The translations under genes were made by a program, and so were the position numbers. Positions 1 to 44,228 of a stretch of DNA of 44,228 nt are shown here, one piece after another (position 1 is the stretch's first letter; the number at the start of each line of letters is the position of its first letter). Origin of the DNA: Pseudomonadota bacterium (GTDB lineage: Bacteria > Desulfobacterota > Syntrophia > Syntrophales > UBA5619). The stretch is from NCBI GenBank assembly GCA_018819165.1, contig JAHJQP010000020.1, positions 1 to 44,228 on the forward strand, in the 5' to 3' direction. Below the pieces are notes generated by a model. The model was not told where the DNA came from, did no database searches, and saw nothing but the letters and a program-made list of their open reading frames with translations.

Positions 1-140
1 CAGCGGCTGACGTACACGCGAGCTTGCTCGCGGGGACGGCTGCCCGCTGCAGCCGCTTGATGGACTGGCGCGAAGCGCCAGGACAAAAGCGGATGGCAAT
101 CAGCAGCGCCGATGGCTCGGCGCGAAGCGTCCGAGCCATC
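1..140. repeat. Cluster of GC-rich stem-loops, truncated by the window edge
   Basis: Read directly from the sequence. AGCGGCTG (2-9) pairs with CAGCCGCT (50-57), with an inner CGCGAGC/GCTCGCG stem at 17-32. CCGCTT (53-58) pairs with AAGCGG (87-92) and encloses CTGGCGC-GAA-GCGCCAG (65-81). GATGGCTCGGCGC-GAA-GCG-T-CCGAGCCATC spans 111-140 with T130 bulged. The core GCGAAGC occurs twice (70-76, 122-128) and CGGATGGCAAT occurs twice (90-100, 153-163). Confidence 0.5.
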
Positions 141-143
141 GCC

Positions 144-199
144 CCGCATAACCGGATGGCAATGGAGCGTAGCGGAATTGCCAGTCCGAGTTAATGCGG
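144..199 (-). other. attC-like recombination-site hairpin (candidate attC-2); the plus strand would be the bottom strand
   Basis: A 20-bp interrupted stem: 144-152 pairs with 190-199, 153-156 with 185-188, and 157-163 with 177-183. The loop is 13 nt (164-176). AAC (150-152) pairs with GTT (190-192). The three unpaired bases (G184, A189, A194) all lie on the same arm. The site sits 25 nt downstream of the stop of the 224-895 ORF. Confidence 0.45.
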
Positions 200-223
200 T
201 TGTTGTGTGCCATTTTGGTACTA

Positions 224-895
224 CTACTGCTTCTCTGCGATTAGTTTTACCGTCTTTTTGGCAAAAGACTCGAAAATATGGGCTATGATAGGGATTTTCT
301 TTTGGGAATCATTTTTTGTGCCTTGCGTGCCAAGCCCCATGTCGATTCCCATATTTTTCTCGACGTCAAGTGCCATAAACCCAAAATAGTGTGAGAATCC
401 TACTTCGGTACTTCCAAAAGAAACATTAATAAAGGCAGAAAGACGGTTTACGAAATCAAGTTTTTGTGAATTTCTTTTTAGATCTGTGGTTGCGTTGCTA
501 TGAAGTTCCAAGTTATCAGCAACCCACATGGCGGATACACCACACAAAGGGGCCTTAGTCTCCTTGGTTCGCAGTTTTGTATATTCGTAATAATCATCAA
601 ATAACTCGGCATCTATTTGCCACTGCTTTGATAGAGCTCTTTTAACCTCATTCCGCACCTGGGGGTCAGAGAGCACGCCTTCAGCATGAACAGCGACACC
701 TGTCATAGCAATTGTCATAAGACAATCCCAAACTTCCACAAGATTCGAATCAATAATGGCTCCATAGTCGGGAAAACAGTTGACGATTGGCATGAGAGAA
801 GCCTTAGCAAGGGTATTTGTTTCCCATACAATATAATCAAATTCTCCTTCTTTATTCTTCTGCGATGATCTTCTGTTAAATGGCCAAAATTTCAT
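224..895 (-). CDS. Hypothetical protein (223 aa from ATG 895; the ORF extends to a TTG at 925)
   Basis: Long ORF in the AT-rich island. AGGAG lies 9 nt upstream of ATG 895 (MKFWPFNRR...). There is a double TAG stop (224-226, 221-223). I recognise no family motif. Confidence 0.6.
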   Translation of the reverse strand: MKFWPFNRRSSQKNKEGEFDYIVWETNTLAKASLMPIVNCFPDYGAIIDSNLVEVWDCLMTIAMTGVAVHAEGVLSDPQVRNEVKRALSKQWQIDAELFDDYYEYTKLRTKETKAPLCGVSAMWVADNLELHSNATTDLKRNSQKLDFVNRLSAFINVSFGSTEVGFSHYFGFMALDVEKNMGIDMGLGTQGTKNDSQKKIPIIAHIFESFAKKTVKLIAEKQ

Positions 896-979
896 TACTT
901 CTTTCTCCTGTTCCAGATTTATCAAAACACAATCACCTGCCGTCCAGTCATAAAAGAGAGCGGAAATGTATTTACCTCC

Positions 980-1714
980 CTATGTGACTTCAAATCTGTG
1001 AATGGGAACAGACATTTTGACCAAGGTTGTCACTCGAACGGTTTTGCCATTCAGCTTTACTTTTGCAATTCGCTTTGAATGATCGACATCGAGAATCTGA
1101 CCCAACTGGCTTGAATACAAGCAATCCTCACCAGGAATGACTTGATTCCATCTTGTAGGGCGCCAAAATGGTTTGAGGGGACGCAGTTTCGCTTTATCGC
1201 GTTCCCAAAATTCGTGATGTTTATCGCCAAGGCGACCATTCTTTTGCACATTTACTGAATCGATTATCCAGAAAGGACCAGTGTTCCAACCATAAACAGA
1301 ACGAACTCCCTTTACTGACCAAACCTGCCCCGGCATTCCTTTGATCTCAAAAACATCACCTCCCTTTAGCGGACAAGCAGGCGTGATGTTTTTTTCCAAA
1401 TAGTCATTTATTTTAGTCCATAGAGAAGCCGCTTTTTTCTCTGCCTCAGAATGAGCATAAAGAAGCTGATAAAGTTCAAGGTGGCGCTCATTCCTTAATA
1501 CTTTATCACTTTGTTGGATAGAAAAATGATTCCATGCAGCAATCGCATGCCTATCTTCCTTTTCTGAAAAATACTTATCGCATTTCTTGCAGCCAACAAT
1601 AGTGTTTTCATGCACGCTATGGTCTATTTCTGGAATCCACCGTATCACAAGGGATTCACGGGAGCCGCATAGAGGGCATGTTAAAACGTCAAATTCTTTG
1701 GCAGATTGTTCCAT
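980..1714 (-). CDS. Lar-like zinc-ribbon (restriction-alleviation family-like) N-terminal domain fused to an unknown beta-rich C-terminal domain of about 170 aa
   Basis: The N-terminus reads LTCPLCGS...VGCKKCD...HAIAAWNH. This matches the CPxCG...CxxC...AIxAWN pattern of Lar-family proteins. The start is uncertain: ATG 1714 or TTG 1729, and neither has a clear RBS. Confidence 0.6.
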   Translation of the reverse strand: MEQSAKEFDVLTCPLCGSRESLVIRWIPEIDHSVHENTIVGCKKCDKYFSEKEDRHAIAAWNHFSIQQSDKVLRNERHLELYQLLYAHSEAEKKAASLWTKINDYLEKNITPACPLKGGDVFEIKGMPGQVWSVKGVRSVYGWNTGPFWIIDSVNVQKNGRLGDKHHEFWERDKAKLRPLKPFWRPTRWNQVIPGEDCLYSSQLGQILDVDHSKRIAKVKLNGKTVRVTTLVKMSVPIHRFEVT

Positions 1715-1723
1715 ACCTTCAGC

Positions 1724-1786
1724 ACACAACGATTGAGGTCAGCGGCGGGCAGTTTTTCGCCCGTCCGCTGTAGTGACTGGTTAGGC
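1724..1786 (-). other. attC-like recombination site (candidate attC-1, 63 bp)
   Basis: Plus strand: ACACAAC (1724-1730), a 9-nt spacer, then an 11-bp stem (1740-1750 pairs with 1759-1770) with extrahelical T1764 and an 8-nt loop, another 9-nt spacer, then GTTAGGC (1780-1786). Read on the minus strand this is GCCTAAC...GTTGTGT, the order R''...R'. Confidence 0.5.
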
Positions 1787-1902
1787 GGTCATCTGTTCCC
1801 TTTATTTTTTTTCATCCTTCGTTGTGCCGGCGCCGGGCATGGGGTTTATTGTAACATTGTTCATTTATTCAATTAGAGGGCAGAAATCATCTACACAAAT
1901 AT

Positions 1903-2733
1903 TTACTTAATTATAGCATTTCTATTAATTATCTTGTAACCGTCACAATCGCGGACATCAACAAATGCTTCTGCCTTCACGATGCAAGACACGACGCCGC
2001 TTTCAATCACAACCCAAACATTCCCGTAGTTATATTTTAGATCGCTTCCATGAGATACTTTTGATCGGGGCTCGCCGGCGAATTTAATTACCTCCTGAGG
2101 CGTCATGCCCCGTTCAAGATTTTGTATGGCGGTTTTTGCTTTTGATTTTATGTCAAATTTCACCTTTTCTAATTCATCCATCTTTCCAAAAGCTTCCACT
2201 CGTTCTTTCCGAAGCGTAACTACTTCATCTATATTCTTTGTAGTAAGTTGTTGTTGCAATTTTTTCAGATTATCTTCCAGCCCTTGAAGCTGTCGTTGCT
2301 GATCAATGACCTTTTTCTCTAGCTCCCTATCAGACTTAATTTGCTTTACTCTCTCCCGAAAGGAACCGATATCAACATCAGCCTTAACCGTCATGAAGAT
2401 GATTTGATTTTCACCGACAAATTTAATTTCTTCGGAGGCAATCTCAACTTTAACGATCGCTCCGGCGAAAGTCTTTATCTCATCACGGGTCAAGTTGAAA
2501 TTCTTTATCTCTGTGGAACTTTCAATATATGTTCCTGCTTTTTCGATAGCCAATCGCTTAGCTTCAAGGAAGCAAATCCTTTTTGCATCATTTTTGGTAT
2601 CGTTATCACCCATCGTGTATTTGTAGCTGGCGAAAACAGATTCTGAGGCGGAGTAAGCTGATGAAGAAAAGGATAAGAAAATTATGATAAACAATAGTGA
2701 AATGAAGGGAGTTTTATTGTCCTCTGTTTTCAT
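1903..2733 (-). CDS. Secreted or periplasmic coiled-coil protein (N-terminal LPP20-like region, C-terminal BamE/SmpA-like region), function unknown
   Basis: Signal peptide MKTEDNKTPFISLLFIIIFLSFSSSAYSA. The central segment is rich in heptad-like charged repeats (KQIKSDRELEKKVIDQQRQLQGLEDNLKKLQQQL). The C-terminus contains GMTPQEVIKFAGEP. AAGGAG lies upstream of ATG 2733. Confidence 0.7.
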   Translation of the reverse strand: MKTEDNKTPFISLLFIIIFLSFSSSAYSASESVFASYKYTMGDNDTKNDAKRICFLEAKRLAIEKAGTYIESSTEIKNFNLTRDEIKTFAGAIVKVEIASEEIKFVGENQIIFMTVKADVDIGSFRERVKQIKSDRELEKKVIDQQRQLQGLEDNLKKLQQQLTTKNIDEVVTLRKERVEAFGKMDELEKVKFDIKSKAKTAIQNLERGMTPQEVIKFAGEPRSKVSHGSDLKYNYGNVWVVIESGVVSCIVKAEAFVDVRDCDGYKIINRNAIIK

Positions 2734-2802
2734 GAGCTATCTCCTTAAAAATTTCCGGAAGAACCTTCAAAATGATACTATTAGGATTTCTGATTAGCGC
2801 CG

Positions 2803-3315
2803 TTAGGCGGTCCAGCTATTAGCCTCAATGTTAACAATGAAACCTGATTTAAGTAGTTTGTTGCAAAATGGTGTAACATGTTCTGAACCACAGATGAACA
2901 ACAAAGGCCATTTGTTCAGGGTTTTAATCCTTGCTAGCCAAACAGCTTCACGCTTTCGATACTCTTTCTCGATCCGTTCCTGGATTTCCTCTCTCGACCA
3001 GTTATTTCGATATTGTCCATAATACTCTATTGTGCCTTCATTCATTATGCCAAGCTCCGATTGTTCATCTATAGTAGGGTCCGAATATTGGTGTGCTATA
3101 TTGAAGCTTTGAGCTACTTGAAATGGAATGGACTCATCCTGACTATTTTCATTTAAAACCTCTTTATTCATCTCTTCTGCAATTGCATGAATGCTATGCT
3201 TTTTTACTAAAACGGATAGATAATTTCGAAACTTTTCAATCTCATCATTTGATCGGCATTTATCAGACCACTGAAACTCATGATTTGTACCGACTATGAC
3301 GATAATTTTATCCAT
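2803..3315 (-). CDS. Small Tiki/TraB/GumN (EreA-like) superfamily-like protein (tentative)
   Basis: A 170-aa ORF with IVGTNHE near the N-terminus, AEE in the middle and ICGSEHV near the C-terminus. This resembles the GTxH...E...GxxH signature of that superfamily. The TAA stop (2803-2805) lies inside GCCTAAC. Confidence 0.55.
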   Translation of the reverse strand: MDKIIVIVGTNHEFQWSDKCRSNDEIEKFRNYLSVLVKKHSIHAIAEEMNKEVLNENSQDESIPFQVAQSFNIAHQYSDPTIDEQSELGIMNEGTIEYYGQYRNNWSREEIQERIEKEYRKREAVWLARIKTLNKWPLLFICGSEHVTPFCNKLLKSGFIVNIEANSWTA

Positions 3316-3342
3316 TGCATCGAGCCTAACAATGTTTATATT

Positions 3343-3480
3343 GATCCGTATAAAAACCCAAAAGCCGCAATATTTGCCGTATAAGACGCCGACGGAAATT
3401 ATAATTTATCAGTCATAAACATCATTGTATCTAATGGTTACGCATGAGCGTTGTTTTTGTCATGGTGTTTTATACGGATC
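3343..3480. repeat. 13-bp perfect inverted repeat (GATCCGTATAAAA at 3343-3355 / TTTTATACGGATC at 3468-3480) enclosing reiterated CCGTATAA motifs
   Basis: CCGTATAA occurs at 3346-3353 and 3377-3384 (direct) and at 3470-3477 (inverted). A variant GGTATAAAA lies at 3481-3489. The region is immediately upstream (minus-strand sense) of the first cassette boundary GTTAGGC. Confidence 0.5.
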
Positions 3481-3510
3481 GGTATAAAATCCTCTGCGAC
3501 CTCCCAATCA

Positions 3511-3547
3511 GTAATAAAAACCCCCGTTCTTTTCTTGGGAACGGGGT
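3511..3547 (-). terminator. Rho-independent terminator with no gene directly upstream (orphan)
   Basis: The minus strand reads CCCCGTTC-9 nt loop-GAACGGGG followed by GTTTTTATTAC. The stem is 3522-3529/3539-3546. Confidence 0.6.
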
Positions 3548-3704
3548 CATGATAGCTAGTCCATATTTCCCTCCAGCACGGTTATACGTGATGGAACATA
3601 TTCAACTGCTTTTCATATTTTCAGTTTCATTATCACGATTATCTTTTGAAATCTACAATAAAAAGAATAATGTCGACCTGTTTCTTTTAGGAAGTTGTCT
3701 TTAG

Positions 3705-3744
3705 CAAAAACACCACCCGATGCGGACCCGTATGCCGGATGGTG
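3705..3744 (-). terminator. Rho-independent terminator downstream of the RhuM-family gene
   Basis: On the minus strand, CACCATCCG...CGGGTGGTG (3744-3736 pairs with 3719-3711, 8 of 9 bp) is followed by TTTTTGC. Confidence 0.5.
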
Positions 3745-3792
3745 AGGGGGCTGGGGGAGCGCCGGCATACCGATGATGCGTCTGCTTCACCA

Positions 3793-4386
3793 TCATACGG
3801 AGTTCTTGTTCACCCGGAGGGTTGCCAGCGCAGCGGCGACTTCTTTCCCCTTTGCCTCGATGATGTCCATCAGCTCTTCCGGCGTTCGGGTGTCCACATT
3901 CGGCTTCTTGTTCGGATTGACGGCCTTCAGGTCATAGACGGCGTCTTCGATTTCCTTGGCCTTGCCGGCCAGATCCCTCGATTCGCGCGTCAGGTGTTCG
4001 CGCAGAACCCCGGTAGCCCAGATGCGGAACTGCGTACCGCGCTTGGAGTTTACCCGGTAGCCGACGGAGATAATCATGTCGAGGTTGTAAAATTTCACCC
4101 TGCGCCGGATACTGCGGCTGCCTTCCCATTGAACTACCGAGAAATCCTCGGTAGTTACCGCTTTTCCCAATTCGCTTTCCTTGTAGATGTTTCTAATATG
4201 GAGGCCGATGGTATCCGAGTCTTTATCAAACAATTCGGCCATCTGTTTCTGGGAAAGCCACAACGTCTCCCGCACCAGCCGGACATCCAGCTTTATGGTG
4301 CCGTCCGGATCACTATAAAGGACAATGGCATCCCCACCATAATCACTTGGCGGTTCCCGAAGGATGTTGGGTTGCTTTCTCATCAT
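3793..4386 (-). CDS. rhuM: RhuM-family virulence/Fic-associated protein
   Basis: Contains ...IVLYSDPDGTIKLDVRLVRETLWLSQKQMAELF...LHIRNIY...KFYNLDMIISVGYRVNSKRGTQFRIWAT, which is typical of RhuM. GGAG lies upstream of ATG 4386. The start overlaps the stop of the hsdS fragment (ATGA). Confidence 0.85.
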   Translation of the reverse strand: MMRKQPNILREPPSDYGGDAIVLYSDPDGTIKLDVRLVRETLWLSQKQMAELFDKDSDTIGLHIRNIYKESELGKAVTTEDFSVVQWEGSRSIRRRVKFYNLDMIISVGYRVNSKRGTQFRIWATGVLREHLTRESRDLAGKAKEIEDAVYDLKAVNPNKKPNVDTRTPEELMDIIEAKGKEVAAALATLRVNKNSV

Positions 4387-4610
4387 AATTCTCCATTGAA
4401 CGCCCGGCGCAGCAGGGTTGCGGGCAAGGCGTTGATCGTGGCCAATTCTTCTTCCAACGCCGCGCGGGCTTTCTCCACCGCCGGATGGAGGGCCTTGAAC
4501 CACTCACCGATCCGCTCGACACCTGGCTCGATCCGGAGGAACTCGCCGGTCAGGCCGCCCGCCAACAGGCAGCCGATGGCCGCCAGGGGCTCTTCCCCGG
4601 ACAGGGCCAT
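4383..4610 (-). pseudogene. hsdS: Type I restriction-modification specificity subunit (HsdS) C-terminal fragment
   Basis: A 75-codon ORF ending ...ALEEELATINALPATLLRRAFNGEL, the conserved C-terminal helix of HsdS. No target-recognition domains are present and there is no room for them before the neighbouring gene end at 4659. Confidence 0.65.
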
Positions 4611-4658
4611 CTGCAGACCGATCAGGATTACCGCCAGGCCGAGGCCCTGTATGCGGAA

Positions 4659-6278
4659 TCAACTCTCCGCTGATTTCCTCTCCAGGATCGTAATGGCAAA
4701 ATCCGGGCAGATATAGAGGCACCGCAGGCAGCCGACGCATTTATCCGTATTCACGGCAACGGCCGGTTTGTAGCCGCCGGGGTTGAAATCCTCGGATTGT
4801 TTGAAGATGTCGAGGCTGCACACCTCCCGGCAGTAGCCGCAGTCCTTGCAGATGAGATCGTTGACCGCCACTTCGAATTCGCGGAGATCGCAGGAGAGGC
4901 AGCGGAATGCTTCCGCCGCGGCTGCTTTTCTCTCATAGGCCAGCTCTATGGGATCGAAGGTGACGCGCCGCCTCTTCAGGGCAATTTTTCGGACGTCCGG
5001 TCGCGTTGTCCCTCGCGGCGCGGTCTCCGGCAGCGCCGGATTTTCATCTTCCGACAGAGCCTCCGGGATGACCCCCGTGCCGCCTAAAAACCGGTCGATG
5101 GATGCGCAAGCCAGTCTCCCCTGGGCGATGGCCTCGATGATGGTCGAGGGACCGGTCACGGCATCTCCCCCGGCAAAGACTCCCTTCTTCAGAGTGGCCA
5201 GATTGCCCTTATCCACATGCACCGTCCCGTTTCTTAGCCCTTCCAGATTTACGGAAGCGGCATCCGCGGACTGACCGATCGCCATGATCAGGGTGTCAAA
5301 GCTCAAAGCATACTCGCTGCCGGCGACGGGAACAGGCGCCGGTCTGCCGGTTGCATCGGCATCCCCCAGTTTCATACGGATGCAGGTCGCCTGATCTTCT
5401 CCGATCTTCACGGGCGCCGTCAGATACTCGATTCGTACGCCTTCCTCAACGGCCTCGACGATCTCCTCGCCGCTGGCCGGCATTTCCGAGCGGGTCCTGC
5501 GATAGACCTGGACCACCTCCGCACCAAGACGGATCGATGCCCGGGCCGCATCGACGGCCGTATTGCCGCCTCCCACCACGATCACCTTCCTGCCGATGGC
5601 CGGTGTTTTTCCTTCATTGACCTGTCTTAGAAAAGAGATGCCGTCGATGACTTTCGGCGAATCCTCGCCCGGGATTCCCATCCTGGCCGGCTTCCAGGCG
5701 CCCGTCGCCGCCAGAACCGCATCAAAGCCCTTTTCCCGCAAGGCTTCCGCCGAGGAGACCGGCGTGCCCTCAACCAGATCGACCCCGCCCTCCCGGATCA
5801 ACGCGATCTCCCGGTCCACGATCTCCTCGGGCAGGCGATACTCGGGAATGCCGTAACGCAGCATGCCGCCGGGCAGGGAGAGCGCTTCATAAACGGTGAC
5901 ACTGTGCCCCAGGACGTTCAGATAGTGGGCGGCCGTCAAGCCGCAGGGACCGGAACCGATGACGGCAACCTTCTTTCCCGTAGGCGGCCGTTTGAAGATC
6001 ACCGCCGGTTTCCGCCCGCCCTTCTCCGCGGCAACCCTTTTGAGCATCCGAATGGCGACGGCTTCATCAAACTGGATCCTCGCGCATTTTGCCTCGCAGG
6101 GATGGACGCAAGCGCAGCCGCAGACAAAGGGAAACGGTATCCGCTCCCGGATGACGGCCAGTGCCTTTTCAAAGCGTCCGTCCCTGATATGCCTGATATA
6201 CCGGGGGACATCAATGCCCGCCGGACAAGCCTCCTGGCATGGGGCTGTCGACTTCTTCCTGCACTGAATGGCTCCCAC
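4659..6278 (-). CDS. GltD-like NAD(P)H-dependent FAD oxidoreductase fused to a C-terminal 2x[4Fe-4S] ferredoxin domain
   Basis: N-terminal Cys cluster CRKKSTAPCQEACP. Dinucleotide folds VAVIGSGPCGLTAA and VIVVGGGNTAVDAA. C-terminal CKDCGYCREVC and CVGCLRCLYICP. GTG start with a GGAAAGGAAAG RBS. Confidence 0.85.
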   Translation of the reverse strand: MGAIQCRKKSTAPCQEACPAGIDVPRYIRHIRDGRFEKALAVIRERIPFPFVCGCACVHPCEAKCARIQFDEAVAIRMLKRVAAEKGGRKPAVIFKRPPTGKKVAVIGSGPCGLTAAHYLNVLGHSVTVYEALSLPGGMLRYGIPEYRLPEEIVDREIALIREGGVDLVEGTPVSSAEALREKGFDAVLAATGAWKPARMGIPGEDSPKVIDGISFLRQVNEGKTPAIGRKVIVVGGGNTAVDAARASIRLGAEVVQVYRRTRSEMPASGEEIVEAVEEGVRIEYLTAPVKIGEDQATCIRMKLGDADATGRPAPVPVAGSEYALSFDTLIMAIGQSADAASVNLEGLRNGTVHVDKGNLATLKKGVFAGGDAVTGPSTIIEAIAQGRLACASIDRFLGGTGVIPEALSEDENPALPETAPRGTTRPDVRKIALKRRRVTFDPIELAYERKAAAAEAFRCLSCDLREFEVAVNDLICKDCGYCREVCSLDIFKQSEDFNPGGYKPAVAVNTDKCVGCLRCLYICPDFAITILERKSAES

Positions 6279-6422
6279 GTTTGCTTTCCTTTCCGAACGA
6301 TGCCTTCAATTCCGCTATATGAAGTTCATCCCGGCAGGATCTGCAGGGATGAATTTCTTCGGAGGTTTCTTTTTCCTGCACCCTGACACGGTGCATGAAT
6401 CCGGCCCGGATTCATCGCTGCT

Positions 6423-6962
6423 CTATGGGCGCATGATGAGTTCCACGCCCCTCTGCAGCGCCTTCAGATTCAGCTCCCCGGCGTTTCCCTGGAAACGCTT
6501 CCGGATCACGCTGGCCAGGCTTTCCGTCTTCACCATCCGGCCCGCGGCCGACAGGGCCCCCAGGGCAAGGATGTTGACGGCGGCGGTGTTCCCGAGGTCA
6601 CTGGCCATTTTCGTAAAGGGATAACCGGTCAGGTTTGCCCCCGCTCTGGCCTTCGCCAGCGTAGTATCATAAAAGACGGGCGCCCCTTTTTCCGCCCAGG
6701 CCGCGTATTTTTCCAGGGCCTCCTCGGTCAGCGCCAGGATGATATCCGGTTTCTGGACCTGCTGGTAGATGATCTCCTCCTGATCGATGATCACCTCCGC
6801 CAGGGATAGACCGCCACGGCTGGCAATGCCGTAGGACTGAGTCTGGACAACAACTTTACCTTCCAACATCGCCGCTTCGCCAAGCATGATGCCGGCAAGC
6901 ACCAGTCCCTGCCCGCCGGATCCGGCCAGGATGACCTCATATCTCTCTTTCTTTTCATTCAT
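6423..6962 (-). CDS. 2-oxoacid:ferredoxin oxidoreductase, gamma subunit
   Basis: YEVILAGSGGQGLVLAG...QSYGIASRGG pattern. ATG 6962 lies 14 nt after the beta-subunit stop. Confidence 0.85.
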   Translation of the reverse strand: MNEKKERYEVILAGSGGQGLVLAGIMLGEAAMLEGKVVVQTQSYGIASRGGLSLAEVIIDQEEIIYQQVQKPDIILALTEEALEKYAAWAEKGAPVFYDTTLAKARAGANLTGYPFTKMASDLGNTAAVNILALGALSAAGRMVKTESLASVIRKRFQGNAGELNLKALQRGVELIMRP

Positions 6963-6975
6963 CTCGTTTCGGACC

Positions 6976-7809
6976 TTACTCGGCCTTTTGGGCCATCGCC
7001 CTGACCCGGATCTCTTCATATCTCGTATTGAAATCCGGGGCATCCCGGTCCACCAGTTTCCCGATGGCGAAATGGTTTTTTTGCTCCTCGGCGCTCAATT
7101 TTCTGTACCGCTTCACGGGCAGGCCCCTTTCTTTGAACCAGTCGAGCATCTCCCGGGTCTCTTTCATTTCGTTGTTCTTGCCGAAGTGGGTGGGGCAGGG
7201 ACTGAAAACTTCTACAAGAGAAAATCCTTTTTTGTTCAGGGCTTCCTTGATGAGTTCCTTGAGTTCCCATCCGTGGTAGGGAGTCTCCCTGGCCACGTAA
7301 TTGGCGCCGGCGACTTCAGCCAGGGCGCAGATATCGAAACCGCGCTCCGGGTTTCCCCAGGCTGTGGTGCTGGTAAAACTTCCGCCAGGCGTGGTGCCCG
7401 AGACCTGCCCGCCCGTCATGCCGTAATTGAAATTGTTGATGACGATGGCCGTCAGATCGATATTCCTTCTCGCGGCATGAATGAAGTGATTCCCGCCGAT
7501 GGTGACGCTGTCCCCGTCTCCCATCAGGACCACCACATGCAGCTTCGGATTGAATGCCTTGATCCCTGTCGCAAACGCCAAAGCGCGGCCGTGTGTTGTG
7601 TGCAGGGCATTCGTCAACAGGTAATCGTCGGACTTTCCCGTGCAGCCGATCCCCGTTACGACGACGGTATCGGCTTTCCTGTAATCGAGCTCCTCGAATG
7701 CCCGCAGCATGGCCCCCAGCATGACGCCGATCCCGCAACCAGAGCACCACATGTGCGGCAGCACCCCGTCTTTCAGATATTTTATGCCTGTCGCGTGTGA
7801 CAATCCCAA
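6976..7809 (-). CDS. 2-oxoacid:ferredoxin oxidoreductase, beta (TPP-binding) subunit
   Basis: Contains WCSGCGIG and the TPP motif GDGDSVTIGGNHFIHAARRNIDL...NNFNYGMTGGQ. Confidence 0.9.
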   Translation of the reverse strand: MGLSHATGIKYLKDGVLPHMWCSGCGIGVMLGAMLRAFEELDYRKADTVVVTGIGCTGKSDDYLLTNALHTTHGRALAFATGIKAFNPKLHVVVLMGDGDSVTIGGNHFIHAARRNIDLTAIVINNFNYGMTGGQVSGTTPGGSFTSTTAWGNPERGFDICALAEVAGANYVARETPYHGWELKELIKEALNKKGFSLVEVFSPCPTHFGKNNEMKETREMLDWFKERGLPVKRYRKLSAEEQKNHFAIGKLVDRDAPDFNTRYEEIRVRAMAQKAE

Positions 7810-7821
7810 CCCCCTCTGTTT

Positions 7822-8649
7822 TTATCTCACCAACCCGAGCATCTCCCTTGCCTCGGCAGGGGTGGCCGGCTCCCGACCGCACTCGCGGGCAATGCGGGCC
7901 AGACGGGCCACCAATTGAGCGTTGCTTTGGGCCAATTCGCCCCGCTTGTAGTATAGATTATCCTCCAGACCGGTGCGGGCGTGCCCGCCCATGGCGATGG
8001 CCAACATGTTCATAGGCAACTGGCGCCACCCCACCGCGCACACCGACCACAGCGACCCTGCGGGTATGCTATCTATTAAGTAGAGCAGGGAACGTGCCGT
8101 GGCGGGGGCCCCTCCCTTAACCCCCAGGACGAACTGCCACCACGGGGGCGGTTTGATCAGACCATTCTGTATAAGTGTCATGGCATTGCCAATCATTCCG
8201 CTATCAAACACTTCAATTTCCGGTTTGACGTTCGCTGCCAGCATGCGCCCGGCCAGTTCCTCCAGAAAGTCCGGCGGATTCAGAAAGACGCGTTCATTGA
8301 AGTTCATGGAGCCTGCATCCAGCGACCCCAATTCCGGCCCGGCAGCCAAGCTGTTGAAGCGCTCGCCCTCATCCACACGGCCGGCCCCGCCGCTTGTAGT
8401 GAAATTGATGAGAATATCGCATCCCTGGGCGCGGATCAGTTGCTTGACCCGCTGGAACCGCGACAGATCGCAGGTCATCTTTCCCGCCTCGTCCCGCACA
8501 TGGACGTGGACGACGGCTGCCCCTTCGCGCCAACTCTCCACCGCCGCCTGGGCAATCTCCTCGGGCGTGACGGGCAGTCCGGGGTTTTGCAGCTTAGACG
8601 GCCGACTGCCGGTCGTGGCTACCGATAGGATAATTTTGTCATTGTTCAT
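7822..8649 (-). CDS. BKACE family enzyme (3-keto-5-aminohexanoate cleavage-like, DUF849)
   Basis: Resembles Kce-type proteins along its full length, for example TPEEIAQAA...VVHVHVRD and ...SNAQLVARLARIARECGREPATPAEAREMLGL. Confidence 0.85.
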   Translation of the reverse strand: MNNDKIILSVATTGSRPSKLQNPGLPVTPEEIAQAAVESWREGAAVVHVHVRDEAGKMTCDLSRFQRVKQLIRAQGCDILINFTTSGGAGRVDEGERFNSLAAGPELGSLDAGSMNFNERVFLNPPDFLEELAGRMLAANVKPEIEVFDSGMIGNAMTLIQNGLIKPPPWWQFVLGVKGGAPATARSLLYLIDSIPAGSLWSVCAVGWRQLPMNMLAIAMGGHARTGLEDNLYYKRGELAQSNAQLVARLARIARECGREPATPAEAREMLGLVR

Positions 8650-8919
8650 GTGGTATTCCTTAATCTTGATAAGAACTTGTTTTGGGTGGTGTGAGTATAT
8701 GGAAATGGTTTTTGTGCGTCAATATAAATAAACCGCCGCCATTTCCCCATGCCTGACATGAGAGGAACGGAACCACAGATTGCGCAGATGATTGAGACAC
8801 ACCGATCTTGTGTTGAAGGGAAGCGATAAATCTGATAGACGTCCATATATGAACCAGAACGTTTCTTCAAGAGAACACTGCCGTTTGCGGGGAGGCTGCC
8901 CCGAAGGGGAAGCGACGGG

Positions 8920-9708
8920 ATGAGAGCGATCTTTATCTCCGACGCTCACCTGAAAGGCGCTGAAGATGGCGTCTGTAAAAAGCTCCTGCATTTTTTCGAC
9001 CATCTTCGGGATGGGGTCGTAACGGCCGGCAGGGGGGGAGGCGGAGCGACCGGGAACGGCGGACCGGTGAATCAACTCGTCATTGCGGGAGATTTATTCG
9101 ATTTCTGGTTTGCGAGAGGTGATGTGATCTATCCCGGTTTTCGACCGGTGGTGGAAAGGCTCGCACTTTTGCGGCGTTCGGGAATCAGGATCAGCTTGTG
9201 TGAAGGCAACCACGATTTCTTCCTCACAGACTATTTTTCGCAGAAACTGGGTATGGAGGTCTATCCGGAGTGGGCCGAGATCGATCTTGACGGCCTGCGG
9301 ATCCTCGTTTCGCACGGTGATACCGTGGACAGGGAAAATCGCCGCTACCTGGCGCTGCGGCGATTCCTGCATAGCCCCTTTTCCTTCCGGCTGCAGCGTG
9401 TGCTTCCGCTGGCGTTCCTCTGGCGGATCGCCCGGATCAGTTCGGAGATGAGCAAGGGGATATCCGGGGGCGCGCAGGATCGTCTAACAGAGGTCATGTA
9501 CCGTTTTTCCCTGGACAAATTTGAGGAAGGCTATGATGCCGTAATCCTGGGCCACTGTCACAAGCCGCTCATTCGTGAGGTGCAGCGCGGCGGCAGGCTC
9601 AGGACCTTCGCCACCCTGGGCGACTTGATTACCCATGATTCCTATCTGCTGTACGAAAACGGCCGCTTTACACTGAATCGCTTTTCGCCCGAGGGGCAGC
9701 ATGGATGA
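8920..9708 (+). CDS. lpxH: UDP-2,3-diacylglucosamine hydrolase (LpxH-type metallophosphoesterase)
   Basis: Motifs FISDAHL, AGDLFDFW and GNHDF. A Gly-rich insertion follows the first motif. Confidence 0.75.
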   Translation: MRAIFISDAHLKGAEDGVCKKLLHFFDHLRDGVVTAGRGGGGATGNGGPVNQLVIAGDLFDFWFARGDVIYPGFRPVVERLALLRRSGIRISLCEGNHDFFLTDYFSQKLGMEVYPEWAEIDLDGLRILVSHGDTVDRENRRYLALRRFLHSPFSFRLQRVLPLAFLWRIARISSEMSKGISGGAQDRLTEVMYRFSLDKFEEGYDAVILGHCHKPLIREVQRGGRLRTFATLGDLITHDSYLLYENGRFTLNRFSPEGQHG

Positions 9709-10174
9709 GAGATTCATCTGCGATCGCAATCTGGGAAAACTGGCAAAGTGGCTTAGGATCCTTGGCTATGACACCCTTTTTTACCGGGGGAATGCGGATC
9801 GGGATTTTCTCCGGAAAGCAGACCGGGAGGGGCGGATCGCCCTGACCAGGAAGAGGGATCTCGAACGCCGGCAACATGCTGGACGCCTCGTCGTGATCAA
9901 GGCCGATCGCGCAGACGCGCAGATCGGTGAAATCCTGGAGGTTCTGGCTCTGTCACCGGATCCGTTGAGAAGGATGAGCCGATGTCTGCGCTGCAACTCG
10001 ACGCTGGAGGAGGTTGCGAAGGAAGCTGTGGAAGGCATGGTTCCCGTCTATGTTTATGAAAACTGCATGCAATTTCACAGATGTTCCCTGTGCGGGGGAA
10101 TCTTCTGGCCGGGGACTCACCCCCGGCATGTCGAGGAGTATCTCAGGCGGCGCATTCCCTCTCGTCGCCCTTGA
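9701..10174 (+). CDS. Mut7-C RNase domain (DUF82) protein with a C-terminal zinc ribbon
   Basis: FICDRNLGKLAKWLRILGYDT N-terminus. CLRCN...CSLCG pair. Its start overlaps the lpxH end by 8 nt. Confidence 0.75.
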   Translation: MDERFICDRNLGKLAKWLRILGYDTLFYRGNADRDFLRKADREGRIALTRKRDLERRQHAGRLVVIKADRADAQIGEILEVLALSPDPLRRMSRCLRCNSTLEEVAKEAVEGMVPVYVYENCMQFHRCSLCGGIFWPGTHPRHVEEYLRRRIPSRRP

Positions 10175-10634
10175 TCTTTTCGATGGCGTGCGGGAGGGCG
10201 GGCAGGAGGACTTCAAGATTTTCCCGGGCCCCTTTCGGACTTCCGGGGAGGTTGATGATCAGGGTCCGGCCCCGGGTGCCGACCAGGGCGCGCGAGAGCA
10301 TCGCGTGAGGGGTAATGGCCGCGCTATGACTCCGCATGGCCTCCCCCATCCCAGGGATCTCCCGTTCAATGACCTCCCGGGTGGCCTCCGGTGTCACGTC
10401 CCTGTGGCTGACGCCGGTGCCGCCTGTCGTCAGGATCAGGTCCGCTTTCTCGCCCTCGCTCCACTCAAGAAGAACCCGGCGGATCATCTCCTTTTCGTCG
10501 GGCACAATCCGCCGAGCGACAATTTCCATCCCCAGCCCTTCGATCATTCCGGCGATTTCCGGACCGCTCTGATCCTCGCGTTCGCCGCGGGCGCCGCGGT
10601 CGCTGACGGTGATGATGACGGCCCTAAAACCCAC
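10143..10634 (-). CDS. mogA: Molybdenum cofactor biosynthesis protein MogA/MoaB family
   Basis: Contains VIITVSDRGARGEREDQSGP and LILTTGGTGVSHRDVTPEAT. GTG start in the context TAACGTG, directly after the EF-G stop. Confidence 0.8.
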   Translation of the reverse strand: MGFRAVIITVSDRGARGEREDQSGPEIAGMIEGLGMEIVARRIVPDEKEMIRRVLLEWSEGEKADLILTTGGTGVSHRDVTPEATREVIEREIPGMGEAMRSHSAAITPHAMLSRALVGTRGRTLIINLPGSPKGARENLEVLLPALPHAIEKIKGDERECAA

Positions 10635-10635
10635 G

Positions 10636-12717
10636 TTAATCCTCCGCTTCCCTCTTTGATTCGGCGATGATCTTCTCAGAGATGTAGGAGGGAACCTCCT
10701 CGTAATGGGAGTGTTCGCAGGTAAACGTTCCGCGTCCGCTCGTCATCGAACGGAGATCGGGGGCGTATTTCAGAATCTCGGCGAGGGGGACCTGTCCCTT
10801 GATGATCTGGTGGTGACCGATGGAATCCATCCCCAGGACCTTCCCGCGGCGGCTGTTCAGATCGCCGATGACGTCGCCCATGTACTCGTCGGGGATTTCG
10901 ATCATGATATTGACGATAGGTTCGATAAGGGTGGGCTGACATTCGAGGACCCCCTTTTTGAAACCGAGGGAGCCCGCGATTTTGAAGGCCATTTCGGACG
11001 AATCGACGGTATGATAGGAGCCGTCCACGAGGGAGACCCTGAGATCGACAACCGGATAACCCGCCAAAACGCCCTCCGCCATGGCCTCCACGATGCCCTT
11101 CTCCACGGCCGGCCGGTACTGCTGGGGAATAACGCCGCCTACGATCCTGTCAGCGAACTCAAAGCCGACTCCTCTCGGGAGCGGCTCGATCTCCAGCCAA
11201 GTATCACCGAACTGACCGCGGCCACCGGACTGTTTCTTGTAACGCCCCTGAACGGTGGTCTTTCCCTTGATCGTCTCCTTGTAGGGGACCTTCGGGGTCT
11301 TCAGATTCACCTCGAGACCGAATTTCCGTTTCATCTTTTCGATGGTTACCTCGATATGAACCTGTCCCAGGCCGGAGAGGATCATCTCCCTGGTCTGGTC
11401 ATCCCGGTGGAATGACAGGGTGGGATCCTCATCGGTCAGGCGGTGGATGGAGGAGACGATCTTGTCTTCATCGCCGCGTGTTTTCAGTTCCACGGCAAAG
11501 GAGATGATCGCCGGGGGCGGTTCGACCCTGGCAAAGACAATAGGAGTTTTTTCCGTGCAGAGGGTATCGCCGGTTGCCGTTTCCTTCAGTTTGGCGATGG
11601 CCGCGATGTCGCCGGGGATGAGGGTTTCAACCGGTTTCTGGGTTTTCCCCTCCAGGAAGAAGAGATTCCCGATCCGCTCGGTGGACTTCCGGGAGGCGTT
11701 GAAGACGCTGGAGTCGGAGCTGAGAGTGCCGGAATAGACACGGAAGAGGGTGAGACGCCCCGCATAGGGATCGGCTATGGTCTTGAAAACGAGGGCCGAA
11801 AACGGCGCCGACTCTTCCGGCATCCGGATTTCATCCTCTTCGCTTCCCGGCTTCTTTCCGGCTTTACCGCCTGGGTCGACTGGTGACGGGAAGTACTGCA
11901 CAATCGTGTCCAACAGGGATGATATCCCGATGTGTTTCGTAGCCGAACCGCAGGCGACGGGGGTCAGCAAGCCGGCCAACACCCCTTTCCGCAGACCCGC
12001 CTGCAGATCTTCGGCGCTCAGTTCGCCCCCTTCCAGGTATTTATTCATCAGCCCATCGTCCGTTTCGGCGATATCTTCCACCAGGATGTCCCGGCATTTC
12101 TTGACCTCCTCAGCCATATCGGCCGGAATATCGACCGATTTGGCCGCTTTCTTCTGGTTGTCGAAAACGAGGGCCTTCATGGCGATCAGATCCACCACCC
12201 CGGCAAAGGATTCCTCGGCGCCGATGGGAAGAGAGACGATCGTGATCTTCTCCCTCAGCCGCTTCCGGATGCTCTCCACCGCCTTGCCGAAATCGGCCCG
12301 TTCCCGATCCATTCGGCTGACGAACAGGAGGCGGGGAAGCTTGAATTCGTCGGCATATTCCCAGACTTGTTCAGTCTGAAATTCGACACCCCCGACGGCG
12401 TCGACGAGGACCACCGCTCCGTCCACTACCCGCAGAGAGCTTTTCGTGTCAAAGGTAAAATTGGAATCCCCGGGTGTGTCGATGAAGTTGATCCTGTGTT
12501 TTTCCCAGTCGATATTGTTTGTGGTGGCGCTGATGGAGATATGTCTCTTCTGCTCCTCCGGTTCATAGTCCATGCAGGAGCTTCCGTCATCAACCCGTCC
12601 GGGCCTGTCCGTTTTCCCGGCGACGTAGAGAAAGGATTCGCACAGAGAGGTCTTGCCGGTTCCTCCGTGTCCGATGATTGCGAGGTTTCTTATCGATTTA
12701 GATTCATATTTTGACAT
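10636..12717 (-). CDS. Elongation factor G paralog (EF-G-like GTPase)
   Basis: A 693-aa protein with full EF-G domain order. P-loop GHGGTGKTS, DTPG, and G4 reading SRMD instead of NKMD. GGAG RBS. Confidence 0.9.
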   Translation of the reverse strand: MSKYESKSIRNLAIIGHGGTGKTSLCESFLYVAGKTDRPGRVDDGSSCMDYEPEEQKRHISISATTNNIDWEKHRINFIDTPGDSNFTFDTKSSLRVVDGAVVLVDAVGGVEFQTEQVWEYADEFKLPRLLFVSRMDRERADFGKAVESIRKRLREKITIVSLPIGAEESFAGVVDLIAMKALVFDNQKKAAKSVDIPADMAEEVKKCRDILVEDIAETDDGLMNKYLEGGELSAEDLQAGLRKGVLAGLLTPVACGSATKHIGISSLLDTIVQYFPSPVDPGGKAGKKPGSEEDEIRMPEESAPFSALVFKTIADPYAGRLTLFRVYSGTLSSDSSVFNASRKSTERIGNLFFLEGKTQKPVETLIPGDIAAIAKLKETATGDTLCTEKTPIVFARVEPPPAIISFAVELKTRGDEDKIVSSIHRLTDEDPTLSFHRDDQTREMILSGLGQVHIEVTIEKMKRKFGLEVNLKTPKVPYKETIKGKTTVQGRYKKQSGGRGQFGDTWLEIEPLPRGVGFEFADRIVGGVIPQQYRPAVEKGIVEAMAEGVLAGYPVVDLRVSLVDGSYHTVDSSEMAFKIAGSLGFKKGVLECQPTLIEPIVNIMIEIPDEYMGDVIGDLNSRRGKVLGMDSIGHHQIIKGQVPLAEILKYAPDLRSMTSGRGTFTCEHSHYEEVPSYISEKIIAESKREAED

Positions 12718-12822
12718 GAAATCTCCTTTCTGAGCGCCCTGGACATGTGATTCTATGTGCCTGAGCTCTTTAGCTTAAGGGTCGCTTCAAAGTCAAGACA
12801 ATTTTGGGTGATAAAACGATGC

Positions 12823-12850
12823 TTGACTTTTGGGATGATTATGTTATTTT
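12823..12850 (+). promoter_or_regulatory. Candidate sigma70-type promoter for the M23 peptidase gene
   Basis: TTGACT (12823-12828), a 16-nt spacer, then TATTTT (12845-12850). Identified by pattern only. Confidence 0.3.
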
Positions 12851-12904
12851 GCGGCAAAATTTATGCCTTGGCAACCGGTGAAAAGATCTGGGATGGGGGT
12901 TTCA

Positions 12905-13810
12905 ATGCCGAAGAATTTCTATACCCTTCTGATTCTTCCGAGGAAACACAGTTCCGCAAAGAAAGTCAGCCTTTCCAGCACATTGGTAAAAGGCGTATGC
13001 ATATTTGTAATGGGCATCATACTTTTCATGATGTATTTCTCCTATGATTATATCCACATCCGCCGGGAGAAGGCCGAATTGAAGCGCCTGAAGCTGCAGA
13101 CCGTCGAACAGAGGGAGCAGATCGATGGACTGGTGGCCAAGGTTGACCTTTTTTCATCAAAAATGGAGGAGCTCAAGCAGTTCGACAAGAAGATCAGAAT
13201 CTTGGCCAATCTCGTCACAGGCCGCGGCAAGGAGCAGCTTCTCGGGGTCGGCGGTCCGGCAAGCGAGGAGAACAGAATACGCGCCAGGATTGCCGCTGAT
13301 GAAAGGGCGATGATCGCGGATGCCCACCGGCAGGTGTATAGCCTGATGAACGAGGCCGTTTCGCGCCAGAAGAGCTTTGCCTCTCTTCTGGCCCTTCTCA
13401 AGGAGAAGAAATCCATCATGGCGGCAACCCCTTCCCTGTGGCCCGTCAAGGGCTGGGTGACGTCCGAATTCGGTCGCCGGATATCCCCTTTCAGCGGCGA
13501 AGGGGAATTTCATAAGGGTCTGGATATCGCGACGGGATATGGACGGGCGGTCCAGGCGCCCGCCGATGGCGTGGTCGCGGAGGTGACTTACGATAATGAC
13601 GTGGGGCGGATGATTTTGATCGACCACGGTCACGGCCTTTCCACCATGTACGCCCATCTCTCCAAGGCGGCCGTGCGTCCCGGCGCCCCCGTCAGGAAAG
13701 GGGACCGCATCGGCTATGTGGGGAATACCGGCCGCAGCACGGGGGCCCATCTTCACTATACCGTGATGCTCAACGGCGTCGCTGTCAATCCGAGGAAGTA
13801 TTTGAATTAA
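12905..13810 (+). CDS. M23 family metallopeptidase
   Basis: Contains HKGLDIA and GNTGRSTGAHLHY. N-terminal membrane anchor and coiled coil. ATG 12905 is preferred (GGGGG lies upstream); the ORF is open from 12863. Confidence 0.85.
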   Translation: MPKNFYTLLILPRKHSSAKKVSLSSTLVKGVCIFVMGIILFMMYFSYDYIHIRREKAELKRLKLQTVEQREQIDGLVAKVDLFSSKMEELKQFDKKIRILANLVTGRGKEQLLGVGGPASEENRIRARIAADERAMIADAHRQVYSLMNEAVSRQKSFASLLALLKEKKSIMAATPSLWPVKGWVTSEFGRRISPFSGEGEFHKGLDIATGYGRAVQAPADGVVAEVTYDNDVGRMILIDHGHGLSTMYAHLSKAAVRPGAPVRKGDRIGYVGNTGRSTGAHLHYTVMLNGVAVNPRKYLN

Positions 13811-13858
13811 TCCCTTGTCGCTGGAGAGGGAGCATCAGCCATCTGAAGAACGAATCCG

Positions 13859-13882
13859 CCGGTCATGGTACCGGTTTTTTTT
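13859..13882 (+). terminator. Weak Rho-independent terminator after the M23 gene
   Basis: CCGGT-6 nt-ACCGG followed by T8 (13875-13882). Confidence 0.35.
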
Positions 13883-13893
13883 GAAGGAATTTT

Positions 13894-16413
13894 ATGCTCA
13901 ATGCGATTCTCAGAAAACTGATCGGCAGCAAGAATGACCGGGAATTGAAACGCCTTTCCCTTATTCTCGTGGAAATCAATGCTCTTGAACCGGCCATGAT
14001 GGCCCTGAGCGATGAAGAGATCAAGGCAAAAACCCCGTATTTCAGGGATAAACTTCAGAGCGGCGTCGAGTTGGACGAACTCCTCGTCGAGGCTTTTGCA
14101 GTCGTCCGAGAGGCTGCACGCCGTAGCCTGCAGATGAGACCTTTTGACGTCCAGATCCTCGGGGGATTGGTTCTGCATGAGGGGAAGATCGCCGAAATGA
14201 AGACCGGAGAGGGAAAAACCCTGGCCGCGACGATGCCGCTCTACCTGAACGCACTGCCCGGGAAGGGCGTTCATCTCGTGACGGTCAATGACTATCTGGC
14301 CAGGAGGGATGCGGACTGGATGGGACCCATCTACCATTTTCTCGGCATGAACGTCGGAGTCATCGTGCATGGGATGGATGACGATGAGCGGAGGGCCGCC
14401 TACCATGCGGACATCACCTACGGAACGAATAACGAGTTCGGTTTCGACTATCTGCGCGACAACATGAAGTTCAGCCTCGATGACTATGTTCAGCGTGACT
14501 TTCATTATGCCATTGTGGACGAGGTGGACAGCATTCTCATCGACGAGGCGCGGACGCCCCTGATCATCTCCGGACCCTCGGAGGAATCGACGGACAAGTA
14601 CAACCGGGTAAACCAGGTGATCCCGCACCTTAGGAAGGAGAAGGATTATACGGTAGACGAGAAAAGCCGCACCGTCGTCCTGACGGAAGAAGGGGTCGCG
14701 AGGGTCGAGCAGTATCTCAAGGTGCAGAATCTCTATGAACCGCAAAACATCGACACCCTCCACCATGTCAATCAGGCCCTGCGCGCCCACACCCTCTTCC
14801 GGCGGGATGTCGACTATCTGGTCAAGGATGGCAAGGTCATCATCGTCGATGAATTCACCGGAAGGGTCATGCCGGGCAGGCGTTACAGCGACGGTCTCCA
14901 TCAGGCCCTTGAAGCGAAGGAAAGGGTGAAGGTCGAACAGGAAAATCAGACCCTGGCGTCGATCACCTTCCAGAATTACTTCCGGATGTACGAGAAACTG
15001 GCTGGAATGACGGGTACGGCAGATACCGAAGCGGAAGAATTCGCCAAGATTTACCATCTCGAAGTCCTCGTGATTCCGACCAACATGCCAATGATCCGGG
15101 CGGACAACTCCGATGTGATCTACAAGACCGAGAAGGAGAAATTCACCGCGGTCATCGAGGAGATCAAAGAGCTGCACGATGCGAAAAGGCCCGTTCTGGT
15201 AGGAACCATCTCCATAGAAAGATCCGAGCTCTTAAGCAAACACCTGACCCGGACGGGAATCAAACACCACGTTCTGAATGCAAAAAATCATGAGAAGGAA
15301 GCGGAGATCGTCTCCCAGGCCGGACAGCCTGGACAGGTGACCATCTCCACGAACATGGCCGGACGCGGGACGGACATAAAACTTGGCGAAAGGGTGGCCG
15401 ATCTGGGCGGCCTCCATATCCTGGGAACGGAGCGGCATGAGAGCCGGCGTATCGACAACCAGCTCCGCGGTCGGTCGGGACGTCAGGGCGATATGGGGTC
15501 GTCGCGGTTCTATCTCTCCCTCGAGGACGATCTCCTCAGGATTTTTGGCGCGGAGAGGATCTCCTCCGTCATGGACAGGATCGGCATGGAAGAGGGTCAG
15601 CCGATCGAGCACCGGCTCATTTCCAAGGCGATCGAGAATGCCCAGAAACGCGTCGAGGGGCAGAATTTCGATATCCGCAAGCATCTGCTGGAATATGACG
15701 ATGTCATGAACCGCCAGCGGCAGGTCATCTATGAACAGCGGAAGAAGGTCCTCAAAGGAGAAGGGCTCTGGGAAGACGTGGAGGAGATGCTGGAGGAGAT
15801 GGTCGAAGGGATGGTTCAGGAGTACGTGGATGAGAAGCTCCATCCGGAGGAATGGGATCTTAAAGGTCTGGATGAACGGGTTTTCAGACATTTCACCGTG
15901 AAGTTGAATCTCGCCGAGAGAGGCCGGGAACTCGGACCGGAGGCCATCCGGGAGACGATCATAACGGAAGTCAAAACGCTTCTTAGAAATAAAGAGAAGG
16001 AATACGGCAAGCCCCTGATGGATTACCTGATGAAGGTGATCATGCTCCAGTCCATCGATTCGCAGTGGAAGGAAAACCTCCTCGCCATGGATCATCTCAA
16101 GGAAGGGATCGGCCTGCGCGGATACGGGCAGAAGGACCCGGTTCGGGAGTATCAGAAAGAGGGCTACGAGATGTTCATGGACATGATCAGCCGTATCAAA
16201 GAGGACACGGTGGAAAAGCTCTGCCTGGTCCAGATCCGCCGGGAGGAAGAGGTGGAGAGGATCGAGGAGAAGCGGCGGCAGGATTACATCATGTCGCGGG
16301 GTGAGGATACACCGGCGACGGCCACGGTCAAAAGGGAGACGGCCAAGGTCGGCCGGAATGACCCCTGCCCCTGCGGCAGCGGGAAGAAATACAAGAAGTG
16401 TTGCGGCCGGTAG
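13894..16413 (+). CDS. secA: Preprotein translocase ATPase SecA
   Basis: An 839-aa protein starting [25 protein letters not shown]-like motifs. C-terminal [14 protein letters not shown] zinc motif. Confidence 0.97.
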
Positions 16414-16459
16414 GTGCGGTAAACGCAAAATCGCTCGGCTGGCAGGCTTAAGGAGGCAT

Positions 16460-17656
16460 ATGACGTCATCGAATAGCTATCGGGTGCCCGGTTTTCTGGC
16501 CAACGGCGTCCATGCGGGGATCAAGGCGGATGGACGCCCGGATCTGGCCATGATCTTCTCAACGAGCCCGGCAACAGCAGCCGGGGTGTTCACGACAAAC
16601 TGCTTCAAGGCGGCGCCGGTCCTTCTCGACCTGGAGAGGATCAGATCCGGCGAGGCCCAGGCCGTGATCGCCAACAGCGGGGTTGCCAACGCCGCAACCG
16701 GAGCGGAAGGCTTTGCCGACGCCCTTGCCGTTTCAAGAACCGCTTCCGGGGAACTCGGAATTCCGGACGAAATGGTCCTTGTCGCCTCGACCGGCGTGAT
16801 CGGTCATCGTCTTCCCCTGCGGAAGATACAGGAGGGCGTCAAGGGGCTGGTTGCCGGACTCCACGACGACGGGATTCCCGCTGCCGAGGCGGGTATCATG
16901 ACAACAGACCGCTTTCCGAAGATCGCCTGCCGCAACGCCGTGGTCGGGTCGAAAGAGATCACCCTGTGCGGTATCGCCAAAGGTGCGGGGATGATCGAAC
17001 CGCATATGGCAACGATGTTGGCCTTCATCATGACCGATGCCGATATCGAGCATAATGCCCTCGACAGGGTGTTCAGACAATCGGTGGACCACAGTTTCAA
17101 TGCCGTAACCGTCGACGGCTGCATGAGCACGAACGACACGGCGATCATTCTTGCCAACGGTTTTGCCCGGAACCCTCGGATCAAGAAGGGGTCCCGCCAC
17201 CTGGGAAGATTCGCCGAGATGCTCTCCTCCCTGATGTCCGAGCTGGCGCGGGAGCTGGTCCGTGATGGAGAAGGGGCGACAAAGGTGATCGAGATTACGG
17301 TGGAGGAGGCAAGGACGCTTGGCGATGCACAGAGGGTGGCCTATGCGATCGCCAATTCGAATCTGGTCAAAACTGCCTTTTTCGGTGGCGATCCGAACTG
17401 GGGAAGGATCATCTCTGCCGCAGGATCGGCGGGCATCCCTCTGCCGGTGGATCAAGTCCGTCTCTTTTTTGAAGACGTCCCCGTTTTTTCGGGAGGGAAA
17501 GGCGTTGCAGGAAGGGAGGCGGAACTGGCCGGGGTCATGAATAAAACGCAGATCCGCGTGCGTCTCGGACTGGGCATGGGTCGCCGGTCGTGGACGGTCT
17601 TCGCCGCGGATCTTTCCTTTGATTATGTGAAGATTAACGCCCATTACCACACCTGA
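16460..17656 (+). CDS. argJ: Bifunctional ornithine acetyltransferase/N-acetylglutamate synthase ArgJ
   Basis: Contains GFLANGVHAGIK and the autoprocessing region ATMLAFIMTDA. AGGAGG RBS before ATG 16460. Confidence 0.92.
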   Translation: MTSSNSYRVPGFLANGVHAGIKADGRPDLAMIFSTSPATAAGVFTTNCFKAAPVLLDLERIRSGEAQAVIANSGVANAATGAEGFADALAVSRTASGELGIPDEMVLVASTGVIGHRLPLRKIQEGVKGLVAGLHDDGIPAAEAGIMTTDRFPKIACRNAVVGSKEITLCGIAKGAGMIEPHMATMLAFIMTDADIEHNALDRVFRQSVDHSFNAVTVDGCMSTNDTAIILANGFARNPRIKKGSRHLGRFAEMLSSLMSELARELVRDGEGATKVIEITVEEARTLGDAQRVAYAIANSNLVKTAFFGGDPNWGRIISAAGSAGIPLPVDQVRLFFEDVPVFSGGKGVAGREAELAGVMNKTQIRVRLGLGMGRRSWTVFAADLSFDYVKINAHYHT

Positions 17657-17836
17657 GAACGGTCTGAGAAAAAGGCCTTTTACTGGTTATTTCAGCTTGA
17701 TTAATTAAAGTCTTTATGTTAATCAGCCTGCCCAATTCACACATCCCCGGATTGCCGGGCGTTGCTTTTCCAGATGGAAAAGTTTACCGGTCAAGAGGAT
17801 GGGGGTGGCGGAAAAAACAAAGAAGGAGTGTAAAGT

Positions 17837-18694
17837 ATGGCGAGTATTTCCATGAAGTTGTTGCTTGAGGCGGGGGTTCACTTCGGTCACCAGACGAATA
17901 AATGGAACCCCAAAATGAAACCCTATATCTTCGGCGCCCGCAACGGGATCTACATCATCGATCTCCAGCAGACGGTCGGATTGTTTCAGACGGCCTATCA
18001 GTTCGTTGTGGATACGGTTGCGGGGGGCAAAGAGATTCTCTACGTCGGCACCAAGAAGCAATCCCAGGAGTCGATCCATGAGGAGGCCGAAAGATGCGGC
18101 ATGCCTTATGTCAATCAGCGTTGGTTGGGGGGGATGCTGACCAATTTTGCGACCATCAAGAAAAGCATCGACCGCTTGAATGAGCTCGATCGGATGTTTG
18201 CCGACGACAGCATCAAGGCCTTTCCGAAGAAGGAAATCATGGGGCTTCAGAAGGATCGGGATAAACTGGACAAGGTCCTGGGAGGAATCCGGAGCATCAA
18301 GGGTCTTCCCGGAGGTCTGTTCATCGTCGATCCAAAGCGTGAGATGATTAGCGTTGCGGAAGCGAGAAAATTGAAAATACCCATTGTGGCGATGGTGGAT
18401 ACGAACTGCGATCCCGATCTGATCAATTACATCATTCCGGCAAATGACGACGCGATCCGGGCGATAAAGCTCTTTTCCGCGAAAATGGCCGATGCGGTCA
18501 TCGAAGGGAAGAAGCGGTTTGAGGAGCGTCTCCAGGCGGAAAGCGACAAGGGAAGCAATGTGACGATTTCGCGAGCGGCTGAAAACGGTGATACCGATGT
18601 ACCAGAAAGCGTGGAAACAAAGGCCGCCGTAAACGAACATGAGGAATCGCCCGAGAACGGCAGCAAGCAGGATCAGGCAGAGGAGGGACGGTAA
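17837..18694 (+). CDS. rpsB: 30S ribosomal protein S2
   Basis: [19 protein letters not shown] signature. Acidic C-terminal extension. Confidence 0.97.
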
Positions 18695-18695
18695 A

Positions 18696-19298
18696 TTGGA
18701 TATCACATCAGCGATGGTGAAAGAATTGAGGGTAAAGACGGGCGCCGGCATGATGGATTGCAAGGAAGCTCTCACGGTTGCGGAAGGCGATTTTGAAAAG
18801 GCGATCGACTGCCTCCGGAAGAAGGGGATGTCGGCGGCTACGAAACGCTCCTCAAAGGCGACGAAAGAAGGCGCGATTGCTTCCTATATCCATATGGGAG
18901 GGAAGATAGGGGTCCTGGTCGAGTTGAACTGCGAAACCGATTTTGTGGCCAAGACGGATGATTTCCTGGCGCTGGTAAAAGATCTGGCCATGCATGTGGC
19001 GGCGTCGAATCCGCTCTATGTGAGACCGGAGGGAATCCCGGAAAGCGCCCTCGAGAGAGAGAAGGAGATCTACCGGAGCCAGCTTGTGGAGGAGAAAAAA
19101 CCGGAGAAGATCTGGGAGAAGATCATCGAGGGAAAGCTGAAGAAGTACTATGAAGAAGTCTGCCTGATGAATCAGAAGTTCATCAAGAATACGGACATCA
19201 CGGTGGATACGCTGGTCAGCAATATGATTGCCAAGACAGGTGAAAACATCATCGTGCGAAGGTTTGCCCGGTTTCAGCTGGGCGAGGAACTGAAATAG
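18696..19298 (+). CDS. tsf: Translation elongation factor Ts
   Basis: ITSAMVKELRVKTGAGMMDCKEAL. TTG start 8 nt after GGAGGGA. Immediately follows rpsB. Confidence 0.92.
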   Translation: MDITSAMVKELRVKTGAGMMDCKEALTVAEGDFEKAIDCLRKKGMSAATKRSSKATKEGAIASYIHMGGKIGVLVELNCETDFVAKTDDFLALVKDLAMHVAASNPLYVRPEGIPESALEREKEIYRSQLVEEKKPEKIWEKIIEGKLKKYYEEVCLMNQKFIKNTDITVDTLVSNMIAKTGENIIVRRFARFQLGEELK

Positions 19299-19304
19299 GT
19301 GATC

Positions 19305-20021
<717 letters not shown>

Positions 20022-20025
20022 ACTC

Positions 20026-20583
20026 ATGAAGGATGTGATTTTTGAGGAACTCAAAGAGAGCATGGATAAGGCGATCAATGCCCTCGAGAAGTCCTTCAGC
20101 AAGGTGAGAACCGGCAGGGCCTCGCTGTCCCTTCTGGACGGCATCCGAGTCGAGTACTACGGTACGCCGACGCCCCTCAACCAACTGGCGTCTCTATCCA
20201 TTCCTGAAAGCCGGCTGATCGTCATCTCTCCCTGGGACAACTCGGTTCTCGGGGCAATCGAGAAGGCAATCCAGAAATCCGACCTGGGGCTGATGCCCAA
20301 TAACGACGGCAAACTGATCCGTCTTGCCATTCCCCCGCTTACCGAGGAAAGAAGGAGAGAACTGGTCAAAGTCGTCCGAAAGATGGCGGAAGAATGCAGG
20401 GTCAAGCAGCGCAACGCGCGCAGGGACGCCAATGAGCAGCTCAAAGAACTGAAAAAGGGTAATGAAATCTCGGAAGATGAACTCTATGGCTTCCAGGAAG
20501 AAGTTCAGAAGATGACCGACCGCTACATCGAGAAAACCGATGCGGTTCTGGCAGCCAAGGAGAAAGAGGTCATGGAGATCTGA
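20026..20583 (+). CDS. frr: Ribosome recycling factor
   Basis: A 185-aa protein with typical RRF sequence (...[19 protein letters not shown]...). Confidence 0.95.
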
Positions 20584-20605
20584 CAAGGTCGGAGGAACCG
20601 TCCTG

Positions 20606-20640
20606 AAAACGGGGAGCCCGGGGGCTCCCCGTTTTGTTTC
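20606..20640 (+). terminator. Rho-independent terminator after frr
   Basis: AAAACGGGGAGCC-loop-GGCTCCCCGTTTT followed by GTTTC. Confidence 0.7.
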
Positions 20641-20715
20641 GACCCGCCTTGAAAAATAGTCGCTGATGTGTTAGTTAAAACAGATGGAAAGCCGTCATCA
20701 CCTCTGCGGTTGAGT

Positions 20716-21453
20716 ATGAAAGAAATCGATCCGGCAAGAGTTCCCCGGCATATCGCGATCATCATGGACGGAAACGGTCGCTGGGCGAAGAAGCATGCCA
20801 TGGGCAGGGTCCTCGGACATCGGAAGGGCGCCGAGTCCGTGCGGGTGACCGTAAGGACCTGTCGAAGGATCGGTATCCGCTATCTCACACTCTACGCCTT
20901 TTCGATGGAGAACTGGCTTAGACCCGAAGCGGAGGTCCGTGCGCTCCTTCAACTCCTCCAAGAATATCTCGACGGCGAGGTTCAGGAGATGATGGACAAT
21001 GATATCCGTCTTGTGGCCATTGGGAGCCTGGATTCCCTGGGAGACCCTATCCTTACGACCATCAGGGAAGCGATGGAGAGGACAGCCGGCAATCAGGGAA
21101 TGGTTCTCAATCTAGCCCTGAGTTACGGCGGCCGCGATGAGATCGTCATGGCCGCACGAAGTATGGTCGGCGACGGCCTGGCCGGAATCATCAGGCCGGA
21201 AGAGGTGACCAAAGAGCTCTTTGCCCGTTATCTCTACACCACGGGGCTTCCCGATCCGGACCTGCTGATCAGAACGGGGGGCGAATGCCGTGTGAGCAAT
21301 TTTCTCCTGTGGCAGCTGGCCTACACGGAGTTCTACTTTACCGACGTCCTCTGGCCCGATTTTCGAGAAAGGCATCTCCTGGAGGCGATTGTCGACTATC
21401 AGAAGCGGGAGCGGAGGTTCGGAATGACGAGCGATCAGCTCACCCGAACATAG
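20716..21453 (+). CDS. uppS: Undecaprenyl diphosphate synthase
   Basis: Contains HIAIIMDGNGRWA and RTGGECRVSNFLLWQ. The start is ATG 20716 or GTG 20668. Confidence 0.9.
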   Translation: MKEIDPARVPRHIAIIMDGNGRWAKKHAMGRVLGHRKGAESVRVTVRTCRRIGIRYLTLYAFSMENWLRPEAEVRALLQLLQEYLDGEVQEMMDNDIRLVAIGSLDSLGDPILTTIREAMERTAGNQGMVLNLALSYGGRDEIVMAARSMVGDGLAGIIRPEEVTKELFARYLYTTGLPDPDLLIRTGGECRVSNFLLWQLAYTEFYFTDVLWPDFRERHLLEAIVDYQKRERRFGMTSDQLTRT

Positions 21454-21556
21454 AAGCCCGTACGCCGGCTCAGGGTTAAGTTCGAAGGTTTGGGGAGGCA
21501 AAGCGAGAAGTGGACAGATGTCTCCTGCCCCGCGACCCAAAAGAAGGTGAAGAGCG

Positions 21557-22363
21557 ATGACTCCCCACGTGAAAAGATGGATCACCGGGGTGATCGCCGT
21601 ACCGATCCTTTTCGGGATCATTGTGTACGGTTCGGAGGTCGCATTTGCCGTTCTGATTATTGCGGTCTCCCTCGCGGGGATGCAGGAATACAACCAGATG
21701 GCTTTCGGAGCGGGGATGTCCGGGGAAAAGGCGCAGACGATGGTCATCGCACTGCTTATCCTCCTGACTGCCGTCTCCGGGGACTTTCGGCTTCTATCTG
21801 CCGTGATGAGCTTTGCCGTCATGGCGGGTCTTATCCTCCATCTCCTTCGGATCAGGGACCGGGAACCGGACATGAGTCCCGTCGGCAAGACGATCCTGGG
21901 ACTGATGTATATTCCCGTGCTGATGTCCCATTTTATCCTGATTCGCAAGACGCCGGAGGGGGTTCTGTGGATATTTTTTATCCTGGTTCTGGCCTTTTCC
22001 GGAGACGTCGCCGCCTACTATGTAGGAAAGGGAATGGGAAAGAGGAAACTTCTTCCGCATGTAAGTCCCGGAAAGACCGTGGAGGGGACGATCGGCCTGG
22101 TCGCGGGGAGCATAGCCGGATGCCTTCTCTTTCGGCAATTGTTTTTCCCGCTGCTTCCGGTTGCGCATGCCGTCATTCTGGGACTCGTGGGAAGCGTGAC
22201 GGGACAACTCGGAGATCTCTGTGAGTCGGCCTTTAAAAGGGCCGCCGGGGTAAAAGATTCCGGTGCGCTCCTGCCTGGTCATGGCGGCATTCTGGACAGG
22301 CTTGATTGTCTCATGTTTATTGCGCCGTTTGTCTACTATTATCAGGCACTGATCATTCGATGA
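21557..22363 (+). CDS. cdsA: Phosphatidate cytidylyltransferase
   Basis: Polytopic membrane protein ending ...SAFKRAAGVKDSGALLPGHGGILDRLD. Confidence 0.9.
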   Translation: MTPHVKRWITGVIAVPILFGIIVYGSEVAFAVLIIAVSLAGMQEYNQMAFGAGMSGEKAQTMVIALLILLTAVSGDFRLLSAVMSFAVMAGLILHLLRIRDREPDMSPVGKTILGLMYIPVLMSHFILIRKTPEGVLWIFFILVLAFSGDVAAYYVGKGMGKRKLLPHVSPGKTVEGTIGLVAGSIAGCLLFRQLFFPLLPVAHAVILGLVGSVTGQLGDLCESAFKRAAGVKDSGALLPGHGGILDRLDCLMFIAPFVYYYQALIIR

Positions 22364-23523
22364 AAAGGCTTTCCATACTCGGCTCTACGGGTTCAATAGG
22401 TGTAAGTACGCTGGATGTCGTCGCGTCTCATCCGGAAGAATTTGTCGTGACGGCCCTTGCTGCCGGAAGAAATATCGGCCTCCTGAAGAATCAGATCGAC
22501 CGTTTCCGGCCGCGCCTCGCGGCGGTGATCGACGAAGAACATGCCTCCGGGCTCCGTCGTCTCCTGGGTCCGGCCGCTGCAACGGCAGTTCTCTACGGAC
22601 AGGAGGGTTATCGGGAAGTGGCGGCCGCTGCCGGGGCCGATATGGTCGTTTCCGCCATGGTCGGTGCTGCCGGGCTTATCCCCACGCTGGAAGCGATCGA
22701 GGCGGGAAGTGCAATCGCCCTGGCCAACAAGGAGACGCTGGTTATGGCAGGCCGTATCGTCCTGCGCAAAGCGGCAGAGAAGGGTGTGAATATTATCCCC
22801 GTCGACAGCGAACACAGCGCGATTTTCCAGTGCCTCCAGGGGCACAGCCGGGAAGATGTCCGCCGGATCATCCTGACCGCCTCCGGGGGGCCGTTCCTCC
22901 ATGCCTCTGCAGATGAACTGGCGGCGGTCACGCCCGCGGAGGCCCTGCGGCATCCCAACTGGGCGATGGGCAGGAAGATTACGATCGATTCGGCCACCAT
23001 GATCAATAAGGGATTAGAGGTGATTGAAGCGGGGTGGCTCTTCGGCCTTCCTGCAGCGGCGATCGATGTCCTCATCCACCCCCGGAGCGTCGTTCATTCG
23101 CTGGTGGAATACCGGGACGGCAGTGTTATCGCCCAGCTCGGCGTGCCGGACATGAGGGTCCCCATTGCCTACGCCCTTTCTTTCCCGCACCGTCTCCACC
23201 GGACGGATCATGCCCTGGATCTGACTACGGCCGGTCCTCTGGAGTTTCTCAAGCCCGACCTGGAGAGATTTCCCGGCCTGAGGCTGGCGTATGAGGCCGC
23301 AGGAAAGGGAGGGACGATGCCGGCAGTCCTCAACGGAGCGAATGAAATCGCCGTAGAGGCATTTCTTCGTGAAAAAATCGGTTTCAGCGATATCGTCTTT
23401 GTTGTGGAGAAGGTCCTTTCCCGCCACTCGGTGCAGGAAGAGCCGAGCATCGACGAGATCCTCGCTGCCGACCGGTGGGCCAGGGAAGAGGCCGGACAAA
23501 CAATAAAAGGAATGAGAAATTGA
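22360..23523 (+). CDS. dxr: 1-deoxy-D-xylulose 5-phosphate reductoisomerase
   Basis: LSILGSTGSIGVSTLDV N-terminus. ATGA overlap with cdsA. Confidence 0.95.
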   Translation: MKRLSILGSTGSIGVSTLDVVASHPEEFVVTALAAGRNIGLLKNQIDRFRPRLAAVIDEEHASGLRRLLGPAAATAVLYGQEGYREVAAAAGADMVVSAMVGAAGLIPTLEAIEAGSAIALANKETLVMAGRIVLRKAAEKGVNIIPVDSEHSAIFQCLQGHSREDVRRIILTASGGPFLHASADELAAVTPAEALRHPNWAMGRKITIDSATMINKGLEVIEAGWLFGLPAAAIDVLIHPRSVVHSLVEYRDGSVIAQLGVPDMRVPIAYALSFPHRLHRTDHALDLTTAGPLEFLKPDLERFPGLRLAYEAAGKGGTMPAVLNGANEIAVEAFLREKIGFSDIVFVVEKVLSRHSVQEEPSIDEILAADRWAREEAGQTIKGMRN

Positions 23524-24620
23524 TAGGAATCAGCATCATATCGGTCGTTGTTTTACTGGGGGTTCTCATCTTTGCCCATGAGCTCGGTCATTTTCTGATG
23601 GCCAAATGGGCGGGTGTGGGCGTGATGAAATTTTCCCTCGGCTTCGGCCCGCGGATCGTCGGCAGAAAAATCGGGGAAACGGAATATCTCCTCTCCCTGA
23701 TCCCTCTCGGGGGGTATGTGAAACTCCTCGGGGAGGCCCCCGGAGAGGAATTATCACCGGAGGATGAAAAGAGGGCCTTTCTGAAACAGCCGGTCCTTAA
23801 AAGGATCGGCATTGTGGCTGCGGGACCTGTTTTCAATCTCCTGCTGGCCGTGGCTATCTTCACCGTGGTCAACATGGTCGGACTTCCCGTTCTGACGTCG
23901 GAGATCGGCGCCCTACAGCCCGCTTCCGCCGCCATGGAATCCGGAATGAAAGAGGGAGACATGATCATCTCCCTGGACGGTAAATCCGTGTCAAAATGGG
24001 ACGAAATCTCTGAAATCATCGGCCGAAGCGAGGGAAAACCGCTGCGGGTCACCGTCAGCAGAGATGGCCGGCCCATGGAAATCCCCGTGATAGCGAGGCT
24101 CATGAAGACGAAAAATATTTTCGGAGAGGAAGTGGAGACCTACAAAATCGGTATCAGTCCCTCTCCCCGCACCGTCATCGAAAGGCATAATCCCCTGTCG
24201 GCTTTGGGAAAGGGTCTCCGGCAGACGTGGATGATCGGCAAACTGACTCTCATCAGCATCGGCAAGATGTTTCAGGGGGTCGTTTCACCGAAGAGCATAG
24301 GAGGTCCGATCCTGATCGCCCAGATCGCCATCGCGCAGGTAAAAGAGGGGATCATCCCGTTCATTGTGTTCATGGCCCTCCTGAGCATCAATCTGGCCAT
24401 TCTCAACCTCCTGCCCGTTCCGGTTCTGGACGGCGGCCATCTGTTTTTCTTTATGATCGAATTGGTGACGGGCCGCGAGGTCAATGTCCGCTGGCGCGAG
24501 ATGGCCCAGCAGATCGGTTTCGCCCTTTTGATTCTCCTGATGATCTTCGTCTTCATGCTGGATATTGACAGGATGAACATCAAGGTCATCAGCGATTTTA
24601 TTCGGAAAATTACAGGCTGA
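23520..24620 (+). CDS. rseP: RIP metalloprotease RseP (site-2 protease)
   Basis: HELGHF zinc motif, a PDZ segment, and C-terminal NLLPVPVLDGG. TTG start overlaps the dxr stop (TTGA). Confidence 0.88.
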   Translation: MIGISIISVVVLLGVLIFAHELGHFLMAKWAGVGVMKFSLGFGPRIVGRKIGETEYLLSLIPLGGYVKLLGEAPGEELSPEDEKRAFLKQPVLKRIGIVAAGPVFNLLLAVAIFTVVNMVGLPVLTSEIGALQPASAAMESGMKEGDMIISLDGKSVSKWDEISEIIGRSEGKPLRVTVSRDGRPMEIPVIARLMKTKNIFGEEVETYKIGISPSPRTVIERHNPLSALGKGLRQTWMIGKLTLISIGKMFQGVVSPKSIGGPILIAQIAIAQVKEGIIPFIVFMALLSINLAILNLLPVPVLDGGHLFFFMIELVTGREVNVRWREMAQQIGFALLILLMIFVFMLDIDRMNIKVISDFIRKITG

Positions 24621-24622
24621 AG

Positions 24623-25336
24623 ATGCTGACGCTGGCGATAGAAACCACGACGAAGACCGTGGGATTGGCCATTCTGAGAGAAGAGGAGATTCTCGCCGAG
24701 CTCTATCTCAGCCTGGGAAGACACCATGCGGAGATTCTGCTTCCAGCCCTGGAGAAGCTCTGCCTTCTCACAGGCCTGCCCGCCGCACGGGTGGATCTGC
24801 TTGCCTGTACGATTGGCCCGGGTTCGTTTACGGGGGTGAGGATAGGGGTAAGCACCGTCAAAGGTCTGGCCCTGGCCACTGGGAAGCCGGTTGTGGGGGT
24901 GTCGACACTGGAGGCCCTTGCCATGAATGCCGTCCCCTATCCAAACCTGATCTGTCCAATGCTGGATGCCGGGAAAAATCAGGTTTATGCCGGACTGTAC
25001 CGTATGGGCAAAGGCAGCATTCCCGAAGTCGTTAGGGCGGAACGGCTTGTCGATGTCAACACGTTGCTGGCGGATCTGGACGATGAAGAGGTCGTTTTCC
25101 TGGGTGACGGGGCCGTACGCTATGAGAAGCTGATTGGCGAGAGGTTGCCGGGCCGGTGTATGCATGATGACAGCCGGCTGCACAATCTACGGGCGTCTGC
25201 TGTCGGTCTGATCGGTCTGAGACGGTATCGAAACGGCGATCGCCTCGATCCTTTGACCTTTACGCCGAGATACCTCCGGCTTTCCGAGGCGGAAATAAAA
25301 CACCGGGTTGCAGGCGCAGCGCCGCTCCGGCCTTAA
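24623..25336 (+). CDS. tsaB: tRNA threonylcarbamoyladenosine biosynthesis protein TsaB
   Basis: Contains MLTLAIETTTKTVGLAIL and GPGSFTGVRIG. Confidence 0.85.
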   Translation: MLTLAIETTTKTVGLAILREEEILAELYLSLGRHHAEILLPALEKLCLLTGLPAARVDLLACTIGPGSFTGVRIGVSTVKGLALATGKPVVGVSTLEALAMNAVPYPNLICPMLDAGKNQVYAGLYRMGKGSIPEVVRAERLVDVNTLLADLDDEEVVFLGDGAVRYEKLIGERLPGRCMHDDSRLHNLRASAVGLIGLRRYRNGDRLDPLTFTPRYLRLSEAEIKHRVAGAAPLRP

Positions 25337-25398
25337 GGCGACGGTTGACTTTCTGATAATATTGAGATAAGTTCAATTCACAGACAGGTTTGATCATT

Positions 25399-25623
25399 AT
25401 GGAAAAAAGGGAAGAAGCCCTGATTGCACGTCATATTCATGAGGATGGGGAGCTCCGTAGATATGTAGAGGAACACCGGCAGTATGAAGAGACGCTGGCG
25501 GAATTCAATAAGCGGATCCACCTGACCTCGGAGGAAGAGGTCAGAAAAAAGATCCTGCAGAAGAAAAAACTGCTCGGTAAGGAGATGATTTATGCCATTC
25601 TCGAGAAGTATCGCCAGGCTTAG
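25399..25623 (+). CDS. DUF465/YdcH-like small coiled-coil protein
   Basis: A 74-aa protein with an EEHRQYEETL...KKKLLGKEMI pattern. Confidence 0.6.
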   Translation: MEKREEALIARHIHEDGELRRYVEEHRQYEETLAEFNKRIHLTSEEEVRKKILQKKKLLGKEMIYAILEKYRQA

Positions 25624-25677
25624 CGTCTCCGGTTGGTTTTATCACGGCCAATACGGCATTGTTGAGGAGGAGGGCAT

Positions 25678-26331
25678 TTGCCTCACGGGACAAATCATAG
25701 CAGCATGATCGTCAGGGAGGGATTTCCGTTCATCATCCCCCTGGGGGCGGTTACCCTCGGCGCTTTCTTTGCCGGATTCACGCGGCTCTTTGCCTTGCTG
25801 CTGCTGCTTACCCTGTTCGTCATCTGGTTCTTCCGCAATCCCGAGAGAAAGACCCCCGAGGGTCAGCGTCTGGTCATTTCTCCCGCGGACGGCAAGGTGA
25901 TCCGGGTCGAAGAGACGACGAGCGATGAGTTGCCCGGCTTTTCCTTTGAGAAGATCAGTGTCTTCATGAATGTATTCAATGTTCACGTCAACAGGACTCC
26001 CTGCTCCGGAGAGGTCTTTTCCATCCGGTATCGGGCGGGGAAGTTCCTATCGGCAAATCTGGACAAGGCCTCGGAACTCAATGAGAGGAACACCGTTCTG
26101 ATCCGGACGGCGGACGGGCGGGAGATCATAACGGTCCAGATCGCCGGGTTGATCGCGCGAAGAATCGTCTGCTGGCTGAAGGAGGGCATGCAGGTTCAAA
26201 AAGGGGAACGGTTCGGTCTGATCCGTTTCGGTTCACGGGTCGAAGTATTTCTGCCGCTCGGCTCGACTATCCTCGTCAGGGTGGGGGATAAGGTCAGGGC
26301 GGGCGAGACGCCCATAGGAGAGTTGACATGA
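25678..26331 (+). CDS. psd: Phosphatidylserine decarboxylase proenzyme (short type)
   Basis: FGSRVEVFLP self-cleavage region. TTG start after GAGGAGGAGGG. Confidence 0.85.
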   Translation: MPHGTNHSSMIVREGFPFIIPLGAVTLGAFFAGFTRLFALLLLLTLFVIWFFRNPERKTPEGQRLVISPADGKVIRVEETTSDELPGFSFEKISVFMNVFNVHVNRTPCSGEVFSIRYRAGKFLSANLDKASELNERNTVLIRTADGREIITVQIAGLIARRIVCWLKEGMQVQKGERFGLIRFGSRVEVFLPLGSTILVRVGDKVRAGETPIGELT

Positions 26332-27110
26332 AAAAGGTAACCTCGTTCAGGCGGGACCGCATGAAAATGGGGATCTATGTCCTGCCGAATCTTTTTACAA
26401 CAGCCAATCTGTTCTGTGGATTCTACTCCATCATCGCCGCCATGAAGGGTTTGTATGAAATTGCGGCAGTCTCGATTCTCATCGCCGTCATTCTGGACGG
26501 CCTGGACGGACGAATTGCCCGGATGACCCATACGACAAGCAAATTCGGCGGTGAATATGACTCGCTTTGCGATCTGGTCACATTCGGCGTGGCTCCGGCT
26601 CTGCTCGTCTACAGCTGGTCGCTGATTTCCTACGGAAAATGGGGGTGGCTGGCGGCATTCCTCTTCGTGGCCTGCGGGGCGCTCCGCCTCGCCAGGTTCA
26701 ATGTCCAGGTCGGGATCATCGACAGCCGTGTATTCAACGGCCTGCCCATACCCGGAGGCGCTGCGGCGGTGGCCACCGGCGTTCTGCTGTATTACTACCT
26801 CGGAGGCGACGGGCGCTTTTCGGATCTGTCGATCATGTTCGCCGTGATCGTCCTGTCGCTCTTCATGGTCAGCAGCATCAAGTATTACAGCTTCAAGAAC
26901 CTTAATTTTTTCTCACGCAAGCCTTTTATGTCCTTTGTCATGATCATCGTGATCCTTGTGATCGTCGTGGCGGAACCTCAGATCATGTTGTTCACATTCG
27001 CATTCGGCTATGGTTTTTCCGGTCCGGCGTGGGCGCTTTTCAAGTTGGGCCGTAAGTGCTTGACGGATATCAGGACAAAGAAGTCTCAGTATCAGGATCA
27101 TCTGCTGTAA
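26328..27110 (+). CDS. pssA: CDP-diacylglycerol--serine O-phosphatidyltransferase
   Basis: CDP-alcohol phosphatidyltransferase motif DGLDGRIAR...GGEYDSLCD. ATGA overlap with psd. Confidence 0.88.
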   Translation: MKKVTSFRRDRMKMGIYVLPNLFTTANLFCGFYSIIAAMKGLYEIAAVSILIAVILDGLDGRIARMTHTTSKFGGEYDSLCDLVTFGVAPALLVYSWSLISYGKWGWLAAFLFVACGALRLARFNVQVGIIDSRVFNGLPIPGGAAAVATGVLLYYYLGGDGRFSDLSIMFAVIVLSLFMVSSIKYYSFKNLNFFSRKPFMSFVMIIVILVIVVAEPQIMLFTFAFGYGFSGPAWALFKLGRKCLTDIRTKKSQYQDHLL

Positions 27111-27180
27111 GCAGCGCCGCGGGTGAGAGATACGGACTGCTTTGGAAAATCGAAGAATAATGGATATCGGAGAGTGTAGC

Positions 27181-28197
27181 ATGAAAAACTACCATGTGGC
27201 CGTTGTGGGAGCCACGGGCGCCGTTGGCAATGAGATGATCAGGATTCTCGAAGAGCGCCGGTTTCCGGTGGGGAAGCTGACGCTTCTCGCGTCGGAAAGA
27301 TCTCTTGGGAAAGAATTATCATTCCGGGGGAAGCCCCTGCCGGTGGAAGTACTCACCGAAAATTCCTTCCCGGGGATCGAAATCGGCCTTTTCTCGGCGG
27401 GCGGGAGCATCAGCGAGAAGTTCGCACCCATTGCCGCCAGGGCCGGGTGCGTGGTCATCGACAACACGAGCGCTTTCCGGATGGTGCCGGAAATACCGCT
27501 GGTCGTGCCGGAAGTGAATCCGGAGGCGATTGCGCTTTACAAGAACCGGGGAATTATCGCCAATCCGAACTGTTCCACCATTCAGATGGTCGTCGCCCTG
27601 AAACCGATCCACGATGCGGTGAGGATAAAACGGATTGTGGTCTCCACGTACCAGGCCGTTTCCGGAACGGGGAAAAGGGCGATCGAAGAGCTTTCCCTGC
27701 AGACCCGGGCCCTCCTTAACGCCCAGGAGCCGGAAATCAAGGTCTATCCGCACCGCATCGCCTTCAACTGCCTTCCCCACATCGACATTTTCCTGGAAAA
27801 CGGCTATACGAAGGAAGAGATGAAGATGGTCAATGAGACCAGGAAGATCATGAACGATCCCGGCATTGCGGTTACTGCGACGACGGTGCGGGTGCCCGTT
27901 TTCTACGGTCATTCCGAGTCCGTCAACATTGAAACGGAGAAGAAAATCACCGCGGCGGAGGTCCGGAGGCTTTTAGAGGAGGCGCCAGGGGTCAGGGTGG
28001 TCGATAACCCCCGGGAAAACCAGTATCCGCTGGCGATAGACGCCGCCGGAACCGATGAGACCCTGGTTGGAAGGATCAGGGAAGACGAATCCATCCCTAA
28101 CGGCATCAACATGTGGGTGGTCGCGGATAATATCCGAAAGGGCGCTGCCTTGAACGCCGTCCAGATTGCCGAAATCCTGATCAGCAGATATCTATGA
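27181..28197 (+). CDS. asd: Aspartate-semialdehyde dehydrogenase
   Basis: Contains VAVVGATGAVG, NPNCSTI and YQAVSGTG. Confidence 0.95.
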   Translation: MKNYHVAVVGATGAVGNEMIRILEERRFPVGKLTLLASERSLGKELSFRGKPLPVEVLTENSFPGIEIGLFSAGGSISEKFAPIAARAGCVVIDNTSAFRMVPEIPLVVPEVNPEAIALYKNRGIIANPNCSTIQMVVALKPIHDAVRIKRIVVSTYQAVSGTGKRAIEELSLQTRALLNAQEPEIKVYPHRIAFNCLPHIDIFLENGYTKEEMKMVNETRKIMNDPGIAVTATTVRVPVFYGHSESVNIETEKKITAAEVRRLLEEAPGVRVVDNPRENQYPLAIDAAGTDETLVGRIREDESIPNGINMWVVADNIRKGAALNAVQIAEILISRYL

Positions 28198-28754
28198 GGA
28201 TCAGCGGGGGGGAAGCAAGAGGAAGGACGATCCGCCTTCTCAAGGGATGCCGCATCCGGCCCACCGCCGAGAGGATCAAAGAATCGCTGTTTGGTATTAT
28301 CTCGCCTGTCACGGGGGGAGCATTCCTCGATCTTTTTGCAGGCAGCGGCAATGTCGGGCTGGAGGCCCTGAGCAGGGGGGCGCGTTTTGCGGTATTTGTG
28401 GAAAAGGATATCCGCCTGGCCGATGCGATCCGGACGAACATCTCTCTGCTTGGGTTCGCCGGGAAGGGGGAAGTCATCGCCGCAGATGCGGCAATGGGAC
28501 TGGGGCGTCTTGCAAAAAGGGGTGATCGGTTCGAAATCATCTTTGCCGATCCACCCTATGAAACCGCTTATCTTAAGGAAACTCTGGGGTGGCTGGAGGG
28601 GGGGGATGTTTTGGCCGAGAACGGCATCGTCGTGATCCAGCATTCGGTGAGAGAAGCATTGGAAGAATCGTACGTACGAGCAATGGCGGTAACTGATCAG
28701 AGACGGTACGGTGACACGATGTTGTCTTTCCTCAAAAAACGCGGAGAGGAATAA
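28194..28754 (+). CDS. rsmD: 16S rRNA (guanine966-N2)-methyltransferase RsmD
   Basis: Contains RPTAERIKESLF, DLFAGSGNVGLEALSRGA and FADPPY. Confidence 0.88.
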   Translation: MRISGGEARGRTIRLLKGCRIRPTAERIKESLFGIISPVTGGAFLDLFAGSGNVGLEALSRGARFAVFVEKDIRLADAIRTNISLLGFAGKGEVIAADAAMGLGRLAKRGDRFEIIFADPPYETAYLKETLGWLEGGDVLAENGIVVIQHSVREALEESYVRAMAVTDQRRYGDTMLSFLKKRGEE

Positions 28755-28759
28755 AGCTC

Positions 28760-29260
28760 ATGAAAAAAATAGCGGTATATCCCGGTTCTTTCGATCCGAT
28801 CACCAATGGTCATGTGGACATCATCAAACGGGCTCTCCGGATGTTTGATGAACTGATCGTTCTCATCGCCTTCAATCCGAACAAGAAATCGGTCTTTTCC
28901 GTAGCAGAAAGACTGGAGATGATCCAGGGAGTGATCAGGGGCTGTAAGAATGTCCGCGTCGACACTTACCACGGACTCCTGGTGGAATATGCTAAAAGGG
29001 AGGGGGCGAACGTGATTGTCCGGGGTCTCCGCGCCCTTTCCGATTTCGAGTACGAATTTCAGCTCGCCCTGATCAATCGGAAATTGAATAGGGAGATCGA
29101 GACCGTCTTTCTTATGACCGGCTACAGATGGTTTTATACCAGTTCGACAATCATCAATGAGGCGGCCAGTCTTGGCGGTTCCGTCAAGGGACTTGTGCCG
29201 GAGATCGTTAATCAGAAACTGCAGGAAAAATTTCATCCATCCATAAAGGAGATACCATGA
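28760..29260 (+). CDS. coaD: Phosphopantetheine adenylyltransferase
   Basis: Contains AVYPGSFDPITNGHVDII. Confidence 0.95.
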   Translation: MKKIAVYPGSFDPITNGHVDIIKRALRMFDELIVLIAFNPNKKSVFSVAERLEMIQGVIRGCKNVRVDTYHGLLVEYAKREGANVIVRGLRALSDFEYEFQLALINRKLNREIETVFLMTGYRWFYTSSTIINEAASLGGSVKGLVPEIVNQKLQEKFHPSIKEIP

Positions 29261-30453
29261 AACTCGCAGCCAGGATTTCGCTTATCAAACCGTCGCCTAC
29301 CCTGACCATTCAGGCCAAGGCCAACGCCCTGAAGGCGGCGGGCAGGGACATCATCGGCTTCGGCGCCGGCGAACCGGATTTTGATACGCCCCGGAACATC
29401 AAGGATGCCGCCATCCGTGCCATCGAGGCAGGGTTTACGAAATACACCCCCGTGGGCGGTACGGATGAGCTCAAGGATGCGGTGATCGCCAAACTTCAGC
29501 GGGACAACCAGCTTGCCTACAAGCGTTCGGAGGTGGTCATCTCCTGCGGGGCGAAGCACTCGCTCTTCAATGTCGCCCAGGTCCTGTTCGAAGAGGGAGA
29601 TGAGGTCCTGATTCCTTCACCCTACTGGGTATCATACACCGACATCGTTTACCTGACCGGGGCGAAACCGGTGGTCATCAAGACGAACATCGAAGACGGT
29701 TTCAAGCTCCAGCCGTCGCAGTTGGAGGCGGCCATCACGCCCAGAACCAGGGCGATCATCATCAGCTATCCCTCCAACCCGGCCGGCGTTTCATACAGCC
29801 GGGAGGAACTGGAAGCCCTGGCAGAGGTTATCATTCGCAGGGGAATCATGGTGATCTCGGACGACATCTATGAGAAGATCATCTACGACGATGCCAGCCC
29901 GTTCTATACGATGGCCTCGCTCGGCGAAGAGCTGAAGCGGATCTCAATCGTCGTAAACGGCGTCTCAAAGACCTATGCAATGACGGGCTGGAGAATCGGC
30001 TATGCGGCAGGAGATGAGGAGATCATCGCTGCCATGACGAAGTATCAGAGTCAGAACACCTCCAACCCTACCTCTATCGCCCAGAAAGCGGCCGTCGAGG
30101 CTCTCAACGGTTCTCAGGAGAGTTTGCCGATGATGGTGCGCGAATTTCAGAAGCGGCGCGATGTCATCGTGGCGAAACTGAATGCCATCCCCGGTGTCGC
30201 CTGCCTGAAACCGGTGGGGGCCTTCTACGTCTTTCCCAACGTTTCTTCTTTCTACGGCCGTTTGCTCGAGGGGAGAATCATCACCAATTCGGCCGAGATG
30301 GCGGCTTATCTGCTGGACGAATCCAATGTGGCCCTCGTCCCGGGCGGGGATTTCGGTCATGACGATCACATCCGCATCTCTTATGCCACTTCTATGGAAC
30401 AGATTGAGAAAGGGGTGGATCGGATCAGGGAGGCCCTCCGGAAATTGTCCTGA
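29257..30453 (+). CDS. Aspartate aminotransferase (class I PLP-dependent)
   Basis: Contains FGAGEPDFDTP and the PLP-lysine region SKTYAMTGWRIGY. Confidence 0.9.
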   Translation: MKLAARISLIKPSPTLTIQAKANALKAAGRDIIGFGAGEPDFDTPRNIKDAAIRAIEAGFTKYTPVGGTDELKDAVIAKLQRDNQLAYKRSEVVISCGAKHSLFNVAQVLFEEGDEVLIPSPYWVSYTDIVYLTGAKPVVIKTNIEDGFKLQPSQLEAAITPRTRAIIISYPSNPAGVSYSREELEALAEVIIRRGIMVISDDIYEKIIYDDASPFYTMASLGEELKRISIVVNGVSKTYAMTGWRIGYAAGDEEIIAAMTKYQSQNTSNPTSIAQKAAVEALNGSQESLPMMVREFQKRRDVIVAKLNAIPGVACLKPVGAFYVFPNVSSFYGRLLEGRIITNSAEMAAYLLDESNVALVPGGDFGHDDHIRISYATSMEQIEKGVDRIREALRKLS

Positions 30454-30534
30454 CGACGGGCGGAGTGGCGGATACTCGCGCACGCAGGCTTTCCTTTCCA
30501 CTTTTAAATTCCAACGCATAACCGGGCGGATGAT

Positions 30535-31941
30535 ATGGGCGGCATATTCGGCGTAGTATCAGATGATTGTGCGAAGACCCTCTTTTACGGAACGGATTAC
30601 CATTCCCATTTAGGGACTGAGAGTGCGGGACTGGCAGTTTTGGGGGCAAGCGGTTTTTACAACACGATCCACAGCATCAGCCAGGCCCAGTTCAAGTCCC
30701 GCTTCGCCGACGATTACAAAGGGATGCAGGGCGCCATGGGCATCGGCGCTATCGATGACGAATCCCCGCAGCCCCTGATCATCCGTTCGAAGTTCGGGAC
30801 CTATGCCCTGGCCGCAACCGGGCTCATCACCAACAAGGATCAACTGACCCTCAATCTCCTCCGCGAGGGGGCATCGTTCAGCGAGATGGCGGGCGGGGGC
30901 GTCAACAGCGTGGAACTCGTCGCCAAGTTGATCAACCGGGGCGACGACATCGTCGATGGAATCGTCAGGATGCAGAACGCCATTGAGGGATCTGTCTGTC
31001 TGCTTTTGATGACGACGGAAGGCCTCTACGCAGCCCGGGACAGGTATGGGCGATTTCCCCTGTCCATCGGAAGAAATATACGGTCTGATAGCCCACCCCC
31101 GGGATTTGCTGCGGCGACCGAATCGAGTTCCTTTCCCAATCTCGGTTACGAACAGATCCGCTCGCTTGGACCAGGCGAGATCGTTCGCTTAGACGGCAAT
31201 GGAATCCGCGACGAGCATCCGGCCGGCAATGAAAGGCACGTCTGCGCTTTCCTTTGGATCTACACAGGAGACCCCGCGTCGGTTTATGAAGGGATCAGTG
31301 TCGAAAAGGCCAGGGAGAGGTGCGGACAGGCCATGGCCAGTGGCGATGAAGTGGAGGCGGACTTCGTGACTGGCCTCCCTGATTCGGGCGTCGGCCATGC
31401 CATCGGCTATGCAATGGAGTCCGGACTTCCCTACCGCCGACCCCTGGTAAAATATACGCCTGGTTACGGAAGAAGCTATACGCCCCCTTCCCAGGACATC
31501 CGGGATATTGTTGCGACCATGAAGCTCAATGCCGTCCGTGACGTAATCCAGGGCAGCCGGATGGTGGTCTGCGACGATTCGATCGTCCGGGGAACGCAGA
31601 TGAAGAATTACACCATCCGGAAACTGTGGGACAACGGGGCGAAAGAGATTCATGTCCGCCCGGCCTGTCCGCCTCTGATGTTTCCCTGCCGCTTTGCCTC
31701 TTCCACAAGATCCGCCGCCGAACTGGCCACCCACCGCGCGATACGCGCCCTGGAAGGAGAGACAACGGAGAGCCTCGAGGAATATCTCGACCATCGTACG
31801 GCCCGATACCGGAGTATGGTCGAATGGATCCGGCGGGATCTGAACGTCACCTCCCTTAAATATATCCATATCGAGGAGATGATTGCGGCCATCGGTCTGC
31901 CCGAGGAGCAGCTCTGCCTCTACTGCTGGTGTGGCCGGTAG
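30535..31941 (+). CDS. Amidophosphoribosyltransferase-like protein lacking the N-terminal nucleophile Cys
   Basis: PurF-like length and PRPP motif VVCDDSIVRGTQ. The N-terminus is MGGIFGV rather than MCGI, and LQHRGQ is replaced by YHSHLGTESAG. Confidence 0.8.
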   Translation: MGGIFGVVSDDCAKTLFYGTDYHSHLGTESAGLAVLGASGFYNTIHSISQAQFKSRFADDYKGMQGAMGIGAIDDESPQPLIIRSKFGTYALAATGLITNKDQLTLNLLREGASFSEMAGGGVNSVELVAKLINRGDDIVDGIVRMQNAIEGSVCLLLMTTEGLYAARDRYGRFPLSIGRNIRSDSPPPGFAAATESSSFPNLGYEQIRSLGPGEIVRLDGNGIRDEHPAGNERHVCAFLWIYTGDPASVYEGISVEKARERCGQAMASGDEVEADFVTGLPDSGVGHAIGYAMESGLPYRRPLVKYTPGYGRSYTPPSQDIRDIVATMKLNAVRDVIQGSRMVVCDDSIVRGTQMKNYTIRKLWDNGAKEIHVRPACPPLMFPCRFASSTRSAAELATHRAIRALEGETTESLEEYLDHRTARYRSMVEWIRRDLNVTSLKYIHIEEMIAAIGLPEEQLCLYCWCGR

Positions 31942-31998
31942 GGTCTTTGGAAGAGGGTTAACGAATTTGCGGCATTTTGGGAGAGCGGGGGTATTTTT

Positions 31999-33066
31999 TT
32001 GAGTTCGCTTATCCATAGAAGAAAAACAAGGCCGGTTTTTGTCGGCGGCGTGCAGATCGGCGGCGAGGCGCCGGTAGTGGTCCAGTCCATGACCTCCTCC
32101 GACACGCGGGACGTCCGGGCCACGGTCGAGCAGATCCGGGAGCTGGAGGAGGCCGGCTGTGAAATCGTCCGGGTGGCCGTTCCCGATGAAGCGGCCGCCG
32201 CCGCTATCCGGGAGATCAGATCCCTCATCCGCATCCCCCTGATTGCCGATATCCATTTCCGTCATCAACTGGCCCTGCTGGCGATGAATCACGGGGCGGA
32301 CGGCATCCGGATCAATCCCGGCAATATCTCCCCGGATGGAATCCGGGAAATCGTGAGGATGGCCAGGGCAAACGGCAAGGTCATCCGGATAGGAATCAAT
32401 GCCGGATCCCTCGAGAAGGAGATCTTTATCCGCCATGGGGGAGCGACAGCCGAGGCCCTCGTGGAGAGCGCCCTGAAGAATATCCGTCTCCTTGAAGAGA
32501 TGGACTTTGACGCCATCAAACTCTCCCTGAAATCCTCTGCTGTGGCGACCACGATAGAGGCCTACCGGCTCGCTGCCGGGAAGACGGACTATCCTCTCCA
32601 TCTTGGCGTCACGGAGGCCGGAACGCTCGTCCAGGCGGCCATTAAATCGGCCATCGGCATCGGGACGCTCCTGTATGACGGGATAGGCGACACCATCCGC
32701 GTTTCCGTCACGGGCCATCCCGTTCAGGAGATCGGGGTGGCCTACGGTATCCTCCGGGCCCTCAATATCAGGAATGTCGGGCCGGATATTATCGCCTGTC
32801 CGACCTGCGGGCGTTGCGAGATCGATCTTGCCAAACTGGCCCAGAGGGTGGAAGGTGAATTGAAGGGGATGAAGAGCCCCCTGAAGATCGCCCTCATGGG
32901 GTGCGTCGTCAACGGTCCGGGAGAGGCTGCCGAAGCGGATATCGGTATTGCCGGGGGAAGGGGGTCGGGAATCCTCTTTAAGAAGGGCAAGGTCGTCCGG
33001 AAGATCCGCGAGGAGGAATTTGTCCCGGTGCTGATGGCCGAGATCGCGAAGATGGCCGCGGAATAA
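31999..33066 (+). CDS. ispG: 4-hydroxy-3-methylbut-2-en-1-yl diphosphate synthase
   Basis: Contains [26 protein letters not shown] and the Cys motifs CPTCGRC and [12 protein letters not shown] start. Confidence 0.92.
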
Positions 33067-33067
33067 G

Positions 33068-33112
33068 GGGACAGCGCCCCTATTTTTCTCTAAAAAATAG
33101 GGGCGCTGTCCC
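33068..33112. terminator. Long perfect palindrome; likely bidirectional terminator between ispG and proS
   Basis: GGGACAGCGCCCCTATTTT...AAAATAGGGGCGCTGTCCC, about 19-20 bp perfect arms around a short CTCT-containing loop. Confidence 0.6.
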
Positions 33113-33134
33113 TAAACGGCAACAAGGAGGTTGC

Positions 33135-34850
33135 ATGCGTTATTCGGAGCTGTTCCTGCCCACGGGAAGGGAGGTCCCTTCCGATGCGGAACTTGTCAGT
33201 CATCAGCTGATGATCCGGGCAGGAATGATGAGAAAACTGACCAGCGGAATCTATTCCTATCTTCCCCTGGGTTACCGGGTGATCCGCAAGGTCGAGCAGA
33301 TTGTCCGGGAAGAGATGAACCGGGCAGGGGCCCAGGAGGTATTCCTGCCTATGGTTCAGCCCGCCGAGCTCTGGCAGGAATCGGGCCGGTGGATCCATTA
33401 CGGCAAGGAGCTGCTCCGCCTCCGCGATCGCCATGACCGTGAATACTGTCTCGGGCCGACGCACGAGGAGGTGATCACCGATCTGGTCCGCAACGAGATC
33501 AAAACGTACCGGCAGCTCCCGAGAAATCTCTACCAGATCCAGACGAAGTTTCGCGATGAGATCCGGCCCCGGTTCGGGGTGATGCGCTGCCGGGAATTCG
33601 GGATGAAGGACGCCTACAGTTTCGATCCGGATGAGGCGGGCGCCGAGGTCAGTTACCGGAAGATGTTCGACGCCTACAACCGGATTTTTACGCGCTGCGG
33701 TCTGAACTTTCGGCCGGTGGAGGCGGATTCGGGGAGCATCGGCGGGAGTTATTCCCACGAATTCATGGTGATGGCCGATTCAGGAGAGGACGCGATCTGC
33801 TTCTGCAACGCCTGTCAGTACGCGGCCAATCTGGAGAAGGCCGAGCTCGCGAAACCCGAGGCGGAATTGCCGGCGGGATCGGCTCTTCTCCTTGAGGAGG
33901 TGCACACCCCGGGGGTGCAGACGATTGAAGAGGTCTGCGGTTACCTCCATGTCCGACCGGAAGAGGTTGTCAAGACCCTGATCTTCGCTGCGGACGGAGA
34001 GCCCGTGGCCGTACTGATCCGCGGGGATCGCGAGGTAAACGAGGTTAAGGTCCGGAACTATCTGGGTTGTGATGCCCTGGAACTCGCCTCGGATGACATG
34101 ATTTTCAAGGTGACCCGTTCCCCCCGAGGTTTTGCAGGCGCAATCGGCATCAAGGCCAGGATCATCGCCGATTATTCGCTCATCGGAGCGAGCGCCGTCG
34201 TCATGGGAGCAAATCGGGAGGATTATCATCTTAGCCATGTAAATCCGGGAAGGGATTTTAAGGTTGAAAATTATGCCGATCTGTGCGTGATCCGCCGGAG
34301 CGATCCCTGTCCCCGCTGTGGGGGGAAGATCAGCTTCGCCCGCGGGATCGAGGTCGGGCATGTATTCAAACTGGGAACAAAATACAGCAAAGCCATGAAG
34401 GCTCTCTATCTCGATCGGAACGGCCGGGAGCAGACCATGGTGATGGGTTGTTACGGCATCGGCATCGGCCGAACAGTCGCCGCCGCCATCGAACAGAACC
34501 ATGACGCCGACGGGATCGTCTGGCCTCTGCCGCTCGCCCCCTATCCGGTCATCATCACCCCGGTGAATGTGAATGAGAAACCGCTGTTGGAGACGGCGGA
34601 AAAAATCTACCTCTCCTTAGTGGAAAAAGGGGTGGACGTCCTTCTTGATGACCGCGACGAACGGGCGGGCGTCAAATTCAAGGATGCCGACCTCATCGGC
34701 ATCCCCTTCCGGGTGACGATCGGTCCCAAGAAACTGTCCGAAGGGAAGGTGGAAATCAGATACCGGCGATCCGGAGAGGTCAAGACCCTTACGGTTTCCG
34801 AAGTCGAGGCGTTTCTTATGGAGCGCATCAGCGAAAAATGTGAGGTGTGA
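33135..34850 (+). CDS. proS: Proline--tRNA ligase
   Basis: A 571-aa protein starting [10 protein letters not shown]. Class II motifs and an editing-domain insertion. Confidence 0.96.
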
Positions 34851-34919
34851 AGAGTGAGGTGTAAAGCGTGAAACCCTCCTTGCTCTTTACTCCTTACACC
34901 TTGAAGGACTGTAGCCCCC

Positions 34920-37064
34920 ATGCTCCGCATAAACGACATCCTGGATAAGGTCCAGTCATATCTCTTACCCTCCGAACTGGAGATGATCGAAAAAGCATAC
35001 ATCTTTTCCGCCTCCGTTCATCAGGAGCAGATCCGTCTCTCCGGCGAACCCTATCTGACCCATCCCATGGAGGTCTGCGGAATCCTGGCCCAAATGAAAC
35101 TCGATGCGGCGACGCTCGTGACCGGCCTCCTCCACGACACGTTGGAGAATACCCTAGCCACGCCGGAGCAGATCGAGGATGCCTTCGGAAAGGATGTGGC
35201 GTTTCTCGTCGACGGGCTGACAAAGATCAGCAAGATCACCCTCGGCAATCAGGAGGAAAGACAGGCGGAAAATTTCCGGAAGATGATCTTAGCCATGTCC
35301 TCCGACATCCGCATCCTCCTCGTGCGTCTGGCGGATCGCATCCACAACATGAGGACCCTCGAGTTCCAGTCGCCGGAGAGGCAGATCTACATCTCCAAGG
35401 AGTCCCTGGAACTGTACGCCCCCCTGGCCAATCGTCTGGGAATCAACTGGATGAAGATGGAATTAGAGGACCTCTCCTTCCGCTATCTCGATTTCGAGGC
35501 CTATAACGATCTCGCCAGGCGGGTGGTGAAGAAGAAAGAAAAACGGGAGGAATATACGCAAGAGGTCAACGGGATCATTAGCCGGGAGCTGGATCGTTTC
35601 GGGCTCAAGGGAGAGGTCGAGGGAAGAGCGAAGCATTTTTACAGCATCTATCAAAAGATGAAAGAGCAGCACATAGATTTCGACGAAGTCTATGATCTGA
35701 CGGCCTTCCGGATCATTCTGGACTCGGACAAGGAGAAGGACTGCTATGAAGCGCTGAGCATCGTCCACGCCCTCTGGAAGCCGGTCCCCGGGAGGTTCAA
35801 GGATTACATTGCGATGCCGAAGGCCAACCATTACCAGTCCCTCCATACGACGATGATCGGACCGTACGGAGAACGTCTCGAGATCCAGATCCGGACACGG
35901 GCGATGCATGAGTGGGCGGAAGAGGGAATCGCCGCCCACTGGCGCTATAAGGAAGGCAGGGCTTTGTCCAGCGATGATGGGGATCAGATCAAGAAGCTCC
36001 GAGATCTGTTGGACGCCCAGCAGGAGATCGAGAATCCGCGCGAGTTCATGTCCAACCTCAAAGTGGCCCTCTTCCCGGAGGAAGTTTATGTGTTTACGCC
36101 AAACGGGGATGTGAGGTCCTTTCCGAAAGGGGCAACGCCCATCGATTTTGCCTACAGTATCCACACGGATATCGGCAATCAATGTATCGGCGCCAAGGTA
36201 AACCGGAGCATCGTCCCTCTGAAGTATCAGCTGAAGAATGGGGATACGGTAGAGATAATCACCCAGGCGGGACACCATCCCAGCAAGGACTGGCTGAAAT
36301 TCGTGGTCACCTCTCGTGCGATTGCGAAAATCAGGTACTGGGTCAAGACCGAAGAGCGGAAGAGAAGCCTTGCCCTTGGCCGGGATCTCCTGGAAAAGGA
36401 GTTCAAAAAACATCACCTGAAATTCGGACAGATCGCCAAATCTTCGAAAATGGCCGAGATCTACGCTGAATATCATATCGATTCCCTGGACGATCTGATG
36501 GCTGGCGTCGGTTACGGGAAGGTGTCTCCGAAGCATGTCGTCCATCATTTCCTGCCGGAGGAAGAAACCAAGAAAGAAACAACGGTCGCCAGGACCAGGA
36601 AAAAGGGTGCGGAAACGGCGCCCGTCGGCGTGTCGTTGACGGGGATCGAGGATATCATGGTCCGGTTCGGGAAGTGCTGCGATCCCATACCCGGGGACGA
36701 GATCACCGGGTATATCTCGCGCGGCAGGGGGATTACCGTTCATACGGCCAATTGCGCACATATCCGGGAGATGGACCCAGACCGGCTGGTCGATGTCCAA
36801 TGGGAGATCCGCGAAAAAAGGGAATATCCGGTGCAGATGCGGATCATCGGCAACGACAAGAAGGGGCTCCTGGCTGATATCAGCTCCGCCATAACTTCTG
36901 TTGATGTCAACATCACCCATGCGGAGATCAATATCTCACAGGATGGCGAGGCTATCTGCGATTTCGCTGTCAATGTGAATGATCTCCATCAGTTCAACAA
37001 GGTCATTACGGCGGTCAAGAAAGTGCGGGAGGTCATCTCCGTGGAGAGACTCTGGCGGCCATGA
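34920..37064 (+). CDS. relA: Bifunctional (p)ppGpp synthetase/hydrolase (RelA/SpoT homolog)
   Basis: HD domain (HPMEV...HD), synthetase region (YQSLHTT), and TGS and ACT domains. Confidence 0.95.
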   Translation: MLRINDILDKVQSYLLPSELEMIEKAYIFSASVHQEQIRLSGEPYLTHPMEVCGILAQMKLDAATLVTGLLHDTLENTLATPEQIEDAFGKDVAFLVDGLTKISKITLGNQEERQAENFRKMILAMSSDIRILLVRLADRIHNMRTLEFQSPERQIYISKESLELYAPLANRLGINWMKMELEDLSFRYLDFEAYNDLARRVVKKKEKREEYTQEVNGIISRELDRFGLKGEVEGRAKHFYSIYQKMKEQHIDFDEVYDLTAFRIILDSDKEKDCYEALSIVHALWKPVPGRFKDYIAMPKANHYQSLHTTMIGPYGERLEIQIRTRAMHEWAEEGIAAHWRYKEGRALSSDDGDQIKKLRDLLDAQQEIENPREFMSNLKVALFPEEVYVFTPNGDVRSFPKGATPIDFAYSIHTDIGNQCIGAKVNRSIVPLKYQLKNGDTVEIITQAGHHPSKDWLKFVVTSRAIAKIRYWVKTEERKRSLALGRDLLEKEFKKHHLKFGQIAKSSKMAEIYAEYHIDSLDDLMAGVGYGKVSPKHVVHHFLPEEETKKETTVARTRKKGAETAPVGVSLTGIEDIMVRFGKCCDPIPGDEITGYISRGRGITVHTANCAHIREMDPDRLVDVQWEIREKREYPVQMRIIGNDKKGLLADISSAITSVDVNITHAEINISQDGEAICDFAVNVNDLHQFNKVITAVKKVREVISVERLWRP

Positions 37065-37170
37065 GATGGAAGCGGCAGGGGCGAGGTTTTACGATGATAA
37101 GAATTGACAGCCAAAGACCGTTTGCTGTAAGAACCACCTGCCGTGGAATGATCTGATTGGAAAGGAATCA

Positions 37171-37881
37171 ATGGAATTCATGAATGGATGTCGTCGGAAA
37201 TTTTGGATTCTCCCTGTGGCCATCATCCTGTGTTGCCTCTTTGCCATGACGGCGGCGGCCGCTCAGCCGAATCGGCATACCGTCCTGATCGATCCCGCCC
37301 ATGGAGGCGAGGATACAGGGGTGGTGTCGGATAAGCTCCGGGAGAAGGACCTGACCATGAACCTTGCCCTATTGATCCGCCAGGAGGCGCGAAAAACGGC
37401 GGACCTGCAGATCCAGCTGACCCGTAACGCCGACAGGAAGATGACTATTGCAGAGAGGATCAACGCAGTCGGTACGGTCAAATCGGATTGCCTGATCAGC
37501 CTGCATGTCAATGCCGGATTCGGGAAAAAGGCCACCGGCTATGAGGTCTATTTCCCTGGTTTCAGGCAAACCGTTGCCGGTGGCGGAGACTCCGCCGCTA
37601 TCCTTAAGGATATGGCAAAAAACAAGCACCTCAACGATTCCGTGAGACTCGCGCAGCAGATCCAATCCAGTCTCGAGAAGGTTTTTCCCCGCAAGGGGCG
37701 CGGGCTGCGCGATGCACCCTGCCCGCTTCTGGACGGGCTTAATGTTCCCGGGCTGGTCGTGGAGATCGGCTTTGCGACCAATCCGGAAGACCGGAAAAGC
37801 CTGAACGAAGAAGAGACGCAACGGGCCGTCGCCCAGGCGCTGGTAAGGGGGCTGCAGGCCTATTTTCAGAAAGGGCCGTGA
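37171..37881 (+). CDS. N-acetylmuramoyl-L-alanine amidase (Amidase_3)
   Basis: Signal peptide. Motifs VLIDPAHGGEDTG, SLHVNA and EIGFATN. Confidence 0.85.
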   Translation: MEFMNGCRRKFWILPVAIILCCLFAMTAAAAQPNRHTVLIDPAHGGEDTGVVSDKLREKDLTMNLALLIRQEARKTADLQIQLTRNADRKMTIAERINAVGTVKSDCLISLHVNAGFGKKATGYEVYFPGFRQTVAGGGDSAAILKDMAKNKHLNDSVRLAQQIQSSLEKVFPRKGRGLRDAPCPLLDGLNVPGLVVEIGFATNPEDRKSLNEEETQRAVAQALVRGLQAYFQKGP

Positions 37882-37905
37882 AGGGGTGCTCACTCCTCAC
37901 ATTTT

Positions 37906-38574
37906 TTGCGGCGGGCTGACAAAAATACAGCGGAACATCCTCGGGAGTCTGGACTGAAAAAGATCGTATTTGCCTCACGGAACAGGGGAAAGATAAAAGA
38001 GATCCGGGCCATGCTCGCGGACCTCGGGATGAGACTCCTTTCTTTGAACGATTTCCCTGATATTCCTGAGATCGTAGAAGACGGAGAGAGCTTTCTGGAA
38101 AATGCGCTAAAAAAGGCGCGGACTGTTGCGGAACTGACGGGAGAGAACGTCCTTGCCGACGATTCCGGTCTGGAGGTGAAGGCCCTGAAAGGGGCGCCCG
38201 GAATCTATTCCTCGCGGTATGCCGGCAACGGGGCGGATGATGAGAAGAACATCAGGAAGCTGCTGAAAGACATGAAGGGAGTCCCCCCCGAAGAAAGGGA
38301 GGCTGCTTTTCGGTGCGCTCTCGTTCTCTACCGGCCCGATGGGCATTATGAAACCTTTGAGGGACGTTGGGAAGGAAGGATTGCGGAAGCGCCGATTGGC
38401 CGGGAAGGGTTCGGATACGATCCTGTTTTTTCCCTGCCGGAGTTGGGATTGACCGTGGCCGAACTTTCTCCCGAGGTCAAGAACCGGATCAGCCATCGGG
38501 CCCAGGCCTTTGAAAAGTTGAAGGAGAGGCTCAGAGAAGAGATAGGGAAAACGGGGCGTAGCGCAGTCCGGTAG
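37906..38574 (+). CDS. rdgB: Non-canonical purine NTP pyrophosphatase (RdgB/HAM1 family)
   Basis: Contains IVFASRNRGKIKEI, DDSGLEV and GFGYDPVF. The start is uncertain (TTG 37906). The 3' end runs 23 nt into tRNA-Pro. Confidence 0.85.
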   Translation: MRRADKNTAEHPRESGLKKIVFASRNRGKIKEIRAMLADLGMRLLSLNDFPDIPEIVEDGESFLENALKKARTVAELTGENVLADDSGLEVKALKGAPGIYSSRYAGNGADDEKNIRKLLKDMKGVPPEEREAAFRCALVLYRPDGHYETFEGRWEGRIAEAPIGREGFGYDPVFSLPELGLTVAELSPEVKNRISHRAQAFEKLKERLREEIGKTGRSAVR

Positions 38575-38628
38575 CGCACCTGCTTTGGGAGCAGGATGTC
38601 GCAGGTTCAAATCCTGCCGCCCCGACCA
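38552..38628 (+). tRNA. tRNA-Pro (anticodon UGG)
   Basis: Manual cloverleaf: CGGGGCG acceptor, GCGC D-stem, CCTGC-TTTGGGA-GCAGG anticodon arm, GCAGG-TTCAAAT-CCTGC T-arm, encoded CCA. Confidence 0.95.
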
Positions 38629-38689
38629 GAAATATCACCGTACCTCCGGCTTTGCTTGAGATACGGTGACATTTCCCTGAGTGCTGGAA

Positions 38690-40060
38690 TCAGTCGAATG
38701 ACTTCAGAATGCCCTTGAGGACCTCTTCAATTTCCTTTCGGATGGAGGCGAGACGGGCTTCCGTGGCCGCCTCGAAGCGCAGCACCAGGACGGGCTGGGT
38801 GTTGGAGGCGCGCAGCAGTCCCCACCCGTCGCCGAAAGAAACCCGCACGCCGTCGATCGTGATGATGTCGTGGGTTTTGCGGAAGTGATCCCGGACGGCC
38901 TCGACGACGCCGAACTTGATCCGGTCCGGACAATCCACCCGTATCTCGGGGGTCGCAAAAGTCTTGGGGACGTCGGCCAGGAGATCGCTCAGCCGCTTCC
39001 CCGATTCGGAGAGGATCTCCAGCAGGCGGACGGTGGCATAGATCGCATCATCATAGCCGAAATACCGATCGGCAAAGAAAATGTGGCCGCTCATCTCTCC
39101 CGCGAGGAGGGCCTTCTCCTCCTTCATCTTCCCCTTGATCAGGGAATGGCCCGCCTTCCACATGATCGCCTTTCCACCGTTCTTCGCGATATCGTCGTAG
39201 AGTTTCTGCGAGCATTTCACCTCGCCGATGATGGTGGCGCCGGGGTTGCTCTTCAGGATAAAGCGGGAAAAAAGCAGGAGAAGCTCATCGCCCCAGAGGA
39301 TCACTCCCCGGTCGGTGATCACCCCGATCCGGTCCGCGTCTCCATCATAGGCGATTCCGACATCGGCTTTCTCATCTTGGACGATACGGATCAGCTCCCG
39401 GAGATTTTCCGGGATCGTCGGATCGGGGAAATGGTGGGGGAACCTTCCGTCAGGATCGCAATAGATGTCCGCAACCCGGCAACCGAAACGCTTCAGGAGG
39501 GGTAGCGCGAAGAACCCTCCCACACCGTTCCCCCCGTCGACGGCAACCTTCATGCCCTCGTGGATGACCACGTTCTGGAAAAGATAATCCTCATAGGCAC
39601 GCGCGATATCCACCCGATCAAGACAGCCGGCGCCGGCACTGATGTAGGCCGCACCTTCGATGATCCTGCGCAGTTGCTGGATCTCCTCCCCATATATCGT
39701 GTCGGGACCGATGCAAATCTTGAAGCCGTTAAAGTCCGGAGGATTATGGCTTCCCGTGACCATCACGCCACCGTCCGCCTGGAGATGGCGGATCGAGAAG
39801 TAGAGCATGGGGGTGGCGCAAAGGCCCACGTCGATCATATCGATCCCCGCGGTCATGATGCCCCTTCCGACGGCCTCATGATAGGTCTCCGAACTGAGGC
39901 GGCAATCCCTGCCCAGCGTCATCTTTCGGACCCCTTGACGAAAGGCATAGGTCCCGATGGCGCGGCCCAGGCGATAAACAAAATCCGGGGTCAGATCTTT
40001 ATCCACGATGCCCCGTACGTCATATTCGCGAAAAACCTCAGGATTCATTTCTGTCATCAT
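38690..40060 (-). CDS. Phosphomannomutase/phosphoglucomutase
   Basis: Contains FREYDVRG, the active-site region TGSHNPPDFNG, and DGDADR. The start is uncertain (ATG 40060/40057/40048, or TTG 40099). Confidence 0.88.
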   Translation of the reverse strand: MMTEMNPEVFREYDVRGIVDKDLTPDFVYRLGRAIGTYAFRQGVRKMTLGRDCRLSSETYHEAVGRGIMTAGIDMIDVGLCATPMLYFSIRHLQADGGVMVTGSHNPPDFNGFKICIGPDTIYGEEIQQLRRIIEGAAYISAGAGCLDRVDIARAYEDYLFQNVVIHEGMKVAVDGGNGVGGFFALPLLKRFGCRVADIYCDPDGRFPHHFPDPTIPENLRELIRIVQDEKADVGIAYDGDADRIGVITDRGVILWGDELLLLFSRFILKSNPGATIIGEVKCSQKLYDDIAKNGGKAIMWKAGHSLIKGKMKEEKALLAGEMSGHIFFADRYFGYDDAIYATVRLLEILSESGKRLSDLLADVPKTFATPEIRVDCPDRIKFGVVEAVRDHFRKTHDIITIDGVRVSFGDGWGLLRASNTQPVLVLRFEAATEARLASIRKEIEEVLKGILKSFD

Positions 40061-40226
40061 CAATGTGAGGCATGAGGTGTGAAACGGGATCAGTTTCAAA
40101 CCCTTTGTGATTCCGATTGGGTCATGGGTTATCTTGCACTAAAAATTCATCAGGAGAACCTTCGTCGAGAGAAGGAGAAAGTGCCTGTTTAAACGCCCGC
40201 ATACTAATCGCTATGGCCATTTTCTG

Positions 40227-41126
40227 TCAAGAAAAGAATGAGTCATAAGATGAGAGGCGTCCGGTCAGATAGTCGGAGTGCAGTGTTCTCCGGATGACGC
40301 GACCCTCCCTCCATTCCGGCAGGCGGTAATCCATCACTATCTCGAGAAAGCGGATGATGATGTTGAAGGTTGCCCCCCAGAGGATCTCCTCCCCGCCGCC
40401 GGCGTCGCGGTGGATGAGACACGGGAATTGAAGGGATTTCGGTTCGCCTGGTTCGGCCTGGTCGGCAGCTTCGATGGCGTAGCAGCCGATAAGTTCATCC
40501 CGGTAAAAGGAGGTCAAGGGTATTTTCAGGATCTTTTCGACCTCGTCATTCGGGCGGAGCAAGCCGGGGTTTTCAATAAAGCCCGCAAGAGGAAAGATCG
40601 TCCGCCGGAAAAGGGTCAGGCTGTAGGTCGGTAGAGGACCGAGAAACGAGACGTGGCAGGGGGAAAGCCGGATCTCTTCCCAGGATTCGCGCAGGGCGTT
40701 CGTCAGAAAAAGGGTGATGATCCGGAAGGCTTCCCGGTCTCGAGTGGCTGCATATCTGCGTGCCGCGCCGCGAAGGATGGGGAAGGGGCCGTAGATGAGC
40801 AGAAGCCTCAGAAAATCGTCCACAAGGGGGTGGAGCATGCCCCCGGGGAAACTCAGATCACCCGGTTGCGGGACATGCGGGGAGCGTTTTATCAGCTGAA
40901 AATAAAACTCTCCCTCGTCAGAGAGCCTTTCCGGCGATGATTCGCGAAAGACGAGCGGGAGCAGAACCCCCGCCGCGCGGCGGAATAAAGCCGTTTTTTG
41001 AGCGGCGGCGATCTGCTGTATGGTTTCCTGAAAATCGGAAGGATGCGTTCCGAGTCTTTCGATAACCCGTGCCAGAAATTCTTCCCGGCGTGTCAGGAGT
41101 CCGGGAGCGGCGGTCGGAATGCTCAT
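40227..41126 (-). CDS. Nudix-like (CoA pyrophosphatase-like) protein with an atypically spaced Nudix box
   Basis: LSFPGGML is followed about 45 aa later by ALRESWEEIRL. The start overlaps the upstream hydrolase gene end (ATGA). Confidence 0.5.
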   Translation of the reverse strand: MSIPTAAPGLLTRREEFLARVIERLGTHPSDFQETIQQIAAAQKTALFRRAAGVLLPLVFRESSPERLSDEGEFYFQLIKRSPHVPQPGDLSFPGGMLHPLVDDFLRLLLIYGPFPILRGAARRYAATRDREAFRIITLFLTNALRESWEEIRLSPCHVSFLGPLPTYSLTLFRRTIFPLAGFIENPGLLRPNDEVEKILKIPLTSFYRDELIGCYAIEAADQAEPGEPKSLQFPCLIHRDAGGGEEILWGATFNIIIRFLEIVMDYRLPEWREGRVIRRTLHSDYLTGRLSSYDSFFS

Positions 41127-42100
41127 CTTTCCTCCAGGTTATCCAATGTTTCGCCGATTCGCCTTTCATACCAGCACCCCCGGGGGAAGGGGTCCAGAAA
41201 TCCGCAGTGCCCGCCTTGTTTCTGGAGGGATATTTGAAGAAATCCGTTTGCGGAAAGATGACGGTAATCTTCCACAGGAACGACGGGATCATCTGCGGAG
41301 GCGAAGATCACAACCGGCATGGCGAGGGGGGCGAGAAAATTTCCCGTCAGGGTGTAGAGCCGGAAATAGTCGCGGTAATGACCGAACTCCGTGTAATAGG
41401 GCATGATGGCCTCCGTCAGTCCCATGCACGTTTTGTGATGAAGGATCTCGTCAAAGTGATAGAGGTCGGGAAAACAGAGCTGCTTTGCCCGGAGAGAGCG
41501 TTTCCACTTGGTCATAAAATAATGGCGATAGACAGGGAGTCCGGCATCGATAGCAAGGGTCGATTTATAGGGATCGAGAGCGGGACTGATACAGAATACC
41601 TGCCGAAGATTGGGAATAGGGGAGTAGGATTGACGGAGGGCGATCCGGAGGGTAAAATTTCCTCCCAGTGAAAACCCGATGAGATAACAGGGTCGCTTCG
41701 GGAGCAGACGGGCAATTTGGCTCACCGCCCGGGCGGTTTCCTCCGTCAGGGCGCCGTGGAAAAGTTCCCGGTTGAGGTGATGGCTACTCCCGTGGTCCCT
41801 CAGGTTCAGACGGAAGATGTCGTATCCCCGGCGGTAAAAGAAGCGCCCCGTCGAGAGGATATAGGTGGAGTCGGCGCTGCCCTCCCATCCGTGCAGGAGG
41901 ATGATGATGCCCTTTGCCGGCCGCAACGCCTGCCGGGAGAGGTAGCCCAGGAGCCGAGCGCCGTTGCCGCCATCAACGATCATCTCCTGCGCCGCGTCGG
42001 ACATCTCGTTTTTCCCCCGGACCCGCAGACTCAGGCTGCCGAAGATGGTCTGGAGGTGGGGGTTTCTTGCCCACCAGACTGGTTTGAACAGATCCTCCAT
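41123..42100 (-). CDS. Alpha/beta-fold hydrolase (YheT/ABHD-like)
   Basis: Contains LLHGWEGSADSTY and the nucleophile elbow GFSLGGN. Confidence 0.8.
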   Translation of the reverse strand: MEDLFKPVWWARNPHLQTIFGSLSLRVRGKNEMSDAAQEMIVDGGNGARLLGYLSRQALRPAKGIIILLHGWEGSADSTYILSTGRFFYRRGYDIFRLNLRDHGSSHHLNRELFHGALTEETARAVSQIARLLPKRPCYLIGFSLGGNFTLRIALRQSYSPIPNLRQVFCISPALDPYKSTLAIDAGLPVYRHYFMTKWKRSLRAKQLCFPDLYHFDEILHHKTCMGLTEAIMPYYTEFGHYRDYFRLYTLTGNFLAPLAMPVVIFASADDPVVPVEDYRHLSANGFLQISLQKQGGHCGFLDPFPRGCWYERRIGETLDNLEER

Positions 42101-42155
42101 GTTGCCTCATCGTGAATACGCAAAAGCCCGGCCAGGACCGAGCTTTTGTTATGTA

Positions 42156-42232
42156 TGGTGGCGGTGCAGGGAATCGAACCCCGGACACTACGGATATGAG
42201 CCGTATGCTCTAACCGGCTGAGCTACACCGCC
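42156..42232 (-). tRNA. tRNA-Met (anticodon CAU); an elongator type, or possibly a lysidine-modified tRNA-Ile2
   Basis: The reverse complement folds as GGCGGTG acceptor, GCTC D-stem, TACGG-CTCATAT-CCGTA anticodon arm, CGGGG-TTCGATT-CCCTG T-arm, encoded CCA. G1-C72 is paired, so it is not an initiator. Confidence 0.92.
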
Positions 42233-42347
42233 AGGGCGTTCGCTGGCGCCGCAAAATAGGGTCATTGGCCGCATGATCCTGCGGGGCGCCCTTTGGGCTT
42301 CGAGAAAGCGCGCACCAATTATAACAGTTTTCCCCGATTGTCAATCC

Positions 42348-44051
42348 CTATTGCCCCTTCAAGTCGTAGGCGACGATCACGCTCCTGTCCCGAATGGTTC
42401 CGCCCACGGTGAGGACGAGGGCGAGAACCACCTCATTCTTCCCGTCGTTGTCGATGTCCTTGAACTGATAATCTGCGACATAGCCATTGATCTTTTTTGT
42501 CCGCCAGTTTTCGACCATCCCCATCCCGTCCCACTCCAGATTATAGACCTCACCTGAGCTGAAGAGCTTGATGTGCTGAAACAGGCGCGCGGAAGAGGAG
42601 GAGTTTTTCACGATGATGATCTCCCGCTTGCCGTCCTGATTCGTATCGTAGGTGAGGATCCTCAGATTGATGTAGCTGATTTCGTTGGCATTCTCCGCCT
42701 TTTGGTCTGCACCCTTGTTCATGGGTTCGATATAGGTGTTGCTGCCGCCGAAGACCTCTTCACTCTTCCAGACGAGTTCATCGCTGCCGCCTATCACGGT
42801 GACTTTGGAAAGGGGCTTGTCCGTCTGCTCGAAAACGCGGAGGTAGTCCCAATCGTCCAGCGCGATGACCCTTTCCGTTCCGCCCGCCCCGAGTTTGTCC
42901 AGAGTCAGGCCGTAGACGGAGAGACCCTGGGGGATCCTCATCTTCCGACCCTCGCGGTAAGCCCCGTTCTGCCAGACGATTTCGTAAATCGGGGTGTCGA
43001 AGGTTTTTTCCATGCCTCGTCTCTGGCCAAGGAGAAGGGGTGTCCCGGAGGCATTGTCGATGACCCTCAGAAACCAGGGAAGACTGGAGGCGATCGTGAT
43101 GAATTTTCCTTCTTTGAATTCCATGATGAAAGATGTGACCTGCTGGCCGGTATAGCTCGAAACGATGATCTCCTTGACGCCGTTCCCATTGATATCGGCG
43201 ACGTCAACGCCGATGTAGTTGTCGTAGGACTTTCCGGGGATCTGCTGGATCAGGTTGAACTCACCCCCTTTTTTCTGGTAGATAAACACGGTGTGGGGAT
43301 CGATGATGACGGTTTCGTTCAGACCGTCCCCGTTGACATCTCCTATGTCCATACCTCTGAATTCATTCGGAAACTGTTTGCTTTTCCAGAATGTCTCCCG
43401 ATTGAGAGGCTGTTCGGCATTGATGAAATCGGGGTTGATCGTCGAGGTGAAAGTGCCCTTCCGGCTGCCCTTCATTCCGGAGATGATCTCCGCTTCGCGC
43501 GTGCTTTGGGGCGTCGCCGGCCGGCGGGAAACGATAATCTCCTTGGACGTCGGCGAGGAGAGAGCGGTCTGGGGGACTTCCCCCGTGATATGGATTGCGA
43601 TCCGCTGGGCAAAGTCGCTGATCTTTGGGATAACCTCGTCCATGTTCTGGGTCTGCGCAACGAACCCCACGGCCGATTTGTTGGAGGCGATATCGACCAG
43701 CTTGCCGTCGATGCTCAGACTGTTGCCGATCTTCGTGATGCTTCCCCAGACCACAAAGTCCGCTTTCAGTTTCTGTCCCAGGGCATAAACGTCGGAAAGG
43801 GAAAGTCCCCCGCCCCCGACTTCCTTCAGCGCGGCAAGGACGCTGTCCCTCCCGACAACTTCAATTTTCTCGTTGACGGAGATGCGCGAGGCAAGCATGT
43901 CCCCGATCCCCTGCTGCAGGTAATCTATGTTTTCCGCACTGTGGACGGCAAAAGGCAATACGGCGACCACGTCCTTATCCTTAGCCCCGACAGGCTGAAC
44001 TGCTCCGATGAGACATATCAGCAATACCATCCCTTTGAAGAGATTTTTCAT
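42348..44051 (-). CDS. Exported FG-GAP/VCBS-repeat protein with an N-terminal LpoB/CsgG-like domain
   Basis: Signal peptide MKNLFKGMVLLICLIGAVQPVGA. Repeated Ca-binding-like DxNxDGxxE motifs (DVNGDGLNE, DINGNGVKE, DTNQDGKRE, DIDNDGKNE). AAGGGGGA RBS before ATG 44051. Confidence 0.8.
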   Translation of the reverse strand: MKNLFKGMVLLICLIGAVQPVGAKDKDVVAVLPFAVHSAENIDYLQQGIGDMLASRISVNEKIEVVGRDSVLAALKEVGGGGLSLSDVYALGQKLKADFVVWGSITKIGNSLSIDGKLVDIASNKSAVGFVAQTQNMDEVIPKISDFAQRIAIHITGEVPQTALSSPTSKEIIVSRRPATPQSTREAEIISGMKGSRKGTFTSTINPDFINAEQPLNRETFWKSKQFPNEFRGMDIGDVNGDGLNETVIIDPHTVFIYQKKGGEFNLIQQIPGKSYDNYIGVDVADINGNGVKEIIVSSYTGQQVTSFIMEFKEGKFITIASSLPWFLRVIDNASGTPLLLGQRRGMEKTFDTPIYEIVWQNGAYREGRKMRIPQGLSVYGLTLDKLGAGGTERVIALDDWDYLRVFEQTDKPLSKVTVIGGSDELVWKSEEVFGGSNTYIEPMNKGADQKAENANEISYINLRILTYDTNQDGKREIIIVKNSSSSARLFQHIKLFSSGEVYNLEWDGMGMVENWRTKKINGYVADYQFKDIDNDGKNEVVLALVLTVGGTIRDRSVIVAYDLKGQ

Positions 44052-44228
44052 TATCCATCCCCCTTTATGAAATCGATCCAAACTACTTTAGTTTGGTTTC
44101 TAACACGGCGGAAAGCAGAATTCAACATGGATTTGGTCGACCTCTCGGGACTCAAGGAGGGGGAAGGGGAGAGGACTGTCTGCCATAGCGTAAAATCCTT
44201 GACTCCGATCTCCACTCATAATACATTA

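Follow-up and report, generated by a model that had tools for sequence, protein, structure and literature searches.

Two gene cassettes at a contig end: a very probable integrase-free integron array in a Syntrophales genome

It is well established that integron cassettes supply defence and adaptive genes. A complete integron combines intI, attI and Pc upstream of its first cassette, while the arrays called CALIN are defined by two or more same-strand attC sites spaced less than 4 kb from each other, in the absence of a nearby integron integrase (PMC4889954). The window, that is, the whole stretch of 44,228 nt that was analysed, very probably holds an array of this second kind, of which positions 1-3330 would be the minus-strand part. 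In fact, the two attC sites, 1786-1724(-) and 208-134(-), lie on the same strand within 4 kb, and no integron integrase is found nearby within the 44-kb window. A CALIN is a mobile gene store of a well-known kind, to which the present array adds an environmental example.

The cassettes and their attC sites

The array coincides with an AT-rich block, which the first-pass annotation had set apart from its flanks and which is borne out by a GC content of 35-43% inside (0.35-0.43 over 501-3500) and 50-63% outside (0.50-0.63 from 3501 on); this low GC content suggests that the cassettes are imports. The following elements were delimited:

3324..3330, minus strand: core site GTTAGGC, the 5' junction of cassette 1, at the homology break with contig L028; exact complement of the attC1 R''
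1730..3329, minus strand: cassette 1 (ORF A, ORF B and attC1), from the TTAGGC after G3330 to G1730; homologous to L028
140..1729, minus strand: cassette 2 (ORF C, ORF D and attC2), from TTGTGTGC to G140; homologous to L008/L009, L012 and L013
1724..1786, minus strand: attC1, with R'' GCCTAAC, bulged stem CAGCGG(A)CGGGC/GCCCGCCGCTG and R' G/TTGTGT
134..208, minus strand: attC2, with R'' ACACAAC, spacer AACCG and L'' CAT(T)AAC, then L' GTTATG, spacer CGGGGC and R' G/ATGGCT

The mechanism of excision and reinsertion is taken from established integron biology. The bottom strand of each attC would fold into a bulged hairpin, and the IntI tyrosine recombinase, acting in trans, would cleave between the G and the TT of R'; the excised cassette circle would then be reinserted at attI, at an attC or at a secondary GNT site. 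Such a mechanism predicts that the first bases of each cassette are complementary to its own R'', and that the same cassettes occur elsewhere behind different attC sites. As regards the former, all four boundary motifs of the first-pass annotation are present in minus-strand sense (GTTAGGC at 3330-3324, GCCTAAC at 1786-1780, GTTGTGTGC at 1730-1722 and GCACACAAC at 210-202), the crossover point at the start of cassette 1 falling between 3330 and 3329, and the complementarity of cassette start and R'' that it had proposed extends over 7/7 bases in cassette 1 and 9/9 in cassette 2.

The attC calls rest on two surrogate covariance models and not on IntegronFinder's own. R1 was built exclusively from genuine class 1 attC sites and applied, unfiltered, to the whole window, while the training set of the broader R2 comprised 6 class 1 sites and 11 sites from other contigs, including two of the attC2 type, its members being picked with a self-written descriptor; the E-values are rough, owing to a shortened calibration. 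With R1, attC1 was the top match (21.6 bits, E=4e-4; 88 kb searched) and the inner part of attC2, 199-144(-), the second in the window, with an E of 0.67 that is not significant alone; the L028 copy of attC1 reached 31.3 bits, and the L012 copy of attC2 showed the canonical 7-5-8...7-6-7 geometry. With R2, attC2 at 208-134(-) scored 33.6 bits (E=1.8e-5) and attC1 at 1786-1724(-) 32.5 bits (E=3.3e-5), these being the only matches above 9 bits, with the runner-up in the window at 8.3. The minus-strand matches foreseen near 144-199 and 1724-1786 were therefore the top two with either model. The hairpins 1770-1740, with a one-base bulge, and 199-144, with three bulged bases, are both real, and the second had been annotated as such, though it turned out to be only the inner part of the site 208-134.

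The structure of the sites points in the same direction. In the 17-site alignment, the canonical pairing of R and L boxes left 77.7% of cells paired, against 25-42% with slid partners, and gave a covariation score of 0.351, against at most 0.142. The attC1 cores, GCCTAAC...GTTGTGT, fit RYYYAAC/GTTRRRY at 7/8 degenerate positions. The window copy of attC2 departs from the core at the second base of R' (GATGGCT: GAT, not GTT), the R' of its copies in L012, L008 and L013 being GTTGGCA or GTTCTCG. Read in cassette sense, the 5' arm of the stem carries both the bulged A of attC1 and the three extra bases of attC2 (T, T, C), an arrangement also seen in aadA2 (GTT[C]AAGC versus GCTTAAC). In all, R''/R' cores are combined with an imperfect hairpin carrying L''/L' (spacers roughly 5 and 6 nt long, R''-L'' arm with extrahelical bases), with a covariance-model match and with a boundary at G/TT beyond which the neighbours differ. 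Model searches of the stretch upstream of cassette 1, of the A-B interval and of 1-133 revealed no recognisable attC, and no attC family of Rfam was matched, positions 1-4000 remaining without any hit when E was relaxed to 5. A scan with the self-written descriptor, which was not relied upon, found attC1 cleanly, plus loose long matches inside genes.

Recurrence of the cassettes in other contigs

Comparison with other contigs bears on the second prediction. Module 1 (3329-1730) is 88% identical to L028 from 3330 to 1725, and the DNA differs on either side. Module 2 (1729-140) recurs at 84-88% DNA identity in four contigs (L008/L009, L012 and L013), or in five with a Syntrophales MAG, the latter at protein level only; its homology runs from 1730-1734 to G140, and after this common G the sequences diverge into ATGGCT, TTCTCGG, TTGGCAC and TTGGCAT. 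Moreover, the attC upstream of the C cassette is a different one in each of the window, L012, L013, L014 and L015. Over five independent contigs, homology breaks at 3330, 1730-1734/1725 and G140, so that modules 1 and 2, to judge from these alignments, are discrete mobile units ending at the predicted G/TT points.

The genes of module 1 are also found apart: L017, L016 and L011 carry A but no B, and in L031 and L032 B is alone in a cassette behind another attC. D follows C in L005/L006, L008-L010, L012, L013 and L039, C+D being a conserved mobile pair with at least six different genomic contexts. The four proteins are accordingly best read as cargo and not as a single system.

These comparisons settle most of what the first-pass annotation had proposed. 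The integron-like cassette organisation holds, given the attC model matches and the homology breaks at G/TT, and the variability expected of cassettes is seen in the differing neighbours of 3329-1730 and 1729-140; the opposite picture, of genes fixed in all relatives and no attC match, was not encountered. Its undescribed "system", in contrast, finds no support as one system, since A, B and C+D move separately in other genomes. The cassette array itself had been correctly recognisable from sequence alone.

The attC2 type, furthermore, is a real integron family. Its pattern was found in co-oriented arrays of 46 species-representative genomes, and in these loci R2 detected 91 attC sites, on a single strand per locus; in related contigs, 19/19 R2 matches lay on the cassette strand. 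IntI remnants were found beside three attC2-type arrays. Most recurrences of the cassettes and of their attC type are in Desulfobacterota, and the attC type is nearly identical across many phyla, which illustrates how widely such cassettes circulate.

Flanking pieces and alternative readings

On either side of the two complete cassettes lies an ORF-less, cassette-like piece (3705-3331 and 139-1), the former adjoined by a further element on the opposite strand:

3331..3705, minus strand: AT-rich ORF-less stretch upstream of cassette 1, with a conserved non-coding element at about 3465-3700
3712..3783, plus strand: remnant similar to the last part of a group II intron (3' end, domains V-VI), in the orientation opposite to the cassettes, from alignment with L024, L039 and L072
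1..139, minus strand: GC-rich, ORF-less run of three hairpins after attC2 (fold of 1-215, z=-7.3)

The conserved element includes an intrinsic-terminator-like hairpin at 3546-3513. It is 74% identical to L049 over 231 nt, with shorter matches in L017 and L033, and its orientation relative to the cassettes is the same throughout; the ORF-less element at 3465-3700 might, though this is unlikely, be a cassette-borne regulatory RNA. A palindrome, TTTTATAC..GTATAAAA, occurs twice, at 3488-3465 and 3360-3337. The 154-nt "hairpin" at 3335-3488 was considered as a long attC and rejected, consisting of two direct palindrome copies with no R'' and no model match; attC model searches had no match anywhere in 3331-3705. 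A promoter/terminator scan gave no enrichment. The intron-like remnant aligns with a stretch of L024 scoring 47 bits (Rfam Intron_gpII threshold 40), with one of L039 at 39 bits, just under that threshold, and with a similar, unscored stretch of L072 adjoining intron D1-D4 matches; Rfam gave no intron match for the window copy at 3712-3783. Compared with a group IIC-attC intron, the orientation is as expected, and what is present is a 72-nt domain V-VI-like piece with no complete ribozyme. A truncated DUF554 gene and a RhuM gene adjoin the island.

At the other end, the array is cut by the contig end, 6 nt past window position 1. The piece 1-139 shares partial homology with L013 5893-6048, at whose end lies a weak attC-like match, and probably represents a short cassette devoid of an ORF, its own attC-like site having been severed by the contig end. 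A third attC in 1-62, suggested by a CAGCGG...CCGCTG stem in common with attC1, was discarded, as the models gave no support and the contig end severs it.

Low GC, the DUF554 and RhuM genes alongside and a GTTAGGC count at chance level for the whole window would also suit an ordinary island gained by horizontal transfer (the remnant of a prophage or defence island, for example), whose hairpins were terminators and whose complementary heptamers arose by chance. The hairpins 1770-1740 and 199-144, however, have no T tail, both match the attC models, and the predicted G/TT points are exactly where homology with other contigs ends, all of which makes such an island highly improbable. Even less credit is given to REP- or MITE-like repeats, scattered in the host genome and having nothing to do with integrons. 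They would account for the repeated units and successive GC-rich hairpins of 1-215, but no further attC or boundary-motif copies occur in the remaining 40 kb of the window, except one GTTGTGTGC at 7595, and elsewhere the same type of site sits in co-oriented arrays between small ORFs. The three occurrences of GTTGTGTGC or its complement in the whole window (0.13 expected) comprise the two boundary copies and that at 7595, while GTTAGGC occurs three times in 44 kb, about the chance expectation, each time within the 3.3-kb island. As these counts are confined largely to the island, the boundary heptamers do not behave as a genome-wide repeat family, and the doubt first voiced about them on that score does not apply in the 44-kb window.

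More weight, though still well short of an even chance, can be given to a complete or split integron, with an active intI elsewhere in the same genome and the lack of an integrase an artefact of the fragmentary assembly. The contig does stop inside the array, about half of all CALINs occur in replicons which also encode IntI (PMC4889954), and related arrays in MAGs of Syntrophales and other Deltaproteobacteria adjoin IntI-like sequences. Nevertheless, the integrase would be expected to the right of 3330, where 40 kb of ordinary genes show no IntI homologue, and the IntI sequences examined beside related arrays are decayed, with an internal deletion in L052 and a C-terminal fragment only in L063. 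In fact, tblastn with IntI1, a query verified as 100% identical to the real IntI1, found no IntI homologue in the 44-kb window, in agreement with the first annotation, which had seen no integrase; similarly, the attI-containing Rfam family RF02912 matches the class 1 control L024 and not the window. Neither the IntI search nor RF02912 therefore detected the intI and attI of a complete integron here, and the integrase-free array is the reading retained.

Cargo proteins and comparison with known systems

The four co-oriented minus-strand ORFs annotated at first were all recovered:

2803..3315, minus strand: ORF A, 170 aa, confident alpha/beta fold model
1903..2733, minus strand: ORF B, 276 aa, signal sequence, coiled-coil middle and BamE/OsmE-like C-terminal part
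980..1714, minus strand: ORF C, 244 aa from ATG, Lar-like zinc ribbon, long helix and tandem SH3/KOW/Tudor-like barrels
224..895, minus strand: ORF D, 223 aa, the usual partner of C

Two genes per cassette is unusual and counts against the cassette reading. None of the four proteins scored above curated cutoffs in Pfam, NCBIfam, PHROGs or PADLOC, and a PDB sequence search gave nothing for the A profile, the C profile or D. The model of A is very confident (pLDDT 95.4), and its fold search gave no PDB match with E<0.1; its 21 homologue clusters lie mostly on contigs of 1-5 kb. The stop codon of A falls within a GCCTAAC (2808-2802), and the corresponding position of L028 reads GTTATGT; on these grounds, a decayed attC separating A from B was considered and left as conjecture, the model being unsupportive. 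B is predicted from its N-terminal signal sequence to be a secreted protein, and has 301 homologues, some labelled BamE or Skp by their sources, as well as a weak OsmE match. C has 24 homologue clusters, Lar family matches below the cutoffs and a model with pLDDT 87.6, whose fold search returned weak matches only, to generic SH3/KOW/Tudor barrels at TM ~0.2. No relative of C was found in the plasmid collection, nor of D in the phage collection. The 1.6-kb C+D pair may tentatively be regarded as an undescribed functional module (anti-restriction, phage-defence or addiction, for example) spread by integrons among Desulfobacterota, although this is unlikely. The practical value of the array lies in this cargo of four unassigned protein families, A having a very confident model that no solved structure matches significantly, and the record of integron cassettes as a source of defence and adaptive genes makes A-D reasonable candidates for functional screens.

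Phage-defence integron cassettes (bioRxiv 10.1101/2024.07.02.601719) are likewise compact, integron-borne, of unknown function and in some cases multi-gene; unlike them, A-D have no PADLOC match, and no defence function is predicted here. With the attC sites of class 1 cassettes (aadB, aadA2, blaVIM-2, aacA4, arr-3), those of the window share the 7-5-8...7-6-7 geometry of R''-spacer-L''...L'-spacer-R', the extra bases on the R''-L'' arm and the conserved C preceding GTT, and the central loop of attC2, TCCGCTACGCTCC, resembles that of attC(blaVIM-2). The differences are that the R boxes of the window are off consensus at one position each, R' of attC2 being GAT, that the attC2 spacer can pair in part, and that the cargo is unrelated. 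A further comparison is with the sedentary chromosomal arrays of Desulfobacterota (Syntrophales and Desulfobacteraceae; L039, L048, L052, L072), which are co-oriented, have the same attC type, contain oppositely oriented group II introns and, in L039, also carry the C+D cassette; they hold 5-8 attC sites within 8 kb, some with IntI remnants, whereas the window has two certain sites and no IntI remnant was found in it. Finally, although it is visible at one end only, the array shares with the CALIN of Cury et al. 2016 (PMC4889954) a small size, two same-strand attC sites 1.5 kb apart with no nearby intI, and non-resistance cassettes of unknown function.

Probable exchange of the two modules between loci

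The first-pass annotation had proposed an AT-rich island holding four co-oriented minus-strand ORFs, with boundary motifs complementary to each other as in an integron cassette array. The composition bears this out, with 35-43% GC over 501-3500 vs 50-63% further right, and the four ORFs (A to D), as well as all the motifs and their complements, were found by sequence check at the following positions.

Features of the two modules
3330-3324, minus strand: GTTAGGC, boundary motif, start of module 1
3315-2803, minus strand: ORF A, 170 aa
2733-1903, minus strand: ORF B, 276 aa
1786-1780, minus strand: GCCTAAC, exact complement of GTTAGGC
1730-1722, minus strand: GTTGTGTGC, boundary motif, start of module 2
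1714-980, minus strand: ORF C, 244 aa
895-224, minus strand: ORF D, 223 aa
210-202, minus strand: GCACACAAC, exact complement of GTTGTGTGC

Over the 44 kb, 0.13 copies of the 9-mer GTTGTGTGC or its complement would be expected; three are present, two of them being the boundary copies. GTTAGGC is also found three times in the whole window, an unremarkable count, all within the island. The window lies at one end of a metagenome contig of 46.4 kb, with only 6 nt left beyond position 1, and short near-identical contigs from other samples break inside or close to the island.

The strongest evidence came from the comparison with other loci that had been proposed along with the array, and it shows that modules 1 (A and B) and 2 (C and D) are mobile units with the ends predicted from the sequence. 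For module 1, locus L028 matches the window at 88% identity over 3330-1725, and the sequences before this stretch (...GGTTTATGG/GTTCGGC in L028 vs ...AACATT/GTTAGGC in the window, the slash marking the break) and past it (GTTATG/CGGTTG... vs GTTGTG/TGCTGA...) are unrelated. For module 2, the identity of L008/L009, L012 and L013 to the window is 84-88%; it sets in at 1730-1734 and runs across the hairpin as far as G140, and after this common G the four sequences diverge (ATGGCT, TTCTCGG, TTGGCAC and TTGGCAT). In addition, the attC site upstream of the C cassette differs in each of the window, L012, L013, L014 and L015, ending in ...C/GTT(G or A)TGT in the first four and in GTTATGC in L015, the C homologue of which is 38% identical. 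Homology breaks at G/TT between differing neighbours (L028; L008/L009, L012, L013), and both this break and a cassette start complementary to its own R'' box are predicted by IntI-mediated exchange.

The genes also occur in other combinations: A without B in three loci (L017, L016 and L011), B as a separate cassette in L031 and L032, and C followed by something other than D in L014. C and D stand together in at least six contexts, one of them a 1.34-Mb Syntrophales contig. In a 100-kb contig (L005, 7992-9560) the pair has no attC and ends in a terminator-like hairpin, and in L008 (7985-9574) it forms, with its attC, a lone cassette at a non-attC site (...ACTG/GTTGTGTG) with no attC upstream. 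The latter arrangement fits insertion outside att sites, which a preprint reports (bioRxiv 10.1101/2022.09.11.507474). The L008 cassette adjoins toxin-antitoxin genes.

The hairpin sites as attC sites

Since the Rfam search of the window gave no model matching either hairpin site, surrogate covariance models of attC were built. The first, R1, was trained on eight bona fide attC sites delineated in class 1 integron arrays fetched from plasmids (aadB, aadA2, aac(6')-29a, aac(6')-29b, blaVIM-2, arr-3, aacA4 and one more), which were aligned, the canonical pairing of R boxes and L boxes being built into the model, and was run over the whole window on both strands with filters off. Its two best matches, 1786-1724 (minus; 21.6 bits, E=4e-4) and 199-144 (minus; 11.7 bits, E=0.67), fell exactly where minus-strand attC sites had been predicted, and nothing else in the window, on either strand, was matched with E<1. 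The second model, R2, was trained on six class 1 sites and eleven sites of other environmental contigs, including neither the sites in the window nor direct copies of these. It scored 208-134 (minus; attC2) at 33.6 bits (E=1.8e-5), a figure not fully independent of the training set, two sites of which share the attC2 type, and 1786-1724 (minus; attC1) at 32.5 bits (E=3.3e-5), all E-values, those of R1 too, being rough, as calibration was shortened; the third-best match in the window reached only 8.3 bits. Moreover, in the 17-site alignment 77.7% of cells were paired under the canonical pairing vs 25-42% with the partners slid, and the covariation score was 0.351, the slid controls reaching no more than 0.142.

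The L012 copy of attC2, aligned to R1, shows the canonical order R''(7)-spacer(5)-L''(8, with one extra base)...L'(7)-spacer(6)-R'(7). attC1 has a single extra base, an A, and attC2 has three, T, T and C; each sits on the R''-L'' arm of the cassette-sense strand, as does the extra base of the aadA2 attC.

A search pattern derived from attC2 (GCATTAACTCGGAC-N20-50-CCGGTTATGC; 24 specified bases identical) was found in 46 species-representative genomes, against an estimated chance expectation of about 0.1. These are mostly Desulfobacterota; the rest include Methylomarinum, Kuenenia, Dethiobacter, Bacteroidota and Zixibacteria, as well as one archaeal MAG (Halobacteriota). Such a spread over species and phyla implies very wide circulation of cassettes with an attC2-type site. 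In these loci R2 detected 91 attC sites, always on one strand per locus and up to 11 in 8 kb, and in the related contigs all 19 of its matches were on the cassette strand.

Cargo proteins and flanking sequences

For none of the four proteins did Pfam, NCBIfam, PHROGs or PADLOC give a match above a curated threshold, in line with the lack of confident assignments noted in the first-pass annotation, and PADLOC gives no defence assignment for any of them. A has a very confident alpha/beta model (pLDDT 95.4), for which the fold search found no PDB neighbour with E<0.1, the best match being the type III effector HopBA1 (TM 0.40, E=0.1). Its invariant motifs are GTxH, EEM, RE..W, HQYSDP and CGxxH, of which GTxH, EEM, HQYSDP and CGxxH suggest an enzyme; GTxH, EEM, RE..W and CGxxH are reminiscent of the TraB/Tiki/GumN superfamily, a possible membership for which Pfam gives no support. 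In the window the stop codon of A falls within GCCTAAC (2808-2802), as it does in the 60%-identical L017 homologue, and in the 88%-identical L028 copy (region 572-590) the same 13-nt patch carries GTTATGT. Here cassettes A and B may have become fused through the collapse of an attC, an event to which the attC models lend no support. B has a signal sequence, a coiled coil and a BamE/OsmE-like C-terminal part, and its family comprises about 300 clusters. C (pLDDT 87.6) combines a zinc ribbon, Lar-like by a sub-threshold match only, with a long helix and tandem SH3/KOW/Tudor-like barrels, and gave generic fold matches only. For D, no relative was found in Pfam, NCBIfam, PHROGs, PADLOC or the PDB.

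Upstream of cassette 1, 3705-3331 is AT-rich, has no ORF and no attC model match, and contains a small palindrome twice, with the second copy abutting CATT/GTTAGGC. Some 220 nt of it (3465-3700, minus) form a conserved non-coding element with a terminator-like hairpin at its end (3546-3513). The element is also present in arrays L049 (130-356), L017 (3723-3844) and L033 (6827-6920), where it points the same way with respect to the cassettes. It could represent a small RNA or a cassette lacking an ORF; the four-sequence fold supports the terminator stem alone. Further out, 72 nt at 3712-3783 (plus), 19 nt past the RhuM stop codon, align with the 3'-terminal part (domains V-VI) of group II introns in the cassette arrays L024 (a class 1 integron) and L039, as well as with a similar stretch of L072, all four pieces running opposite to the cassettes. 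With the Rfam model Intron_gpII (threshold 40), the L024 stretch scores 47 bits and the L039 stretch 39 bits, that of L072 gives no such match and the window piece no score. Judged by alignment, 3712-3783 looks like the remnant of a group IIC-attC-type intron. In 3793-4610, the RhuM-family gene is preceded by a 75-aa ORF whose first 43 residues are a DUF554 membrane protein fragment and whose tail is reminiscent of the C-terminal end of type I restriction S subunits. Acquired DNA may therefore reach as far as about 4500, and its arrival may have cut short a host gene.

Downstream of attC2, 139-1 consists of successive GC-rich hairpins (z=-7.3 for the fold of 1-215), two of which carry GCGAAGC loops on the plus strand; repeated units lie at 59-100 and 111-163. 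This piece, cut by the contig end and with no attC model match, shows partial homology to L013 5893-6048, an ORF-less stretch that follows attC2 there and terminates in a weak attC-like site, where GATT replaces GTT; paralogous L013 pieces (about 2935-3030 and 3690-3760) end in CGC-GATT rather than GGC-GTT.

Integrase and class of the array

An integrase is expected upstream of cassette 1, i.e. to the right of 3330, where the window holds the RhuM gene, the truncated DUF554 gene and ordinary metabolic genes. In agreement with the claimed absence of an integrase in view, tblastn with IntI1 (the query confirmed as 100% identical to the real protein), run against the window and loci L001-L018, detected no homologue in any of them. 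An integrase may nevertheless be located elsewhere in the same genome, as the contig end falls inside the array. IntI-like sequences adjoin three attC2-type arrays; those in L052 (7036-7299, minus) and L063 (3740-4176, plus) are remnants, the former an N-terminal stretch fused to the last ~90 residues by internal deletion and oriented as the cassettes, the latter a C-terminal fragment only.

The features first described are confirmed, and their interpretation as a cassette array is supported. The array is a CALIN by the definition in PMC4889954, which asks for two or more attC sites on the same strand, less than 4 kb apart, and no intI nearby, the search for intI having covered the 44-kb window up to the contig end. 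The element is of a well-known kind and would not surprise a specialist.

Follow-up and report, generated by a model that had tools for sequence, protein, structure and literature searches.

Two uncharacterised genes joined in a probable integron cassette of a low-GC chromosomal array

The gene pair and its surroundings

The window, by which we mean the whole 44,228-nucleotide stretch of DNA analysed here, carries close to its first base two co-oriented genes, A and B, on the minus strand (Table 1). They lie in an island of 36–45% GC with flanks of ~60% GC. The array is small and low in GC and consists of two cassettes, each with two genes, of which the pair makes up the second; it is set in the chromosome of an anaerobe, of ~60% GC and with housekeeping genes alongside. 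A first-pass annotation had singled out the two ORFs, and both prove to be real genes: homologues were found for each (24 for A, 55–62 for B) and both are under purifying selection (dN/dS 0.22–0.46 for A and 0.19–0.30 for B).

The start of A is an ATG 16 nt inside the cassette, with a ribosome-binding site (GAAGG) 3–4 nt before it. A TTG at 1729, the first base of the cassette, was considered as an alternative start and rejected, being unused by the homologues, all of which start ME[QR]. The ATG of B is kept in 32 aligned homologues. The gap between the two genes had been given as 54 nt, a distance that runs to an upstream TTG at 925; measured to the conserved ATG it is 84 nt. This spacer is conserved among the loci that carry both genes. 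It contains no attC hairpin, its DNA folding no better than shuffles (dG -2.7, z +1.3), and no terminator-like site was found in it; the two minus-strand terminator-like sites of the cassette lie in coding sequence, with stems at 1549→1533 (in A) and 622→607 (in B). A promoter and terminator scan gave nothing above shuffles. From what is known of integrons, A and B would be co-transcribed from any promoter reading into the array.

Table 1. Positions of the genes, recombination sites and hairpins described in the text; coordinates are those of the window.
Feature	Positions	Strand	Description
Three consecutive GC-rich hairpins	1..137	-	Directly 3' of the A-B attC; dG -49.4 kcal/mol, z -4.7
attC of the A-B cassette	138..208	-	R'' ACACAAC 208→202; spacer AACC; L'' GCATTAAC 197→190; stem and loop; L' GTTATGC 152→146; spacer GGGGC; R' G|AT 140→138
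ORF B	224..895	-	ATG at 895; 223 aa, MKFWPF...; ten predicted helices, disordered basic N-terminus (residues 1-19)
A-B spacer	896..979	-	84 nt; ribosome-binding site of B GGAGAAAGAAG
ORF A	980..1714	-	ATG at 1714; 244 aa; zinc ribbon and A..WN helix (aa ~10-68), long helix (79-109), two predicted SH3/Tudor-like beta-barrels (121-180, 197-237)
attC of the preceding cassette	1724..1786	-	R'' GCCTAAC 1786→1780; L'' CAGCGGACGGGC 1770→1759; L' GCCCGCCGCTG 1750→1740; R' G|TTGTGT 1730→1724
Cassette 1 (preceding)	1730..3329	-	~1600 nt; start G|TTAGGC (G3330); 170-aa ORF 2803-3315 and 276-aa ORF 1903-2733

The preceding cassette, cassette 1, is also a two-gene unit. Neither of its proteins has a significant family in Pfam, PHROGs, NCBIfam or PADLOC, and no hairpin or decayed attC was found between its two ORFs. 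A search of the window with Rfam, which holds no attC model, returned two tRNAs and nothing more, and an E-value search of positions 3300–4900 was empty.

attC sites and the boundaries of the cassette

The A-B unit measures ~1.6 kb and recurs, bounded identically, in at least seven genomic contexts that are unrelated to each other, the window included. Nucleotide homology between the window and the other six (loci L004, L005, L013, L014, L016 and L017) starts at 1730–1734 and ends at 146–65, and outside the unit the 44-kb window shares no homology with any of them. An opening at 1730–1734 is seen with L004, L014, L016 and L017, and also with L011, a locus that has A only. What lies 5' of GTTGTGTGC, whether an attC-like hairpin or other DNA, differs from locus to locus; on the 3' side one attC is common to all loci, and the sequences part 8–9 nt past GTTATGC. 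At the A-B attC, homology to other loci stops at 146–132. The flanks are unlike each other in all loci compared. The cassette has its first base at window position 1729, at G|TTGTGTGC, and ends in the attC at 208→140, so that its 5' boundary is the crossover G1730/T1729 in the preceding attC and its 3' end is G140. The earlier proposal that the pair is mobilised as one unit is borne out, and the vehicle is an integron gene cassette that brings its own attC along.

The attC of the A-B cassette folds with a dG of -16.6 kcal/mol (z -3.8), and 0 of 200 shuffles fold as well. Three single-base bulges interrupt the predicted stem; read on the gene-sense strand, every one of them falls in the 5' (R''-L'') arm. 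L014 shows the same one-arm pattern in the attC that lies upstream of its A gene and is unrelated to this one. In an attC, the choice of strand is set by extrahelical bases that are restricted to a single arm. Seven other loci keep the A-B attC behind B (L004, L014, L016–L019 and L035), and in an alignment of the window with six of these loci 95.7% of cells are paired, compared with 25–41% in slid controls; two of the pairs show compensatory changes. Because homology in seven loci extends 8–9 nt further than GTTATGC, we assign ACACAAC/GTTGTGT as the R boxes and GCATTAAC/GTTATGC as the L boxes; the latter two had been considered as R boxes and were rejected. The start of the cassette, GTTGTGTGC (1730→1722), is the perfect complement of its own R'' box, GCACACAAC, with which it is contiguous when the cassette is circular. 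This perfect match may be partly luck, since the corresponding complementarity is absent from the B-only cassettes L018, L019 and L031.

For the attC of cassette 1, DNA folding predicts a central stem (dG -15.5 kcal/mol, z -2.7); the site folds less convincingly than that of the A-B cassette, R'' and R' being unpaired in the minimum-free-energy structure. Its R'' box, GCCTAAC, complements exactly the first bases of cassette 1, TTAGGC (3329→3324). The attC assignments rest on box anatomy, folding and homology breakpoints rather than on a covariance model. A scanner that required 5/7 R-box complementarity gave zero sites, a bulged T breaking the register, and a relaxed scanner, too crude for counting sites, recovered from the window the A-B attC alone. 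The three hairpins that follow this attC are possibly ORF-less attC-like or REP-like elements, and variant hairpins stand behind the same attC in L014, L017 and L019.

Integrases were looked for on the expected side of the array, within the first 16.4 kb (3330–16428), where none is present; this interval holds AT-rich non-coding DNA, an intron remnant, restriction-modification (R-M) and RhuM debris and housekeeping genes. None was found in any fetched locus either. The array thus differs from a complete integron, in which intI and attI are adjacent, and because the integrase was not found on the expected side it is filed as an integrase-less cassette cluster of the CALIN type. Integrase-less clusters of attC sites are a described category (PMC4889954). 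Since no integrase was seen, recombination activity can only be inferred from what is established for integrons: given an integron integrase in trans, the unit would be excised as a circle and reinserted through the folded bottom strands of attC sites.

Could the unit be a prophage remnant or some other non-integron island, its hairpins terminators or REP-like elements and A a phage-derived Lar homologue? Proteins of the Lar family are as a rule encoded by phages or prophages (PHROG 599), no integrase was found on the expected side, the hairpins behind the unit are GC-rich and REP-like, and the whole lies within a low-GC island. However, tblastn found A and B encoded by none of 50,697 phage records and 72,556 plasmids, and the neighbourhood is free of phage genes for structure or replication. 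The breakpoints fall at G|TT, the R and L boxes have the expected anatomy with bulges on the 5' arm, and the A-B hairpin has no T-run after it and was not called by the terminator scan. The unit also stands behind different attC-like sites in different arrays. In L014, on the 1.34-Mb contig CAXXWJ010000002.1 of a Syntrophales metagenome-assembled genome, three group II introns lie on the opposite strand, and one of them, of the group IIC type, splits an attC exactly within its R'' box (GCCTAA|C); insertion at attC is a known behaviour of group IIC-attC introns (PMC3001079). We consider the prophage or island origin very unlikely.

Rather, the A-B unit has what defines an integron gene cassette: a 3' attC, extrahelical bases on one arm, a discrete G|TT-bounded form and complementarity between its start and R''. 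It resembles the CALIN arrays of Cury et al. 2016 (PMC4889954) in being a compact, promoterless-looking unit with a G|TT boundary and low GC relative to its host. As in such cassettes, the 3' attC has R''/L''/L'/R' boxes with extrahelical bases on the 5' arm, the same unit sits behind different attC sites, neighbours are toxin-antitoxin (TA), R-M and uncharacterised genes, and a group IIC-type intron occupies an attC of a related array. The related loci consist of short genes arrayed in one direction, TA, R-M, TIR and GIY-YIG genes among them, the TA genes being abundant (PIN/Phd, ParE and VapBC). Most integron cassettes hold one gene (PMC3001079). In contrast to this usual form, the A-B cassette carries two ORFs, and its cargo families are undescribed. 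The element itself is of an ordinary known kind; what is uncharacterised is its cargo.

Linked and solitary occurrences of A and B

The co-occurrence of the two families was proposed as a check on whether they belong together, and the outcome is divided. A and B are found together in seven contexts, all at ≥78% amino acid identity and forming one shallow clade, and the dS values of the two genes track each other locus by locus, which fits one fusion followed by co-inheritance. Elsewhere there are twelve solitary contexts, eight of B and four of A. B stands alone in L018 and L019 at 79–80% identity and in L009, L020, L021, L022, L031 and L032 at 46–61%; A stands alone in L011 (74%), L015 (50%), L007 (38%) and L030 (27%). 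In at least four of them, L015 and L007 for A and L019 and L031 for B, the gene makes up a cassette by itself and has its own attC. Outside the clade, the families are adjacent in none of the 11 contexts with adequate flanks; a further locus, L026, is uninformative, as B runs off the contig end. Candidate partners were considered at three solitary loci, a 216-aa protein before B in L009 as a possible A, and the genes after A in L007 and L030 as possible Bs. All proved unrelated, the neighbours in L009, L007 and L030 being a membrane protein, an LRR protein and a GIY-YIG-like protein. The spacer of the A-B loci aligns too weakly with the leaders of B-only genes for the fusion junction to be placed.

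Because A and B are linked in one shallow clade only and are solitary in twelve other contexts, the pair is most likely a fused cassette and not an obligate two-component system; the existence of single-gene cassettes of A and of B argues against an obligate two-gene system. As a counterpoint, conservation of the pair in seven contexts and purifying selection on both genes are also expected of a working two-gene system. A dedicated system for anti-restriction, anti-defence or a new form of defence, packaged together since its proteins cooperate, would explain the intact pair with its conserved spacer and the matching dS. It would also agree with the Lar-like N-terminus of A, with the tendency of two-gene cassettes to be functional pairs, either TA or R-M, and with the presence of phage-defence systems in integron cassettes (bioRxiv 10.1101/2024.07.02.601719). 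For example, XhoI and its methylase share a cassette in L035, and XbaI is another case (PMC10661359); like A and B, the genes of such cassettes are co-oriented and share one attC. Unlike them, A and B are each also found as a separate cassette, with no functional link seen between them. B is found alone at identities as high as 79–80% and A at 74%, no enzymatic or effector domain can be recognised in either protein, and the defence models to which the first-pass annotation looked for support give none: PADLOC-DB 2.0 returned no match at E ≤ 1 for A, for B or for either gene of cassette 1. On balance, a dedicated two-component system seems improbable to us.

TA pairs are the commonest two-gene cassettes and are abundant beside these loci, and E. 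coli RalR/Lar, to which A is compared below, is annotated as an endodeoxyribonuclease toxin. Even so, we hold it extremely unlikely that A and B form a TA module that stabilises the cassette array. Each gene occurs by itself as its own cassette, which is impossible for a toxin; sizes of 244 and 223 aa and a gap of 84 nt are atypical; no TA family in Pfam, PHROGs, NCBIfam or PADLOC was matched; and the antitoxin of RalR is an RNA, not a protein. We return to the fused cassette, and think it probable that the segment from 1729 to 140 on the minus strand is a single integron gene cassette in which A and B, two independent cassette genes, were joined by one fusion.

The cargo proteins and their possible roles

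The family of A is rare and has a fixed architecture. It comprises 30 clusters among 1.84 billion representatives, and nearly all members are 237–258 aa long and match over their full length. The motif CPxCG...CxxC...AIAAWN, noticed from the start, corresponds to C13, C16, C42, C45, W61 and N62, none of which varies among 21 family members with identities as low as 21%; G146, W189 and C198 are further invariant residues. The same arrangement, a CPxCG...CxxC zinc ribbon and then an A..WN helix, is found in Lar/RalR of the E. coli Rac prophage. Lar is an anti-restriction protein, which relieves restriction by type IA R-M systems and increases their modification. The scores of A against the curated Lar models are 18.9 bits for Pfam PF14354 (cut-off 28.6; profile positions 3–56 of 58) and 27.3 bits for TIGR03655 (cut-off 39.6), compared with 53.5 bits for RalR against PF14354 as a control. 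PF14354 is matched at E ≤ 0.01 by 12 of 19 relatives, the best with an E-value of 2.6e-5, and hhalign of the A family with RalR/Lar of E. coli K-12 gives a probability of 78% and an E-value of 1.7e-5 over 49 columns. A thus has the C4 ribbon and the A..WN helix of the Lar family, and lies below its curated cut-offs and outside its stand-alone size of ~60–70 aa. Judged from these profile comparisons, the zinc ribbon of A is a distant relative of Lar, and the label of a Lar-like module can be kept in that weaker form.

A differs from RalR also in its length (244 aa as opposed to 64), in the invariant extra helix and two beta-barrels after the ribbon, and in being cassette-borne, not phage-borne. 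The ribbon had been described as fused to a region of ~170 aa without a recognisable motif; the two parts are indeed joined and the C-terminal region has no family in Pfam, PHROGs, NCBIfam or PADLOC, but the fusion is not recent, as the architecture is invariant across the family. Foldseek with the AlphaFold model of A (AF2, pLDDT 87) gave weak scores to tandem SH3, Tudor and KOW domains, and residues 121–237 are predicted as two such barrels. The matches include the C-terminal domain of KIN17 (2ckk, 9coj), the SAWADEE domain of SHH1 (4iur), the tandem Tudor of UHRF1 and EF-P, and are at the level of the fold only (E 1e-3 to 1e-1, target TM ~0.3, identity 10–16%), short of established homology. 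A family profile of A had no match among PDB sequences. Tandem SH3/Tudor-like pairs bind nucleic acids or peptide tails. In our reading A, which has no catalytic domain, would bind stoichiometrically, either to nucleic acid or to a complex with which the host processes DNA.

The description of B as an orphan stands: no family was found in Pfam, PHROGs, NCBIfam or PADLOC, and the B family profile had no match among PDB sequences. Its AF2 model is confident (pLDDT 90.4, pTM 0.87), and Foldseek found no structural neighbour for it, the best E-values being 0.22 in PDB and 0.55 in BFVD. B is, as modelled, an all-alpha orphan and probably a soluble protein that works independently.

The first-pass annotation had also placed the pair 2–3 kb from a decayed type I R-M locus. 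The debris is real, for the ORF at 3793–4503 joins an N-terminal fragment of RhuM to a 48-aa stretch 67% identical to the C-terminus of HsdM; it is not a conserved neighbour. An HsdS-like tail considered at 4383–4610 was not confirmed, with no plasmid match and a doubtful match to DUF554. Since no type I R-M remnant accompanies the cassette in the other six contexts (flanks of 0.6–8 kb), its proximity here looks incidental.

An anti-restriction or defence role for A or B is speculative. The functional inference for A is weak, because its link to Lar is sub-threshold and Lar has, to our knowledge, a single characterised member. The likeliest specific role of A is a modulation of R-M in the manner of Lar, a suggestion that we regard as doubtful. 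A broader proposal seems to us rather unlikely, namely that A is a new class of cassette-borne modulator of R-M or defence, its Lar-type ribbon and tandem SH3/Tudor-like reader kept "on file" by integrons, that B is a new fold with a defence or counter-defence activity of its own, and that the two may cooperate within the A-B clade.

Recognising the cassette gives what had looked like an odd gene pair a known mechanism of mobilisation and clear boundaries, and it corrects the inference that A and B must work together, the linkage being most likely a cassette fusion of recent date. The remaining interest lies in the cargo, with A extending the Lar-type zinc ribbon and B having a confident model with no structural neighbour. 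Because integron cassettes are rich in phage-defence genes, both proteins are reasonable and cheap candidates for functional screens, and should A turn out to modulate restriction, a Lar-like activity would for the first time be described from outside phages.

The A–B unit as an integron cassette

Genes A (a Lar-like zinc-ribbon protein) and B (an orphan protein) lie in a region, 200–3700, with a GC content of 36–45%, against about 60% in the remaining window. When the window was compared by blastn with other genomic loci fetched through homologues, a single common segment was found, running from 1730–1734 to 146–65 (L004, L005, L013, L014, L016, and L017). The unit start, ...C|GTTGTGTGC, lies 16 nt 5' of the A ATG in the window, L014, L016, L017, and L035, and each of these five array contexts (of the seven in which B follows A) has a different hairpin 5' of it. 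The L004 unit has the same GTTGTGTG start, and the DNA 5' of it is AT-rich and shows no clear hairpin; the start sequence is absent from L001. The unit end is common to six of the seven A–B contexts (not L001) and to the B-only loci L018 and L019, with divergence beyond it: GCACACAAC-AACC-GCATTAAC-TCGGAC-TGGCAAT-loop-ATTGCCA-TCCG-GTTATGC-GGGGC-G.

On its sequence, this end has the layout of an integron recombination site (attC; boxes in the table). Folded as single-stranded DNA it reaches −16.6 kcal/mol (z −3.8; none of 200 shuffles as good), with three single-base bulges, all in the 5' arm. In seven aligned copies (window and six loci), pairing holds for 95.7% of cells vs. 25–41% in slid controls, and two pairs show compensatory changes (GGCAAT/ATTGCC to GGCAAA/TTTGCC and GGTAAA/TTTACC). 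At its R'' box the unit carries GCACACAAC, to which its opening nine bases, GTTGTGTGC, are exactly complementary, as expected if a circular cassette form brings the two sequences side by side. The first-pass annotation had the pair mobilised as one unit, and this is borne out by one common segment in different loci, fixed ends, and a 3' attC.

The preceding unit, cassette 1, opens with G|TTAGGC (3330→3324), and because its ends behave like those of the A–B unit, the window holds two complete cassettes. Both are two-ORF units, and in neither does a hairpin separate the ORFs. The 11-mer GACCGCCTAAC occurs twice in cassette 1, once at the first ORF's stop codon (about 2812) and once at the attC R'' box (about 1790), which hints at another cassette fusion there.

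Coordinates of the two cassettes, their genes and attC sites, and the predicted parts of protein A
Feature	Position	Strand	Description
Cassette 1	3329→1730	minus	
Cassette 1, first ORF	2803–3315	minus	170 aa, no family
Cassette 1, second ORF	1903–2733	minus	276 aa, signal-peptide-like N-terminus, coiled coil, no family
Cassette 1 attC	R'' 1786→1780; stem 1770→1740	minus	R'' GCCTAAC; R' G|TTGTGT, also A–B unit start
A–B cassette	1729→140	minus	
ORF A	1714→980	minus	ATG start, 244 aa
ORF B	895→224	minus	ATG start, 223 aa
A–B attC	R'' 208→202; L'' 197→190; L' 152→146; R' from G140	minus	R'' ACACAAC; R' runs into next unit
A, ribbon strands and helix	residues 22–68		predicted, AlphaFold2 model
A, long helix	residues 79–109		predicted, AlphaFold2 model
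A, two beta-barrels	residues 121–180 and 197–237		predicted, AlphaFold2 model

Array surroundings and neighbouring restriction–modification debris

Short co-oriented genes, arranged in runs, make up the related loci; many are unknowns, and among the others are PIN/Phd, ParE, and VapBC pairs, TIR, GIY-YIG, methyltransferases, and XhoI and NgoFVII-type nucleases. L014, a 1.34-Mb contig of a Syntrophales MAG, carries three group II introns (~9150–11040, 2100–3905, and 1–68) on the strand opposite to the cassettes, identified by reverse transcriptase (RT) plus maturase and Rfam D1–D4 models. One of them splits an attC exactly in R'' (GCCTAA|C), the way in which group IIC-attC introns interrupt this box (PMC3001079). 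At L001 9480–9560 the A–B pair has lost its attC entirely, a different stem-loop follows, and MTHFR and Hdr-like genes adjoin. Around 7900–8000 in L004, L005, and L013, the attC is kept in L004 with an AT-rich upstream flank, and the L004 A–B cassette may be an insertion outside an attC site.

No integron integrase was found on the expected side over the 13 kb covered (up to 16.4 kb), where AT-rich non-coding DNA, an intron remnant, and R-M/RhuM debris give way to housekeeping genes. Judged from these 13 kb only, we provisionally class the array with the integrase-less (CALIN) clusters of Cury et al. (PMC4889954), and an integrase may still lie further along. Further cassettes may lie to the left, since the window begins 140 nt past the A–B attC. 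Directly after this attC, window 1–137 (minus) forms three successive GC-rich hairpins (dG −49.4 kcal/mol, z −4.7), and in L014, L017, and L019 the same attC is likewise followed by hairpins, which are variants with similar loops of CGCTCC type; those of 1–137 may represent REP-like elements or attC-like sites that lack an ORF. On the other flank, AT-rich non-coding DNA 5' of cassette 1 (3330–3711) contains a 26-nt inverted repeat (3335–3360 and 3463–3488; arms 85% complementary, with 102 nt between them) and, near 3545–3515 on the minus strand, a stem-plus-T-run, with no recognisable R'' box; this DNA may be a decayed cassette, a secondary insertion site, or attI-like. Next to it, an approximately 65-nt remnant of a group II intron 3' end (~3712–3775) adjoins the stop codon of an HsdM-like fragment at the high-coordinate edge of the low-GC island. 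Of this remnant, 48 nt are 87.5% identical to L014 9156–9203, beside an intron RT gene, and Rfam gave no match to it.

The decayed type I R-M locus reported beside the array is real. A chimeric ORF, 3793–4503 (minus), joins a RhuM N-terminal fragment (profile positions 2–58 of 252) to 48 aa that share 67% identity with the C-terminus of a type I R-M HsdM. A 75-aa ORF, 4383–4610, ends ...LPATLLRRAFNGEL and is by appearance a candidate HsdS tail. As a meaningful neighbour, however, the locus did not stand: no such remnant adjoins the cassette in the six other A–B contexts, and we therefore take the proximity to be coincidental.

Proteins A and B and their joint occurrence

Both ORFs of the first-pass annotation are present on the minus strand. 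Every A homologue begins ME[QR], and none uses the upstream TTG at 1729; the B ATG is common to 32 aligned homologues. The proposed 54-nt gap between A and B holds to a TTG at 925, but counted to the conserved B ATG it is 84 nt. Homologues number 24 for A and 55–62 for B, all in environmental assemblies, and comparison with seven or eight orthologues gives pairwise dN/dS values of 0.22–0.46 for A and 0.19–0.30 for B. Judged from sequence, both are real genes.

Residues 10–63 of A align to positions 3–56 of 58 of Pfam PF14354 at 18.9 bits, below the curated cut-off of 28.6, and TIGR03655 gives 27.3 bits (cut-off 39.6); as a control, E. coli K-12 RalR/Lar (64 aa) itself scores 53.5 bits on the Lar profile. 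Twelve of 19 A relatives match PF14354 at E ≤ 0.01 (best 2.6e-5). The A family profile aligns with RalR in hhalign (probability 78%, E 1.7e-5) over CPxCG, CxxC, and A..WN, and C13, C16, C42, C45, and W61–N62 are invariant in 21 family members with identity down to 21%. From this family-level agreement we conclude that A bears the claimed Lar-type zinc ribbon, though below curated cut-offs; we read A as a distant Lar relative that by those thresholds is no Lar member.

The AlphaFold2 model of A, built on a 19-sequence alignment, has a pLDDT of 87.2. Against PDB, Foldseek found only weak resemblance at the level of the fold (E 1e-3 to 1e-1, target TM about 0.3), in each case to tandem SH3-like/Tudor/KOW pairs (KIN17 C-terminal domain, SHH1 SAWADEE domain, UHRF1 tandem Tudor, and EF-P), and a PDB sequence search matched no chain. 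Only 30 A clusters came out of a profile search through 1.84 billion representative proteins, nearly all 237–258 aa and matched end to end, and the C-terminal region was found joined to nothing else. The ribbon and the ~170-aa C-terminal region are thus joined as first described, but as the fixed architecture of a rare family rather than a recent fusion.

As first supposed, B has no recognisable family, with no match in Pfam, PADLOC, PHROGs, or NCBIfam. A profile search gave 62 proteins, hardly more than before, and no Pfam domain over the matched region in these relatives. Its confident AF2 model (pLDDT 90.4, pTM 0.87) has ten helices and lacks a structural neighbour, the best E being 0.22 in PDB and 0.55 in BFVD; on this prediction the orphan protein B may have a new fold. 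Long GAA/GAG repeats encode poly-Glu tails in distant B homologues (46% identity) of L022, L023, and L025.

By tblastn against all fetched loci and inspection of neighbours, A is followed by B in seven contexts (window, L001/L002, L004/5/6/13, L014, L016, L017, and L035/36) at ≥78% amino-acid identity. Each also occurs alone: B in L018 and L019 (79–80% identity to the window) and in L009, L020, L021, L022–25, L031, and L032–34 (46–61%), and A in L011 (74%), L015 (50%), L007/8 (38%), and L030 (27%). A lies between attC-like sites of its own in L015 and L007, and the B genes of L019 and L031 follow a different attC, each with a separate leader. Within each A–B locus, dS values against the window are alike for A and B. 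The simplest reading is that two independent cassettes would have fused once and the fused cassette then spread. Since one fusion and spread explains the co-occurrence, it is no evidence for cooperation, though the single-fusion reading leaves room for A and B to cooperate inside that clade.

Possible roles of the cargo

Neither A nor B bears a recognisable catalytic domain. Barrels like those predicted in A bind nucleic acids or peptide tails in other proteins. Given its predicted makeup of zinc ribbon, helix, and two small barrels with no catalytic domain, we read A as a putative stoichiometric binder. The only known functional precedent for the A ribbon comes from the Rac prophage protein Lar. 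It alleviates restriction by type IA systems and enhances modification, as does lambda Ral, a protein unrelated to it in sequence. A Lar-like role for A is possible but of low probability.

A review covers the mechanism of Ral (PMC12707154); searched for the whole word, its text does not mention Lar. Defence functions and rare uncharacterised proteins are overrepresented in integron cassettes (PMC10661359; bioRxiv 10.1101/2024.07.02.601719), and this enrichment makes it plausible, though unsupported, that A or B acts in defence or counter-defence. PADLOC models matched neither protein, and neither was found in phage and plasmid collections. The A–B element is an integron cassette, a new member of that known class, and carries one gene of a rare Lar-like family and one for an orphan protein.

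Follow-up and report, generated by a model that had tools for sequence, protein, structure and literature searches.

A probable integron attC site at the joint of two two-gene cassettes in a groundwater Syntrophales genome

Environmental attC sites are known by the thousand. According to the rules set out by Nivina et al. (2016; PMC5027507), the extrahelical bases of an attC site lie at bottom-strand positions 16 and 23/24, the latter being a conserved T. [quoted passage not shown] Cassette arrays that stand apart from an integrase are termed CALINs, the definition requiring two or more attC sites within 4 kb and no intI nearby (Cury et al. 2016; PMC4889954). In a further arrangement, the 'inverted integrase group' (a grouping cited in PMC10500605), intI is co-oriented with the cassettes.

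Here we describe a site of this kind in a 44,228-nt stretch of DNA (the window). The window makes up all of contig C63, in a genome bin of 1.70 Mb and 82% completeness. The contig carries the core genes secA, fusA, proS and relA/spoT, with Syntrophales and Syntrophus as nearest named relatives (81–83% identity for ProS), and its DNA is present in groundwater metagenomes. Positions 1–3700 form a low-GC block (37–46% G+C, compared to 55–63% in the rest) with four co-oriented minus-strand ORFs that have almost no family matches. The cumulative GC skew of the window is negative on the left and positive on the right, with a minimum at ~8000–9500; should replication start at this minimum, the leading-strand template would be the one that carries the attC bottom strands.

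A sequence-only reading had proposed that positions 1724–1786, within the low-GC block, form a 63-bp site with attC geometry, and all of the elements it named are present where it placed them. We conclude, with a probability of about 0.9, that this site is a bona fide integron attC ('59-base element') belonging to a 1.6-kb, two-gene, minus-strand cassette and forming its joint with the next cassette. Its parts are as follows.

1724 to 1786, minus strand: complete attC site (attC1) of 63 nt, with the minus strand as top strand and the plus strand as bottom (recombinogenic) strand
1780 to 1786, minus strand: R'' box, GCCTAAC (GTTAGGC on the bottom strand), 7 of 7 positions against RYYYAAC
1775 to 1779, minus strand: unpaired central spacer on the R'' side, CAGTC, 5 nt
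T1771, plus strand: first extrahelical base, position 16; a bottom-strand T, where G is usual
T1764, plus strand: second extrahelical base, at position 23; this bottom-strand T is conserved
1740 to 1770: hairpin core, with a 6-bp stem (1740–1745/1765–1770) between the two extrahelical bases
1746 to 1750/1759 to 1763: apical part of the core, a 5-bp stem; its 8-nt loop (1751–1758) is the variable terminal structure
1731 to 1736, minus strand: unpaired central spacer on the R' side, TCAATC, 6 nt
1724 to 1730, minus strand: R' box, GTTGTGT (ACACAAC on the bottom strand), 6 of 7 positions against GTTRRRY

On the plus strand, ACACAAC (1724–1730) and GTTAGGC (1780–1786) enclose a hairpin in which 11 nt (1740–1750) pair with 12 nt (1759–1770, including the extra T1764) around a loop of 8 nt. 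Read on the minus strand, with the extrahelical bases in parentheses, the site parses as GCCTAAC, CAGTC, ACT, (A), CAGCGG, (A), CGGGC, the 8-nt loop, GCCCG, CCGCTG, ACC, TCAATC and GTTGTGT. When the 63-mer was folded as single-stranded DNA, a check suggested for both strands at the outset, the hairpin formed at –14 kcal/mol on either one (z about –3.3; 1 of 200 shuffles was equally good). Two details of the original description need revision. The spacers are mostly unpaired, as had been claimed, but not over 9 nt: only 5 and 6 nt are truly unpaired, and the rest consists of a 3-nt outer L segment plus T1771. Similarly, T1764 is bulged but is not the single extrahelical base, since T1771 is another.

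T1771 lies exactly 6 bp from T1764. In an alignment of 48 sites (see below), the top-strand column at position 23 is A in 45, while that at position 16 is variable (C in 27, G in 10, T in 8 and A in 3). Pairing in the outer L segment (1772–1774 versus 1737–1739) is limited to one Watson–Crick pair and one G–T pair, with one mismatch, and the adjoining 6 bp are perfect. The two pairs missing from the window site are unpaired in 5 and 8 of the 48 aligned sites. The R'-side spacer, TCAATC, resembles TCAAGC of the aadA1 attC and TCAAAC of the aac(6')-Ib4 attC. With respect to extrahelical positions, 6-bp stem, 5- and 6-nt spacers and overall length, the window site agrees with the rules of PMC5027507. 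From this parse and this agreement it follows that the plus strand is the bottom strand, with T1771 and T1764 extrahelical. Cleavage is predicted to occur between A1729 and C1730.

For comparison, we extracted attC sites, twelve in all, of class 1 integrons annotated on clinical plasmids (aadA1, aadA2, cmlA8, blaOXA-246, arr-3, aac(6')-Ib4, aac(6')-IIa, aac(6')-IIc, aac(6')-Il, dfrA12, gcuF and qacL). On the cassette-sense strand, their layout runs from R'' (7 nt) through a 5-nt spacer, 3 bp, an extrahelical base and 6 bp to a second extrahelical base (a top-strand A), present in most. A variable middle follows, then a return arm of 6 bp plus 3 bp, a return-side spacer of 5–7 nt (mostly 6) and R' (7 nt). 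The minus strand of the window matches this layout position for position. A crude finder, which combined the pattern RYYYAAC...GTTRRRY with minimum free energy, gave many false matches in coding DNA and missed real sites. It was replaced by geometry scoring and a covariance model. The model, termed R1, was trained only on the attC sites of aadA1, aadA2, cmlA8, aac(6')-Ib4, aac(6')-IIc, gcuF and qacL (n = 7); it is a surrogate that differs from the curated model of IntegronFinder, and with seven training sites its E-values are rough.

R1 matched positions 1724–1786 over their full length and on the minus strand only, with a score of 36.5 bits (E = 1.2e-7 for the 44-kb window, filters off), well above noise and in line with the original attC call. 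The second-best match in the window scored 10.6 bits, and the third is the neighboring site at 134–208 on the minus strand. Genome-wide (1.7 Mb), nine matches were found at E values up to 1. The window site is the best of these, and the other eight lie on contigs C225, C28 (three, all on one strand), C71, C156, C176 and C84. When 41 genomes were scanned (this one plus 40 relatives), 27 contained R1 matches at E values up to 0.001, with as many as 18 per genome, and the score of the window site is mid-range among the matches in related genomes. The related sites, both in this genome and in its relatives, fit the attC model and are arranged in arrays, each following a small co-oriented ORF. We aligned 48 R1 matches, comprising the window site and sites from the relatives' genomes and from metagenome loci. 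In this alignment, 90% of cells are paired and covariation is 0.53, compared to 0.16 for shuffles and ≤0.10 for slid controls, although these values are biased towards the structure of the model because the alignment was fitted to it. Rfam has no attC family, and a gathering scan of the window returned two tRNAs only. A pattern for the R''–L'' half, run against 185,579 species genomes, yielded one match, in a Leptolyngbya genome (L018, 26 bits). Membership of the site in the attC class, as regards sequence and structure, is directly observed.

The decisive evidence for the attC call comes from comparison of cassette boundaries. The units concerned are the following.

1730 to 3329, minus strand: cassette 1 (upstream), ~1.6 kb, with ORFs 3315–2803 (170 aa) and 2733–1903 (276 aa, lipoprotein-like) and attC1
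140 to 1729, minus strand: cassette 2 (downstream), ~1.6 kb, with ORFs 1714–980 (244 aa) and 895–224 (223 aa) and attC2
134 to 208, minus strand: attC2, with R'' ACACAAC (complement of the cassette start GTTGTGT) and R' GATGGCT

The two-gene unit of cassette 1 occurs together with the same attC in metagenome contig L019, where the neighbors differ on both sides. Homology of cassette 1 with L019 and two further loci, L020 and L021, runs through attC1 and ends at GTT. Beyond that point the window reads GTGTGC, L019 and L021 read ATGCGG and L020 reads ATACGA, and different genes follow in each. On the 5' side, homology starts at GTT(A/C)GGC, ahead of the 170-aa gene. Copies of attC1 in the three loci are 97% identical, with two differences, none of them in the stems; the AAC and GTT boxes, whose conservation in homologous loci had been proposed as a check on the call, are retained in all. 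The 244-aa and 223-aa pair of cassette 2 recurs in nine loci (L045–L053). In L045 the attC ahead of it is a different one and homology with the window starts at GTTGTGTGCTGAA, while in L050 it stands behind unrelated DNA and homology starts at GTTGTGTG. These breakpoints (L019–L021, L045 and L050) locate the crossover between 1730 and 1729, so that cassette 1 ends with G1730 and cassette 2 begins with TTGTGT. Boundaries compared on both sides of this G/TT step bear out the proposal that the plus strand is the bottom strand and that the cassettes read on the minus strand; the strand is established, as is the precise point of the past crossover. In addition, R'' of attC1 (GCCTAAC, 1786–1780) is the exact complement, at 7 of 7 positions, of the cassette 1 start GTTAGGC (3330–3324), and the cassette 2 start GTTGTGTGC is complementary to GCACACAAC (210–202) in its own attC. 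Such complementarity between R'' and the first bases of its cassette (TTRRRY), through which an excised circle would regain its R box, is seen for both cassettes and accords with a past circular form of each.

Population data are available for the same joint. Contigs from four groundwater runs, belonging to three studies, confirm the junction of cassettes 1 and 2, and the supporting pieces include 398–2011 (no differences) and 1314–2876 (one difference). Alternative junctions at 1728 and 1788, and also at 134, 136, 205 and 3325, exist in the same groundwater runs. Loose ends were seen at 1728 in runs X1, X2 and X4, and attC2 has loose ends at 134, 136 and 205 in metagenome contigs. Depth over 1618–1911 is raised 2- to 40-fold relative to the flanks in the four groundwater runs. 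The excision joint (3330 to 1729) was absent among the assembled contigs of these four runs, which is uninformative because contigs drop rare forms.

The 276-aa protein of cassette 1 has relatives that share 80% identity with it. Its family also occurs in ordinary chromosomal settings without attC (L022, L023, L025 and L026), and hence it is only this lineage, rather than the family, that is cassette-restricted. A second GCCTAAC, at the stop of the 170-aa ORF (2809–2803), was considered as a relic attC and rejected: it gives no model match, and the L019 orthologue lacks the motif. In the 3' untranslated part of cassette 1 lies a 40-bp piece (1809–1848) containing the palindrome CCGGCGCCGG. This piece appears in many other metagenome contexts, is flanked by loose ends on either side in runs X1–X3, and resembles the L'–R' end of other attC sites in the same genome (e.g. 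C28:2530–2548). A fused cassette may have left this piece as a relic of its end.

In cassette 2, ORF 1714–980 has a Lar-like zinc-ribbon N-terminus and is the one exception to the lack of family matches among the ORFs of 1–3700. Its attC2 scores 10.1 bits with R1 in the window, and the L045 orthologue, with R' GTTGGCA, scores 19.9 bits. In L046–L049, cassette 2 lies behind hisH, with AA before TTGTGTGC instead of the usual G, and its attC is interrupted in R'' by an opposite-strand group II intron (Rfam D1–D4, L046:4847–5117). Insertion at attC is a known habit of the attC-targeting class C introns. Downstream of cassette 2, positions 1–133 (minus strand), which continue as C156:2114–2266, form a G+C-rich hairpin block without an ORF. 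This block starts with GATGGCT, and the same start directly adjoins the attI crossover in a same-genus genome (G014:C228; L008:1–90), which suggests an ORF-less cassette in which the first base after G is A, not T. Its depth in the source metagenome is ~8x that of the neighboring cassettes.

Cassette 1 is preceded by a further element.

3330 to 3480, minus strand: attI region, ending at crossover G3330

The 150 nt upstream of G3330 recur on two other contigs of this genome, C133 and C28, and the three copies diverge right after GTTA. A homologue in the same-genus genome mentioned above (G014:C228; L008) lies directly downstream of an intact intI, and others follow C-terminal fragments of intI in G007:C189, G009:C1 and this genome's own C28. 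Because the homologues follow intI, we read 3330–3480 as the attI of an integron type in which the integrase is co-oriented with the cassettes. No intI was found in the 44-kb window with TIGR02249, and in the genome bin the only trace is an 83-aa C-terminal fragment on C28. An ORF at 3739–4716 (plus strand), of IntI-like size and position, was considered and rejected, as it has no NCBIfam or Pfam match and the real gene there is rhuM-like and on the other strand. In the set of 41 genomes (this one plus 40 relatives), intI scores above the curated cut-off in 12, and fragments are present in many more; same-genus genomes carry intact intI.

Frames of ~65–100 aa that match the last 55–90 integrase residues were seen at C28:889–1140 and in G016:C10, G016:C78, G001:C108, G017:C90, G009:C1 and G007:C189, and in those checked they stand directly upstream of attI. 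Such frames could reflect repeated decay of intI or a mini-gene that has been kept. This genome has a second cassette array (C156:1084–3200), which carries LysE-family and short-chain dehydrogenase cassettes and starts immediately behind the 3' end of hsdR, a type I restriction gene. The window array likewise adjoins remnants of hsdS and rhuM (3793–4610).

Directly upstream of attI, in place of intI, is a conserved non-coding module of ~160 nt (3490–3660, minus strand), with promoter-like boxes, a GGAGGG-ATG and a strong terminator at its end. The GGAGGG-ATG does not begin a conserved ORF, as there is a stop at codon 3 in the window and ATA for ATG in a relative (G001). The unit of module plus attI is 75–80% identical in C133 of this genome and in three related genomes, and two module copies in this genome lack attI. 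Copies of the module are located as follows.

C133, about 500 to 680: module copy
C212, 326 to 514: module copy
C229, 2686 to 2829: module copy
L085: module copy
L086: module copy
L088: module copy

Copies of the attI region itself are found at as many as four sites in one genome. The module has no Rfam match; an E-value Rfam scan of 3300–3800 was empty, though it did not reach 3715–3775. Tentatively, and with the odds against it, the array may be a 'satellite' integron platform, in which a full attI headed by the non-coding module, not by intI, would serve as one of several integrase-less docks used in trans by a single integrase, the module providing expression of the cassettes or its control. 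Positions 3715–3775 (plus strand) resemble the domain V–VI end of attC-resident group II introns, with ~70% mean column identity in a three-way alignment with L042:5281–5350 (Rfam RF00029) and the L046 junction. They are probably a relic beside the rhuM terminator.

Could the hairpin at 1724–1786 be something other than a functional attC? It is G+C-rich, begins 117 nt past the stop codon of the 276-aa gene and folds equally well on both strands, as might a mere intrinsic terminator or mRNA-stabilizing hairpin of that gene with a chance likeness to attC. Yet there is no T-run on either strand and a terminator scan is silent here, and for these reasons we regard this explanation, which had been named at the outset as the one to exclude, as very improbable and effectively excluded. 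It would also leave unexplained the model score, the AAC and GTT boxes at canonical distances and the breakpoints at GTT. The raised metagenome depth over the site means that it is multi-copy in the community, a property expected of a palindromic repeat (REP- or MITE-like) that is spread through the genome and has no connection with integrons. However, although the genome contains the stem 11-mer 7 times, its partner never accompanies it elsewhere, and the related sites are found in arrays with small co-oriented ORFs upstream. The lack of other paired copies excludes such a repeat, which is the least probable explanation considered.

A somewhat better case can be made for a fossil, that is, an attC formerly used but now inert, its L box decayed and its integrase lost, which persists only as an intergenic hairpin. 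Consistent with this are the weak outer L-box pairing, the unusual first extrahelical base, the lack of intI in the window and its truncation on C28, and the state of the neighboring attC2, which has GAT for GTT and scores only 10 bits. On the other hand, the 97% identical copies in other metagenomes have every stem position intact, the R1 score is mid-range among matches in relatives, and alternative junctions at the edges of the site coexist in the same samples. Intact intI is also present in same-genus genomes, and some attC sites still recombine when their extrahelical bases are deleted (PMC5027507). Taken together, these data argue against a fossil, which we consider unlikely.

We return to attC1 as a genuine cassette joint, and infer that it may still be recombination-competent, with integrase presumably supplied from elsewhere. 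How it would work can be drawn from the established attC pathway. The plus (bottom) strand, once single-stranded, would fold into an imperfect hairpin in which ACACAAC (R') and GTTAGGC (R'') pair to form the R box, separated by the 5/6-nt unpaired spacer from a weak L box. T1771 and T1764, 6 bp apart, would be flipped out and signal strand choice to the integrase. The integron integrase would then cut between A1729 and C1730 and exchange strands with attI or another attC, and the resulting junction would be resolved by replication.

Several points follow from this analysis. Reading of raw sequence can call an attC correctly, strand included. The exact limits of both cassettes are now fixed (3329–1730 and 1729–140), which defines two mobile cassettes, each with two genes of unknown function, in circulation among anaerobes of groundwater and sediment. 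Within its well-known class, attC1 itself is unremarkable; there is some potential for new biology only in the platform, where an integrase-less attI is preceded by a conserved non-coding module.

Compared with known systems, the window site is closest in form to the attC sites of class 1 integrons (aadA1 and aadA2, 60 bp; aac(6')-Ib, 72 bp), which have the same order and spacing of boxes as the 63-bp window site. Top-strand letters common to both are T15, A18, G22, A23, the C before GTT, and AAC/GTT. Differences lie in position 16, where the window has a bottom-strand T instead of the usual G, and in the outer L-box triplet, which is mostly unpaired in the window. The cassettes and hosts differ too: a class 1 cassette carries one resistance gene and resides in a clinical proteobacterium, whereas the window cassette carries two genes of unknown function in an anaerobic groundwater Syntrophales bacterium.

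At the level of the array, the window fits the definition of a CALIN, with the qualification that attC2 is weak here (10 bits): like a CALIN (PMC4889954), it has two co-oriented attC sites, 1.5 kb apart, on a contig without intI, and the arrangement that marks a complete integron, with intI adjoining attI and array, is not found on this contig. In contrast to a CALIN, however, the window array still begins at a recognizable attI (3330–3480). Because attI heads the array, we favor an integron platform from which the integrase was lost or was always missing over a detached block of cassettes. The likeness to the inverted integrase group is one of gene arrangement. The inverted layout, with attI just 3' of intI and on the cassette strand, is seen in G014:C228, G007:C189 and C28 of this genome, while the classical divergent arrangement also occurs in the same taxonomic order (G035:C23).
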